Below are positions 1 to 64,000 of a stretch of 64,000 bases of DNA, in pieces. How positions within the stretch are numbered: position 1 is the first letter of the stretch; every line of letters begins with the position of its first letter. A model generated the notes under the pieces. It worked only from the letters and a program-made list of their open reading frames with translations. It did no database searches and was not told the origin of the DNA. The stretch lies in NCBI GenBank assembly GCA_965178125.1, contig OZ237754.1, positions 930,001 through 994,000 of the forward strand, in the 5' to 3' direction. The stretch comes from Bilabrum cf. latius (Eukaryota). A program made the position numbers and the translations under genes.

Positions 1-2175
1 AGGCTAAACAATGAACGCAAGCGCATATTTGCCGAATTCTTAGAGGATCACAAATTACCCAAGGATAGCATCAAGAAACTAGGATTTGCTTGTTTATACG
101 ATGGTAGCATTTAGGGTACTGCAAAACAAATTGGAATCGAGGATCTTCAAGAGCTCACTCACAGATGCAAACAAAACTACGATTTATTTGTTAAAGCCAA
201 ACGGGAGTTTGCTGAAATCATGCAGCATGTAAAACAAATAATGGGTTCTGATTGGGAGTTGTTACCTTGTAATCCCGGTAAAGAAAATACTGATAGAGCC
301 GATGTAGGCAAACTTTCAAGTTTCTTTCAGCACATTGAACGGTAGATAACCGAGCATATTGCTTTCATTCTGAATGGTAAGTTTAAGTGCAAGGTGGCTG
401 ATTATTAGTACGATGGCGTGTTTTTGCGTGATGTTTAGAGCAAAACGGTAAACACATGGATTCCAGCTATCGAACAGTTCATCTATGAAAAGACAGGTTT
501 CCGAGTAAAACTGGAAACAAAACGAATGGAAAACTATCAAGTGGATGCTATTTTAGAATCCGATCAAGAAGCACCTGTACCCAAAGAGGTTTAGGATTAC
601 TTGGATGAAAAAGAACAGCAGGTAATTAAGCATATTGAAAGTAACAATCCTTTTGATCCGTTCTTTCATAATTCGATGGATACAGAACGTGTTCCGATAA
701 AACTACATAGCATCATGGATTACAGTAAATTAAACAAGTTACGATAGTAGTATTTCGAGAACTTTTGTGTAAAGATAGAAAATCCTGCGATGTTTGTACG
801 TGTTTTTCCAGAATCAGGAGATGCTGTAACTATCAATCGCCAAAATCTGTTAGTTAGTTTTGAGAACTTACGGCATGGCAATAAAAACCAACCTTGGATT
901 ACCGAATGCTGGTTAAAATCAGCCTCTATCAAAACCTACACGAAAACTACGTTTGTACCATACACTATCAATCCGCCACCTAACCACATGGTAGAAAACA
1001 AATTCAACATGTTTAAGGGATTCATGCATTCAGTAACACCACCTGATAACTTCAAGATGGATCAAACCAAAATCCAGCCGATTCTAGATCACTTGCACGA
1101 TATTTGGTGTGGTGGTGATTAGATGTGTTACAAGTATATTCTTGATTGGATGGCATCGATTGCTCAAACACCATGGAAAAAATCCTTGGTGGCTGTTGTT
1201 TTGGTTTCAATCAGAGAGGGTGCAGGTAAGAATTCAATCATGGAGTTTTTGAAAGAACATGTGTTTGGCAATTAGTACATTCGTGATGTGAGTAACATTA
1301 ATGATTTAACCAGATAGTTTAACATGGACGGAATGAAAACCATCTTTACAGTTTGCAATGAGATTGGATCACAGGGTGGTGCTTACCGAAATGCAGATTC
1401 CTTAAAGGATATGATTACTCGCAAAACGCAGCGGATTGAAACCAAAGGAGTAGATCCAATTCAAATGAGCTGTTTTAATAATTTTATGCTCACATCACAG
1501 TATTGGAAATGGGTCGCCAAGATTTCCAGTAGTGATCGCAGGTACTTTTGTTTAGATGCAGATAACAAACGATGTAACGATGTTGATTATTTCACTAATC
1601 TGTTTAAGTTTTTAACTCCTGAATCAGGCAAACATTTTTGGTATTACCTGTTATCCCGTGATCTTTCAACAGTAAACCTAAGAAATATTCCAATGACTGA
1701 TTTAAAGCGTGATATGGCATCCTTGAGCTATGATCCATTCATTAAAACGCTGATTGAATTAGAAAATTAGAGAGTTGATGGAGAAGATCGATATACGGCT
1801 CAAGAGTTAATGCTGCTATACAATCATGTAAATGAAAAGGATAGCATAAAATCTACCAGATCGTTTAGTAAACAATTCAAGAAATGGAGCAACGATTTCT
1901 TTAAGGTTTGCTAGATTGGTAAAACACGAACTAGGGGGTTCTTAATTACACCCGAGGGCAACCTTGAATTGATCAGGTAGGTGTTAAAAGATCCTGTTTG
2001 GTATTTTCCTGATGCCCCTGAAAATGAATATGAAGAACTCGAGCCTAAATATGATGATAGAGAGGAATCCAAGCAATCAGAGCCTGTTACCGTTATGGTT
2101 AAACCTAAGATTCAGGTAAAATCTAAAGTTCGAAAAGTGTATTCTAAGCTACCAAAGGATATCTGTTTGATTTAA
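1..2175 (+). CDS. TVpol (PolA-like primase-polymerase) fused to a superfamily 3 (D5-like) helicase, 5' partial, >724 aa with TAG read as sense
   Basis: Frame +1 is open from base 1 to TAA 2173-2175 with 13 in-frame TAGs (112, 343, 406, 436, 592, 745, 748, 1120, 1273, 1315, 1768, 1912, 1978) and no TAA/TGA. PolA-like motifs KKLGFACLYDGS, LSSFFQHIE and YQYDGVFL. Helicase Walker A SIREGAGKN, Walker B TVCNE, motif C NNFMLTS, then SSDRRYF. Confidence 0.85.
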
Positions 2176-2210
2176 AAATCAAATAATATTTGATTTAGTT
2201 CAGAGGGATC

Positions 2211-2474
2211 GAACATTTTTGAACATTTGAGAACATTTTAATGTTCCTTACTTTGATACGGATTTTATTTGTTTTATATAGGGTAGAACATTAAGAACAT
2301 TTTTTAACTATATATATAAAAAAAAACGATTTCCACACATTTTTGATTTTCAAAAATGGTGAAAATAACGTTTTCTACAAATCAAACCCACCCTCAAAAA
2401 CGCTCATTTTTTTTACTTGATCATCGTAGGGAATTTCCGTACGAAATCCGAAGAACATTAAAATGAGCGTTTTT
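2211..2474. repeat. GAACATT direct repeats plus a 15-bp inverted repeat in the element's AT-rich spacer
   Basis: GAACATT at 2211, 2221, 2231, 2286, 2295 and 2453, with an inverted copy at 2240-2246. AAAAACGCTCATTTT (2396-2410) pairs with AAAATGAGCGTTTTT (2460-2474). Confidence 0.75.
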
Positions 2475-3010
2475 ACGAAATAGAAATAATGATCAGGCTT
2501 CTGATCTAAAATTCAAGGATGCAATCAATCAAGAATACGCCAAGGTAAAGCATATTGAATCCTAGAAGGAGTTTGCACTTGCAATCAAGGAATCCCCATA
2601 CAAATCTGCACTGTTTCGGGCGAGAAAAGCGGGTAAAGTAATATCAGAGGATCTTTACCTATGCATAAAGCAGATGGGATTCAAACAGAAAGGATTAAAT
2701 CATTAACCATTAAATTTTCACGCATTTTAAAACCCAAATATTTCCCTGTATGAGTACACAGAGAGCGTGATTTTAGCGAGTATCTCTGTATTAATTTAAA
2801 TGCACTTAATACGGAATAAATCTTAGAAATCATGAAATCGTTTGATCGTGGTTTGGGGGGAAAATTGATCCGTGTTCACCCTATTTGTCGAGGCATGGTA
2901 AGAGGGGGGATTCGTTTTCGGACAACAATAGGTTTTCTTTGCAAAAAGAGGACCTCTGAAAAGCATTCCTCTAAAAATTGATTTAGAGGTATCTGATCAA
3001 AGTAGATAAA

Positions 3011-4264
3011 ATGGAAGAAACACGAAAACTAACTGAATGGATTAGGGTGGGTTACTCGGGGTTGAGTTCGAAAACCATCAACAATAAGCTGGGCACGGCT
3101 CGTAACTCGATTGTGCCTTTCTTGGAGCAGCATGGTTTGAGCCTAGAGCACCCGATCCCCAAGGGTGCAGATGAGAAGCGGTACTACGAGCTGCTTCGAA
3201 CTTTCGCTGAAACGCGCCCAAGGAAATCCACATGCCCCACTAAGAGCACTAGCCACTCCCGGTAGGTGATAATCTAGAGGGAGGTGCAGAGCATGAGTTC
3301 GATCCTGAAGCAGTACATGGCAACTCACGGAGGATCGGATGAGCAGGTGCAGATGATGGGGATGGTGAGCAAGGTGAGTTATGATAAGGCAAAGGAGGCG
3401 AGTGTGGCAAAAAACACGGTACTCAAACCCGCACCGCCGATTTCCTTGAAGTTGGCAGTGGAGCGATTCGCAGCCAAATCGGTGGCGAGTGTGGATCAGC
3501 CGTGGATGTACTGCCTGATGTATGCTATCCTGCATGTAGCCCCCTTCCGAGCCAAGGTGCTGTAGGCAACCACGATCAATGGGGATGGCTTGAGTAACAT
3601 TAGCACTGCTGATAGGGTTTGGAACATTGCGGTGGGCACGGACAAGGGCAAGAGTTCGGGTGATAAGGAGGAGCGTGTGGTGACGATCTCGGCACGGATG
3701 GCGGAGTTGCTGGAACGGCACTACAAGGCAGGTGATCATTTGATTCCTCTCACGGTTAGCCACAAGAGGCGGGTGAAGGAGTTTGGAGCAACCATGAAGG
3801 GGATTAGTATGGCATTGGTGGGTGTGGAGGTGAGTGCATCGGTGTGGCGAGAGATAGCCTGTACCAATCACTACAACTAGCCCAGCCCCCTGACCGACGT
3901 GCAGTTGAAGCACGTGGCATCGATCATGGGGCATTCGGTAGGCACCTCGCTCACGTACAAATCGTACTCGATCGGTGCGGATTAGGTGATTCCGTGTGGG
4001 TTGCTGGCATCCCCCGAGCCAGAGCCCAAGCCCAAGCTCAAGCCCAAACTCAAGCCCAAGCTCAAGCTCAAGCTCAAGCTCAAGCTCAAGCTCAAGCTCA
4101 AGCCCAAGCCAGTGATTCGATTGAAGTCCAAGATCAAGCCAGTGATTCGATTGAAGCCAAAGGCGCAGCTGGTGGTGGGAACGGGTGCTGGTGTGCTGAG
4201 TGGGTTGAGTGAGGAGCAGATGCGTGTGGCACTGGCAGCCTTGAAGGCAATGAAAGCAATGTAA
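3011..4264 (+). CDS. Tyrosine recombinase/integrase, 417 aa, with a Lys-rich C-terminal tail
   Basis: Four track ORFs join in one frame through TAGs at 3263, 3275, 3563, 3878 and 3983, ending at TAA. Catalytic-type motifs occur in the expected order: APFR, TDKGK, SASVWR, VASIMGHSVGTSLTYKSY. Confidence 0.85.
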
Positions 4265-4394
4265 ACAAACTAAATGAATAAAACAAAACGAAGGGCCCTC
4301 ATCTATGGTAGTGATACCATGGGTGTTGTGCCCTTTTTTTTGGCCTCAGAATTTAGTATCTAACCGAATAAACGAAACATGCTCTAGAGATAAA

Positions 4395-4904
4395 TCACCC
4401 ATGGCGAGGGTGGGGGCAATCCACGAAGGTAGCCATCATATCTTTCTTCTGCAACTTTGCCCTGAACACAGCAATGGAGCAACTCTCCTTATCCTTCAAG
4501 AACTTCTACAACCGCCGAAACTAGGCTCGGGTTCGATCGCTCTTGATGAACTTGGGGAGCTCATCCATCTCGTACTTCTCTAGGGTGCGGTGATCCCGCA
4601 AGAAGGGCTTTAAATCCTGCCACTTGCTCCACGCCACCTCCTCCTCCTCGATCGGCGGCAACGCCCAAGTTACCCGCTTGGTGCCCTTGCGGCTCATCCA
4701 GAACCGCCGCCCCAACCCGAGCTCCTCCAGCAGCACCCGCCGCTCCTTTACATCCCGAGGCACTCCCTCCTGCTCACCCTCTTCCTGCACATCTCCCTCC
4801 AGCAAGAACCCCGTAGCATCACCATCCAACCAGTGGCGGATGGCAAGAGGGCACTTGAGAGGAGGCACAGGTGCAGGTCGAGCGCAGCAGCCCAAAAAAC
4901 ACAT
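4395..4904 (-). CDS. Hypothetical element protein (~169 aa; alternative start at 4943)
   Basis: Track ORF 4521-4943 extends through two TAGs to TGA at 4395-4397. Starts MCFLGCC. No recognisable domain. Confidence 0.5.
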
Positions 4905-4939
4905 CAGATCCCCAAACAGGAAAGGGGGCAGCGATGGGA

Positions 4940-5788
4940 TCATTCGAAGCCCCCCACCAGTTTTCCCGAGGTGGGATCACGGCGGCGGTGCTTCTTGGAT
5001 GGGCGCCCACGAGAGGGGGCGCGTTTGGGCTTGGGTGAATCTGGATCCACCACAGCCACCTCCTCATCGCTCTCACTCTCGACGATGGTGTGCTTGGGTT
5101 TGCGCTTCGTGGCACGCCCCCTTGATGGCTTGGGCTTGGGCTTGGGCTGCGGCTCCTCCTCTTCGGATTCCCCCACGATGTCGGGCACGAAATCCTCTGG
5201 GCGGCGGCTGCTGTTGCTGCGGTTGGATACCACAGAGAGGGCTAGATCGTCGATGGCAACCTTGATCTGATCCACACGGGGGTTCTTCACGGCCTTGACC
5301 ACCTCTTGGATGATGCGTAGTTGCTCCCGTAGCTTGGAGGCATCGCCCTTGTGGCGGGTAAGGGTGTGGTAATCTCCCTCGAGATCCTGCTTGTCGCTCT
5401 CGTTGAGGCTCATGCCCTTGATCTTGTCGGAGAACTTGGTGAGATCGTTGAGGTGCTCGGCGAACACATCCCTTCTTTGGAAGCGCTTAGCGATGGTTTT
5501 GATCTCCTTATCCCGATCGGTGAGGCGCTTGCGCATGCTGTCCTCCTCGTTGGCCATCATTTGCAGCAGCTGCAGCCGAATGGGTTTGGGCACAGCGAAC
5601 AGAGCTTGTCCCAGAAGGTGTAGTGCCTGATCCTTGATGTGTGCCATAGCCGATTCCTGCACACGTTGGAGAGTGGGCGCGAGCTTCTGGGCGAGCCAGA
5701 AGGCACCAGCAGCCATGGCGCTGATGCCCGAGGAGTTGAGCAGCGCGGGAAACCCCTCCCCAGAAACGAAGAGTGAAGCCACGTACAT
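4940..5788 (-). CDS. Hypothetical element protein (~282 aa): hydrophobic N-terminus, coiled coil, acidic/basic tail
   Basis: Long open frame ending at TGA. Heptad-like central region (LREQLRIIQEVVKAVK) and a PKPKPKP/KKHRRR tail. Start position uncertain. Confidence 0.6.
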   Translation of the reverse strand: MYVASLFVSGEGFPALLNSSGISAMAAGAFWLAQKLAPTLQRVQESAMAHIKDQALHLLGQALFAVPKPIRLQLLQMMANEEDSMRKRLTDRDKEIKTIAKRFQRRDVFAEHLNDLTKFSDKIKGMSLNESDKQDLEGDYHTLTRHKGDASKLREQLRIIQEVVKAVKNPRVDQIKVAIDDLALSVVSNRSNSSRRPEDFVPDIVGESEEEEPQPKPKPKPSRGRATKRKPKHTIVESESDEEVAVVDPDSPKPKRAPSRGRPSKKHRRRDPTSGKLVGGFE

Positions 5789-5928
5789 GCTGTGATGGAA
5801 GGTGGGAAAGGGTATGGATGGATAGATAACGAGCAAAAATTGTTGGGGCAGCCAAAGGTAGGAGAGCAAAGTAGGGGTGCGTGCAGCTCGATCTAGCCAT
5901 AGGGCGGCAGGATTGCACCATTCAAAAC

Positions 5929-6159
5929 TTACATGAAATTGATGATAGCTGAAACGCCTAGCCCGGCAGGCAGCATTTTGGCTCCATTGGGTATGAATCG
6001 GAGAAGCCAATACACCACGCTGCCGATCGAGGCAGTGCTCCATAGCGCCGTAACAACCCTTTCTTCATCGAGTAGTTCGGCGTACATGGGGGTAAAAGTC
6101 TGGAACATTGCAACTGGCCGCGGGGTATCCTCGAACTGGGTAACGCCGGTGCCGACCAT
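5929..6159 (-). CDS. Small putative membrane protein (~76 aa)
   Basis: ATG 6159 to TAA 5929. Two hydrophobic segments (VVTALWSTASIGSVVYWLL; MLPAGLGVSAIINFM). Confidence 0.45.
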   Translation of the reverse strand: MVGTGVTQFEDTPRPVAMFQTFTPMYAELLDEERVVTALWSTASIGSVVYWLLRFIPNGAKMLPAGLGVSAIINFM

Positions 6160-6177
6160 GCGAGAAATGGCGCGGGG

Positions 6178-6264
6178 GACAGGCGTGAGTCCGTTGCGAC
6201 AGGCGTGAATCCGTTGCGACAGGCTCGTATCGCAACCGAAATCTGGTTTTCTCATGCGACAGGC
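6178..6264. repeat. 20-bp tandem repeat between divergent element ORFs
   Basis: GACAGGCGTGA(G/A)TCCGTTGC at 6178 and 6198, a partial copy at 6218-6224, and TGCGACAGGC again at 6255-6264. Confidence 0.75.
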
Positions 6265-6339
6265 AGCAGTACCAAGGGACGGAGGCAACTTGCAGTATCC
6301 TTTCCCGCCTTTGTTTGAAAGATAATAGTGTAATAAAGC

Positions 6340-7089
6340 ATGGATGCAGCAGGCGATGGTGAGAAAGCAGTGGCAACAGCAGGGGATACCAGTGCAGTTG
6401 CTCTGCCTCCCAAGCACCCAGCAGGGGCTTCTAGCAAGAAGCAGCCATCCGCCGCCATCGGTGCACCAGTGGATAGTGGCACAGATAGTTACGATGAGTT
6501 TATCGGGCAGTTGCACCGCGGGATTTCACGCGAAGGAGCAGGAGAGGCGCCCACTGCCATGGCGCCAAGCAGAGCAGCGCAACCCTCGATTGAGGGGGGG
6601 CAGCCTTTAGCGGCAACCGCGGGGGAGGAATCAGCAAAGGAACATGCTTCTGAAGCAGATCCTTCGATCAGTGATCATGTTGCATTGCCCCGAGAGGCAG
6701 CAAGTGGAGCGGGGGCGGGCGCAGCTGCACTCGCTGCCTCACATCGATCTCGAGAGCGTGGCAAACCTAAGGTAAAGGTAACAAGGGCAAGGAGTAAGCG
6801 AGGTGCTGTATTACAATGGGGTTTCACTGAGGCGGTAATGATTGTGCATGCCCTGCGCTTCGGCTCTCCGATGGTGGACGGGTGGCTGCCAGAGCATGCG
6901 CCTGGCGATCAAACCATGGAGCCTGAATTGGATCGGAGGAGGATGCACAAGCAATTAGATCGGTTGCTTGATGGTTTGAACCTCTATATTGGCGAGGCAG
7001 CAGCGGTGCCTACCAGCGATCCCGCAGTGGTGGATGATCAGGAGATTCCAAATGCGATGGACGCAGAGAGCTTGGGTAGGATTGAATGA
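6340..7089 (+). CDS. Hypothetical element protein, 249 aa
   Basis: ATG to TGA open frame with an Ala-rich disordered N-half and a more ordered C-half. No recognisable domain. Confidence 0.5.
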   Translation: MDAAGDGEKAVATAGDTSAVALPPKHPAGASSKKQPSAAIGAPVDSGTDSYDEFIGQLHRGISREGAGEAPTAMAPSRAAQPSIEGGQPLAATAGEESAKEHASEADPSISDHVALPREAASGAGAGAAALAASHRSRERGKPKVKVTRARSKRGAVLQWGFTEAVMIVHALRFGSPMVDGWLPEHAPGDQTMEPELDRRRMHKQLDRLLDGLNLYIGEAAAVPTSDPAVVDDQEIPNAMDAESLGRIE

Positions 7090-7193
7090 ATGAACGAGCA
7101 GAATTTTGTTATCAATCCATCACTCGATCCGAAACCCTGCCAAGTACGACTGCCAATCAGCGAATCAGTGTGGCAGCACGGCGCCAAAGCCAA

Positions 7194-7616
7194 TCACAGC
7201 TCCTCAATGATGGCGGGGGGATCTTCCTCGCTTGGATCAGCAGCCATTCCCCAGCTGCGCTTTGGAACTTTAGGTACATCGCGCTTGATCACGGTACTGG
7301 GTTCCAGAACGGCGTTGAGGATGGCGGTAATGCACATCGGCTTGGGCTTTCGCGCGGGTAGCGTTTGCAGCCACAGCGAGAAGGTAGTTTCTCCGCCGAG
7401 CTCTTCGTACTTATCAACTAGATCTTGGTACGAATCAATGCCGTGGGTGTGCAGCGCCTTGAACAGCTTGCCCTTCATGCCTCCGCGTAGGCAATCGATT
7501 GCATTGAGCGGTGGCGGATCGCTTGTGCTGTACCGCTGCACCTTGGTAGCGAGTACCCCAGTGCATGCGAATGTTGAAGCGATCACAAGCAGGAAACTAA
7601 TGCCCCGAGAAATCAT
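7194..7616 (-). CDS. Possible BAF (barrier-to-autointegration factor)-like protein, 140 aa
   Basis: LFKALHTHGIDSYQDLVDKYEELGGETTFSLWLQTL resembles by eye the BAF pattern ([36 protein letters not shown]). Hydrophobic N-terminus. Not confirmed by any search. Confidence 0.4.
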   Translation of the reverse strand: MISRGISFLLVIASTFACTGVLATKVQRYSTSDPPPLNAIDCLRGGMKGKLFKALHTHGIDSYQDLVDKYEELGGETTFSLWLQTLPARKPKPMCITAILNAVLEPSTVIKRDVPKVPKRSWGMAADPSEEDPPAIIEEL

Positions 7617-7933
7617 TCTTGCTGATTAATTTGTGCGGTAAACGGCGGTGCGGGATGAGCGAACTCACAGAGAACCTTCCCCAGATCGGCGCTCCCCTCC
7701 CGCGTGGGGACCCCGCAGAATAATATGGAGACCCCCAAATTTCTCTCCTCTGCAAGAGGAATAGAACCCGAGATGTGAAACGTAGCAGTGTAACTCAGTG
7801 CGTAATTTTTGGCAGTTGAAAATTTCACCTGCAAAAAAAATGATTTTTCAGCAACTTAAATTTCCACCCTCTACCCGTTTTATGGAAAGAATTACTTATA
7901 ACAAAAGAAAAATGTACATAAAAAATACCCTAC

Positions 7934-7998
7934 TCTCACACACCACATACCAGGGGGACCTCCAATTTGGAGGTCCCCCTGGTATGTGGTGTGTGAGA
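7934..7998. repeat. 65-nt palindrome (two perfect 32-bp arms around a central T) at the element terminus
   Basis: TCTCACACACCACATACCAGGGGGACCTCCAA-T-TTGGAGGTCCCCCTGGTATGTGGTGTGTGAGA; every base pair was checked by hand. Confidence 0.97.
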
Positions 7999-9530
7999 CC
8001 AGGTCCGATCGCGCGGATGTTGCCAGCGCCCCAGCCAGTAGTCTTGACATAGACGGCTCCGTAGATATCAATGAAGGCAGGCACAATACCAATCTTGAAC
8101 TTGACTCGCCGGACGAAGGACTTAGGGATGATAGTCGAGGGCTGGATCTTGTTCAGCTCTTCGTCGTCTTTGGCTACCTGCACGTCAAGCCCTAGGAGGG
8201 CCCCTGCAAATAGGCTCACTGCGGTCACCGGATAGCAGAGGGGGAAGACGCCGGCACTGAATAGCTATGAGTGCAACTAAATGCGACGAAACGAACCGAT
8301 CTTCATGGGCAAAATGACTTAGCTCACGCTCCACAGACTCCAGCTTCCACCAGTTCAGCACCATTTCGAACTTCAAGTTGGCACCCAGGTAGGCGTAGCA
8401 GTTCTCGCATCTGACAAGGGTTCCAATCATGTACAAAGGATCTCCATTCACCGGTTCACGGTTGTATGTGTCGAAATTCCAATTGACCAATGACCAGTCG
8501 TGCACGTACCCAACAGTCAACCAGAGATCGAAGGACGTGACGGCTTCAGCGATCAATTCCGCGGTCGTCTTGATTTTGGCGATGACGGTGTTTGCGGTCT
8601 AGACAACTGACGTAACAGCATTAGCGACGGCCTTGAATGGGTTTCCCCAAAGCCTCCGACTTGCTCGTCCGGATGGCGTGTTGCGAAGTTTTTGGGATGC
8701 AAGCCCGAGCCGACGAGCAGCTTCATGGAAAGCCTCGGTGTCGTTACCCCGGAAAGCCTTTTGCATGCCGATGATTGCAGACTTGATTTCATCTGCAGCA
8801 ATAGCAAGGAAATTACGAGAATGGTAAATGCAATTGAAATTGAATAATGCGGCGCTGTGACGATTGTGAACTTCAAGCAAACCGCGCTGCAGCAGCCAGC
8901 CTGCCGGCAACGCGTTGGCAACGAAGGGCTTTTCTTACTCTCATACAGTCCCGGTGTCCTGGAGACATGAGCACGCATGTTGCTGAAACAGCTCTCGAAA
9001 GTTGTTGGCCTTGCTCGAACGGTCAGTGCTGGAGTACCGTTGGAATCGGTGTCGTACTCGAGCCATGGACGGTCGACTACCTCGAAGTAGAACGGAGCCA
9101 CGTCTCCTTTCCCATTGACGCACCCCCATTGTTCAGATCCCACAATAATTGAACCAATAAACAGGCGCTTCTCGAGCTGGGAGGCGCTGGGACCGAGGAT
9201 TGTGATCTCGTGCTTCGCGGAACACGAAACCGAGATGACCTTTGGCCACTCGTCAAGGACCTCCACGTGATGCTGCACCGTGGCATCATAAGTAAGACGC
9301 ACATTTCCTCCGAATGCGTCGACCTTGTCCATGTTGTAGACGAATCTGTTGCCGTGGGCGAGGTGCTCCTTTACTGGCGGGAGAGGGTGCTCGAACAAGC
9401 TCGACGCAGGGTCACCCGACGGTAATGCAGCTGCGATATGGCAGTAACACAAACAAACAATAGCGATAGCCGAGACAGCGATCGCATGTGGCATGGAAAC
9501 CACCAAGAATATGGATGTTTCACCTGCCAT
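7999..9530 (-). pseudogene. Host secreted-protein gene, 5' part, interrupted by the element
   Basis: Signal peptide (MPHAIAVSAIAIVCLCYCHIAAA), GT-AG introns at about 8793-8938 and 8219-8327, one in-frame TAG (8599) and a CENCYAY motif. The reading frame runs (..GNIRAIGPG) straight into the palindrome without a natural stop. Confidence 0.65.
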
Positions 9531-11093
9531 GCTCGAGGTTCCGACTCGGAGCGAGCACCAGTTGCTGCCCCCAGGGTGGGGCCAGGATCATCATGCGCAA
9601 TCACTTGTCACGCGGCGTCCGGCAGCTTCCGCGCAAACCGGTGCGCTTACCTGCTTCTTCAGTTGCCGCCCGCCCTCCTGAATCCATTAGTAATACGACT
9701 ATTATAACTTTCGACACCCGAGAGGACTGTTCTGGCCGAGGCAGTCTTGATTCGGACCGATCAGTCACCTCACGAGTTGCGACCACCAGTCGCAATTGCA
9801 CCTAACACCAACACAAAGCACGCATTCACCACTACTCCACAATGTACAGTTGAGAGCCGACATACGCACGATTCGCTTGCGCTTATCCGTGATTTAAGGT
9901 GATGTATGGCCTATGACCGGCCCAGAATGCCACAGCCTGAGGTTTGTTCGGCCGGTTTTCTGCTTTGGGTGTTAGTAGCACCGGCACCTACTTATTGCAT
10001 CGGCAGCACAACCATGCATCGCTATGCTATAAGCGCGGCACCATTATGCAACACGTTGGCCAGTCCCTGATCAGACCTGGACCTCTACCACGCGCCCATC
10101 GACACATTGGCCAAACTTGGTCAGTCTCTGGCCTGGCGTATTGCCCAAACACTCATGGGTGCCCCCAACTCGTATCTTAAAAGCCATTGACCAAATTTTC
10201 TAGTAGACGCGAGCGTAGACCTCGTGTTGTGTCCTGCAGGGCAGCTCCGAAGCTCGAGCTGCGAAGAGGACAGTGCCGCGCGTACATGAAGCATTGCTAT
10301 GAGGACCATTTCGCTGCCCTAGTACCAGACCTGCCCCCACCCCCCTTTTCTCACCCCATATATATCCGACCCATTGATCCTCGTACTGCCGAGCTCTTTC
10401 TTGTGTGGTGCCGTCCTGCCACGTCTACCAGTGTGCCAGATAGGACACCCGTCGCCTGCCAGCATCCACTTTTGCACTTCAACTTTCTGCCCTTCACACT
10501 GCCTGGCACCTGGCTTGTTCCTGCAACCATCAATACCCAGGCTCAAGCCCCCGCTGAGCAGTATCTCCGCATTCCTTTCCCACTGGCAGCCTAACGCCGT
10601 GGGCCAACGGCCACTTCCCTTTCACGCCCTCAAGGCCCTGAGTCGAGGGCACAGGCCCCGCCCAGTGTCCAGCGAGCCAATTCGGTCACTGAGACATCGT
10701 GCCCATCCTAGCAACCCGCTAGATAAAGCGCACAGCGCGGCGCCGAACACTCCCACCTCCTCCCCCCCCAACTGGCAGCGCTCCCTTCTCCTTCAAGCCT
10801 CAGCCTAGAGTCCCGTGGTCTCAGCAGTGGCGGCGGTGTGGTCAGAGATGGGATGCGTGAATGGCATCTCATAGAATCCCATGGATTTTATCATCGGTCT
10901 TGGTGTGGTCGCACTGGCATTTGAAAGGCAGACAATCTCAACGGACATCTGTTGCGCGGCGACGGCCGTGCCGGGCGATGCTGCGTAGTTCCGCAAAACC
11001 GCTGGAGCTTGCGGGTGCTCATTTGGGCATTCAACCAATAGGCCACTGCCCTTGCGTTGCATATAGCTGCACATAAAGGTGTACAAAGAAGGA

Positions 11094-14000
11094 ATGGCTT
11101 CTCGGTTCAATGCTGGCGGCCGAGCTCGTAGTCTACCGGAATCACCCAAGGTGGGCCCAGAGTCCGGCCCGCACGCAGCCCAAGCCAAACAAATTCTATT
11201 GAGCCTGGAACAATCCAAAAAGCAAGTCGAAAGGGCAAGCAAGATACATGCTGTCAAGAGCAACTCAGTTCGCTTTTTCCGAGATGCGATCGAGGAGATG
11301 CTAGAAAGCAAGTTGATCACGGAAGACCGATTCGGCGAGCTCAGCAGAGCTGACGACACGAAGTTGGACCAAGTAGTATCCACAAAGGAGTTAATGAAGC
11401 TTGCAGTGCACTGGCGAATCACCAGTGGGCCCCAAGACTTCTGGAGCAAGAATCGCAAGCGCGAAGACCTGATCGAGCAGCTGCGAGACTTTGAAGCAGA
11501 GAGGCACCTGAAAGTAGAAGAAGGAGAACGCGAAGCAGAGAAACAAGTGCTGTCAAAGCTAGATGCCCAAAGGTGAGACTTTTCCCAAAGCTAACTTCTC
11601 CGGGCGGCTTTCACAACTATCGGTTGAGGAGGCCCAGGGAGCTGAGCTCCCGGCAGGAAGCGAGCACAGTCGCGCAGGGTGCCAAATATGCTGCTACAAA
11701 CCCATGCAAGAGAAGCTATGAATCTCCGAAACGGTCATACATTACCTCCTTGTCCCCGATTATCGCAGCAAAAGCAAGGCTGGGAGCCGCCCCGATTCGC
11801 CGCAGACCCGGCACGTTCACATTGCCAAGAAGCGTCGTGCTAGCCTCAGTAGACTGCAAGCAAGCGTAAGGATGAAGCGCTACAGTGGTGATAAGTTTGG
11901 ATCGCAGGGCGAGTACACCGGCGGCAGGCTGTACGCAGCCAGAGCAGACGGTCGGATTTCTCCGCCGGGCCACGCCGCGTCCACGAGCCAGATCCCATTC
12001 AAGGAGAACGCCACCGCTTCTGACGGCGACAAGAATGGCACGCAAGATTCAATAGGTATCCTGGCGCAATAGGCGGCAGATTTGCTGTTGGGCTCGAGCA
12101 CCTCGCCTCTCTCCACTGATAAGGGTGAAGATCTCATGGGCCTCGCTGCCAGTGGGCAGGTGCAATAGTAGACGGGAGGGCCTGGCGCTGCGCTGGCACC
12201 GAACCAATAGGATGGCATGGCTGCGGGTGAATAGCACGCGGGTGAGCCGCCCAGCTTCATGGCATCGTTCATTGACGGCAACGTCCCTGCAGACGACATG
12301 CAGCTCGGGCCGCGGGCCGTCGAGGGTCGCCGGGCGCTCGTCATTTCGCTTGGGCTTGCCGACGTTCTTGATCCAAACGCCGGACTGGGCGGGAGCCGCC
12401 TCCCTGGCAGGTTTGCACACCTGCGCATAGGGACAGCGGGTCACGACGGACATGATCAGGACTGGCAGGGGTAGTCTGGTCGCACTGCAAGCGCGGCAAC
12501 CGCGGAGTACGACATGCGGAGCGATTAGGCAGGTAGGAATAGGTCACTGGAACTAGAGCCGTAGTCAGACATGCGGCCCACGAGCCCAGCCCTCAGCCGG
12601 TCGCTCATGGGCGGACGACTGAGCGGCAGCAACAATGCCTGGGGGCAGCAGCCCGCGCCCGAGACGGCAGGGGATGAGAAAGCGACTGAGAGCCACGAGA
12701 GCAAACAGGAAGTGACTGAGAGCCACGAGAGCAAACAGACGGAGACGCAAAGCGAGGCAGAGGGAGACATGCCGCTGGAAGGGCCAGGAGCTGCCCGTGC
12801 AGCCGGTGATAGGGAAAAACAGCAACCAAGCCAGCAACAAGGTCGGTAGAGCCAATCAGAGGCAGAGACAGAGGCAGAGGCAGAGGCAGAGGCAGAGGGA
12901 GAGTGCCCTCCCAACTCCCCACCCACTGGCGGCGCTCGCGACACAGACTCGGGCGCTTTGCCGTCGTGGCCCGGGTTTGCCCTTGCCACGTCACCGATCG
13001 CGACTCGGGAGAATCTGTTCCGTCTTGCCGAGTCAAAGGTTTCCGCGGGTCACGCTCCCTCCGCGCGCCAGGCCCTCATGGGGCGGCGGGTCATCACCTG
13101 CGGGGAGCTGCTAGAGGCGGCCAGGTATGAAGAGGAGGAGGAGGAGGTGTGGAGGTACAGGCCGGCTGCGTGGAGGGATCTGGGGCGAAAGCTCGGCAGG
13201 GAGCAGGGGGAGGGAGCAGCGAGCAAGGACGGCAGCAGCGGTGTTGGCGTTGGCGCTAGTGCTCAGGGCGCGAGGAAGTCCACCGAGGAGGAGGAGCTGG
13301 AGCTCCTGAGACACTACTCCTAGGGAACAAATGCGGCCCCGGTGAGCACCCCGGGCGGAGACCCACCCCTCGCGAGGAACAGTGGACGATCTCTCTCGCC
13401 CTCGGGGTCTCCCCAACGAGCCCTCGTCCAGTGCAAGGTGTCCATGTATGCATGCGGCCTAGAGAGGGCCCGGCCCAAGACACTGCTGCTGGAGCCCAGT
13501 CCAGTGCCCGTGGAGCAGGCCATCCAGCGGGCCAGGAGGGACGTGCCGTGGAGGACCTACGACCACCTGGAGCTGATCAAGCGCAAGTGGAGGCGGGGCG
13601 AGGGCTCCTTGGAGGAGCGGGCGAGGGAGGAGCAGGAGCGCATCAGGGAGGAGGGCAGGAGGAGGAGGGAGAGAGCGGCGGGGGCAAGGGGGGGGCTTGC
13701 AGATGGGGAGGGGGAGGGGGAGGGGCACGGCTTTAGCGGCGGCGGCGGTGACGGACGGAGCGGGGGCGGAGAGTCTAGGGGCGGGACCGTCCTGATGCAC
13801 TCTTCACACCAGGAACAGCTCATGCCCAAGGGCATCGCTGGTGGGACGTCGTGGGACGGCGGATCTAGCCGAGGCAGCCGTGGGTCCGCCATGCGGGCCG
13901 GGGCTAGATCCATGATTTTGCCGGGAGCCAGCGGCGGGCGCGGCAGCCGTGGCAGCGACAGTCAGAGGCCGAGCACGCGTGGCCTGCAGGGAGACGCGCC

Positions 14001-14604
14001 AGAGGGGGGGCATCGCGGGGGGTTTTGGGGTGGTCACTCAGGCGCTGGCCAGGGTAGGAGCTCTCGGGGCGGCAGGATGGCCAGCTACCCTGGCGGGTCA
14101 CCACCTCCAGTTCCGCCCGCCCTGCGGACCAGGCCAGGAACTAGGGGCAGAGCACCAGGCATCGAAGGCGGCGCATTGCAGCGCGGTTAGTTTGAAGGCA
14201 TGGCGAGCCACATGCGCGGTCACTGGAGCGCGGGGGCAGGGGCAGGGGCAGGGTTGGCAGACTCCGTCGGCGAGCGCGAATACAGTGATGCGTCGGGCCG
14301 GGGTCGGGGCACGAGACAGGGCAGGGGTGAAGCTCTCCTGGACGATCTTGACGCGTCCAGCTCCATTGCACTGGCAGAAGAGGCCGTGGAGTTCGGTAGG
14401 GCGGGTCATGGGGGAAATCGGGGGAGATACGGCGGTCGCAAGTCTGGATCCAGGCATAGGGGGAAGTCTCGTGGCCGCGTGCGAGGCCGGCTGAGCACTG
14501 CGGATCGAGCGGCCAGGCTACGCAGGGAGAGGCAAGAGGAGGGCTTGATCAGGGCCTACATGGGATCTGGGAGCCTAGTGCACGCCACGCACTCCGTGCG
14601 GTGA
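11094..14604 (+). CDS. Large low-complexity hypothetical protein (~1,100 aa); exons 11094-11572 and 11769-14604
   Basis: Phase-compatible GTGAG...CGCAG intron. Six track ORFs lie in frame +1, separated only by TAGs (e.g. GTG CAA TAG TAG), and end at TGA. Confidence 0.7.
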
Positions 14605-14868
14605 ATGGCGGGATCGGACGGCCATCGATTGCTGCTCGACTGGCGTCGTGTCGATAGAGCTGCTCTTTGTCCGACACTGAGCGTGCAATCCCCGACTTAC
14701 TTTATTGAATGTGTTCCCAATAATCAACAAATACTCGCCCAAGAAGGACTAAATAATCTGCCTTGCTAGGTCTGGTGATCCACCATGCACCCTCGCCCTC
14801 TCGCGCAAGCAGCGGAGGCAACGACTGTCCAGCCTGAATCATTGATCCAGGGATTGGTGGATCAATCG

Positions 14869-17800
14869 TCAGACGTACAGCTCATCCCTGCAAAGAACAT
14901 ACCCCTGCAGCTCCTTTGCGACCGTACCGTTGCCCTGCTCCTGCGCAGACAGGAATCGCCCAAGCCGAGGTAGGACCCTCCGCATCGCAGCACCAGAGCG
15001 CGGCAAGCCCAACTGCTCCGCGACAGCGGCCCAAAGACCCTCCCACGGCATGGATGGAATCATCCGTCCGGCATGGATATTACTAGTCCCAGCCTCGCTC
15101 AAATCAGCGGGATACCGCCCCAGGATCCGCCCCCCGCGCACGGACCCGCCCAGCACCGCCGCGTGCCCGCCCCAGCCGTGGTCCGTCCCGTGCCCGCTCG
15201 GCCGCAGCCGCCTGCCGAACTCGGACAGCTGGACGATGGTAGTGTTAGACCACACGCCCTACAGCTTCAGTTCCTGCTGGAAGCTATCCAGCGCCGTGTT
15301 GATCTTCCCCTGCATGCCGTACTGCGTGTCGGTGTAATCACTGTGCGAGTCAAACCCCGGGACCGTCACGACGAACATGTCTCTCGTGGCGCCGCGGATG
15401 TGACGAGTGCTGATAGTCTGCGCCACCTGCCGTAGCTGGCGGGCGGCCTCGTTGTCACCGACGTGGAACCATTGCTGCAGGGACCCGGCCTGCAGATCCT
15501 TCGCAAGGGCGCCCTGCCGATCCACGGCTCCAGGCGCCCGTGCAGGCCACACCGAAGTGGCCAGGGACCCGGAGGGTACTCGGTATAGATCCATCACAGG
15601 AACGTGGGTCATGGTGTCGCGGGGGTCTAGGTTCCTGACCCCGATACGTGGCTCGAGCACGTCAGCCACTGCAGCGCCGGTCGTGCCCGTTGCGGTGTCG
15701 CCCCGGAGTGCGTATGGCGCGCCACTTGCCGAGAACAGGTGGACCCCTTTCTGGCCCTGGGCGATCAATTCACGCTACAAGCGCGCGAGAACGCCTGTAT
15801 CGGTGTGTCCCACCCTGTGGGCTGCGCGCATCTGGGGCCCGTGCTCCAGCAAGCCGTCAGGGAATGTGTCCGTGCCGTTCATCGCGTCTGCCTTGCCGAC
15901 AGGAGTGACAAGGCTGCCGATGTTTGCAATGAAGGCAGTGTCATTCTGCTCGTACAGCTGCTTGAGCAGCGGCATGGTCAGGTGCACGCCAAACCGGTTG
16001 CATGGCTGCGTCCCGTTTGGCACGTCGATCCCGAGAAGGTGGCCCGAGTGCATGCCCGCGCTGCCCCTGAGGCTCTGGTACTGCCCCAGCCGATCTACAC
16101 CTCCCTTGCACTCGTCCAAAGGCACTATCATGTTCCACGAGTCGTGGCCACCGGCCAGCACAAGCATGATGAGCGCCTGGTAGTCGTCGCCTGCATTGCC
16201 GCCTCGAGTCCTGACGGGGCTGGCGCTTGGCGGGGCTCGGCTGGCGGGCCTGTGCTTGGCGCCGACGGCATGGAAGGCGGGTGAGCTGGCCGCCATGTAC
16301 ATGACAGCGGACCTCACGTCCTGCTCGTTGCGATTAGGGTCTCGTCGGATGCTTTGCAGGGTGCTCTCGATGGCTTTCTTCGTGTCGTTGCTCATGCGGC
16401 CGCCTGTTAGCAGCACATCAGCTCGGTCTACCAGCTACCCCACGGTGGAGTGCTCGTCACCCAGTGCACTGCTCAGGTTCAGGTAGCCGGCACGAAGGTC
16501 CGCTGGTGGCACCGATCCGCTCGCAAGTGCGTCGCAGTCCGCTGGCCCTCTGCCGCTGCCAAGCCCACCATCGCAAGGCAGCAGGCCGCTGGTCGTCAGC
16601 CCGAGCACCGCGTTCTGGTACCCCACCATTGTGGCGTCGGTCAGGCGCTCTGCTCCCGGCAATACGACGTCGGGTGGATCCATCAACACGGTCCAGTCGG
16701 CAGATCGGCTGACGTCCTGCACTGGGCGCACGAGGTCTTGGATGTCCGGCTGCTCGTACACACCCTGTCCCAGCTGCGGGCTCACGGGACCCAGCTCCAC
16801 CATGGCACCGTTCTCCGTGGTAAGCTGACCTGCCCGCATGATTTGCATCGTCTTCACCAGCGGGTCCTTGAGTCTTCCGTGCATGGGGTCCATTTCCAGC
16901 TCGGGGCTCAGCGCCTCGGGGTCCAGCAGCACGGCCGCGATGGTGGCACCGAGGTCAGCCCTCTCCCCCGTGCCCCTGCCCCTGTAGCTCCCATCGGCCG
17001 CGGCCTGCGCAACTCGCTGCACGTACGCTGCGGATGGGTTCGCGGTGACGAGAGATCGGATGAAGAACAGAGCCAGATGCTGGGGCGTGTTAGCGTGCCT
17101 GACCAGCGTGTCGGCAGTGGCTCCAAGCTCGCCGTGAATGTCAGCTGCTGTGGGCGAGTGCAGGCTCACCACCTGTGGTGGGTTGCGAAAGGAGTGCAAC
17201 GGGGTGCCTGCATCGTCTACAATTGACACGCTGGCCCGCTGGTTGAACAAAAACCGCGTGCGCCCACCCAGCCTGGCGCGAAAGATGGTCTGCGCATCGA
17301 GAGCCAGTCCACTCCCCCCCCCGCTGCCGCCCAAACCGGGGCTGCTACTATCACGGTGAATCCACACCGTGGCGCCTGTCCGGTTCTAAAGGGCATCGCA
17401 TTCTGGCGCAGCACACTGCATATACACCCCCGGGCCGTACACCGCGGGGTCGCGCGCGCCGACTTTGAGGGCATGCTCCATCTCACTCAGAGTGACCGGC
17501 AAGGCGGCTGTGAACACCGGCTCGGTGCCGATGCGGGCATTGCACAGCACAGAGCCGTCATCGAGCCTGGTGCACGGCTCGGCCGAAGTGCCGTAGTCCG
17601 ATGCGACAGGATAGCTGCCGTTGGTCCACTTCACCCTGAAGCCGTACAGGCTGCTCGTTGTGGAGACCCTAGCGTCTCTCTGGCTGCGGAATGGCTCGTG
17701 CATGTCGTGCACGGCCTGAACTCTGCCGTCCGGAAACACGCGCACCTGCGCGGCACACTACCGCGTGCCCCATATCCGAGTCGTGCTCACGCTCCCGCAG

Positions 17801-20800
17801 GCAAAGCGAGGGTACGTGTTCTCGCACACCTCGCTGCCCCTGCTCGCGCACTGCTGCACCGCCGTCGCCATCGACACCAGCTGTCCCTCATGCGCCACAC
17901 AGGGGACTTCCGCCTCCCACGTCCGGCTTGCCTCGCTGCAGCAGCTGGCGGCGGCAGCGGGCAGCCGCTCGTCTACGCACATGGCATCGGTGCTCCAGAG
18001 AGTGGTGGGCAATCCGCGCCCGTCCTCCACGAAGGCCAGCTCCGCGCAGGGCAGGCGCTCATACCGGAAGTAGGCCGGGGGAACACCGCTATTTCCTCTG
18101 TTTACCTGCACCACTCGCACGGTGTCGACGGAGCAGTCTGCCCCGCGGCACGGCAGCGTTTTATTCAGCCTCACTGTTGCACGCATAGTCCCTATGCAGC
18201 TCGCATACGGCCCTGGCATCCCGCACAGCGCAGCGTGGAGAGGAGACCCCGTGTCGTCCAGCACCAACGGCTCCACGCCGCTCCGGTGCCTGTCCAGCTC
18301 TGCCTCCTAGCGCGATATGTAGTGGTAGGCGGCACCTGCCTCCAGAAAGGCCTGGGTGCCTAGGTGCTCGCAACGAGGCAGATAGTCCCCCACGTGACCG
18401 GCGCCGCCTGGACTCATCTTTGGCCTGGCGTCGTGCGCGTCTGCAACACCCTGGGGCACGTGCAGCGGGTCAATAGCGTTCACGGTGGCGCTTGCCCTCG
18501 ACGCCTCGATGTTGCCTCTCATGGGGCTCGTTGCCAGGCCCGTCCACGCCCCGCTCAGGTCCTCTACGTCTGCCTGCGTCCACGCGGGGGTGGGCAGGCT
18601 CGCATCGTCCAGTACCAGCGTGCCGTTCATGTGCAACAGGTGCCGCCCCGCGGTGAAGCGCTGCAGGGCTGCACGCGCCATGGTCTCGTCTGGGTACAGC
18701 TCTCGCTTGGGGAAGATCTCAGTGTGGTAATGGATCGATCTGTCGTTGGTGTACCCCATGGCTTCGCCGACCATGGGCGAGTGGAACACCTCGTGCAGCA
18801 GCTCTCGCAGTGGGCCGAGCCCCCTTCGCACCAGTATATCCCAGTAGGCAGCGAACGCCTCGGCCTCGCCAGACCGCCCAGTGTTCTCCACTGTGACTCC
18901 GACGAGCTGTGCGAGGGCCATGGCAACCCGCTGTCGCAGCTGGTCGGGCGCATGGAGCACCGCGTTGGCCCACACGTTATCCCTCGTTGCATCTCCCTGC
19001 ATGCCCTCCGAGTGCACGTCGAGGCTCAGACGCTCCACATCGCTGTTTCCATCCACTGAGAAGGTGTACCGATGCCCTGCCTCCGGGTCGTTGGACTCCT
19101 CCCCCGGTGACCCGCACGCCCTCACGACCTCGTGGCAGTCTATTTCGTCCATACCATCGTTATGGTTGCCCACGATATCCGGGTGCTGCAGTTCGAGGGG
19201 CAGTTCATCCACCCGCAGTGTCTGGCCCATACGGCCGATGCTAGACAAGGCGTCTCGCTTCTGGTTCCAGTACCCGATGGGATGTCCTGCCGTTGGGTAC
19301 GTGATGCTAGTCTGCTCCCTGCGGACAGCAGCGGCCAGCGGCGGTTCCTTGTGCGACGACCACACCTACCAGGCGTGCTCCGACCCAAAGGCCGTGAAGT
19401 CAAATACCTGACCCTCGTCAGGATGCACGTGATCGAAGCAGTGCACCTTCGGGGAGGCGGTGACAGTGCTGTTTGCACTCGAAGTCGAGTTCGTCACTGA
19501 TCCTGCCGTGGAATTGACTGGCATGATTTCGCTGTACACCACGTTGATACGCACACCCCGGTTGGCCCACACGCAGCTTACGTCCTTGGCGTCTATTACA
19601 TCAGCGCCATCATCCGCCTCTATGATTGCTGCAGAGTACAGTGCGTGCGCCTGCTCGTCGATCTGAACCGACCCTGGCTCCGAGGCATCTTCACAGGCCT
19701 ACCTCTGCACTCGCTTGAACCGGGCCACAGGCTAGTGGCAAAGCACCGGCATCTAGTACATGGGTAAATCCAGTATTTGGAACACTTGCCGCCCCGTCAG
19801 TTCCTGTATCTTCAGGATGAAGCTCTCATTTATGTGCACGGTGCGCCCAGCGCCAGCGGTCCTCCTTGTGACCCTGCTGCACGACGGAAGCAGGCGGCAC
19901 GTATCGGCATTGAAAGGCAAACGTGGCACATGGGAGCATGTTTGCGCATCTATACCAGAGCATGGGTTCTCCAAGGTGTTGCTCGCCAGCCGGAGTCTGC
20001 CCTGGTGCTGCAGCCACATGGTTCTGTTGGTGCCCAGGATGGAAGCCAGGGCGAATGCGGGCCCCGGTGCTCGGCTCTCGCACGATCCCGCAGGCTGGCC
20101 GATGGTGCTCGCTCCAACGAGCACGTAGCTGTCTTTGGCAGGAGCAGCCACCGGTTTCATCTATACCTGGGATGCGTCGATCGCTTGGCGTGCAGATTCC
20201 GCGACGCTACTAGTGCCGTTGGAAGCCTAGGACTGGGAGCAGAGGCTGCTGGTGGCATTTGCGGCGGCACTTCCTGCATTGGCGGCACTTCCATTTGACA
20301 TGAGGCAGCTGCCATGGGCTGGACCGTCGTGCTACGACCTCGCTTCCGCATCGAGCTACACCTGTTGCAGCGGCATGTGCCCGGCAGGAATGGCTTCGGT
20401 GGGGAACTGCACCGCCGGGTTTGTCCATGCAAAGATGCAACCGGAGGCAGGCGAGCGGTATGTGACGAGCCCACCCACCTCTTCCTCGACCTCGCATACG
20501 TGCCAGGGGCCACTGCCGGACCCGGGGGCGGGAGTGAAGCTCTGGCCGACAAAGGTGCGCGGGTGGCCTCCCACCAGAAGGGTCCCATTGACGACCCTGA
20601 ACTCGCTGCCCCTGTCCAGCTCGTGGATGGAAAAGCTGACCCAGCGAGAGCCTACGTCGCACGAACTGAAGGGCTTGCCGGGGGTGCTGCCCAGCCTAGC
20701 CCGCGGATTGGCGTTGCTGCGATAGTGGGCCCTGTGCAGCGTCGGGGACATGGCCACCTGCTCCCAGTACCAGCTTTCCGCTGCCCTGCTGAAACTGCCC

Positions 20801-22893
20801 GTCGCGCTCCCGATCGTCCCAGCGCTGGGCTCGGCACGAACAGCGCTTTCGGCAGACTCGATCGAGGTGTCACTGGATGCTGTGCCTGGGTCGGCTGGCA
20901 TTCCCGTGCTGCCCACGTCCTTGCCTCTGCCTGCCATGGCCTGGATCTCACGCCATGTGCCCCCATACGCAGCCTGTTCGAGTAGCCTGGCCGCCCTTGC
21001 CTCTGGACCGAGATCCCTAGGTAAAATGCTGTGCACGAGTCGGTACTGGGGGCGGCACGGGCGGGTGCGAGTCACGCTTACGTTCTGCAGGCACATCGTG
21101 CCGTTGTTTGACGCAAGAGCTTCATCAGTGCCGTTGGTAGCCACGCTGCCGTTCCTGGGCACGGCGCTGTCACTGGTACCGTTGTTTGCGCCAGAGTCCG
21201 TCGCATTGGCACTGGAACCATGCGCCTCTTCCGGCTCGACACTTCCATTGCATCGCACGAGCCTCTGCTCCACCGCGGTTTCCTCCGCGGCGGTCTCGGG
21301 GAACAGCGGCTCACAGTGCACTGCACTTCCAGCGAGGCCGAACTCATGCAGCGGCCTGCAATCGAACTCGATGTTGCAGGGCGTAACCCCCGGCGTCCAA
21401 CGGGTGCCGCCGTAGGACCTGCCGCAGTGCAGCTTGCTGGAGGGAGGCGCGAGCGCAGCTGGCGGGGCGCTCAGGACAGACGAGAGGTCTGCTTCCACGT
21501 GATAGCTCGTGTAGTTTCTGCCGAGCTATGCCCCCGTCTCGCCCTTGCTTGCGGGGGAACACGCGTTCTCTGATTGCGAGTCCATCACCAGGAAGCTGAT
21601 CATGCCTTGAGGTGCCAGCGCCAGAACCGGCCGGTCGAATGCCAGCTCCCCTTGGAAATCCGCTGGCACTGCCACCACGGCTGGAGACGACGTGGGCGTC
21701 ATGGACGGGGTGATGGAGGGCGTAGGGGTGGCGCTGGGGGTGGTAGAGGGCGTGGGCGTGCTGCTGGTGGATGGGGTCTGGGTCGGGCTCGTTGTCACCG
21801 ATGGTGTGCTGGAGGATGTCGAGCTCGTTGAGGGAGACGTTGAGGACGTTGGAGAGCTGGTGCCTGTCGAAGATGGTGTCGCGCTGATGGAGGGCGTGAT
21901 GGATGGTGAGGGTGTGCCGCTGGGGGTAAATGAAGGCGATGGGCTGGTGCTGGGGGTAGTCGACGGCGAGGGCGAGGACGAGGGCAGGGGGGGCGGCTCG
22001 CTCTCCCGTACCTCATCACGTGCGATCAGGTCAAGATTCAGTCCATTCGCACTCGTCACACCTTGCAGGGTCCCATTGCCGGCCTACCGCATGGCATTGA
22101 CGAGTCGCCCGATGCGCACCGTGTCCAGCAGGTTGGTCTCGACCGCGCTATGCAGGTCGACTTCGTCCCGATCGGGCAGGTATTCCCGGTCTATTTGCAG
22201 GCGAAAGTAGAAGGTTATGGTCAGTTCAGCCTCCATTCCCAGTCCCAGCTCCTGTTCCTGTTCCTGTATCTGGCGCCGCCCCACAAGGTGCAACGAGCCC
22301 TCTGCTCTTCGGGGCGGCGCAAACGAATCGCCGCCTTGCTCTTGCGACATCATAATCATGTTGTACACGGTGCACGAATCCGCGGGAAGGTCCCCAGCCT
22401 GCTCGAGACCCGCGCAGAAATCAGCCGCCATGTCTGTATGGACACCCGCTGCGGTTTCGTAGGCACCGTCGAGTACGCTCGCCGGATCCCGCAGGGACAG
22501 CTAGATGCTGCCGTTGAAAGCAGTATTTGACACTCTAGTGAACTCAGTCGCGTCGCCATCGTTCCCCAAGTCAAGTGGCCAACCAATGGTGAACTGCAAC
22601 GCGACCAGAACTGCTCCTGCGACCAAGCAGGCCGCGACGCAGCAGCACAGGCAGGCCGCGATGCGCTCACATTGGCAGCAGGCAACACACGTGCAATACG
22701 GATCGTCTGCATCCTCCACATGCCTCATGTTTGCTGCGGGGGCTGGGTCCGTCGGATTGCGATGGCTTCGGTCATTGCCAGAAGTTGGCCCCCGTCTGCG
22801 AGGCATGGGATTTTCTCCCTCAAACTCAAGTCTGCCAGCAACAGCACCTTGAGTTGTCCTTGCCCTCGCGCCTGCATTACCTTGTTGGGGCAT
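14869..22893 (-). CDS. Giant membrane-anchored DUF1800 + DUF1501-type fusion protein (~2,670 aa, apparently intronless)
   Basis: Thirteen track ORFs share one frame and are separated only by TAGs (>15), ending at TGA 14869. N-terminal Cys-rich TM segment and S/T/P stalk. DUF1800-like motifs (ARLLEQAAYG, APDQLRQRVAMAL, HGRLKDP) and DUF1501-like motifs (LAGGHDSWN, GFDSH, SEFGRRL...GTDHGWGG). Confidence 0.85.
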
Positions 22894-25152
22894 GATGCTG
22901 CGTTGTGAGGGTGACTGTCGCTGGAAAAGTCGTTGGCTGCCTGGTTATGGTCCGGCAAAACGATTCTATGCAGCGGCCCGGGGCGGACGCGCTGTCAAAG
23001 GCGAGGAGGAAGCATTTGCTCACTTTGACTCCTTACTAATAGAGTGGTTTGACTTGATTGTCTATCGCGAGTTTGTAGTAGAGATAGGCTACAGTCTGTT
23101 TCCAATTGATTGCTTTGTGTTGGTCGTGCTGGAAGCCACAACCGTGCCGGCTTGACCACCGTCCGTTGTCGTCACACCGCCAGTTGTGTCAAGTGCTACT
23201 GTCCTTGGCCCAGCCAATTAGTGGCATCTGAATGGATCGCAATGCGACCGTGCGAGTGACACAAATATGTGTAGAACAGAGAATGGCGAGTGCGAAGAAA
23301 AATATCTGTTCACATCTCATCCGCAATGCTATGCTGCATCCACTGGCAGAGGCGCGTAGCTCTGTGCTCGCAAAACAGCTCGAGCAACTGCTCCGTGCTC
23401 GCCCACTCCCAAGCATGGGAGCCATTCAAGTGTGCTGGCTGTCTTGCTGCATGCGCATTGCCGCCAATCGCTGTCAAATCGTAGTCGGGTCGTCGTCGTT
23501 GTAGGTACCGTGCACGGCGGGGGGGGATGAAGGGAGAATATCGAAGGGGTCAGGTCAGGTAGAGGGCGCGAGCCGGGCAACTGCCTCGATGCTCGCGCCG
23601 GTCCTTCCATCGCCCGCTAATCCACCTACCCACCTACCGATCGTGCTGTTGTTGTCGTTGTTGCGCTTCGTGGTTTGACCGAGAGGGCGAGCCGAGCCAG
23701 TGCTTCCTCAAGGGACGGAGGGATGGACGGACAACCGAGCCGCCTGGTTGCATCGTCCATGCCAAGCACTTGCACTCTTGCTCTCTGCGCGCTCTGGCTG
23801 GCCTTGCTCCATGCCGGAACACTGCCTCTGCCGCTGCCACGGTCAGTCGTAGGGGGGTCGAAGGTCGGGGTGAGGGGGGAGAGTTGAGGTGTGCGTCCGG
23901 GGGCCGGCATTTCGATAGTCTAGAGCTCCGGTGCGGCTGCCGCGGCTGCTGCTGCCGTCCTGTTGGTGCAATGCATGGTCTGCCCAACCTCTTGTGCGCG
24001 ATGAAGGGGATGGTTGGCAAACGCACGCACCTGTTAGCACAGTAGCAGCAGCAGCGCAGGTGCATCGCGGGGAGTTCAAGCATCGAGGGCCGGCCAACCG
24101 CCGCCGCGTCGTGTGTTCTCTCAGAAAAAAACAGCCGGCACCAATGCAGCGCACTGAAGCTGTTACAGTGCGCTGCACCGTGGACCGCCTGGGCCGCTGG
24201 GCCGAAACCGGCGGACTGCCGCAGGCTTGAGCCGGACTGGAGAACAAAACGCGGCTCGGGCGCCGTGTTGGACATCGAAGGAGGGGTGGGTAGGAACGGG
24301 GCCGCGAGCGTCGCATCAGCCGGCCCGCGGACGGGAGACGGAGCATCGCACTGCGCGGCGAGGGGCTTCAGTGTGCCCCTGGCTCGCGATGGTGGATGCT
24401 GCTGTGCTCCCGCCCACGGGCGACTAGCGGCGCCCACGGCCCCGCCTGGGTGAATTGCTGCTGGTCACAACGCAGGCCCGGCAGTCATCTCACACCCATG
24501 CAATAGAGCATGGGGCGTGGTGGGGACGAGCAGCTGCTCTGAAACCAAGCAGCATATGGAGGCACTGCGAAATTTGGCTCGTAACTAGATGCGCAAGCAC
24601 CCGCCAGAATGTGATGGCAGGTGCCCCGTTGCAAGCCAGGAATGTCGAAGTGCCATCCAAACCCAAACGACTCAGAAAAAGCGGGTCGTCCGTCGGCCAT
24701 TTGTAGAAGAATCAGGGCCGCCTCCGATGCTGTCAGCATCATCCGATACAACTGCTCCCATAGATAGGGAAACACGTCGCGACAATGACGTGGTGGCACC
24801 TGCCGATGAGATGCATGCCATGGGGCCAACGCCCAAAGCCGATTTATCTGAGCTCTGGACCAAGAGCGAATGCGAGGCTAGCCTGAACATGGGCAGCCCG
24901 CTTGCAGCCGCACGGCAAGACAATCCAGCCACAGCACCCATCCTACGCATGCACCGGCTCATTGAGCGTCGCGCAACATTAATTCGAGGCATCATCATAC
25001 TTTGGCTCGACTAGTTGAGCAGCAATTTTAAGCCGATTGAGTTGACGATGTATATCAGATTCGTTTTAGCAACACGCAACAAACGTGCGCCCGGCATTCG
25101 GTCCATTTCTAAGCTCGAGAACGATACCAAAATGCAATAGGCAGCCGGATTT

Positions 25153-26134
25153 ATGCAGAACTTTGGGACAAATTTTGATGTGAATGCTATCTTGAAGTTT
25201 AATGAAGTGTCACCCGCTGTACAGTCCCATCTCGGGTCTGTGTACAGACAGCTTCTCATTGGGATGGCTGCCGCAACGATTGGATCCTATATTGGCAGTG
25301 CACTAGGAGCTGTTGGATCTGCTGCTGGCTTTGTCTCGATTATGTGCCTCATTGCCATGCAGTGCCAGGTGAGTTACGAATCTTGGATGTCGCTTCGTTT
25401 GCCCAACTTTCGACATCTCCACGTGTCGTCGGTTGATCCGCTGGTCCACGATTGGGTCTCTCGCGGGCTCCACATAGTGAAAGCCAGGCACTTAGTACGA
25501 ATATGCCGCCCAAACCGTGCAAGGCTAGATGCGCATGTGCTGGGTAGTCTGGTGCATCCAGTACAGCATGCGATGCAGCTGATCACCTGCCGCCGCCCCC
25601 CTGCCCCTTCGTTCTTCTGTTGTGTCGCAGACAAGGAACTCGATGGGAAAACAGCTGCTGTTCCTAGCTTTCACCTTCTTCAAGGGCGTCGCGATCGCCC
25701 CGCTGGTGGGCCAGGCCATCCGCTTCGACCCCGCCATCGTGACGAGCGCCCTCCTGCTGACCGCCGGAGTGTTCGCGATCTTCTCCGCCCTCGCCCTCTT
25801 CTCCAAGCGAAGGGAGTACCTGTACCTCGGCGGGATTCTCGGCTCTGCCCTCTGGGTGATCCTGGGGACCTCCATGCTCGCCTGGGTATTCCCAGGGATG
25901 CGGGGCCTGGCCTTCAACGTGAACCTCTACGGCGGGCTGCTCCTCTTTGTGGGATACGTGGTTCTGGACACCCAGATGATCGTGGAGAAGGCCTCGTCTC
26001 TCCCCACGGAGCACCTGGACGCGGTGGGAGACGCTGCCTAGCTGTTCATCGACCTCGTCGGCATCTTCGTCCGCATCCTCATCATCCTCATGAGGAACCA
26101 GGGCAAGAAGGAGAAGAAGAACAGCAGGAGGTAA
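25153..26134 (+). CDS. BI-1: Bax inhibitor-1 family protein; exons 25153-25368 and 25631-26134
   Basis: VQSHLGSVY, KRREYLYLGGIL, YGGLLLFVGYVVLDTQMIVEKA. The family's last helix and basic tail (LFIDLVGIFVRILIIL...KKEKK) lie after an in-frame TAG at 26039. Ends at TAA. Confidence 0.92.
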
Positions 26135-26350
26135 AATGGATGTATGCATGCATGCTCTACCTCACGATTGTTGCGATTTGAAAAGTACATGTCGTTAAAC
26201 GAAGTATTGGCTTCAGTGAACCATGCCAGCGGGTCTTGCACCAGCCAGCCAATGCATCGCAAACAAAGCAAGATTCTCTCTAGGAGAAGCATCGATTACC
26301 AACCGACTGTACATTCATGTATTTAGCGCAAAATGCACGCGGCTACAGAA

Positions 26351-29307
26351 TCACCAATCGTCCTCCCCCCAGCCATCCCCGTCCCCGAGTGCATCATCGC
26401 CCACCATCGTGCCGCTGGCCGCTCCCGCAGACGGGGCCGCGGCTCCCGTGCCTCCCATCCCCCCTGGCAAATCATCCTCGAGCCCCAAGTCGCCATCGAG
26501 ACCGTCCTCCTCCCAACCCCCCGCAGCCTCCAGGTCGCCAGCCGGTAGAGAGGTACCGCCGGCCTTGCCTTTCGCCGCTGCCGCGGCTGCCTCCGCTGCG
26601 GCCTGCTCTGCAGCAGACAACAGCGGTGCAGGCGAGCGAATCGCACTCGTCGCACCACCAAGGCCACCGAACCCTGAGCCTCCCACGCTCCCCATCCCCG
26701 CCCCTAGGCCATATTCGTCATCCGCGGACAATGCCCCGGCCGCCACTTTGACCATGCCTCCCCCGAGGCCCGATCCGCCCGCCGACATGCCCAGACCGAA
26801 GCCACCTCTCGGCTAGGCCACGAATCCAGCGTCGTCCTCGTCCTCGTCCTCAAACGCGTGCTGCCGCCCACCCGCAGTGCCGCCATGCGGTGCACCCGCC
26901 CTGTTCCCCAGCTCAACATCGGCAGGGGCTCCTACCTGCCTCAGAGGAGAGGCGGCTCGGGGGCTGCCCCGCGAGCCCGAGCCCAAGCCCGAGGAGGATG
27001 ACGATCGCGAGGTTGGGGCGGGGGCGGGGGCGGGGGCTGGAGCCTGGGCCACTGGCACGGCTGGCGCTGCCGATCCCAGCTTCGTCCCCCCGCCGCGGCT
27101 GAACTAACTAGGGTTTGGCCGGCTCATCCCTGAACCACTACCCCTGCCAACTCCGGCCTGCCCGAATTCGTCCCCGTCCCCATCGGTCGAGTCGCCCCAG
27201 CCGTCATCTCCCCAGCCATCGTCTCCCCACTCCTCCCCACCGCCACTGCCACCGCCCTTCACCACGCTGCCCGTCGCCCCGGCGCTGCCTCCGCCGCCGC
27301 CGAGTCCCAGTTGTGTGCTGCCGATCGATCTAGCGCCGCCCATACCGGCCGTCAGCCTCGCCCTCTCCTCCTCGCCATCGCCCTACAGCCCACCAGCCTC
27401 TCCCTGTCTGCTCCCAGATACGGTGCTGCCGCCGCGGTCAGCTCCAATCACACCTCCTCCACTCAGCCCCGGAATCCGGCCCGTGAAGTAGGCCCACAGA
27501 CCCACGCACCCCACTGCGGCCAAGGCACCCAGAGGCAGGTGAAACTGCTGCGGGACCAGAGCCCCGGCACTCTTGTTCCGTGCATTGTCCTAGCCCTCAC
27601 CCTCGCCCTCGTTCTGCTACACAACACCACCGTCACCGACCTCGTCCACAGGCACCGATGCGGCGGCGGGCGACGGGGACTCAGCCGGCGCCGCGTCCCC
27701 GCCATCGCCGGGGCTGCTGCTCGATCCAGACCCAGGAGAGGCTGGCCCAGTCCACGGAGAGGGGATGGGGGGCTGGGGGCGGGGCACTGCGAGAGGGGAC
27801 TTAGTAGGCGTGGATTGCTTGGGTGGTGGTTCTTGACCCGGCGCGGGCGACTCCGCCGGGTTTCTGGATGCTGCAGACCCTGCTGCCGGCACGTCTGTCC
27901 TCTAACCGAATTCTTCGGGCTACTTTTCCTCGCCCTAGCCTTTGCCTTCCTACCAGATATCAGAACCACCCTTTGTCATGTCGCCCAACACCTCGCCACT
28001 GCCCGGTAGGGGAAATCCAGATCCATGACTAGCCCCACCTGTGTCCCCGCTGGATGCAGTTCCAGCGCTTGGGCTTGTGCCGCTGCTGCTGCCAGCCCCG
28101 TCCGTCTCCCCGCTGGTCTCAGACTCAGAGCTTGGGCTTGTGCCGCTGCCGCTGCTGCTGCTGCTGCTGCCAGCCCCGTCCGTCTCCCCGCTGGTCTCAG
28201 ACTCAGAGCTTGGGCTTGTGCCGCTGCCGCTGCTGCTGCTGCTGCTGCCAGCCCCGTCCGTCTCCCCGCTGGTCTCAGACTCAGAGCTTGGGCTTGTGCC
28301 GCTGCCGCTGCTGCTGCTGCTGCTGCCAGCCCCGTCCGTCTCCCCGCTGGTCTCAGACTCAGAGCTTGGGCTTGTGCCGCTGCTGCTGCTGCTGCTGCCA
28401 GCCCCGTCCGTCTCCCCGCTGGTCTCAGACTCAGAGCTTGGGCTTGTGCCGCTGCTGCTGCTGCTGCTGCTGCTGCCAGCCCCGTCCGTCTCCCCGCTGG
28501 TCTCAGACTCAGAGCTTGGGCTTGTGCCACCGCTGCTGCTGCTGCTGCTGCTGCTGCCAGCCCCGTCCGTCTCCCCGCTGGTCTCAGACTCAGAGCTTGG
28601 GCTTGTGCCGCTGCCGCTGCTGCTGCTGCCGCCAGCCCCGTCCGTCTCCCCGCTGGTCTCAGACTCAGAGCTTGGGCTTGTGCCGCTGCCGCTGCTGCTG
28701 CTGCTGCCAGCCCCGTCCGTCTCCCCGCTGGTCTCAGACTCAGAGCTTGGGCTTGTGCCACCGCTGCTGCTGCTGCTGCTGCTGCCAGCCCCGTCCGTCT
28801 TCCCGCTGGTCTCAGACTCAGAGCTTGGGCTTGTGCCGCTGCCGCTGCTGCTGCTGCTGCTGCTGCCAGCCCCGTCCGTCTCCCCTCTGGTCTCAGACTC
28901 AGAGCTTGGGCTTGTGCCGCTGCTGCTGCTGCTGCTGCTGCTGCCAGCCCCGTCCGTCTCCCCGCTGGTCTCAGACTCAGAGCTTGGGCTTGTGCCGCTG
29001 CTGCTGCTGCTGCTGCTGCTGCCAGCCCCGTCCGTCTCCCCGCTGGTCTCAGACTCAGAGCTTGGGCTTGTGCCGCTGCCGCTGCTGCTGCTGCTGCTGC
29101 CAGCCCCGTCCGTCTCCCCGCTGGTCTCAGACTCAGAGCTTGGGCTTGTGCCGCTGCTGCTGCTGCTGCTGCTGCTGCCAGCCCCGTCCGTCTCCCCTCT
29201 GGTCTCAGACTCAGAGCTTGGGCTTGTGCCGCTGCTGCTGCTGCTGCTGCTGCCAGCCCCGTCCGTCTCCCCGCTGGTCTCAGACTCAGAGCTTGGGCTT
29301 GTGCCAC

Positions 29308-29342
<35 letters not shown>

Positions 29343-29703
29343 CCAGCCCCGTCCGTCTCCCCGCTGGTCTCAGACTCAGAGCTTGGGCTTGTGCCGCTGC
29401 TGCTGCTGCTGCTGCTGCCAGCCCCGTCCGTCTTCCCGCTGGTCTCAGACTCAGAGCTTGGGCTTGTGCCGCTGCTGCTGCTGCTGCTGCTGCCGCCAGC
29501 CCCGTCCGTCTCCCCGCTGGTCTCAGACTCAGAGCTTGGGCTTGTGCCGCTGCTGCTGCTGCTGCTGCTGCCAGCCCCGTCCGTCTCCCCTCTGGTCTCA
29601 GACTCAGAGCTTGGGCTTGTGCCGCTGCCGCTGCTGCTGCTGCTGCTGCCAGCCCCGTCCGTCTCCCCTCTGGTCTCAGACTCAGAGCTTGGGCTTGTGC
29701 CAC

Positions 29704-29734
<31 letters not shown>

Positions 29735-30018
29735 ACTACCAGCCCCGTCCGTCTCCCCGCTGGTCTCAGACTCAGAGCTTGGGCTTGTGCCACCGCTGCT
29801 GCTGCTGCTGCTGCCAGCCCCGTCCGTCTTCCCGCTGGTCTCAGACTCAGAGCTTGGGCTTGTGCCGCTGCCGCTGCTGCTGCTGCTGCTGCCAGCCCCG
29901 TCCGTCTCCCCGCTGGTCTCAGACTCAGAGCTTGGGCTTGTGCCACCGCTGCTGCTGCTGCTGCTGCCAGCCCCGTCCGTCTTCCCGCTGGTCTCAGACT
30001 CAGAGCTTGGGCTTGTGC

Positions 30019-30057
<39 letters not shown>

Positions 30058-30646
30058 CCCCGTCCGTCTTCCCGCTGGTCTCAGACTCAGAGCTTGGGCT
30101 TGTGCCGCTGCCGCTGCTGCTGCTGCTGCTGCTGCTGCTGCCGCCAGCCCCGTCCGTCTCTCCGCTGGTCTCAGACTCAGAGCTTGGGCTTGTGCCGCCG
30201 CTGCTGCTGCCAGTCCCAGGTTCCTGTCCGGATTCTCCGTCGGATGGGCTAGCCTGTTTCTGAATTCCATCTTTGGGCTGAACGTTGGATGTTGACGGCA
30301 AATGATCATTACGTGTTTGAACCACTGACTAGCTACCTGGCGTTTCTGTCCCTTGCAGTATTTCTTGTACTGTCTAGTGCTAGTCTTTTTCGGCATCTTT
30401 ACCTTTCCCACCCTCCGAATGCTACCAAGATTCCCTGCTCTTATCTGATAATTCAAGTTGTGTACTGTATTCCGTATTGGTATCCCTCAGTGCTACTCCC
30501 GCTTTGGACTGCTCGTGATATGGCGAGGTTGCTTGTGATTCAAGGCGGCGGCCGGCAAACTACCCGCTATTCGCTATACGTCGGCCATTATCGCCTTCAA
30601 CGAACATAACTATGGATACCATTAAGAAAGTGCACAAAATTTTCAT
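26351..30646 (-). CDS. Ser/Gly-rich repetitive type I membrane (mucin-like) surface protein, ~1,430 aa
   Basis: With TAG as sense, one frame runs from a signal peptide (MKILCTFLMVSIVMFVEG, ATG 30646) through 27 repeats, a TM segment (LPLGALAAVGCVGLWAYF) and an acidic tail with DDGW motifs to TGA 26351. Confidence 0.8.
28066..30213 (-). repeat. Coding minisatellite: 27 units of ~72-90 bp with a nested variable (AGC)n tract
   Basis: Each unit encodes GTSPSSESET(S/R)G(E/K)TDGAG plus a variable poly-Ser run; copies counted from the translation. Confidence 0.95.
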
Positions 30647-30820
30647 GGTTTAATGGGAAATGCTTCTATTGCCGGCGTTTCCCTTTGCTTTCCTCAATCT
30701 GGTTTTCACGATTGCCCCCGCATTCTACACCCAACAATAATTCAAAAATGGACTCTATCGGCAACTGTATCAATATTAGCGGCAGTCCTCGAATTCCACG
30801 GAGGTGTATCCCATTCAGTT

Positions 30821-33800
30821 ATGAGTGCTAGTGATGCTGCCTCTGGTAGTGGGAGAGATTAGTCGGTCGGTGGCACTGGCGGCGGTAGAGGCCGCAGCAA
30901 AACTGCAAAGGCAGGTGGGATGAGATTCATGCCCAAGCTTCGAGCTGCAGGGCAAAGTACGATGGAGCAGAGGGCTCGATGGACAAAATTCGATGCCGAG
31001 TGGGGCTATAAATCGCTGCCAAAGGATTTGAAGGGCGAGATGACTGGATGGCTCATAGAATCCAAGGCGACCACAGTGACCGACAGCGACAGGATCGAGC
31101 ACGCCGCAGTGGATCTGTATTTCTTGAAACAAAATGGAAGCACATTTCGCGGTACGTTGGTGCACTAGCCATACTTTTACGTGTATTGCGGGGACACGTT
31201 CGTGAGGGAGGTGTCGAGCGCCCTGCAGAAGAGATTCGAAGGCATCCTGTCGTCGGTCGAGGCGGCGAGCATGGAGGACCTCGAACTTGCAAACCACGTG
31301 GCAGGACGAAAAGCCACTTATCTGAAGCTATCGTTTCGCACTGTCTCGGAGCTCATGGACATCCGGCGAGAGCTGCGTCCACGCATCGAGCGGAACAGGC
31401 GACGGGCGGCCCGCGAAGCCGCCTTCGAGACTGGACTGGTGAGAGGAGAGGGAGAGAGACACCAGCACGAATGCATGCTTATTTTCATTCATCATGCAAT
31501 CGCTGACTCCTTGCGATCATTACCCCCCGCTGGCCCCCCATCTGACTATCCCTTCCAACGAAACCACCGCAGGCAGCAGCGGCAGAGGAGGGCGCCCCCT
31601 CGGACCCCCTCGATCTCCTCACCGACATGCGGGAGTACGATGTGCCCTACCCCACCCGGGTGGCGATCGACAGGGGAGTGCGCGTGGGTGCATGGTTCGC
31701 CGTGAAGAACCAGCCCGGTGCGCCGTGCGAGGGCTGCGTGGAGCTTCGGAGGCTCGAGACGATGACGGACAAGGCCGAGCCGAGGGTGCTTGCCTTCGAC
31801 ATCGAGTGCACCAAGGCGGCACTCAAGTTCCCCGATGCGAAGACGGACCAGATCTACATGATCTCATACATGCTGGACGGCAGGGGGTACCTCCTGGTCA
31901 ACCGGGAGGTCGTTTCGGCGGACGTGCCCGACTTCGAATACACGCCCAAGAAGGCCTTCCCGGGGGAGTTCGAGGTGATCAATCTGGCCGACGAGAAGGC
32001 GACCATCCGGTACTTCTTCGACCACATCCGCAGGAGCAGGCCGCAGGTGATCGTCACCTACAACGGCGATTTCTTCGACTGGCCCTTTGTGGAGAGGCGC
32101 GCCCAGGAGCACGGCATGAACATGTGGGAGGAGGTCGGCGTCAGGGCCAACGAGCAGGGAGAGTACAGGGGCCGCGTGTGCATGCACATGGACTGCATCT
32201 ACTGGGTGAGGAGAGACTCCTACCTTCCCGCTGGCTCCCATGGGCTCAAGGCGGTCACCAAGGCGAAGCTGGGGTACAACCCAGTGGAGATAGACCCGGA
32301 GGACATGCTGCCCATGGCAGTGGCCAACCCCAGGCACATGGCATCGTACTCGGTATCCGATGCGGTGGCCACATACTACCTGTACCAGAAGTACGTACAC
32401 AACTTCATCTTCTCCCTTTGCACCATCATCCCGCTGGGGGCGGAAGACGTGCTGCGCAAGGGCTCAGGTACCCTGTGCGAGCTTCTCCTCATGGTGGAGG
32501 CCTCCAGGAACGGGGTGATCTGCCCCAACAAGCAGGTCACCCCCAGGGGCCGCACGCACCGGGGCCACATCCTCGAGTCGGACACGTACATCGGGGGCCA
32601 CGTGGAGTGCCTCGAGTCCGGGGTGTTCCGGTCGGATCTGCCCACGCAGTGGCGGCTGGACCCGAGCGCGTTCCAGGAGCTGATCGACCGGATTGACGCG
32701 GCGCTTACCTTTGCACTCGAGGTGGAGAGCGGGGTGGAGCGGGCCGAGGTGGCCAACTACGAGGAGGTGAGGTCGCAGATCGTCAGGAAGCTTGAGGCGC
32801 TTAGGGATAGGCCGGTCAGGGAGGAGCAGCCCACGATCTACCACCTGGATGTGGCGGCCATGTACCCCAACATCATCCTGACCAACCGGCTGCAGCCCAG
32901 CGCCATCGTGGACGAGGCGCACGACTGCGCCAAGTGCGACTTCAACACGCAGGACGACGAGCACCGCTGCAAGCGAAAGCTAGAGTGGACCTGGAGGGGG
33001 GACTACCTGCCAGCCACCCGTGCCGAGACGGAGAGGATCCGACAGCAGCTGCAGGCGGAGATGTTCCCGGCCCCGGAGGAAGACCGCAGCCGCTGGGGTG
33101 GGGGCGGCGGCGGCAGCATCTACAGCAAGGGGAAAGGGAACGGCGGCGGCGGGGCGGCGTCGGGCAGCGGAGACCGCGCGGCCGAGATGGTGCCGTTCGG
33201 CGAGCTGCCGCACGCAATGCAGGACTCCCTTCTGAAGAAGCGGGTGAAGCAGTACAGCCAGAAGGTGTACAAGCGCCAGAAGGACAGCGAGGAGACGGAC
33301 AAGACCGCGACCATCTGCCAGAGGGAGAACCCCTTCTACGTGAACACCGTGCGCGACTTTAGGGATCGAAGGTACGAGTACAAGGGGCTCACCAAGAAGT
33401 GGTCCAAGAACGTGGCCAAGGCCGACAAGGCGGGAGACAAGATGGCGGTGGCCGAGGCCCGCAATCTGGTGACGTACTACGACTCGCTGCAGCTGGCGCA
33501 CAAGTGCATCCTCAATTCCTTCTACGGGTACGTGATGAGGAAGGGCGCCCGCTGGCACTCGATGCCCATGGCGGGGGTGGTGACAGCCACCGGTGCCCGG
33601 CTCATCACGCAGGCCAGGGAGCTCGTGGAGAGGATCGGCCGCGCCCTAGAGCTGGACACGGACGGGATCTGGTGCATCCTGCCGTCGAGCTTCCCCGAGG
33701 ACTTCGACTTTGTGCTCCACAGCGGGAAGAAGGTGGGCATCTCCTACCCGTGCATCATGCTCAACGTGGACGTACACGACCGGTACACCAACCACCAGTA

Positions 33801-36800
33801 CCAGATGCCCATGGAGATGCCGGCAGCAGGCGGGGAGGCCGCGCCGCGCAAGCCCAAGTGGTCCATCCGCAGCGAGTGCAGCATTTTCTTCGAGGTGGAC
33901 GGGCCTTACCGCTGCATGGTGCTGCCTGCCTCGCAGGAGGAAGGCAAGCTGCTCAAGAAGAGGTACGCGGTGTTCAACTTCGACGGATCCCTGGCCGAGC
34001 TCAAGGGGTTCGAGCTGAAGCGGAGGGGGGAGCTCAAGATCATCAAGATGTTCCAGCAGGAGGTATTCGAGAGGTTCCTGCTGGGCGGGTCCCTCGAGGA
34101 GTGCTATGCCGCTGTGGCGGAGGTGGCGGACTACTGGCTGGACGTGCTGTTCTCCAGGGGCGCTGACCTGGATGACGCGGCCTTGCTGGACCTGATCAGC
34201 GAGAACAGGAGCATGAGCAGGACGCTGGACGATTACGGGGACCAGAAGAGCACGGCCATCAGCACGGCCAAGCGGCTGGCGGAGTTCCTGGGGGCAGACA
34301 TGGTCAAGGACAAGGGGCTTGCGTGCAAGCTCGTCATCGCCGCGGCGCCCAGGGAGGCGCCCGTGACGGAGCGAGCCATCCCCACGGCCATCTTCCAGGC
34401 CGAGCCCGCGGTGAAGAGGCACTACCTGCGCAAGTGGTGCGGGGGTGGGGGCAGGTCATCATCCTCGTCCTCCTCATCCTCTTCTGCTTCCTCCGAGTCG
34501 GAGTCCCTGGGCCTCCGTCAGATCGTGGACTGGGACTATTACGTGCAGCGGCTGGGCGCGGCCATCCAGAAGATCGTGACCATTCCAGCCGCCTTGCAGA
34601 GGCTGGACAACCCCGTGCCCAGGGTGGAGCACCCCCCTTGGCTCCTCCGCAGCGTGAGGGAGGACGCAGACCCGAGGAAGCAGACCACCCTGGGCGCGTT
34701 CTTCAAGGCCAAGGGCGAGGGCGACGAGGGGGGCGAGGAGGAGGGCGCGGGAGGCGCGGAGCTGCCGAGGGGCCCGCTGGGGAGGGCTTAGGCAAGGAGC
34801 AAGGGTGCATCGCACGGTGGTGCGGGCGACATGGAGGACCTGGGCGGCGCGGCGGCGGCGCTTCTTGCCGGGGGCCGGGGCGGCCGGTCCTCTGTGACCG
34901 TGATGCGGCGAGCCGCTGGTGACACGCCCGGGTCGTCGGCAAGCGCGACCGGTGCCGGTTCTGCCGCGGATCTTGCGGGTCCTGTGGATGACGAGGACGA
35001 GAACATCGCGGTGTCTCTGCGGAGGGACGGCGTGCAGGACTGGCTGGCGGCGCGGAAGGCGCAGTGGAGGAAGAGGCGGGGAGAGGGGCGGGCCTCGAGC
35101 GGGGCGGGGAACAGCCTCGCGCTCGTGTCTGGCGGTGCGGCATCGGGGGCCGGCTCCAGGGGCAGCAAGGGCATCCTGGGGGTGAAGAGGAGGAAGGGCA
35201 AGGACCCGGTGGACGCCGCTGTGGTGCCCGTGGCCCCGCAGCCGCGCACGCTGGGCGGGTTCCTGGCAGAGGTGACGGACCGAGTGTCGAGGGGGTACTG
35301 GCAGGTGCTGGAGGTGCGGCAGGAGAGAGACCCCGGGCTGTTCACGCTGTTCGTGCTGCCCTCGCCCACGGACATGCTGAGGGTCCCCCTGAGGGTCCCC
35401 CGCCGGTTCCTGATCAACCGCACCGCGGCGTGGTCCGACGCCCCGCCCTTCGTCCAGCGGCTCCGGGAGCAGTGGCACCTGCCCCGGGGCAGGAAGCAGG
35501 GGCACCTGTACGAGGTGAGCATGCACGAGAGGCACTTCAGAAGGAACCAGAAGTTCCTGGCCGCGGCGCAGTCGGACCCCGTGGTGGAGGGCGTGTACGA
35601 GAGCAGGACCCCCCTCCTGCTGAGGGCGCTGGCGGGGGTGGGCTGCGTCACGAAGCTGGCGCCGTAGAGCGCCGCCTCCGCGCCCGGCGGGGGGCCTTTG
35701 TCTGCCTCGTCTGGGCGGAAGGGAGCCAGGGCCGGGTACGTGGCGGGCGATGAGGTCGAGCTGGACCGCCTCGAGTGGGTGACCACTGCGGACCACGACT
35801 ACATGTCCGTTCAGTCGGCCGTGTACCGCCGCGCCTTCGTGTTCCACGCGACGTCCCGAGGCACCGAGGAGGTGGAGGGCGGTGAGGCGGAGGGGGCCGG
35901 CGGGCTGGTGGCCCGCTCGGTGCTTGCTGTGGTGAGGCTGGAGCAGTCCAACCGCCAGCTGTTCGACTGGTCCGTGGAGGCGTTCAAGAGGATGCTGCGG
36001 GGGACCACTGGGCTGGACAGCGAGGGCCAGAGGGCGGGACCCGAGGTGGTTCTGGACAAGGACAAGCTCAGGATCCTGGCGGATGCGCGGGCGGGGGTGG
36101 AGGTCCCCGTGAGGCTCGAGGGGAAGGTCTTCTTCCTCGACTCTAGGGCCGGTGAGGGCGGCTCCGGCAGCGCCACGGCGAGGCGCAGGGCGGCCCGGCG
36201 GGCGGCGGCCGGTGTGCCCCCGTTGGAGAAGGTCCTGAGGAACTTTCGCCCGGGCACGCCCGCGGCCGCCCGCGGCGGGGCGCTGCACGGCTCCATCGAG
36301 GCCTCCGGGGTCAAGGCCGAGTCCATCGCGGGCGGCATGCAGGACCTCTGGAAGGCAGGGGAGAGGGAGCTCAGGTCGCTCACCAGGGCGGCACAGGGCC
36401 CCACCATCGTGCACGTGTGCGCGCAGCACGGACGCACTGCGGTTCTCGAGCACCTCTCCGCCCTGAGGCGCTTTCCCGTGGTGGATGTCGCGTTCCAGCC
36501 GGGCTGGACCCCGCGCGCGGCACTGCAGTGGCAGGCCACATCGCAGGCGCACGTGGCGTACGCCATCCGGGAGTACCTGCGCGGGTGGTCGCTGCAGCTG
36601 CGACATGCGGTGGCATGCCAGGTCCCCATCGGTAACCTGCAGCCCAGGCCCGCCCCCGGGCTGTCCACGGTGCAGTTCGCCCGTGCCCTCGCCCACAACC
36701 GGCACGCGCTATGGGCCTCCGACACGAGGTCGCCCGACCTGGGGGGAGCCGAGAGGCACGGGGGCGGTGGTGGTGATCTGGGGGCCGGTGCGGGGGTGGG

Positions 36801-39129
36801 GGCCGGGGGCTCCGCGGGGGGGGTCGTGTTCGGCTCCGGCGGGGGCTCCCTGCTCGCCCCTGCCATCGGGGGGGCCAGCGGGGGCGGGGCCAAGGGCGCA
36901 CAGAAGAAGCTCGGGGGCGGTAGCGGCGCCTCGGCGGCGGGAGGGGAGGCGTCTGCCGTGGCGGCAGCGGGCCGTGACTTCCTGCACCCGCCCCCGCCCT
37001 CTCCCAGTCGGAGCGTGCTGGACCGCCCGGGGGCCTACCGCAGGGTGAGCGTGCGCCTCGGGTTTGCCCACCTCGCGCTCAGCACGGTGCTGAACGCGCA
37101 GCACATCTTCACGGCGGAGGCTGCGGCTGCCTCGGGGGCAGACGGGGGAGTGCTCAGCGGGGCAGAGGCTCTGGCCCTGGGCCTGATGGAGGAGGGCGAG
37201 GACGAGGGTGCATCGCACGGCGGTGCGGGCAAGGGCTCCGCGTCTCGGTCCGCTGCCGGGCTGGCTGCTGCTGGCGAGGGAGGCGGCGCGGGCCGGTGCC
37301 GGCAGGCGTTCCGGGTGCTCCGAGGTATGCTGCAGGGGTGGCTGCGGATGCAGCAGAGCCAAGGGGCGGACTACACGGCCCACGAGCTGCTGGTGGGCTT
37401 CTACGAGTGGCTGGCCTCCCCTCCTCCCGACAATCCACTGTTCGACCCCGCGCTGCACGGGCTGGTCTCGTCGCTGACGCACAAGGCCTTCCTTCTGCTG
37501 GTAGGCGCGTGCAGGAGGGCGGGCGCCCGGGTGGTGCACGCCACCACGGGCGAGCTAGTGGTGGAGACGCCGCACGTGGACTGCCAGCAGGCGGCCACGT
37601 TCGTGCAAAAGATGTGCACGGAGATCAAGCGGCAGCCGCTCTTTGCCCTGCTCGACTTCGGGGAGGCTCCAAGGGCCATGTGGACGGCGCTGCTGTGGGT
37701 GGACGATGCCAACTTCGCCGGGGAGCAGCTGTCTCCTGCCTCTGTGTCGTACTTGTTCGGGGGCGCGGCCAGGGAACAAGCCAGGCTGGCAAGGGCAAGC
37801 GCGGGGCGGTCGAAGGCCGGCGGGAAGGCATTGCCGCGGGCAAAGACGACCGGCGGTGCAGCAGCTGCTGCTGCTGCAGTATCTGGCGATTCTGCCAGAC
37901 CTAGAGCGGGCCAGCGGGGCATGGTGGAGTCCGATTCCGAGTCGGATGCCGAGCAGGAGGAGAAGAAGGAGAAAGAGCTCGAGTCGGACGACGAAGGGGG
38001 GCTGCTGGCGGCGGGCAGCGACGAAGACGAAGACGAGGATGAGGAGGATATGGTGGCCGGGCGTGGCTCGGGAAGAAGGAGCAGGACGAAGAGGGGTACA
38101 GGTGGAAGTGCACCCATGCAGTCAGACGAGGACGAGGGCGGAGATGACGAAGATGAGGACGAGGTCATCGAGATCGAGTCGGCCTCTCTGGCCGGCGAGG
38201 GGGAGGAGGACGACGACTTCGAGCTGGAGGTGTCCGTTGAGCAGCACTGGGACCTGGCCAGCCACCTGCCCTCGGGTCCCAGGGGGGCCTTCCACCGAGC
38301 CGCCGAGGTGCTCGTGCAGGCGTGGACCGCGATCGAGACTCACGCCGATGACCCCGAGCAGAAGGCCGTGGCAGTGCGGGGGACAGTGGAGCGGAGGCTG
38401 TCGGATTTCTTGTTCCGGTCTTGCCAGCGGTTCCAGGTGGAGTCGTACGAGAGTCAAGGGTGGCCAAAGGGGCACTGGGCCACGGAGAACGCCTCCCTGG
38501 AACTGGCCAAAGCGGCCTGCATGCTCATTTCCCTGGACCCCGACACCAAGGAGCTGGCGGAGCAGCTGAGGCGGGGGCTGCTGAGAGCCCACCGGGTGCA
38601 GGACCACAGCAAGGAGTCGAGGCTGCTGAACCCCACGCTGTCCGTGCGGGTGAGTGACGTGGTGTGCCGCGCCTGCCACCTCTGCCGGGACCTGGACATC
38701 TGCAGGGACGGGAGCAGGCGAGCACCTGCCAACGCAGAGGAGGCCGCGCTGGTGGGCGTGCCTGCCTCCACCCTGGGCACGGCATCCGCCCAGACGTGGT
38801 GGTGCTGCCCCAGGTGCAGCGCACTGTACGACCCGCTGGAGATCGAGGGGAGGCTGGTCGCGGCGGCGGAGGAGCGCTCGCTGGCCTACCAGACCCAGGA
38901 CCTTGTGTGCCCCAAGACGCTGGACGTGCAGCGGCGGCGCATGGCCGTGCTGTCGCCGGGGGCCAGGGCCTGGGAGCTGAGGGAGGGGCCGGGGAGGTTC
39001 GCGGAGGACGTGGGGGTGCTGCGGCACGTGGCTGAGGAGTTCCGCTTCGAGCTGCTGGAGGAGACGGTGGCCAGGCTGGGGGCGCTGGGGGCAGATGCGG
39101 GGGCCGTGGCTGCGGGGCTGCTGTCGTGA
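30821..39129 (+). CDS. POLE: DNA polymerase epsilon catalytic subunit (~2,724 aa); exons 30821-31438 and 31573-39129
   Basis: GWL, PYFY, MREYDVPY, exonuclease AFDIECTK, YHLDVAAMYPNII, CQRENPFY, LELDTDG, ELKGFELKRRGEL and a C-terminal Cys motif. In-frame TAGs at 30860, 31166, 34789 and 35665. Ends at TGA. Confidence 0.96.
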
Positions 39130-39439
39130 TGAAGGCTTTGTCGGGTTGCGGAGATTGTGAGGGAGTTTTGAAGATGAAGATTGCATTTGGATCTATGCAA
39201 TTCCGGTTTACGAGACGGGACATCAGCAGCACAGTCTGGCCATTTGTGCAAAATCCCGGTATCTCGGGCATTTTCAGGAATAAAAATCGAGGTTACGAAT
39301 GAGCCCTTTATCACGCGCGGCCCTGGTGGCGACAGCACGGGCAGGTGGCAAGCGTCCTGTCTAGCGCAGTCTCTGCACCGCCTGCCTGTACATGGGCAAA
39401 CTATTCGATTTCTAACTTGCACGCGCACACATTGACTCA

Positions 39440-41353
39440 TCACCCCTTCCCACCAGCCACCCCGTCCATCTCCTCCTTGCTCTCGTCTGACCCCGACAAT
39501 CCCCCGGACGCACCCCCCGACAAACCCCCCATGCCCCCCACGGGGGACGCCGCCCCCGCCGACTTCGCCCGCGCCGCCGCCAGCTCCTGCCTCCTCTTGG
39601 CCTCGTGCCGCGCCGCCACCCTATCTGCCAGCCTCTCCTGGAACCCCGGGGAGCAGAAGTCCGTCACCTCCGCGGGGAAGCACGCCCCCACCTCGTCCAC
39701 CAGCTCGGCCACGCCCGGGTCCTCCCCGCTGGGACCCTCCCGCAGAGCGAGCACCTGCCGCAGCCCCCCGCTCTCCACCAGCTGCTGCCTCTGCCTCGCG
39801 TCCTCGGGCAGCACCGCCACGGCCCTCCTCAGCATCTCCCTGGCGAGCGGGGGCGGGGATGCGCTCAGCAAGGGGCACAGCGCGTCAAGCCGTGTGCAAG
39901 GGCCCACGATCGCTCTGAGGGCGGATTGGGCCTTGGCTCGCAGGTCGTCCGAGGCATCTTCGTGCAGTGCAGCCGCCAGCAGGTGCCGCAGCACGTCACC
40001 CTCCGCCAGAGCATCCGCGTGCCTCGCCGACCAGCGCCCCGCGTGTCCCAGGGCCCACGCGCTCGCCGCCTTGACGTGGTCCTCGGGCTCGTTGATGAGC
40101 GCGTCCTTGAGCTCGTCACACCCCCCGCCCCGCACCACAGCCATGGACAGACTCTCCGAAGAAGCAGCCAGGAACCCGAGGGCCATCACCGCGGGCAGGC
40201 GAGCCGCACCTCCACCGGCACCCACCGTGGCCAGAGCGCCCGTGGCCAGCCCAAGCCGCTTCGTGGAAGATGAAGAGGAAGAAACTCCTGCCCCCGCGCC
40301 CGCCCCCGCTCCGCCCGCAGAGGCCCCCATGTAGTCTACCAAGTACCCCACTGCCCCGGCCTTGGCCGCCAGTGCCGCCAGGGCCTCGGAGTGCCGCACC
40401 ACCTCCCTGGTCGCCACCGCGGCCGCCTTTCGGACATTCGGCTCCGGGTCCTGCAGCAGCCGCAGGGCGGAGGGGAACGCCCCTCCCTCCACCACCAGCT
40501 CTGCCAGCTCGGGAGAGTGCTTGGCCACGTCCGCGGTGCACCGCAGTGCCATGCGCCTGACCCGAGCGTCCGGGCTGGTTTGCATGGCCCCCAGCTGGGT
40601 CACTGCCCCTGCTTCCACCACCGCTTCCGCCATCTCCGTGCTGTGCTTGGCCGTCTCGGCGAGGCACCGCACGCAGGCCCGCTTGAGGCCCGGTTCCGGA
40701 TCCCTGGCGCTGGCCACCAGCCTGACGAGTGCGCCCGATTCGATCACTGCTCGGTTCGCCAGGGCCCGCGTGTGCGATGCCACCACTGCCAGCGCGTCGG
40801 CGGCACCTTCTCGCACGCCGGCGTCCTGCACTTCGAGACAAGCGGACAGGCGGGTTGTGGCACCGGCGCGGACGCACGCGTCGGCGAGCTCGGGAGAGTG
40901 CGTGGCGACGGCGCGCACGACGAACGCGCACGCACGCTGGTGGTACCTTCCGGCTGATTCCATGCTCGCTGCGAGCTCTTCCAGAACACGAGAGCGTACT
41001 AATTCCTCTGAAAGCTCCACGGAGTAGCCAGCCAGCCTTCCAAGCGCCATGGCGGCCGTGTGCTGCACCGAAGGCACCTGCGCATGCGGAGACAAAACTC
41101 AGCACGGCTGGACTAGGATCACAACACCAACCCATCAGGTTAGTCTCTCACACAGTGGTAGCGTAATGTGCGCATTCCGAAGCCAGGTGCTCACCTTGTC
41201 CGCAAGCAGGCGCCTCAGTTGCACAATCGCGTCCTCATCGAGCAGGCTCTCCAGGTAGTGCGGCTTGCTCGCCATATCGGCTACCTGCGTCGCGAACTCT
41301 AGCCGAGCTCTGTGATATTTCTCGAATACTTCATGGGCTACCCGGTGAGCCAT
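39440..41353 (-). CDS. SPAG6: Armadillo-repeat axonemal central-apparatus protein SPAG6/PF16; exons 41195-41353 and 39440-41077
   Basis: VFEKYHRARLEF...LLADK|VPSVQHTAAMALGRLA, repeated AKHSPELA, and LINEPEDHVKAASAWALG. Phase-0 GT-AG intron. Confidence 0.9.
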
Positions 41354-41552
41354 CGCCTTGGCTCAAAACGATGGGAAAACGTATCTGGCGATCCGTTGAC
41401 GGAAGTTCGGTGCGGTTTCGAGCAAGCTCTGGTTTTGCTGTGGCCAGGTTCTAGGTGCAAAGAATAGGGCATATCACTTAACCCTTGCGATCTGCGTCGC
41501 CGATTGACGCGGTTTTGTTTAATAGTTGCTGTACTGAATATTTTGTGACAGG

Positions 41553-42595
41553 ATGGCGGGAGCCGCGCCCACTGATGGCAACATCACGCCCTATTGCCTT
41601 GCTATCGATTTGGGCAAGGACAAGGGCCATCGCTTCCCGCTCTCTGCGAGCAATACGGTCGGCAGAGAAAAAACAGATATTTTGCTTGATCGAGAAGATA
41701 CAATCATCTCCCGATCTCACGGTGAGGACGTGCAGCTGCCGTGGCAGCCTCTAGCACGTCGACTTGATAGACCTACGGAAACCGTGGCAGTCCTTGTCTA
41801 CTTTTGACCAGTGCTTGGCTGTATCCACAATAACTAAGCGTGTGCCAATCGACTTGGGTGGAGCGCGGGACGAATGGTCCGACAATTCCCCGCCGCGCCA
41901 ACTGTTCGGCGATGACACGTGATGCCCGTGGAGTCTCGCCGTTGCTACCCAATGAACGCATTCGCAGCTGCCCCTTCACCTATGTCTACCCTTACATGAA
42001 TTTAATGTCCCTTGGCTTGCGTTTCCTCCTCTCAGGTGTGGTGGAAGTGACCCCGACGACCTTCACCGTGATATACTCGGACAAGTCAGCGCACGGGTCG
42101 GTGATAGTGCGGCGGGCGGACGAGCCCGCCTCCTTTGTTGCTTCGGGAGTCGGCGCCTCGCCCGCCAAGCTCCCCTCCAGACTGCCGCCTGAGGTGGGCA
42201 GCCGCAGGTGCGAATATCTGTGCGGGCGCTCCAAGGGCAGGTACCCCGGCTCTACCCTGATGCACGTGGGGGATTCCCTGCTGCTGGGCGGGGTCATGCT
42301 CACACTGCGGGAAATCACGCACTCGTCCTCCCACGCCATCCGGCTGTACAGGCACCCCTTCAGCGAGGCACTGCGGGGGGGACCCGACGCCGGCGCCACG
42401 CTGCCCAGGCAGGCAACCGAGCAGGCGGCCGATGCGATGAGGGAGGCTGCGGCATAGGCGGCTGCTGCCGGAGACGGCGCGGATCCTGGGGCCGTGGGGC
42501 TCAGTGGGGATGGGGACGATGATTTGGCGGGGACGGGGATCTCGGATGCCGCACAGGGCGGCGAGGGGGAGGGCAAAGACGGCGTGCCAATCTGA
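41553..42595 (+). CDS. FHA-domain protein; exons 41553-41721 and 42036-42595
   Basis: GHRFPL..NTVGR..DILL...ISRSH|GVVEV...SDKSAHGS fits the FHA GR / SxxH / DxSxxG pattern across a phase-1 intron. Reads through TAG 42455 to TGA. Confidence 0.7.
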
Positions 42596-43000
42596 TCCAC
42601 CGTGTTTTGCGACACGATTCGTGGTGCCACGCAGGATCAGATAAGCATGCGGTTCTTGACTGCTGCATATGCGCATTTATACGCCAGGCTGCAGGAGACC
42701 GCTGCGAGCTGATCGTTCATCATCACGCGGCTGCGACCCGAACAGCCGCGCACGAGTGATATTCACAATCAAGAACTCCAGGCTCACATATTACGCGTGT
42801 CGATCCGATTGGCGTAAGTTCCTGGGTTTCTCTGGACGGGAAATATCCTGTGGCCAGCTGGGCTGCCAGTGGGCGAGTTTTGCTTGAATTTGAACCTCCG
42901 GCACACCGCCAAGCTGCAACATTATTTTCTCGCGGCAGAAGACGCGCAAAGTCTTTGTGTCTAGTAATAAACAAATAAGCATCGCAAGCGTCCCTGGAAT

Positions 43001-46000
43001 ATGGATGAAAAGGGTGCTAGAGCCCTGCAGCAGGAGCTGCGCAAGCATCGGGACGAAGCCACTGGGCACCGAAAAGCAAACGAGGAGCTAAAGCGCCGCC
43101 TGCATGCGGAAGAAATCCGTCGAAAAGATCTTCGAGAGACTGCACGGGCGGAACAAGAGCGCCTGGAGGCCGAGATAACCCAGCTGCGTGAGCGATTGTC
43201 GAAAGCAGAGAGCCGCGCCTCGGAGCTTGCCCCAAGGCTCCAGGCCGAGAAACGGGAGGCAAACAAATTGCGAGCCGCGCTGGATTCAGCAAATCGATCG
43301 GGAGGGGCTGCTCGCGGCCTTCGGCCGACGACCCGAGCCGCGGCTCCCGTGGATGCCGGTGCTCGCACCCGCATGGTGTCGGTGCTGGACCAGGCCGCAG
43401 ATGCGGCGCGTGAATGGGAGCGCGCCCGGGAGCGGCTGCGCGAGTGGCAAGCCAGCGCGGCGCGGGCGCTCCATGCCGTTGCAGAGGAGGCTGGCCGCCT
43501 CTCCGGGGCCGTGCACGAGGCCGCCCAGGGCCCCGGGCGGGAGGTGCTCCGGGACATGCTGCGGGCGGGTGAGGAGGCGGGGCGGGCGGGCGCAGAGGCC
43601 GTGGTCGGGCTGGGGGGCGAGGGTGCATCGCATGCAGGTGCGGGGGTGCAGCTGGGTCGGCTGGCCCGGCAGGCCATGGCCGTGATAAAGGTGCAGGGGG
43701 GTGCAAGGGGCAAGGGCAGGGACAAGGGCAGGGACAAGGGCAGGGGAAGGGGTAATAGGAGTGGACCGAGGGGTGGCCATGGTCGTGGAAGAGGAGACTC
43801 CAAGCCGACAGCAGCCTCAGCCACTGCCGAGTCCTCGTTGCCTTCCGGCGGCTGGTCCGAGATCGAGGAGCTGGCGCGGGAGGCAACTGCGGGTGCACTG
43901 CACGCAGGTATCGACTCGGAGCCGCTAGATAGGGCCCGGGAGCAGGCGGCAGCTCGGCTGATGGGGCTGGCCGAAGACGTGCGCTTGCTGTCGCAGGGCC
44001 CGGGGTCCGAGACCCGGTACAGGGCAGCACTGGCGGCGGTGCTCGCCCTGGCCGCGCGGCAGCAGGGGCTGCTGCGGAGGTCGATGCGAGGGGACAAGGG
44101 TGCATCGCATGCAGGTGCTGCTGCTGGGAAGGGCAAGGCACCGCGTGCTACGGCCAGTCCGACGGGCCTGCCGCCCACTCCGGACTGGGTAAAGGGGCCC
44201 GTGCAGCGAGGGAACAAGGGGAGTGCTGGGAGCCATGGGGGCCGCACTGGGGGTGGTCAAAGGGGCGCCGTGCGAGGCGGCCCGTCCGCGTCTGGCACCC
44301 CGGACCGCTCCCCGCTCAAACCAGCGTCCCAGTCGGGGCGACGGGGGCGTGGGCGCGGCCGGGGCTCTTCCAGCCGACAGCAGTACCATCCGGATCGGAG
44401 CGGCGTGGAATCAGAATCGAGAGGCACCCCCCCTCGCTCCGATGCAGATGCAGATGCAGATGCAGGTGCAGATGGAGAGGGAGACAAGCGCGATGAGAAG
44501 GATGATTCCATTAAAAAGGGTGAGGAACACAGCAGGGCACCCGGGCGCGACCGCGGTACAGTCTCATCCTCGCCTGCCGCTCGAGCCGAGAAGTTCCGTG
44601 CGCGGGCTGGCAGCCCCCTGCGATCTGGAGGGAGGAACAGGAGGAGGATGAGGAGGCGGGGGAACACACGGCTGGAGCAAGGGGAAGGGGGCGAGCAGCC
44701 CAGCCCCAGCCCCAGCACTGCGGCACAGCCAGGCGCATCGCATGGTGGTGCAGGTCCCAAGGAGGCGTCCCCTCTGTCCCCGCCGTGGAAGAGACAGGCA
44801 CTCAAGGGCCCAGGGGGCAGGGAAACAGGAGCAGAGGGCGGGCCCGTGGCAGCCAGCCCCCCGCCTGTGCCCGGTACCGTGCAGCCCCCACCCCTACCAG
44901 AGACAGAGCCAAAGGCAGAGTCGAAGCGAGAGGCAGCAGCAAGGCAGCGCGCCACTCCCGGAGCGGCTGCCATCGGAGGAGGTCTCGGCTCCAAGGCGAC
45001 CGACGGCGGGGGCAAGGGCAAGGGCAAGGGTAAGGGTGCTCGCGCGGGGTTGCACTCGTCACGCAGTGCCGCAAATAGGCTCAATCCGGAGCGAGCCATG
45101 TCCCCCATGCGTACGGGTGCATTGCGTGGCAGTGCAGACTCGCTAGCCCGCAAGCCGTGGCAGAAGCACCGAGGGTACCACGGGGGCAGCGGCACCAGAG
45201 CACCTCCCACCGCGAGCGATGGTGCGGGCAGAGGCAGCGGCTGGGGGCAGGACCCGCTGGACCTAGGGTCGGGGCAGGCGGGTACGGTGGGTGGGATGGA
45301 GAGAGAGGTGGAAAATGAGAAGAGTGACGTTTCTGCTCGCGCAGGCACAGGCACAGGCACAGGCGGGCTGGCCCAGACGGCTCCAGCGAGGGTCTCTCCG
45401 CTCAAGGCTACGGGCCAGGGAACAAGCCAGGGAACAGGTGCAGAACGCGAGAGAGCCCGCGCAGTTCCCGCAGCGTCACCGCTCGGCTCGGCTGGTGCAT
45501 CGCACGGTGGTGCCCCCAGGGGAAGAGCCCCCGCCGAGGGGTCACCCGAAGCCATGTCCCCGATCTAGGCCGGGCCCCGGGGTAGCGGCGCATTCGGGGC
45601 CGAGAGCGGGGATATGCACCCATCGGGAGACCAAGCCTCCGGGGTCTCTGCCGATACAGCCAGGCCTGCCGGTCCTGGTGCCCATGCCAGCGGTGAGGGT
45701 GAGGGTGCTGGGGGTGGCTCTGTGTCGGGCATGCAGGGGCTGATGCCGGACGATCTGAGGGCGAGGCTCGAGGCGCGGCGGAGGCAGAAGAGCAAAGGGA
45801 AGGGGTAGGGGGTGGGGGTGGGGAAAGGAGGCAGCAGAGGGGCCTCGAGGGAGCCAAGGGCCCGTGCCAGTGGGGGGGCTGCTCCTGCAGCCAGGGAGGG
45901 TACGGCTGGTGCTGGTGCTGGTGCTGGTGTTGCCCGCGCGGGCCTGTCCATGGCGGAGAAACAGGCGCTGGCCAAGAGGCGGCGGCAGGAGGCGGAGCAG

Positions 46001-46156
46001 GCCAAGAAGGAAAGGGCACTGGCCAAGGCGGGGGCTAGAGGTGTGACGAATGGGGGCGCTGTGGGAGGGGTAAGGAGGCAGAGCAAAGGCAGGGGCAGGG
46101 GTAGGGGCAGGGGTGGCAGTGGGCTTGGTGGGACGAGAGGGGGGCGCAGGAGGTAA
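43001..46156 (+). CDS. Hypothetical protein (~1,051 aa): N-terminal coiled coil and long disordered region
   Basis: Three in-frame ORFs joined by TAGs at 45566 and 45806, ending at TAA. Confidence 0.7.
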
Positions 46157-46467
46157 TTTAGGGAGGGTGGAACCGAGTCAGGGCCAGGAAGCCACGCATG
46201 CGAACATAGTTTCAGTTGCTACTAACGCCCATGAGACGCAGGTGACCAGCCTGAGGTCCAACAATCCGACTATTCCGGTTTGATACCATGCTTGGCTTCA
46301 CCGAGCGGAGCCTGCAACTACTCAACCACGTAGTGGTACAGCGGAAATCATTAGCATTAGTTTGTGTGTTTGGTGAAGATAGACTCGGCGCACAGGCGTC
46401 CCGGTGCGAACGTCAGAGGCACCGCGACTCAGTTCAAACGGTACTGAGCTTCAACTCGTGTTGCGTC

Positions 46468-47244
46468 ATGGACGTATCACGAGCTGGACCCCGCGTAGCC
46501 CAGCTTGCTGCTCCTAGTAAGCCATTAGCGGGGCGCGCAGCCCCCACGGGGCATGGTGCAGCCGCATCACGCCGCGTGCTCGGCAGTTTGCACAGTAATT
46601 CGAAGGAAGCAACTGCGGCGGCAAACACGCAGGCGGTAGCAGCCGTGTCCGAATTTGTACCCGCGGTCGACCCTGCTTCTACGCTGGAAGCTGACGATGG
46701 CATCGCGGACGAGGCGCGCTGGTCCTGCGAGCAGCCCGTGGGCGCCGCGGACCCGTGGGAGGTGCAGCAGGACCGCGAGCTGGCCGAGCTCTGGGGATCA
46801 TTCGCTCGCATGAACTCGATGTCCACGGGGCCAATGTTGGGCATGCAACGGGCCGTGCTGATGAGGGAGCGGGCTCCTCGTCAGGAGGAGGAATGGGAGC
46901 AGAGGGCCCGGCGGGGGCGGCTGGTGCCCACTGCAGCCGAGCTGGAGCTGGAGGGGGAGGGGCGGGGGATTGAGGATGGCAGCTAGAGAACAGACGGTGA
47001 GATTCGCGGTGAGCACCGCGCCGGGTCAGCAGGGCGCCCTTCTGCCGCTGGGCAGGAAGCGCAGCCGACGGCAGCAGCTGCTGACGGGGCCAGTGGCAGT
47101 GCCAGAGTCGCCGGCGGGGAGGAGGAATTGAAGCCCAGCGACACTGGTAGGCTGGATGCCACGATTGGAGCGGCAGGTGCTTTGGAGGAGGCCTGGTGGT
47201 CAGACAGCGACACGGAGATTGAAATAAGCGTGGAAATGCAATGA
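46468..47244 (+). CDS. Hypothetical protein (~258 aa)
   Basis: Open frame through TAG 46984 to TGA 47242. Start position uncertain. Confidence 0.55.
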
Positions 47245-47337
47245 CACGCAACTAATTATATTATATCAGATTCGAAGGTTCGTGGTGACGGGGCGCAAAG
47301 GTGCAGCCGACATTCATTTGCTCTCTCGAATACAAAG

Positions 47338-48729
47338 ATGGCCGGTGCTGCAGGATCCTCTGATGCTAAGAATGCTCTCGAAGCTTTGCGATCAATGACG
47401 ACGGTTGTGGCTGACACGGGTGAGTCTCTACGCGGATCTTACCATGAGGAACGATCGATGGGCGCGCGATGCCGAAGGGCAACTGCGAGCTTCGTGTCCC
47501 TCTCAGCCCCGCATACCCGCAAGTGTGTCAATGCTACACCGCAGGCGAGATTTCTTTGATTAAGGAATACACCCCTACCGAGTGAGAAGAGTCGAATTCA
47601 TCAATTCCAAGCAGTCGAGCCGCCAAGATTCTCCTTGCGCTACGTCCGGAAGCCCCCCTACCGGCTGGCATCTATTCCGGACGATCTTCACCTGGGCCAA
47701 GCAATCGTCCGTAGGTTTGAACGAATTGTCATTTTGCTTTGGAATCGGCTGGAAAGACTTGACATATTCCCTTGTGTGCTCCCAGATGATTGCACGGTTG
47801 CCCCTCCCCACCCCGATTGCAACACTTGTCTTCGCAGCGCCACGACTAACCCTTCATTGATGAACAAAGCCGCTCGCCTTGACGAGTACGCCCCCTTGGT
47901 GGACGCTGCCGTCAAGTACGCGAAGGAGCAGAGCAAGGAGGGCGCGAGCGCCAGCGACAAGATGGCCTTGCTGCTGGACGCGCTCAGCGTAGAGTTCGGC
48001 ACCGAGATCCTCAAGCACGTCCCGGGTTACGTCTCCACGGAGGTGGACGCGCGCCTGTCATTCGACGTGGAGGGCAACATCGAGCGCGCCCGCCGCATCA
48101 TCGAGATGTACGCGGCCAAGGGCGTGGGCAAGGACCGCGTGCTCATCAAGCTGGCCTCCACCTGGGAGGGGCTGCAGGCCGCCAAGACCCTTCAGGCGGA
48201 GGGCATCCGCTGCAACATGACGCTGCTGTTCAACTTCGCGCAGGCGGCTGTGGCCGCTGATGTGGGCGCCACCTTGATCTCTCCCTTCGTGGGCCGGATC
48301 TACGACTGGCAGAAGAAGAACGAGGGCAAGGAGGAGATCTCCGCCGAGGACGACCTGGGCGTGTCCAGCGTGAGGAAGATCTACAACTACTACAAGGTCA
48401 ACGGATTCGAGACGATCGTCATGGGGGCCTCCTTCCGGAACACGGGGCAGGTCAAGGCGCTCGCGGGGTGCGACAGGCTGACCATCAGCCCCAAGCTGCT
48501 GGGGGAGCTGAGGGAGGATTCGGAGCCGCTGGAGCGGGTGCTGTCCCCCGAGGCGGCCAAGGGAGACAAGGAGGCGCCCAGCAGCCCCGTGAAGCTGGAC
48601 GAGAAGTCGTTCCGGTGGGAGCTCAGCCAGGACGAGATGGCCACGGAGAAGCTGCACGACGGGATCCGGAGGTTTGCGGCCGACATCGTCAAGCTGGAGG
48701 AGTTCCTGCAGAGCAAGATCGACGCGTGA
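47338..48729 (+). CDS. TALDO1: Transaldolase; exons 47338-47419, 47545-47581 and 47838-48729
   Basis: TTVVADTG, DATTNPSL, VSTEVDARLSFD, LIKLASTWEG, CNMTLLF, ISPFVGRI and VMGASFRN. Two phase-compatible GT-AG introns. Confidence 0.96.
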
Positions 48730-48947
48730 AGAATGCAACGCAAATCATAGGGGTCAGTGGTGGATCGGATAAGATCGAAGGGTCGGGCGATCGCGGCGTG
48801 AGTGCAGCAAAATTGGCAATGAATACAGAGCGAACTTCTTTCGCACAAGTGTCCAAATTGCCTCTTTTTTTGAGCAGCGGCAACACCACAATCGCACAAT
48901 GTACATAATCCGGATGGAGCCGACCGCCGGCGCTCTGCATCTGTCGG

Positions 48948-50708
48948 TCAGTACCCCGGGGAGCGAGCGTCTATCTCGAGCACTTGCTCCACCACCATGG
49001 GCACCCGCCCATCGGCAGGTAAACCGCCGGTCTTCGGCTTGGCCACTTCAGCAGTTTCCTCCGCCCCTGCCTCGGCAGCAGCACCGCCTGCATCCCCCGC
49101 CGCTTTGCCCACCCCCGGCAGTGCACCCGGTTTGACCATCACCACAAAGTCGTGGTGGTTGAAGGTCGGATCCACGTGCCCGGGGACCATCCACACGACC
49201 TGCCCCACCGCAGGCAGCCCCGCCAGCAGAGCTTCTTCGACCGCTGCGTCACCCGCGTCCCCCTCACCGTCACCCTCCCCCGCAGCAGCGTCACCCCCCG
49301 CCGCACCCCTGGCCGCCCCCCGACGGATGTCCGCCTCCTCCTCCTACCCCATTGGGGGGGCGAACAGCTGGCAGTGCTCGTCGCTCAGCTGCACCGTCCC
49401 CTCCCGCAGCCGTCCCACCCTGGGGTCATCCCCCGCCCACCCCCGCACCGCCCACAGCTCGGGAGCACCGCTGTCCAGGCTCGTCGCCTTGAGACCCACG
49501 TCGAGCACCACCCGTCCCTGCGGCCGCCGCCCCTCCTCCTTGTTCCCTGGGTCCCCCGTGCGGCTCATCACGGTGCACGCAAGGAACAGGGAGTGCGCCC
49601 ACACGCGCCCCCCGTCAGGCCTGCCGTCCGACGCGAGGTTCCTGGCGTAGTCCGCGTCGCTGAAGGCGTACGACCCCGGCTACAGCTCGTTCCAGGCGCC
49701 CTCCTGCACGTCCAGCTGCAGGCTGCCCGTGCCGCCTCCAGTGACCACAGCGCACGCCCCCGGGCGCTCCAGCCGAGCCTCGATCGCCGACACGGCGGCC
49801 CGGGCCGCGCTCGCCGCGGCGCCCACAGCCCTGGCTCGCTCCGGCACCGACCTCACGTGCTGCAGCGCCCCCTGGTACGCCTGCACCCCGAGGAACACAA
49901 GCCCGGGCAACGCATCGAGGAGGGCAGCGAGCCCGGCCGCCTTGGCCGCTGTCCGCACCCCGCACCGGCGCTGGGCCGTGCCCACCTCCACGAGGGCGCC
50001 CAGCTCCACACCCGACGCGGCCGCCGCTTTGGACACCTCTCGCGCGTTCTCTTCGTTGTCGAACACAACGGAAACCAGCGGCTCGCCCAGAAAACCGGAA
50101 CCGGGGCCGGCAGCTGCCTCGACTCCGCCCAGCGAGGCCCGCTCCGTGGCGACGCCTTCCTTCGCGGCGGCCACCAGACGCGCGATCTTGCGGGGGCCCA
50201 CGCACTGGTTGGAGAGGAGCACAGTGAACCTTCGCTGCGCAGGGCCGGCGGGGCGTCCGCGTGACGGGGCGCGGGTCGCTTCGGAGTCGCTATCAGAGCC
50301 AGTCAGGGCATCCTACGGCTTGCTGTCGGCTACTGATTTTGCAGACGGTGCGTATGCTCGTAGTCGCGCGGCCGCGCGGAGCATCGCAGGGACCATGGCT
50401 TCAACCTCGCAGACCTTCTAGCACGTGACACCGCACACAACGTCTGGCGATCGCAAGCACTGCATCTCCGCGATGGCGGAAGACTTGTGCGATTTGATAT
50501 GGGGTCGAAGGCAAATATTTCCACCCATGCGTGCCCTGGATGCGCACCGATCCAGATTGACGTCGAACTCCTGGCGGCTCACGATAAGGCAGGGCGTCTC
50601 GATCTCATCTGCATCATCCCCGGCGCAAGCCGGCAGCCGACGTCGAACTGTTGCCCATCCGCAATCGTCTGGGGCACGATCCCTCTTTGCTGCTGGCGCA
50701 GAGTCCAT
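48948..50708 (-). CDS. Fold-type III PLP enzyme of the D-threonine aldolase / 3-hydroxy-D-aspartate aldolase / DSD1 family (~586 aa)
   Basis: IETPCL, LRPHIKSHKS, C*KVCEVEAM, GVQAYQG, GGGTGS, NEL*PGSYAFSDADY, DVGLKATSLDSG, SDEH and VPGHVDPT (* = TAG). Single frame ending at TGA. Confidence 0.9.
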
Positions 50709-50814
50709 ACCGAGTGTTCCTGAACGCGCATGTTTTCGGCAGGGGTCCGCAGCGAAAGTTCGCCTGCCAGAGGAAGCGTATTCGGAAAACATTCCGCGCA
50801 GAATCCATCAGATC

Positions 50815-53800
50815 ATGTCTGGTAAGCCCGATGAATCAAGAATATCCAACTGGTCACTCTTTGGGTCGTGGTCGTCGGGCCGAGACGAAGATGCCGCTGG
50901 CACTGCGACGATGGCACCGCTTGATGGCCGATCGAAACACGTAAGCTGCAGTGCGATCACGTGGCAAGATTGGCCTCGTCTACTATTATGTGGCGCTGCT
51001 TGGATGCATCTGAGCCTTCTGAAACAATTCACGTTTGCGCTATGGGTAGCATGACGCAATGAAGTCGCTTGCTGGTCGTTGTTCGGGTGCGTGAATCACC
51101 CTTGATCTAATCGCCGCACGATCTATCCCGCAGGCCAGCTCAAAGGATCCATCGGATTCCACCCCTGAGGGAATGGGCAGACGCTCATAGAGCATAGGTG
51201 ACGCGACTGCGGTGCATCGGGACACCCCACGGCCGCCGGCCAAAGGCGCGGACTTACCACCAAGAAACCGTAGCCGCAGCGTGGGGACACCAGTAGGAGC
51301 CCGTGGCCGGATCGAAGCAGGCCTGGAGCCAGCCATCGGGCAAGTGGAGCTGGACTCTGCAGATGAAGGCGGCGACAGTGAAAGCGCCTCTGGCTCCGCG
51401 GATGGGGCCCCGGCGAAACGATCGAGCGGCAGGCGGGTGCTCTGGAGGGACGGGCAGGCGGCCGGGAGCGGAGACGAACCCGCGCCGCGCTCATCTATGG
51501 GTCCAAATTCAGATCCAAACCGTCGCTAGAGCGGATCAAAGGCCGGTTCTGACGCTCCCGAGGAGAAGGGCAGCGGCAGGGGAAGCGAGAGCGAGGGCAG
51601 CGAGGGCAGCGAGGGCGAGGGCAGCCGGGAGTACCGGCTGGAGGACGTCAATGGGCGGCCCCTGGAGCTGGACCCTGGGTCCGATTTAGACATCGAAGCG
51701 ACCATCGGGGCGGCTCGGGGAACACGCAGCACGGGCAGTGGCAGTGGCAGCTCGCCGTCGAAAGGGGGAGGGCGCGCAGAGGGGCAGCAGGGGGGGCACG
51801 GCAGCAGCTCCGGTCTGCTGTCCTACATATGGCCATCTTCCTCCGGATCTCGGGAACAGCAGAAGGAGAAGGAGAAGGGAGGCGACGAAGAGAAGGAGAA
51901 GCAGTCGGGCCCCGCGCTGCAGCTGGCGTCCCATTCCCAATCGGGGCCGGCCCAGCTGAAGCACAGCACCTCCGACCCAGGGCGCAGGGAGGGAACAACG
52001 AGCGGCACGCGACCCCCGCGGGTGCCAGACCGACAGGGCTCGTTGGGAGGTTCCGCAGCATCTGCGGCGCCGCGCGCCCGCACGCGGGCTGGGGATCGTG
52101 TCCTGCCGGACGGCTGCTTGAGCAGCGTGGCTGTCGCCCGTGTTCCCCGGGTATCGAGGACAGGAGCGGGTGCGAGTGGGGGTGCAACGCGTGGGGACAC
52201 GCCCAAAGGGGGCGTCGGGTCGACCCCCAACCCCGATGAGCGGGCGGTGGTGGTCCGCGGCAGGATGGGCCGGCTGGTGAACCTGCTGCAGGTGCTGTCC
52301 AAGGGCGTAGAGGCGGAGTTCGAGGGCGGGCTGGTGCACGTGCTGCAGGAGAACGAGAGGCTGCGGGCCCGTGATGCCATGAGGGAGGAACAGGTGCTGA
52401 CTCTGAAGCGGTGCATCACTCGTCAGCAGGACGAGGTGCGGAGCCTGCACGCGAGGGTTAGGAGGCAGGCATCGGACATCGCCAGGCTGGCGGCTGCGGC
52501 GAGGAGGCTCAGGCGGGGGATGGTCTTCGGGGGGCTGGCGAAGTCTGTGGGAAGCACCATGGCCTTGGTGCAGGCGGCTCTGGGGGTGGTGGGCCAAGGC
52601 CAGAGCCAAGGGCAGGGGCACGGGCAGGGGCATGGCAGGGTATCAGCCTCAGCACGAAGCTCCGACAACGAGCAGGATGCAGCAGAGGGTGCATCGCACT
52701 GCAATGGAACAGAGGGGGGCCAGTCCTCAGGGGCAGCAGGATCCCCCGGAGATGGCCCCCAGGCACCGGCCTCGATCGGGACTGCATCAGGCTAGAACAA
52801 GAGCAAAGACGACACGCCCGCCGGATCTTATTCCTCCTCTACGTCACTCTCGCCCTCATCTTCCCCTGCGGCCGATGTAGAGGGCGAGAGAGACCGCGTG
52901 CTGAACGCCGCCGTGGCCTCCTTGAGGCTGGACATAGAGGCGGCGGTGTCCCCGCGGGTGGCGGGGGAACTCACCACCCCCAAGGCGGGGGCGGGACTGC
53001 GGTGTGACGAGGACGGGAGGAGCGACTCGGAGGGCGAGGGCGAAGATGCAAGCAACGAGGAGACCAAGGACCAGCGAGGGCGCGAGGGTGGGCAGAACAG
53101 CGAGAAGGGGGATGCAAGCGGGCCGCAGACACCAGCCGACTCGCCGCGCCGCACTGCCTCTGAGGTACCGGAGGATGTGCGAGCCCTACTGCGGCAGATG
53201 GGACTCGTGAAGGGTGGAGACGGGGAACAAGGTAGGGGTGGGGATGGGCAGGTGGTCGCCGGGGCTGCGAGGAGGTCGGGTGCATCGCACGGTGGTGCTG
53301 CGTTCGGCTCTCACGCTGCCTCTGCCCTGGACTGGCGCGGGGTGCACGGCTTGTTGGCGGACCTGATGGTGCGAGTGGAGGACGCAATGCACGCGGAGGC
53401 ATACCAGCATGAGGCGAGGACGGTTGCGGCGGCGAGAGAGAGGGGAGAGGCAGCGGGGGGATAGGGAACAAGGGGAGAGACTCCGTTCACTCCCCCCATG
53501 CGAGGGTACGAGGCAGGACCCACCAGCACGCTGGCAGTGGCCTCCACCCCCGGCGAGGTGGCCTTTGGGGCACCCCACCAGCGGCAGAGGAGAAGAAGAA
53601 GGAGGGGCACGGGGGCGGGTGGCAGGAGCAAGAGAGGTGCGGGGCGCGGCGGGAGGGAAGAAGGCCCCGGCGAGTCTGAGGACGGCGATTATGACGGGAG
53701 CAGCAGCAGCAGCGAGATCGAGTCGTAGGGCGAGGGAAGCGACTCGAGCGACCTGGAGGGTGAGGATGATGGCGAGGACGGGCATGGGCAGGCGATGGAG

Positions 53801-56278
53801 GAGCAGGAACGCAACGCCGGGACTCGCTCGGGTGACGAGTGGTCACCCGCTCCACAGCGCGGGTGGGCCGGGGTGGTGAGCCAGGCCAAACGAGCGGCCG
53901 AGGCCGGAGATAGGGGGCAGGGAAAGGGTAAGGGTGAGGGTGAAGGTAGGAAGCAGCCGATGGCCGTTCGCAGCAAGGGCAAGTCGAGAGGCAGAGACAC
54001 GGGCAGAGGCACGGGCAGGGACCGCTAGTAGCCTCATGCACGCACCGGCTCTGCTCTGCGCAGGCGCATCCAAGGCGTGGGTCCCAGCGACCGGTCCTCC
54101 AGCGAGGGCAGCGACACAGAGGGTGCGACGGGCACTCGCAAAGATTCAGATGCAGGTGCAGGTGCAGGTGCAGGTGCAGGTGCAGGTGCAGGTGCAGGTG
54201 CAGGTGCAGGTGCAGGTGCAGGTGCAGGTGCAGGTGCAGGTGCAGGTGCAGGTGCAGGTGCAGGTGCAGGCGCGTCCCGCCGCGGCCGGACCAGCACTTC
54301 AACACAGAGCGTGGACGTGGGCGACGCGATGGAGGCGCTGTCCAAGGAACTCGAGGGTCAGGGGGTGGCCGAGGACGCGGTGGCAGAGGAGGGTCTGCCT
54401 GTGGCGCGGGGGCGGGGGCGGGGGCGGGGGCGAGGGGAGGGGCTGGGGGCGCCACTGGGGGGGGGTGGACAAAGCGGCAGCACGCCCCGGAGCAGCAGTG
54501 GTACCAGTGGCAGTGCTGCATCAGGCCCGGGTCTCGATCCGAGGAGCCGCTTCGACAGGACTCTCGACGAGGCCGTGGAGGCCACGGGAGGCACGCCTGC
54601 CGATCGCCGAGCGAGGGGTGCTTCGCAGGCCACTCCTCCTCCCAGCGCCGAGGGGGCGGAGGAAGGGAGCCGGGCAGACGGTAAGGGGAGCATCAGCAAG
54701 GAACAGGGGCAGGGAGAAGAAGCTGAAGAGGGCGGCCAGAGGGACGCAGGCACTGCTGCATCCTCGCCAGGCACAGGCACGGCGCCAAGCACTCGTTAGC
54801 GCAGGACAGGGAAGCGCTCCCAGGGAACAAAGTAGCGCACCTCCCGCCCTCCTCGCAGACGACCGTCCGACGGCGGTGCCAAGGAGGCGGACGAGGAGGA
54901 AGGCGCAGATGCAGATGCAGCGGCAGGTGCATCCTCGCGGGCCAGCAGCAAGGAGCTTCGGCTGCCGTACCTTGGCACACCCGGCACACCCCCGCCGCCC
55001 ACGGCAGCAAAGCGAGGTGGTGGGCGTTCGGGGAGGAGCACGAGCAAGAGCAAGAGCAAGGCCAGGGGTAGAGGCAGGGGGCTGCGGATCCTGTCGCTGG
55101 ACGGTGGCGGGGTCAAGGGGATGCTGATGCTGCAGGCCATCCGCGAGATCGAGAGGAGGGCTGGGCGCCCGGTGCACGAGATATTCGACCTGGTGGGGGG
55201 CACGTCCACCGGTGGATTCCTCATGGCCTCGCTGATCCTCAAGCGGTATCCCCTGGACAAGGTGGAGAAGATGTACCACCGGATCAGGTCCCAGTTCTCC
55301 CAGTCGGCCATGTACTCAGCGTACAAGACCGCCACCACGGGCGCCAGCCACGACGGGGAGGAGCTCAGCCGGGTCATGCGGGAGATGTTCGGGGACGTGA
55401 GGCTGGACGAGACGGCCGACTCGCCCAAGTGCTTCTTTGTGACAGCCGCGGTCAACTCCTTCCCCGCGCAGCCGTTCGTGCTGCGGAACTACGAGCTAAC
55501 CCCCGAGGCGGAGGCGGCGTCGGGCGTCTCCGGGACTAGCAACTGCTGCCTGTGGGAGGCGGTCAGGGCCACCACGTCGGCGCCCACGTTCTATGAGCCC
55601 GCGGAGATCGGGCACGGGCGGCTGGTGGACGGCGGGCTCGTGGCCAACAACCCCACGATCGCGGCTCTGGCCGAGGCTGCGGTGCTGTGGCCGGGGGCCC
55701 CCGTGGACTGCGTGGTGTCGCTGGGGTGTGGGACCACCACGATGAAGCCCGCGGACTACAGCACGCTGTCCTGGGTGCGACAGGCCGTGGAGATCTGCTG
55801 CTCGAGCCACGTGACCCACCAGCTGGCCGCGGGCGTGCTGGGAGACCGTTACTTCCGTCTGGATCCAGACGGCCTCGGTGACGTGCACCTGGTCGAGAGC
55901 AGACAGGAGGTGGTGCAGCAAATGCTGAGGGACGGGGAGACGTACCTGGGGCAGCAGGACTCGCAGCTGGCGCGGCTCTCGGGGATGCTGGGGCAGGTGC
56001 GGCGCTGGGAGCAGCGGGCGAGGGCGGCTGCCAGGCAGAGGAGGAAGCAGATCGAGGAGGAGGCAGGGGGGTAGGGGATGGAGATGGAGATGGAGCGGGG
56101 CCGGGGTGGGAGTGGGGGTGGGAAACGAAAAGGGGGCACGGGACAAGCGGCCCAATCGGATCGAGGGGAGAACGCGAAGGACAAGGACAAGGACAAGGGA
56201 AGCAAGGCCGCCTCGGAATCTGCCGGCATGCTGAGCTCGGCGGCGACGGCGATCGCCAAGGCGATGGGCAGGGGCTGA
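50815..56278 (+). CDS. Patatin-like phospholipase (iPLA2-gamma/PNPLA8-like C-terminal domain) with a very long disordered N-terminus (~1,756 aa); exons 50815-50940 and 51134-56278
   Basis: LRILSLDGGGVKG, FDLVGGTSTG, WEAVRATTSAPTFY, DGGLVANNP and VSLGCG. Eight track ORFs in frame +2 are joined by TAGs. The first exon is less certain. Confidence 0.85.
54152..54270 (+). repeat. (GCAGGT)n microsatellite, ~20 copies, encoding (Ala-Gly)n
   Basis: Perfect hexamer run seen directly. Confidence 0.95.
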
Positions 56279-56448
56279 ATCGGAGGCGGGTTTTCCTTCC
56301 TGGATTGGCGTGCGGCGGGTGCGAGACTTCGAGAAAAGATGATCAGTTTTGAATTTGTGCTTGCTCAAGCCTGCGCTTAAAGATGAAGATGTAAACTACC
56401 TTTCCTGCACAGGAACTGTGTCGGTTCTCGCACTCTTCAACCCTGGCA

Positions 56449-58159
56449 ATGCATGCTTCTGGCCCAATGCGCGTTGCCATGCGACACGCTGCTATGAGTG
56501 GTGATGTTTAGAGTGCCCACAGATTACTGGTAGGCTGCTCTGAGCCCCACAAGTTGCTGACAGAATTCGTGAGGCCGCCGGATGGACGCCGGGCTACAAC
56601 TTGCCGCGTTCTTGATACGTTAAGTTCCTACGACTGTGCCCTCCCACCGCGCCCCGATCCTGATGTTGGCTAATTGTAGATTGAAATCAAGTTGTGTCAT
56701 CCGCCCTTGCAGAAGAACTGGCATCCAATCCACCACGCCGCCGAGGCTGGGCAATGGAAACTCGTCCACTTTCTTGTTGAGGCGGGGGCGGACATCAATG
56801 CAATTGGACTCGTTAGTGTTAAAATGTACTTCTGTTATTTGATTGCCGCGCCATCTGCCTGCAGGCAAGCGACGGCACCTACCACCTGGTGACCACTTCG
56901 CTGGAAACCGCAGCGAACCGCCCCGTGGACGCCCCTGCACCTCGCCGCCAGACGAGGTGACGCCATGTCCTGCCGCGTTCTGACTCGCGCAGGGGCTGAC
57001 GTGAACAGGGCGGCGGGCTCCTAGTCGACGACGAGCTTCATCGGCTACTACAAGCGCATGCAGAAGGGGTGGACGCCGCTGCACTGGGCCGCCTACCGTG
57101 GGCGGGTGGTCGCAGCCGCAGTGCTCCTTGCAGCCGGGGCCGACATGAGTGCCAGAGCAACCACGGTGAGGCCGAGCAAGGGTTCGAGAGCAAACTGCAT
57201 GCTTGTAATGCGTGCACTGTTGTGCAGCCTTTTCCATCCACAGGCTGCGCCTGTGCATGTACGTATACCTGTGCATATGCCTGTACCTGCATCCACAGAC
57301 CGGTGCCACGCCCGAGACCTGTGCCAGACAGCCAACCCATACGCACCTGCGGCAGGATGGTAACCGCGAGATCATCGCAGGGGTGCTGCGAGACGCGGCG
57401 GGAGACGGTCACAGTGCCGTGCAGCTGCTGCTGGACCGATGCTCGCGCTTGGACAGGCGCGACATACGCAACGCGCTGCGGTGGAAGTCGATGCAGGATC
57501 GTATGGTCGGGTGGCGACGGGCAGTGGAGGCCAAGAGGGATGCTGGGAGGGTGTTTCAAGCTGCAGCTGAGGGCAGGCCCATGGAGCTGGAGAAACGGCT
57601 GAGGCTGGGCAAGCTGGCGGGCGGGCTGGAGATGGAGGGCGAGGTGGAGGACGGGGGGAGTGGGACCAGGGTGGTGGGCCCGCTGGAGGCGGCTCGATTG
57701 GGGGGGCATGACGAGTGCGTGAAGGTGTTACGAGAGGCAGCTGCGGAGGAGGAGGACCGGCGGATGTGGAGGTTGCGGCATGCCAGAGGTGCTGCAGCGT
57801 TGGATCCGTCGGTTTGGGCCCATGGACGGATCGGTCGTGCTGGTGCTGGTGCTGGTGCCGGTGCTGGTGCCGGTGCCGGTGCTGGTGCTGGGGCCGGTGC
57901 TGGTGCTGGTGCTGGTGCTGGGGCCGGTGCTGGGGCTGGGGCTGGGGCCGGTGCTGGGGCCGGTGCTGGGGCCGGTGCTGGTGCTGGTGCTTGTGCTGGG
58001 ACCGGTGCTGGGACCGGTGCTGGGGCCGGTGCCGGTGCTGGGGCCGGTGCTGGGGCTGGTGCTGGGGCCGGTGCTGGGGCCGGTGCTGGGATTCAGGCAG
58101 CCCCACGCGCCTGTGCACACTGGCAGGCTGGGCCGTTCGGCGACTGCGTCTGCAGCTAA
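56449..58159 (+). CDS. Ankyrin-repeat protein, multi-exon, with a (Gly-Ala)n tract near the C-terminus
   Basis: WHPIHHAAEAG..GADIN, WTPLHLAARRG..GADVN and GWTPLHWAAYRG..GADM. Probable introns at about 56569-56712, 56812-56913 and 57166-57355. In-frame TAGs present; ends at TAA. Exon edges are approximate. Confidence 0.75.
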
Positions 58160-58771
58160 ATGGGAGCTATTGACATGAATTCCAGCATTATACATCGCTT
58201 GGTACAGGCTACGCGATAGATTCCCACCCCAACTCAACTCGCGGCGACAGACCACCGGTCGCTCCTCGCATTGATTCACTAGATCTACTAGCAGTGATTA
58301 AACGATTTTTCTCACTACTGGATTTATTTCACTGCCAGATAGCTCGGGTGAGCTTATACGTTCCTTCAGTCTTGCCCTTGGTGCTTCCTATGGATGACAT
58401 TTGCAGATTTGCACACAAAATTTTACTTCCATTCTGCCGTAGTATGACCCATACGACAGAACACGGCGGATGAGGAAGTACCCCGGGAGGACTGCACACT
58501 GACTTCGTGAGGAAAGTGTTACCCAATTTCAGGTAAATTGATCCTATCCGCCCCCATGTCCATTCCAAACAATAACAGCAAATTTCTGTTCAACAAAAAG
58601 TGAGAAGAAATACCAAGACAATGCATCAGACAATGCATCAGACTATGCATTAGGCTCTGCATCGGACAATGCCAGCGGGGTGAGGCGCCGAGAAGGGGGA
58701 TGAAATTAGTGTGAAATCTACCCATGCATGTACATTGGTATTTGTATATTTACATTTTCGATGGTCGATAT

Positions 58772-58854
58772 GCATGTTTGCCCGAGCTGGTCTAAGGGGT
58801 TGTGTTAAGGTCGCAATGTATTCGTACTCGTGGGTTCGAATCCCACAGCATGCA
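58772..58854 (+). tRNA. trnL-AAG: tRNA-Leu, anticodon AAG
   Basis: Acceptor stem GCATGTT/AGCATGC-A, D arm with TGG, anticodon stem TTGTG/CGCAA around TT-AAG-GT, long variable arm, T loop GGTTCGAATCC, and a T-run terminator at ~58860. Confidence 0.92.
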
Positions 58855-59134
58855 CCGAATTTTTATTTTTATAATTGCTTCTCCCCCCCACCCTCGACTT
58901 TCTTTGTTACTCCTTGGCCTTTCCAATTTTGTGCTCGCTCTGGCATTGTGAACCCTTGCTTGCGACCTGCGTATCATCTAATCTGTTAGGTCGTTCGATT
59001 TTCAGATTTAGTTGACTGAGGCGGAGCCAGTTAGAAAGGTAAAGCCAGCAGGGTCGATATCTTTCTGCGTCAATCCCCCTGGCGATTCAGCGTATTTGTA
59101 CATCGCAAGAAAGATATAACCAAATACGCACAAT

Positions 59135-60934
59135 ATGTCCGGAATGGCGCGAGATGGGACCGGCAACAACGATGTCATCGATCTCGTGAGCGATGACGAC
59201 GCAGACTCTTGCTGGAGCGGCAGTAGCTCGAGCGTAAGCAAACAGGACGCGCTAGGCCGTCTTGGCATCGCTGCTGCAGGAGTTGCGCCCACAAGCAGCA
59301 TCCAGATGCAAGGTAGACACGGTGCGCGGTGGACTGGTAGGGCGAAAGCTGGGATGGAGGCCGCTACAAGCGGACCGGCTCGACCAGGTCCTGTGTTACC
59401 ACGAGCCTCCAGCGGCACGGTATCGGATTCAAATACGAGCAAATTGGAACCGGCAATCATTGCAAGTAGTTTGAACTGTGCTAGCGCTGCTTCTGCTGGC
59501 CAAAAACGCGGTAGGACCGAGCGGGCCGGTCGCGGCGAGTCGATAAAAAAGAGTGATGGAGACAGCATGAGGGCGAAGAGACGGCGGGGGGAGGCCGGTC
59601 GGAGGGTGTCAGTGGGTGGACATATGTGCGAATTATGTGGGAAGGTAATGAGCACGATGGCATACTTAAGGCGGCATGTTGCGGTGGTGCACCTGGGCGA
59701 GCGCAAGCACGAGTGCGCCTCGTGTGGCAAGGCATTCGGCGAGGCAGGCCATCTCAAGACGCACATGTCCGTGGTGCACCTGGGCGAGCGCAAGCACGAG
59801 TGCTCCGTGTGCGGCAAGGCATTCGGGCAGGCAAGCAGTCTCAAGACGCACATGTCCGTGGTGCACCTGGGCGAGCGCAAGCACGAGTGCTCCGTGTGCG
59901 GCAAGGCATTCGGGCAGGCAAGCAGTCTCAAGACGCACATGTCCGTGGTGCACCTGGGCGAGCGCAAGCAGGAGTGCTCCGTGTGCGGCAAGGCATTCGG
60001 CGAGGCAGGCCATCTCAGGAAGCACATGTCCGTGGTGCACCTGGGCTAGCGCAAGCACGAGTGCTCCGTGTGCGGCAAGGCATTCGGGCAGGCAAGCAAT
60101 CTCAAGACGCACATGTCCGTGGTGCACCTGGGCGAGCGCAAGCACGAGTGCTCCGTGTGCGGCAAGGCATTCGGCGAGGCAGGCAGTCTCAAGACGCACA
60201 TGTCCGTGGTGCATCTGGGCTAGCGCAAGCACGAGTGCTCCGTGTGCGGCAAGGCATTCGGCGAGGCAGGCAATCTCAGGAAGCACATGTCCGTGGTGCA
60301 CCTGGGCGAGCGCAAGCACGAGTGCTCCGTGTGCGGCAAGGCATTCGGCGAGGCAGGCAATCTCAGGAAGCACATGTCCGTGGTGCACCTGGGCGAGCGC
60401 AAGCACGAGTGCTCCGTGTGCGGCAAGGCATTCGGGCAGGCAAGCAGTCTCAAGACGCACATGTCCGTGGTGCACCTGGGCGAGCGCAAGCAGGAGTGCT
60501 CCGTGTGCGGCAAGGCATTCGGGCAGGCAAGCAATCTCAAGACGCACATGTCCGTGGTGCACCTGGGCGAGCGCAAGCACGAGTGCTCCGTGTGCGGCAA
60601 GGCATTCGGGCAGGCAGGCAATCTCAAGAAGCACATGTCCGTGGTGCACCTGGGCGAGCGCAAGCACGAGTGCTCCGTGTGCGGCAAGGCGTTTGGCAAG
60701 GCAAGCTACCTCACGAGGCACATGTCCGTGGTGCACCTGGGCGAGCGCAAGCACGAGTGCTCTGTGTGCGGCAAGGCATTCGGGCAGGCAAGCAATCTCA
60801 AGAAGCACATGTCCGTGGTGCACCTGGGTGAGCGCAAGCACGAGTGCTCCGTGTGCGGCAAGGCGTTCGGGCGGGCAGGTGATCTCCAACGACACCATAG
60901 CACTTGCTAGGCTGTTGGGACCTTGCCGAAGTAA
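59135..60934 (+). CDS. C2H2 zinc-finger array protein, 15 fingers (~599 aa)
   Basis: 87-bp tandem units encoding CSVCGKAFGxAxxLxxHMSVVHLGERKHE. In-frame TAGs at 60047, 60221 and 60908. Ends at TAA 60932. Confidence 0.92.
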
Positions 60935-61365
60935 TCACTTACTCTACTTGGCACCTCCCGGAAGTCGAAAGCGGGCGCTACTAGTATCATGAGATCACAC
61001 GTTGTACACAGCACCCTCGTCTCGCAGACAGTCACACATGGTTGTAGTTGGTTTCCTCCGAGAGCCCATTCTCAAAGTTACCAAAAAGAAAACTGGCGAA
61101 CGCTGCCCCTCAGCGCCCGAATAGCACGCGGCTTGATTGCCGCTCGAGTCTAATTGTGACCTCTCAACTTCCACATCCGCATGTGGTCGGTGATCCGATC
61201 CCCCCTGATCCGAGTCACTCGTCACACATGCCCAGCCCCCACCTGCCCGGCCTGTGCCTCCCCCTTCCTATCCGCCGCATCAACCCAATGACCCCACCAA
61301 TCATCTTCTCCTCCACTACTTCCTCCCTCGTTCCGGTGAACCGTCGTCCCCCCCTCCCTCTGCTC

Positions 61366-63345
61366 TAGGGTTGCAACCTCTAATTTGGGATCCCCCCGAT
61401 GTGTGGGATTTTCGGTTTGAACGGCAACTGCCATATATCTGCCCCAATATGGCAGGTACGTCTATGGTACTTTCTGAGACGTTTCCATTTACTGTATAGT
61501 TAAACAATGTGCGGTATGCATGCTGCGAAGAACTCTTGGACAGCAGCTCTAGGTGGCGATTCGATTCTAAATGGTTCAAGGAAAGCAAGCTGTAGGCGGC
61601 CAAATTCCAATTTTTCAAGTGGTCCTTCAGCAAAATCAACAATTTAACGCATACATGTACGTTTCTTGGTGAGCAAGGTTTCGTGAATTCAAGCTCTACG
61701 GCACAAGGATGGAGCAAAGTCAGCTCGCCCCCAGCAAAAAGGAGCTGACCGCCAAAACTGTCATAGGCAGCCGAGTAGGAAGTGTATGCTTACATTCGCA
61801 TCTCCAACGCTTTAGGACACATACCGCTTCAAGAGAACATCATTACCTATGCCAATTTTAGTCTGGTGCTTGAGAAAAAGCTCTGTGCTAGGCACGCTCA
61901 GTACAAACTCGTGACCGCGAAGTGGTTTGCTGCGTTCCTGAACCGAACTGGTAAAAAAGGAGGAAGCAGGAGCACTATGATATAGGCAGGTACAATGAAC
62001 GAGCCGTCTCCGTCAGAGATTTTAGTGGCAAGCCCCGGACTGTCGGACACCTCGTGCGGAGGGGCGACGACAGTCCTGGGGGGGGGCCGAGGCCACCGGT
62101 CACTGGGACTACGCGGCGCAGAGGACCGTGAACGACAAGGTCATGAATAAGCTCGTGAAGAAGTTTGAGGATCGCGACGACGCCCGCGAGCGCGCGCTGA
62201 AGAAGGCGCGGACCGAGGGCCCCAAAGCCGAGCCCCCGCACATGGTAGCCGAGCGGGAGGCAGGCAAGCCGCTCGACAAGTTTAGCCAGCAGGATTTGAT
62301 CGATACTACACTTGCGCAGCGTTCCGCGGGCGGCAAGCTAGCTGTTGAGGGCATGTGGAAGATGCGTGTGGACTACGCGGAAGGGCTGGCCAGGAAAGCT
62401 GCCAAGAGCTCACAACCTGCCGGTGGTCGCAAGCGCAAGCGGTCAGTCAAGACCGAGCTGGAGGGTGGCTCCATCATGATGCCCGAGTACTACGACGCGA
62501 AAAACCTGAGAGGCTACGTGGACCAGGAGGTTAAGTAGCTAGCATCTGCCTCTTCTGCAGTGTTTAAGTCTATTTCAGGCATCACCTCTGCAGCAGATGG
62601 CATCAAGGATGCAATGGCGCAGTTGCAGTCAGTTCCAGCAGGCACGGGACGCGGTCTACGGCGGAAAACCTCCGACGTGATGTCTCAACTCGCCAAAAAG
62701 GTAGATTAATTGGCTGTAAGTGCGGAGGAAGCTGAGAAGCTCCGAGCTATTGCGACAGAAGCACTACGCAAGGCGACAGCTGCAAAGCCAGAAACCCTGC
62801 TGAATGCTGAAGGGGCTGTGCCAGCTGAGCTCTAGAGCTAAATTGTTGCAGTTGGCCAACGTGACTTTTTTTAAATACACGATTATACAATTGGGACTGC
62901 CTAACGCGAAGAATACACCGAATCACCAGCAGTGGACCTGATACAAGATGTCCGTCGCTGAGGTGAACGGCAAGCTGTGCTCCTTGCTCCCGCAATATCT
63001 GATGGACCACCCATCAAACACGCATGCAAATCGTCAATTAAACATTGTTTTGATGATATTAAAACTATAGGAGAGTAAACTAAGGCTGCAACTAGGGTCC
63101 AAAAGCTGCATGAGCAACATCCCATACATAGAGGTCGCCTGTTCGCAGGCAGAAATCACCCTATATTCAGCGCCCTGTATCTCAGTACGTACTTATGGTA
63201 TGAAAAAATGGAAATGTGCTGAAAGTTCGTCAGAAGGTGCTTGATTACTTGGGAACAATGCCGAATACGCTACTTTGGACATTTCGATTCTGTTGCGTGT
63301 ACTAGATCGGACTAAAATATCCCAGACTTAGAGGTTGCAACCCTA
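61366..63345. mobile_element. Probable non-autonomous or degenerate hAT-like DNA transposon (1,980 bp)
   Basis: Perfect 18-bp terminal inverted repeats TAGGGTTGCAACCTCTAA (61366-61383) and TTAGAGGTTGCAACCCTA (63328-63345), extending imperfectly inward. The interior is less GC-rich than host genes. The 8-bp flanks match only 5/8 and no transposase motif was recognised. Confidence 0.65.
62128..62709 (+). CDS. Hypothetical ORF or gene fragment inside the TIR element
   Basis: Open frame through TAG 62536 to TAA 62707, with an NLS-like RKRKR. The 5' end is unclear, near a G-run that may mark a frameshift. Confidence 0.35.
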
Positions 63346-64000
63346 CCCTCCCCAACCCCTCCATTCGTCCCCCCCCCCCACCCCACCCCTGCTCCCCCCC
63401 CTAGCTGCTCTCTCTCTTTCACTCCTCCGCATCGCTACGTCGCATCTGAGCCTGCTCCTCGAGCGGGTCCTGCGCCCACCGAGCGACCTCAATCTCAGAG
63501 ACCTTGCTGGCCTCACCAACCATGATTGCACGCGTGCCTGCCAGCCGTGGTGTGTCTTGCAGGCTCGGAGTTGCAGTTCGTATTGCGGCATGCAAGTACT
63601 TGGGGTGGGGGCGGCCCATTGCTGGCGGAGGAGGAAGCCCACGCCATCCCTGTCGCCGTCTTTCTCAGCAATTGTACCCGGCAGGGATAGCATCCAGTGC
63701 CACAGATCCAGCGACTATCCAGGATGCCTGGTTACCAAACCTCCCACCAATAACTCGTGATCTATAGCCATTACTGACTAATTCGTCCTACTGTAGTTTA
63801 AATACTTACTGCACAGCTTCATCCGCGTGTGTCTGTATCCGTATTCTGGAATCCGGATCCGGATGCGGCGGCGCACCGAAGTAGCTACAGCTAAAGCACC
63901 GGATTCCATTTACACCAGTGCACGCATGGATCCTGATCCGGACATGACCCGGCTCCTCCCGCGTTGCCGCGCCCTACTCACTGCCTCGCACCGCTGCTGC

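Follow-up and report, generated by a model that had tools for sequence, protein, structure and literature searches.

We consider positions 1–8003 of the DNA analysed here (64,000 nucleotides of Bilabrum cf. latius, contig OZ237754.1, positions 930,001 to 994,000 of the forward strand; hereafter the window) to be, with modest confidence, the right-hand portion of a mobile element that is integrated in the host chromosome and derives from a small eukaryotic double-stranded DNA virus of the Polinton-like virus (PLV)/virophage kind (Preplasmiviricota). Positions 1–8000 behave like a discrete unit that is present more than once, and UAG is a sense codon in both this unit and its host, with UAA and UGA still serving as stops in the host nuclear code and in the element. 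The element is at least 8.6 kb long as far as it is known, its left part lying off the window, upstream of base 1. Judged from the sequence, a Polinton-like virus or virophage is the most likely kind of element and is put forward as a candidate class. A preliminary description had proposed the same affiliation; the discrete multi-copy unit, the D5-like superfamily 3 (SF3) helicase and the code shared with the host lend it partial support, whereas the TV-Pol and tyrosine recombinase folds on which it also drew gained no profile or fold support.

Host open reading frames (ORFs) in the window contained 2–17 in-frame TAG codons each, and those for DNA polymerase epsilon (PolE; 2 TAG), a patatin-domain protein (10 TAG) and a DUF1800/DUF1501 protein (17 TAG) had no in-frame TAA or TGA; nine in-frame TAG codons were found within one spliced host mRNA contig. 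Glutamine is the best reading of UAG on the alignments: among 11 TAG columns in the recombinase family described below, three were TAG throughout and three combined TAG with the glutamine codons CAA or CAG, the others pairing TAG with E or D (three columns) or with G or S (two columns). All six ORFs checked on low-GC relatives of the element (36% GC) ended at TAA and contained no in-frame TAA and 1–9 TAG, and these same ORFs used CAA 4–11 times. The UAG=Gln code given in the preliminary description is thus upheld by the host ORFs and spliced mRNA, by the TAG to CAA/CAG exchanges in three of 11 columns and by the TAA and TGA stops. The sole tRNA gene in the 64-kb window was a tRNA-Leu(AAG) (58772–58856), and the host chromosome is that of an intron-bearing eukaryote with 65% GC and long low-complexity proteins.

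The 3' part of a replicase gene occupies positions 1–2175 (+ strand; 37% GC) and comprises 724 sense codons, 13 of them TAG, followed by a TAA stop. The frame showed no frameshift and no TAA or TGA, against 28–68 TAA plus TGA in each of the five other frames, and TAG is not avoided, since 13 lies within the range of 6–14 found in those five frames. The full-length form, seen in protein P0004 of a 99% identical copy, has 863 amino acids, which places a further 139 codons outside the window, ahead of base 1. The domain layout is that of an N-terminal domain, possibly TV-Pol, followed by a D5-like SF3 helicase. DUF5906 (PF19263) matched residues 402–501 of the window protein (E 2.4e-12; 47.9 bits, cutoff 27.6) and also matched P0004, and in PHROGs phrog_1156, DNA primase, matched at 1.3e-16. 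The Walker A (G-x-G-K) and Walker B residues G407, G409, K410 and E454 were invariant in nine of nine aligned sequences; the residue preceding E454 is N, not D, as it is in one of the seven homologues other than copies of the gene itself. On these sequence grounds, the first gene carries a D5-type SF3 helicase domain.

The N-terminus of the replicase gave no match in Pfam or NCBIfam, a PDB result no better than chance and an AlphaFold model with a pLDDT of 39.8; no relative was found in IMG/VR, and among 2988 candidate relatives of residues 1–400 the single one confirmed was the protein itself. Its look-alikes in the ESM Atlas (0.94, 0.92 and 0.91) were unnamed viral clusters, the third of which belonged to Preplasmiviricota and carried D5_N on 31% of its members. 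By eye, P0004 contains a D-x-D strand near residue 116, a K-x-x-x-K...Y-D-G arrangement resembling the A-family motif B at about residues 162–176, and a Y-D-G near residue 277. The spacings of ~50 and ~110 residues resemble those of A-family polymerases. Iyer et al. (2008, PMC2579912) characterise TV-Pol by two conserved palm aspartates, a fingers motif RxxxK and a conserved beta-hairpin arginine; the fingers motif in the replicase is KxxxK, and RxxxK is absent. The by-eye motifs and language-model look-alikes make TV-Pol a possible identity for this domain. Of the TVpol-helicase with 13 TAGs in 724 codons reported in the preliminary description, the ORF, the counts and the SF3 helicase (DUF5906) therefore stand, but the TVpol fold drew nothing from Pfam, PDB or AlphaFold.

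The second gene, a candidate tyrosine recombinase, lies at 3011–4264 (+ strand; 417 codons, stop TAA, GC3 0.69). Its ORF spans 2978–4264 with ATG 3011 as the probable start, beyond which there are five TAG codons, and it is free of frameshifts and of TAA and TGA, which number 0–29 in the other frames. It ends in a low-complexity tail, (EP)n(KP/KL)n, that arises from a 6-nt repeat at 4023–4109. A 352-codon antisense ORF (2876–3934, − strand) was dismissed as a shadow of the recombinase frame. Candidate catalytic residues picked by eye (R180, S277-x-x-R280, H308 and Y316) were invariant in the family alignments, with spacings of 100, 28 and 8 residues and with S in place of the H of HxxR. No PF00589 match was obtained from Pfam at E values up to 1, nor any PHROG, NCBIfam or PDB match outside the low-complexity tail; hhalign of a six-sequence family against P1 Cre returned a probability of 0.14, and the AlphaFold model had a pLDDT of 34.5. 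The ESM Atlas look-alikes (0.98 for each of three) were clusters that were all 100% viral, most commonly Preplasmiviricota, and the third carried PF00589 on 16% of its members. Because the profile and fold searches came back empty and the Atlas was the one source of support there, we do not file the gene as a proven tyrosine recombinase; the by-eye motifs and the Atlas look-alikes make it a candidate. The 'tyrosine recombinase' with five TAGs of the preliminary description accordingly holds as an intact ORF with that number of TAG codons but not as a fold, for which Pfam, PHROGs, NCBIfam, PDB, the hhalign comparison with Cre and AlphaFold yielded nothing.

Six metagenome contigs carried low-GC (36%), TAG-recoded relatives of the recombinase-like gene. 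Standard-code fragments from 70–75% relatives (P0012 and P0013) terminated exactly at TAG185 and TAG290, and three TAG positions were conserved among copies of 65–70% protein identity. A C5 DNA methyltransferase gene (PF00145 at 2.3e-5; phrog_757 at 9e-11) adjoined the recombinase relative on both contigs that reach far enough upstream, and another neighbour was an ORF with a GIY-YIG-like motif, recognised by eye. IMG/VR contained no confirmed relative of either gene among 2 and 338 pattern matches. That the two genes are decaying pseudogenes and their TAGs nonsense mutations has next to no probability and is refuted by codon counts, even though standard-code gene callers fragment both genes, as in P0012 and P0013: no TAA or TGA occurs in their 724 and 417 codons, pN (0.214) is far below pS (0.754) between the window and L001 recombinases, the three TAG positions are conserved and TAG also occurs in host housekeeping genes. 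The absence of frameshifts, TAA and TGA agrees with the earlier observation that these ORFs are intact if TAG is read as sense.

The unit is a mosaic in base composition, the replicase part having 36% GC and the recombinase gene 54%, with GC3 of 0.37 and 0.69, respectively; a contrast of 37% with 54% GC is odd within a single virus genome and was counted against the viral reading that we prefer. Between the two genes lies a low-GC spacer (2176–2935; 30–37% GC) containing GAACATT seven times in 2211–2459; contigs of runs X1 and X5 show one segment of the spacer (2408–2510) again, at 89% identity, ~76 nt ahead of the replicase start codon. A leader upstream of the recombinase gene (2936–3010, + strand) is conserved in the metagenome relatives and coincides with the GC step from 36% to ~54%. 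Three transcripts occupy the region beyond. T1 (4366–6171, − strand) consists of exons 6171–5933 and 5789–4366, its intron (5790–5932, GTAAGT..CACAG) being spliced out in contigs of two runs, and carries ORF A, which ends at TGA 4940–4942, and ORF B (4943–4395, − strand), which it overlaps as ATGA; the products of both are orphans. ORF B has two TAG codons, strong codon periodicity and RNA-like contig cover, and so substantiates the third ORF that the preliminary description had held to be intact only with TAG as sense. T2 (6283–7101, + strand; ORF 6340–7089, 249 amino acids, orphan) diverges from T1 across a spacer with a 20-nt tandem repeat (6178–6224), and T3 (7095–7622, − strand; ORF 7616–7194, 140 amino acids, hydrophobic N-terminus, orphan) converges with T2. 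The GC mosaicism and the three transcribed genes (one spliced) in 4366–7622 had been overlooked previously. With their host-like GC3 and, in one case, a spliceosomal intron, the T1–T3 genes may be cellular. A further ORF (7648–8280, + strand, five TAG) showed no codon periodicity and runs across the element end.

The terminal segment (7706–8003) is AT-rich at 7780–7928 and closes with a palindrome (7929–8003) that has a perfect stem of 31 bp. Contigs of public runs were used for the element ends, variants and transcripts, although the window itself may stem from the best of the DNA runs, which is not independent of it. In runs X1 and X5, 7706–8000 recurs in a second context, where the DNA on the inner side of 7706–7963 is AT-rich. 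At 8000 a contig of X5 parts from the window and continues in GC-rich DNA absent from all 64 kb; as the likeness to the other context stops there, we place the right end of the unit at 8000. The boundary found at 8000–8003 agrees with the end coordinate of 7998 given earlier. This second context could reflect an inverted terminal repeat or, alternatively, another copy. At least two sequence variants of the element coexist in the public-run contigs, with variant letters at 1768–1986 marking a second copy. The 99% identical replicase P0004 is encoded on a contig of 12,257 bp.

The mosaic raises the doubtful but appreciable possibility of two elements, in which a GC-richer module of ~4.7 kb (~2936–7700, with the recombinase gene and T1–T3) sits inside, or next to, a virus-like element of low GC (1–2935 and 7706–8003). 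The sharp step from 36% to 54% GC at ~3000 and the drop after ~7750 suggest such a module, as does the AT-rich DNA with the GAACAT motif (which clusters at 2211–2459) that precedes 7706–7963 elsewhere in X1 and X5, and nested insertions in PLVs are marked by GC deviation in the available part of a published survey (PMC12220804). However, the closest relatives of the recombinase gene are themselves low-GC (36%) and TAG-recoded, which assigns the gene by descent to the low-GC lineage; the stretch from 2408 or 2841 to 4009 is spanned in contigs of both DNA runs with no other letters; and, contig orientation being arbitrary, the second context of 7706–7963 can equally be the other terminus of one element, as an inverted repeat.

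Profile searches of 1–8003, which is the right-hand part only, detected no gene for a double jelly-roll major capsid protein, penton, A32/FtsK-type packaging ATPase or maturation protease, and the window as a whole has none; any such genes would be situated ahead of base 1. A capsid-less plasmid- or transposon-like element, such as a tyrosine-recombinase transposon akin to Cryptons or a replicon resembling transpovirons, with a primase-helicase and cargo in the host code, would encode nothing structural there, and it would also suit the known length of only ~8.6 kb with the other copy on a 12,257-bp contig, the host transcription of three genes, one of them spliced, and the lack of a close relative of either gene in IMG/VR. 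Cryptons are tyrosine-recombinase DNA transposons in which introns are possible; they are not known to carry a primase-helicase, whereas the present replicase has an SF3 helicase. We nevertheless regard this explanation as unlikely, because both proteins have viral clusters as their look-alikes in the Atlas (most often Preplasmiviricota in the case of the recombinase-like protein), the methyltransferase and GIY-YIG-like ORF of the low-GC relatives form a typical small-virus gene set, and the absence of capsid genes applies to the right-hand part only, the left part being off the window.

Methyltransferase and GIY-YIG genes are also common among giant viruses, of which D5-like helicases are a hallmark, and the nearest helicase relatives (P0021 and P0006) have an AEP-PriCT2/D5_N architecture. 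That an endogenised giant virus (Nucleocytoviricota) left the unit behind as a fragment with its hallmark D5 primase-helicase is all the same very improbable: the replicase does not have the AEP/D5_N N-terminus of P0021 and P0006, the unit stops at 8000 and a contig of 12 kb carries its second copy, the Atlas taxa are Preplasmiviricota, and the 64-kb window contains no further giant-virus gene.

The genes of the element are written in the code of the host (UAG as glutamine, UAA and UGA as stops). Under the preferred reading of a PLV/virophage-kind element, the N-terminus of the replicase may be a primase-polymerase of the TV-Pol type, responsible for priming and copying the element, and the second gene may encode a divergent tyrosine recombinase through which a circular form is inserted site-specifically. 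The GC-richer region (2936–7700), with the recombinase gene and three transcribed orphan genes (one spliced), could be a long-resident or nested module expressed by the host. Owing to the 13 TAG codons of its replicase, the element could probably not be translated in cells that use the standard code and would presumably be restricted to a UAG=Gln host.

Among known systems, Cryptons, as named in the available text of PMC12220804, likewise combine a tyrosine recombinase-type gene with few genes, and no capsid was seen in the right-hand part here; unlike Cryptons, the recombinase-like gene has relatives in low-GC virus-like contigs. TVpol-S3H is the commonest replicase and tyrosine recombinase the commonest integrase in cryptophyte PLV cluster C1, according to the same partial text (PMC12220804), and the present unit resembles PLVs of this kind in its fusion of a non-PolB N-terminal domain with an SF3 helicase beside a Cre-like integrase candidate, in being integrated in a protist chromosome in few near-identical copies and in having GC off that of the host. 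It differs from them, as far as that text describes them, in its UAG-sense genes, mosaic GC and three host-expressed internal genes (one spliced), and in that its right-hand part has no capsid module and its TV-Pol and tyrosine recombinase are putative. Sputnik and the Organic Lake virophage (OLV) also have TVpol-S3H (V13 and OLV25) and a tyrosine recombinase (the Sputnik integrase), the same proposed replicase architecture, and the wider virophage family includes GIY-YIG-type genes in the portion of the account available (PMC3671162), although sequence similarity to these virophages was not detected. In Iotanema spirale, too, UAG stands for glutamine while UAA remains a stop in the available part of its description (PMC5304391); the same decoupling is seen in the present host, whose genes and mRNA have in-frame TAG and whose stops are TAA and TGA. 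The endogenous Maverick/PLV-like viruses of Streblomastix strix are, in the part of the account available, also integrated small-DNA-virus genes in the non-standard nuclear code of their host; there capsid genes, of which our right-hand part has none, were the marker, and both UAA and UAG encode glutamine, whereas here only UAG does and UAA is the element's stop (PMC10120064). As a comparable case has thus been published for another recoded protist, the Bilabrum element constitutes a new example and not a new principle.

Counting codons in the replicase gene (window positions 1-2175, plus strand) with TAG read as sense gave 724 codons closed by a TAA stop, with 13 in-frame TAG, as counted in the preliminary description, and neither TAA nor TGA in frame. 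Each of the five remaining frames contains 28–68 TAA plus TGA and 6–14 TAG, so selection in the replicase frame has been strong against TAA and TGA and absent against TAG. The recombinase-like gene (3011-4264, plus strand; most likely start ATG 3011, end TAA 4262-4264) is likewise open only if TAG is sense, with five TAG and no TAA or TGA in 417 codons, and the third TAG-dependent ORF that had been claimed was found at 4395-4943 on the minus strand, with two TAG. Decaying pseudogenes, as a rival account of these frames, are excluded.

The GC content is 30–39% over 1-3000, about 48–60% over 3000-12000 and 63–71% over 12000-14000, and the remainder of the window is eukaryotic chromosome. Three of its ORFs, for the DNA polymerase epsilon catalytic subunit (PolE; 2500 codons, 2 TAG), a DUF1800/DUF1501 protein (2674 codons, 17 TAG) and a patatin-domain protein (10 TAG), have no in-frame TAA or TGA and end in TGA, and the host ORF at 43001-46156 has TAA as its stop. 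A contig from the public RNA-like run X7 lacks the GT..AG host intron 11571-11766 and, with an adjoining contig, spans 11195-12851; across the splice the reading frame stays open, with nine in-frame TAG. The host is intron-poor, not intron-free, this intron being confirmed by the RNA-like contig. The PolE ORF starts at window position 31627; set against yeast Pol2, some 250 residues of the conserved protein appear to precede this start, so an upstream exon or intron is expected. The only tRNA gene in the 64-kb window is tRNA-Leu(AAG) at 58772-58856, with no tRNA-Gln(CUA).

A comparison of TAG columns, which the preliminary description had proposed against standard-code homologues, was made at codon level on the recombinase-like gene and six metagenome relatives, and gave 11 columns with TAG: TAG is invariant in three, faces CAA or CAG of the window copy in another three, stands opposite Glu or Asp in three and opposite Gly or Ser in two. 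Glutamine is the best reading of TAG from these columns and the most likely one. The replicase gene (37% GC) uses CAA 14 times and TAA not once, and in the relatives' ORFs, on contigs of 36% GC, all six of those checked stop at TAA, with no in-frame TAA and 1–9 TAG; judged by this codon usage, TAA is not a sense codon in the element family. The code of host and element is the decoupled 'UAG only' variant, a nuclear code described in extracts of PMC5304391 as rare outside ciliates.

Two repetitive features of the host sequence were also observed. A 24-nt in-frame motif encoding G-A-S-H-(G/A)-G-A-(G/A) occurs seven times (34804, 37207, 43622, 44099, 44732, 45494 and 53279), always on the plus strand and within three unrelated host ORFs (twice in PolE, four times in ORF 43001-46156, once in the patatin ORF), and looks like a short repeat inserted in coding sequence and translated. 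A long tandem array at 59008-61035, in a 55% GC stretch near the tRNA-Leu(AAG) gene, encodes units of about 29 residues (motif ...PNALPHTEHSCLRSPRCTTDMC...) and is open on both strands.

The replicase frame extends beyond the left end of the window, and since P0004, a full-length copy of 863 aa on a 12,257-bp contig, is 99% identical to it, 139 replicase codons lie upstream. Residues 402-501 matched Pfam DUF5906 (D5-like SF3 helicase) with an E value of 2.4e-12, over the curated cutoff, residues 304-628 matched PHROG 'DNA primase' families, and the Walker A motif and the Walker B glutamate are invariant when the protein is aligned with eight database proteins. Its nearest non-self helicase relative (P0005/P0021) shows 46% identity confined to the helicase and has an AEP/PriCT-2 N-terminus, while tblastn against phages returned 209 records, all below 60% identity, of which the 30 matches listed align from residue 376 onward only. 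The name 'TVpol-helicase' given in the preliminary description therefore holds for the SF3 helicase; its TVpol part, roughly the first 375 residues, has motifs read by eye and look-alikes in the ESM-Atlas (Atlas), with no detectable relative. A sequence search with residues 1-400 recovered only the protein itself among 2988 candidates; the N-terminus had two cyclin matches in PDB (E 0.3–0.4) and nothing else, and phmmer with P0001 against PDB gave none. Scans of IMG/VR found no relatives with P0004 and, with the helicase alignment, four loci at 28–31% identity without N-terminal likeness. None of 88 pattern matches to P0004 in metagenomes was confirmed (four of the six peptide patterns contain Q and are blind to TAG), nor any of 179 in prokaryote genomes. 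AlphaFold on the single sequence gave the N-terminus a mean pLDDT of 39.8, which is no confident fold. By eye, the N-terminus has an acidic strand, a K-x-x-x-K...Y-D-G resembling motif B and a Y-D-G resembling motif C, arranged and spaced as in A-family polymerases, although the fingers motif of TV-Pol (transposon-virus polymerase) is RxxxK in the part of Iyer et al. (PMC2579912) that describes it, where the window replicase has KxxxK. The Atlas look-alikes of this region (0.94–0.91) are all viral, and TV-Pol identity is a reasonable lead, not a result.

The recombinase-like protein had no match in profile libraries or among PDB sequences apart from low-complexity tails, where eL29 (PDB) and TonB-like entries (NCBIfam, on the Pro-rich tail) were the only hits. 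Comparison of its family with P1 Cre in hhalign gave a probability of 0.14, a word-index search yielded none among 8000 scored candidates (the KP/KL tail may have consumed the words), a scan of IMG/VR with the recombinase alignment found no relatives, and AlphaFold on the single sequence gave a mean pLDDT of 34.5. HMMER against 1.84 billion representatives returned just two matches, P0012 and P0013 (69 and 60 aa, 70–75% identity), which both end at the codon immediately preceding a TAG of the window gene (TAG185 and TAG290) and are thus standard-code pieces of relatives keeping the same TAG codons; two full-length members (398 and 400 aa) belong to their cluster as well.

Six metagenome contigs bear this gene at 65–70% protein identity, with 36–38% GC along their whole length. 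On the two with flanks, a C5 DNA methyltransferase ORF and a GIY-YIG-like ORF (motif by eye) lie upstream of it, both with in-frame TAG. The window gene and its relative on contig L001 share 225 of 332 residues, with pN 0.214 and pS 0.754 (saturated), and of 107 third-position differences that keep the amino acid, 79 have G or C in the window copy against A or T in L001, and 15 show the reverse; with pN far below pS, this bias indicates that the window copy comes from a low-GC family and has been GC-ameliorated under selection. No family member departs from the candidate catalytic residues R180, R280 (S-x-x-R), H308 and Y316, and the three Atlas look-alikes (0.98 each) are all viral, Preplasmiviricota being the commonest, one of the three clusters carrying PF00589 on 16% of its members. 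The gene claimed as a tyrosine recombinase is intact with its five TAG; as for its fold name, for which the profile, PDB and Cre comparisons were negative, the by-eye residues and Atlas look-alikes make a tyrosine recombinase likely, short of demonstrated membership.

On L001, 3' of this gene, a 450-nt direct repeat at 2378-3010 shows itself as two near-identical 60-codon ORFs (2378-2560 and 2828-3010) and may be a terminal repeat region of the low-GC relatives. An acidic/Pro-rich and then Lys/Pro-rich C-terminal run, a low-complexity sequence like TonB linkers and matched to TonB in NCBIfam, recurs in four element-family proteins: the window recombinase-like protein (4011-4153), its metagenome relatives (L001 2060-2160), the GIY-YIG-like ORF (L005 1630-1669) and ORF A (window 4990-5150, minus strand).

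Limits and copies of the unit (1-8003) were examined on Logan contigs of two public DNA runs (X1, X5) and two RNA-like runs (X7, X8). An X5 contig matches 7969-8000 and continues into more than 1 kb of GC-rich DNA found nowhere in the 64-kb window, and a second contig (X1 and X5) matches 7706-7963 and extends inwards into AT-rich DNA that bears a GAACAT motif and is itself absent from the window; GAACATT has nine matches in the window, seven of them within 2211-2459. The last ~300 nt of the element are thus also present in another setting, with AT-rich DNA on the inner and GC-rich DNA on the outer side. Contigs being arbitrarily oriented, this may be the other terminus of the element, as an inverted repeat, or equally where a second copy ends. 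The likeness ends at 8000, in close agreement with the end at 7998 proposed earlier, where a palindrome with a perfect 31-bp stem (-41.9 kcal/mol, z -12.3, none of 200 shuffles as good) has its outer edge. Variant letters in X1 at ten places in 1768-1986 match the residues by which P0004 departs from the window protein, which implies two copies or more; nothing else similar to 1-8003 lies in the 64-kb window. X1 contig depth (155–196 on 1-7735 vs 87–123 on the flank) is a hint only, and not a copy number. On a contig of the same runs an 89% copy of 2408-2510 sits 493 nt before window base 1, so that a 100-nt repeat flanks the replicase gene on both sides. A nest of two elements, instead of the single mosaic unit that we favour, is one of the two main rivals. 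X5 has no cover on 8407-13076, and among the pieces listed past the 8000 junction none falls on the window before 13077, a blank that is not evidence of absence. Rfam returned no matches. The adjoining 8004-11000 (53–55% GC, against 65% in the host) may be another foreign insert beside the element. Its minus-strand ORFs, at 8553-9530 and 8185-8910, show a signal-peptide-like start, match no family and are probably parts of a single gene interrupted by an intron or frameshift.

Contigs of X7 and X8, which come from two studies and whose assignment as RNA runs is a guess, both skip 5790-5932, bounded by GT..AG on the minus strand, and are thus RNA-derived. Three transcripts were delineated: T1 (6171-4366, minus strand), spliced and carrying ORF A and ORF B; T2 (6283-7101, plus strand; ORF 6340-7089); and T3 (7622-7095, minus strand; ORF 7616-7194). 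Contig ends of the two studies agree within 1–3 nt (4366/4367, 6283/6285, 7101/7098), a weak hint that they mark transcript ends. ORF A and ORF B share one unspliced stretch of T1, both with strong codon periodicity, and ORF B overlaps the stop of ORF A as ATGA, which suggests a bicistronic mRNA, re-initiation or frameshifting in a eukaryote. Such overlaps were observed twice within or bordering transcribed regions, at 4940-4943 (ORF A TGA/ORF B ATG) and 7086-7089 (ORF 6340-7089/ATG 7086). None of the four products matched a family, and the T3 product and ORF B matched PDB only at E of at least 0.39. The C-terminus of ORF A is acidic and then PK-rich, like those of the recombinase-like protein and the metagenome GIY-YIG-like ORF, a weak sign that it may belong to the element family. 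X7 and X8 have no contig on 1-4200 (replicase and recombinase genes) or 7623-11194, a blank that is not evidence of silence. Three further frames were rejected as genes: antisense ORF 2876-3934, a shadow of the recombinase frame; ORF 7648-8280, which lacks codon periodicity and spans the element end; and the 79-codon frame 2467-2706, which lacks a start codon and whose one Pfam match is weak and due to chance.

On balance we lean towards an integrated, structurally mosaic element of the Polinton-like virus (PLV) or virophage kind that uses the UAG=Gln code of its host, with a capsid-less plasmid or transposon as the other main rival. A more far-reaching account, which we regard as doubtful taken whole, would join this PLV/virophage-like element to a small-DNA-virus lineage circulating in nature in the UAG=Gln-only code (the six 36% GC metagenome contigs, two with adjacent methyltransferase, GIY-YIG-like and recombinase-like genes). 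That lineage would have become endogenous in a protist of 65% GC that shares its rare code; once endogenous, the copy would have gained, or become, a GC-ameliorated module transcribed and spliced by the host, a domesticated viral cassette possibly serving as a standing defence like the one by which PLVs and virophages have been proposed to counter giant viruses; and the replicase N-terminus and integrase would represent new, very divergent TV-Pol and Cre-like recombinase branches.

Viruses must use the genetic code of their host, so a recoded element marks an association of virus and host that is long and exclusive, and an obstacle to changing hosts. Low-GC relatives that share this code, whether free or integrated, are present in metagenomes, and standard-code pipelines split them into fragments of 60–70 aa (P0012, P0013); in practice, gene calling on eukaryotic viral contigs of this type requires a mode in which TAG is sense. 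What the codon means can be read directly from the TAG/CAR columns in the recombinase-like family, and the transcribed module within the element is a candidate case of domesticated viral genes.

In extracts of PMC12220804, the TVpol-S3H (SF3 helicase) fusion is the commonest replicase, and a tyrosine recombinase the commonest integrase, of PLV cluster C1 in cryptophytes, and this combination dominates among cryptophyte PLVs; in extracts of PMC3671162 TVpol-S3H and a recombinase are also present in Sputnik and OLV. The TVpol-S3H and Cre-like pair proposed for the window element would be of this type. As to the code, the consulted text of Paez-Espino et al. (PMC6905037) mentions that virophages can carry an ochre-suppressor tRNA, which hints at hosts with a changed code, and giant-virus catalogues now test alternative codes (PMC13524828, in extract). 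No description of a UAG-only recoded PLV or virophage was found in the passages of the literature searched, and the only comparable case found there was that of Bellas et al. 2023 (PMC10120064, in extract), whose endogenous PLV/Maverick-like viruses of Streblomastix strix are written in the host's TAA/TAG=Gln table. Whereas S. strix reads both TAA and TAG as Gln, the window element adds a code in which UAG alone is reassigned.

Follow-up and report, generated by a model that had tools for sequence, protein, structure and literature searches.

Background

Parvoviral genomes end in terminal hairpins, which appear as full duplex palindromes in extended and integrated forms and which take part in rolling-hairpin replication. 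For small eukaryotic DNA elements that have no protein-primed polymerase, the way in which the ends are copied and the chromosome is entered has yet to be settled. Only a preprint of July 2026 by Haro et al. offered terminal palindromes as the answer, and it did so without experiments (10.64898/2026.07.28.741278). The endogenous virophages and PLVs of Halocafeteria seosinensis described there have palindromes at their extremities, beside target duplications (the one in the subtype drawn measures 52 nt), and the palindromes favour elements with D5 primase-helicase or PolA-S3H over those with protein-primed PolB (10.64898/2026.07.28.741278). The authors propose hairpin-primed replication, and function is unproven there as well. 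A second related system is the provirus of Ectocarpus, in which, according to the part of the report available, a telRL site is surrounded by viral DNA, with the attachment sites at other positions (Nat Microbiol 2026, PMC13236599).

Here, we analyzed a window of 64,000 nucleotides (the whole stretch of DNA under study), at the left of which a virus- or plasmid-like element, with at least 8 kb visible, abuts a chromosomal gene through a 65-bp perfect palindrome. The palindrome is a functional-looking terminal one and a variant of the recently described terminal-palindrome type; probably, it enables the end of the element to form a hairpin that is used in copying or joining. The reading that we favour, with a probability of roughly 0.45, is that of a terminal fold-back palindrome through which a linear form would have its ends both replicated and joined. 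The window was compared with four public runs (X1, X5, X7 and X8), at least 10 runs from four studies being listed, and all four were used as contigs. X1 is a run of organism A, which is possibly where the window comes from, and X5 a run of organism B from another study, while X7 and X8 are runs guessed to be RNA. The features of the element and its junction are as follows.

1-2175, plus strand: D5-type SF3 helicase (DUF5906) replication protein, C-terminal 724 codons; full form, P0001
2176-3010: intergenic spacer of 27-40% GC, with GAACAT repeats, a TATATATA run and an inverted repeat
3011-4264, plus strand: recombinase-like ORF of 417 codons with 5 in-frame TAG, so named from motifs and a weak PHROG match
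4366-6161, minus strand: GC-rich gene with a GT..AG intron (5790-5932), spliced in X7 and X8 contigs; no family match
6283-7101, plus strand: GC-rich gene (ORF 6340-7089), covered by X7 and X8 contigs; no family match
7095-7622, minus strand: GC-rich gene (ORF 7194-7616), covered by X7 and X8 contigs; no family match
7706-7933: AT-rich subterminal segment of the element, delimited by the GC profile and run contigs
7934-7998: 65-bp perfect palindrome with which the element ends; found in X1 contig 5 and in X5 contigs 12, 13 and 14
7999-8003: CCAGG directly after the palindrome; the X5 insertion has CCTGG here
8001-9587, minus strand: flanking chromosomal gene, with a signal-peptide-like start near 9540 and exons to about 8001

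Results

Structure and uniqueness of the palindrome

An exact reverse-complement check confirmed the perfect 32-bp arms around a single T that had been noticed in the initial annotation of the locus: the 32-nt segment 7934-7965 is the exact reverse complement of 7967-7998, with T7966 between them (32+1+32, 65 nt), and the symmetry extends to 37 nt (7929-8003) when two mismatches are allowed. The arm sequence is found at two places only in the 64-kb window, with no further copy at up to three mismatches, and none was expected (100 shuffles). Among the 11 hairpin-type inverted repeats of the window (arms at most 60 nt apart) the 65-mer is by far the longest, the runner-up among perfect inverted repeats having 15-nt arms. 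Folded as single-stranded DNA, the segment 7690-8010 reaches a predicted -66.5 kcal/mol (z -10.3), which none of 100 shuffles equalled. The AT-rich tract reported ahead of the palindrome is real: the GC fraction is 0.41 at 7701-7900 and 0.385 at 7801-8000, and the approximately 230 bases preceding the palindrome have 38-41% GC versus 53-58% on either neighbouring side. A search for the palindrome in IMG/VR and the JGI metagenomes gave no matches.

Two explanations of such a structure as a familiar repeat were rejected. A dispersed host palindromic repeat that served as the insertion target is contradicted by the single copy in 64 kb (at up to three mismatches) and by the contig depth over the palindrome, which equals that of the element. 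Helitron ends belong to elements with a Rep/helicase gene (HUH and SF1) and have a CTRR 3' end 10-12 bp past a short hairpin; at this locus the helicase is of the D5/SF3 type, there is no CTRR, and the palindrome reaches the last 0-2 bases of the element.

Second copy and outer edge of the element

In X5, the element is represented by positions 1-7444 and 7706-8000, with nine of nine matched contigs at 99% identity or more and no contig cover at 7445-7705, and the depth is zero across 8001-10800. The left-flank contig of this run stops at 7963; a contig of 61 nt (contig 13, 7936-7996) spans the palindrome centre; and contig 14 starts at 7969, agrees with the window up to 8000 and then passes into unrelated sequence, a loose end whose first letters are TGG. 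This is the layout expected for left flank, arm, loop, arm and right flank. The alternative flank is known from one contig of depth 2, and its sequence is absent from the 64-kb window. Since the palindrome has the same outer edge beside two flanks, the whole of it belongs to the mobile unit and ends it: the palindrome is the final sequence of a mobile element and travels with it. Position 8000 is the last one that the element shares with X5, and from 8001 onward the two flanks are different, as expected if, as initially claimed, the palindrome lies exactly at the junction of element and host. The copy in organism B thus answers the check for the palindrome in another copy, and none of the cases that had been named as refuting (a palindrome that is absent from other copies, internal in them or a fold-back artefact) was encountered in X5. 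An assembly fold-back artefact was rejected because the centre is crossed by a contig from an independent data set.

The same comparison bears on whether the palindrome could be a functionless scar, that is, a one-time hairpin or fold-back repair product formed at integration, similar to long P-nucleotides. Opened hairpins do leave palindromes at junctions, but a single event of this kind would not be expected to recur in another organism as an identical 65-mer that stops at an identical outer edge beside a different flank, nor to leave both arms perfectly conserved, and we regard the scar as barely credible. The presence of the element at 99% identity or more in two differently labelled organisms, of which organism B has the element yet not the window flank (8001-10800), points to recent horizontal spread.

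The contigs of X1 cover the window except for gaps such as 8001-8006. In this run, the contig depth drops from 239 (7601-8000) to 112 (8001-8400), a roughly twofold excess of the element over its flank. Two sequence variants coexist in this run at 1768-1816, one of which matches the gene for P0001 on a separate 12,257-bp contig; taken together with the twofold abundance, they show that the element is multicopy and mobile, with a second copy on the 12,257-bp contig. The letters at 1768-1816 that are specific to the window copy have a depth of 54.7, versus 113 for the flank. The X1 left-flank contig passes through the arm to 7965. On the chromosomal side, X1 contig 6 ends exactly at 8007 and alone accounts for the bin depth of 111.7 (394 x 113.4 / 400); positions 8001-8006 have no X1 contig, so the window's own junction is without independent X1 cover, and such contig gaps prove nothing.

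The initial annotation placed host coding sequence immediately after the palindrome. This is supported by a minus-strand frame that stays open from 8264 into the palindrome and by the next upstream exon (8185-8934), for which a homologue, P0011, exists in another assembly (47% identical); the claim is less secure for the last exon, for which a homologue search found none. The flanking gene is absent from X5, and its X1 depth is about half that of the element. To the right of this gene, a second context of low depth (~9 vs ~100) joins the intergenic position 10069 in X1 and may represent a structural variant or a minor strain.

These data also address the case in which the palindrome is the real end of a free linear element that was joined to the sequence from 8001 onward, and likewise to the X5 flank, during library preparation or assembly. 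Such a chimeric join would agree with the depth of only 2 for the other X5 flank, with the presence of the element on its own 12,257-bp contig, and with a window that begins inside the element, as contigs breaking in repeats do. It would leave unexplained the CCWGG shared by the two flanks (agreement at four of five positions has a chance of ~0.016, calculated post hoc with n=2), the chromosomal frame that is open into the junction as for an insertion into an exon, and the depth of the window-copy variant, which is that of a hemizygous insertion (54.7 vs 113 for the flank). A join made in the laboratory or in silico is therefore very improbable.

The pentamer at the two junctions (CCAGG in the window, CCTGG in X5; n=2 junctions) also occurs once in each arm (7951 and 7977); at the junctions it may have served as the target or as the core of a recombination, or may have arisen by a short duplication. 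At the inner border of the subterminal segment, both X1 and X5 have a contig that enters 7706 from a different, AT-rich context. This might mark where a left inverted repeat stops on its inner side, or else belong to a second structural variant. The contig depths show no doubling of the kind given by a terminal inverted repeat (215 vs 156-196 in X1; 5.2-6 vs 4-6 in X5). A nested insertion, in which the GC-rich region 3000-7700 would be the insert and the AT-rich context at 7706 would show the empty site, was not supported, since the first 22 letters of this context are found nowhere in the window at up to three mismatches.

Replication gene and spacer

The window begins inside the replication gene, whose frame (1-2175) has TAG at 13 codons and is free of TAA and TGA. 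It matches DUF5906, a D5-type SF3 NTPase (E 2e-12), and the same part of the protein matches PHROG 'DNA primase' families (E 1e-16). The full form, P0001, has 863 aa, is 99% identical and is encoded on the 12,257-bp contig. Among the matches to phage records listed (10 of 209), residues ~376-790 alone were aligned; for residues 1 to ~375 there was no match in Pfam, NCBIfam or PDB, nor among these listed phage matches. The proposed TVpol/SF3 protein is thus upheld in its D5-type SF3 part, which alone is detectable, and its polymerase part is putative. An AlphaFold model of P0001 has a pLDDT of 35, and searches of IMG/VR and the JGI metagenomes returned no confirmed match. Family searches of the visible 8 kb found no protein-primed polymerase (PolB) and, in 1-8000, no capsid module (capsid proteins, packaging ATPase); no HUH nickase was found among the visible genes of the element.

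Behind the replication gene, the spacer contains GAACAT five times in direct and once in inverted orientation (2211-2300), the TATATATA run and a perfect 15-nt inverted repeat (2396-2410 and 2460-2474). The segment 2408-2510 is repeated, with 11 differences and one gap, about 500 bases upstream of position 1, before the helicase gene. By its composition, the part 2176-2520 looks origin- or promoter-like.

Recombinase-like ORF

A tyrosine recombinase had been assumed for the element; its assignment to the ORF at 3011-4264 is weak, coming from the spacing of motifs and a PHROG match. The motifs FRAKVL, VWREI and GHSVGTSLTY, recognized by eye, have a recombinase-like spacing, which we take to be similar to the one in the integrase of phage lambda; HxxR lacks its histidine. 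The best PHROG match, which is weak and the sole profile match, is to phrog_1 (integrase; E 0.15, 12.3 bits) in the C-terminal half. Searches against all PDB chains (phmmer and a profile of three sequences) returned nothing at E of up to 1 or up to 10, and neither did Pfam and NCBIfam at E of up to 10; at the level of sequence, homology to TelN, TelK or ResT was accordingly not seen in PDB, Pfam or NCBIfam. The AlphaFold model has a pLDDT of 36. When 1.84 billion representatives were searched with HMMER, just two short fragments were retrieved, P0009 and P0010 (70% and 75% identical), each of which terminates exactly at one of the in-frame TAG codons of the window ORF. The gene family therefore exists elsewhere with conserved TAG codons, and the two fragments are, judged by their sequences, a diverged copy that was split by a standard-code gene call. 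A word-based search and IMG/VR gave nothing for this ORF, and an exact look-up of five predicted proteins of the element in a protein collection found none of the five. The lysine/proline/leucine-rich tail of the predicted protein is encoded by an AAGCTC/AAGCCC microsatellite together with a 30-nt tandem unit (4011-4153). The contigs of all runs break at this microsatellite.

GC-rich genes, genetic code and other features of the window

Between the recombinase-like ORF and the subterminal segment, the otherwise AT-rich element carries the three GC-rich genes (4366-7622), which are covered by X7 and X8 contigs at depths of ~19-156; the intron 5790-5932 is removed in the contigs of both runs. 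The existence of a paralogue or an alternative form follows from one contig of the X7/X8 type, which departs from the window at 7177. The region 1-3600 and the palindrome are without X7 or X8 contig cover, which carries no weight either way.

Where the element has a TAG codon, its homologues have polar residues (E, N, K, Q, D, S, H). A mismatch of genetic code between element and host was considered and rejected, as host genes likewise read through TAG in the following frames.

31546-39129: host frame with TAG as sense
14869-22944, minus strand: host frame with TAG as sense
51095-56278: host frame with TAG as sense
others: further host frames with TAG as sense

The host DNA polymerase epsilon occupies a single frame of 2527 codons (31546-39129) with two in-frame TAG; homology to Pol2 (solved chains) is found before the first TAG and between both, and Pfam DUF1744 follows the second. 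A DUF1800/DUF1501 host protein has 2691 codons, of which 17 are TAG, and neither of these two frames contains TAA or TGA. Since host nuclear genes read TAG as sense, the use of this codon in the element gives no indication of foreign coding. Elsewhere in the window, a very long serine/glycine/threonine-rich frame (26351-30649, minus strand) has tandem repeats of ~25 residues (…TSPSSESETSGETDGAG…) and is mucin-like; the region has 68% GC and an extreme AT skew.

Possible roles of the palindrome

In their 'extended' form, the hairpin termini of parvoviruses, whose initiator has an SF3 helicase domain, are full duplex palindromes at the genome end. The palindromic duplex end found here has the look of such an unfolded, copied hairpin terminus, as in parvoviruses and in the preprint model, and the 65-mer is for this reason read as a terminal fold-back repeat. 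Under this reading, the element would be replicated by its own D5-type SF3 helicase protein without a protein-primed polymerase, and the integrated copy would present the fold-back end in its unfolded duplex form. In the linear form, either strand of the end could snap back into a 32-bp hairpin, which would prime or complete end replication in rolling-hairpin style; the adjoining AT-rich tract, being easily melted, may be the place where the helicase is loaded. The outer edge of the palindrome would be the point of joining to chromosomal DNA at CCWGG-like sites. We infer that the hairpin forms in vivo and that the palindrome acts in replication, and the joining enzyme would be either the product of the recombinase-like ORF or an integrase encoded in the left part outside the window.

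The evidence that favours a fold-back end comprises the perfection and uniqueness of the palindrome, its position at the end of the mobile unit, and an SF3 helicase with no PolB in the visible 8 kb. Against it count that no HUH nickase, as rolling-hairpin replication needs, was found and that the depths are undoubled. Tyrosine-recombinase chemistry, to our knowledge, leaves no 3'-OH for priming, and a 3' end ...GAGACC would carry two unpaired bases when snapped back if the CC belongs to the element.

The helicase gene and the AT tract could also be accommodated by a circular form, with no hairpin ends, in which the palindrome is a recombination site, a replication origin or both. The palindrome would bind the recombinase-like protein, or an SF3 double hexamer with melting of the AT tract, and crossover would take place at the outer edge with CCWGG-like sites. 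Origins used by SF3 helicases, for example the SV40 core origin, classically have a palindrome beside an AT tract. The end is 3.7 kb away from the recombinase-like ORF, which neighbours the helicase gene, CCWGG is common to both flanks as a crossover core would be, and the contig depths fit one palindrome per element copy. The arrangement matches the PLV 'end module', for which inverted repeats were proposed as recombinase substrate and origin (PMC11296320), and PLVs with tyrosine recombinases are thought to circularise before integration (PMC12220804), as far as the available parts of these two reports describe them. However, no circular junction was seen in the contigs, and the recombinase assignment is weak (E 0.15; nothing in Pfam, NCBIfam or PDB). 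Moreover, tyrosine-recombinase core sites consist of inverted half-sites of 11-13 bp around a spacer of 6-8 bp, unlike the 32-bp arms around one base found here, and a crossover at the centre would leave one arm per junction. We consider the circular form an unlikely, if serious, alternative.

The initial annotation instead envisaged a linear duplex with closed hairpin ends, in which the palindrome is the replicated-telomere target of the recombinase-like protein acting as a protelomerase. Protelomerases do use tyrosine-recombinase chemistry, and the size and perfect two-fold symmetry of the palindrome resemble those of the N15 telRL (56 bp). The X1 left-flank contig that ends at 7965 is what a graph without a second exit would give, although this is an observation only. 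The integrated virus of Ectocarpus, in the available part of its description, has a tyrosine recombinase, a telRL-like palindrome and sense-antisense reads (PMC13236599). Nevertheless, telRL is internal in N15 and, according to the same source, in the Ectocarpus provirus, whereas the right side of the palindrome is non-element in two contexts here; a closed-hairpin genome ends at the dyad, so that its duplex map would contain just one arm; instead of an even 6-bp core there is a single central base pair; and the ORF at 3011-4264 is without similarity to solved chains at E of up to 10. Protelomerase resolution at this site is decidedly unlikely.

A palindrome that folds back at the end of a linear form thus remains our preferred reading. 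Its fullest version would be a small linear protist replicon with hairpin ends, a D5-type helicase and a divergent tyrosine-recombinase-like end processing, which joins CCWGG chromosomal sites and moves between organisms near-unchanged (at least 99% identity) together with spliced, expressed cell-type genes; this composite picture is tentative and, as a whole, doubtful.

Discussion

The element offers a compact test case, having a 65-bp terminal palindrome with a defined edge, two contexts with CCWGG and at least two copies in one culture; the near-identical copies in two differently labelled organisms add to its value. If the hairpin ends are true, SF3-helicase replicons of protists would be tied to the end handling of parvoviruses, poxviruses and telomere phages. 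If the element is indeed a linear replicon, it would be a eukaryotic counterpart of the telomere phages at plasmid size and would provide the first experimentally tractable hairpin-based end replication in the virophage/PLV world. If there are no hairpin ends, the palindrome would be an unusual attachment site for a recombinase beyond current profiles.

Comparison with known systems

The terminal palindrome and the SF3 helicase in the replication protein are shared with parvoviruses. These are, however, small ssDNA viruses with a fusion of HUH nickase and helicase, whereas the present element has no HUH domain, comprises at least 8 kb of dsDNA and carries spliced genes. Folded hairpins are also the substrates of tyrosine recombinases at integron attC and CTX-phage attP sites, where crossover at the stem base leaves a palindrome at the end of the integrated unit. 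Both sites are bacterial, and the choice of strand depends on extrahelical bases in their imperfect hairpins, whereas the palindrome described here is perfect.

The 'end module' of PLVs resembles the locus in having a helicase gene, a recombinase-like gene and an inverted repeat at the genome end (Virus Evol 2024, PMC11296320). Its repeats, as given in the available part of that work, are hundreds of bases long and separated, and its recombinases are recognisable, which differs from the situation here (PMC11296320).

With the telRL systems of N15 (TelN) and of the phaeovirus provirus EVEc in Ectocarpus, the element has in common a perfect palindrome of ~56-65 bp, genes of the tyrosine-recombinase type (putative in the window) and hairpin ends as the proposed outcome (PMC13236599). 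In the portion of that report available, the N15 and EVEc sites are internal with an even 6-bp core, while the palindrome in the window is terminal and odd-centred and is accompanied by no detectable protelomerase homologue (PMC13236599). A telRL site of the N15 or Ectocarpus type was rejected for this locus, the palindrome being terminal with a non-element right side. A full duplex palindrome against foreign DNA, which the N15 and phaeovirus telRL sites do not have, better fits the model of terminal palindromes and fold-back priming.

The Halocafeteria elements come closest. As in these, a palindrome (65 nt here vs 52 nt there) stands at the integrated extremity, directly against the chromosome, and the replication gene is not of the protein-primed kind (DUF5906/D5-type in the visible 8 kb; 10.64898/2026.07.28.741278). 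The Halocafeteria palindromes differ, in the preprint sections available, in lying inside terminal inverted repeats at both ends of elements with rve integrases; one end is visible in the window, where a recombinase-like ORF is present and an rve integrase and capsid genes were not seen in the visible part (10.64898/2026.07.28.741278). As capsid genes were not found in 1-8000, the element is no more than a candidate member of the virophage/PLV group. Among the literature on virophage terminal palindromes and polinton hairpin telomeres that our search reached, such a description was found only in this preprint. The unusual replication and integration system initially suggested for the locus is consequently less unprecedented than it was taken to be, as a model of this kind already exists for virophages and PLVs (10.64898/2026.07.28.741278).
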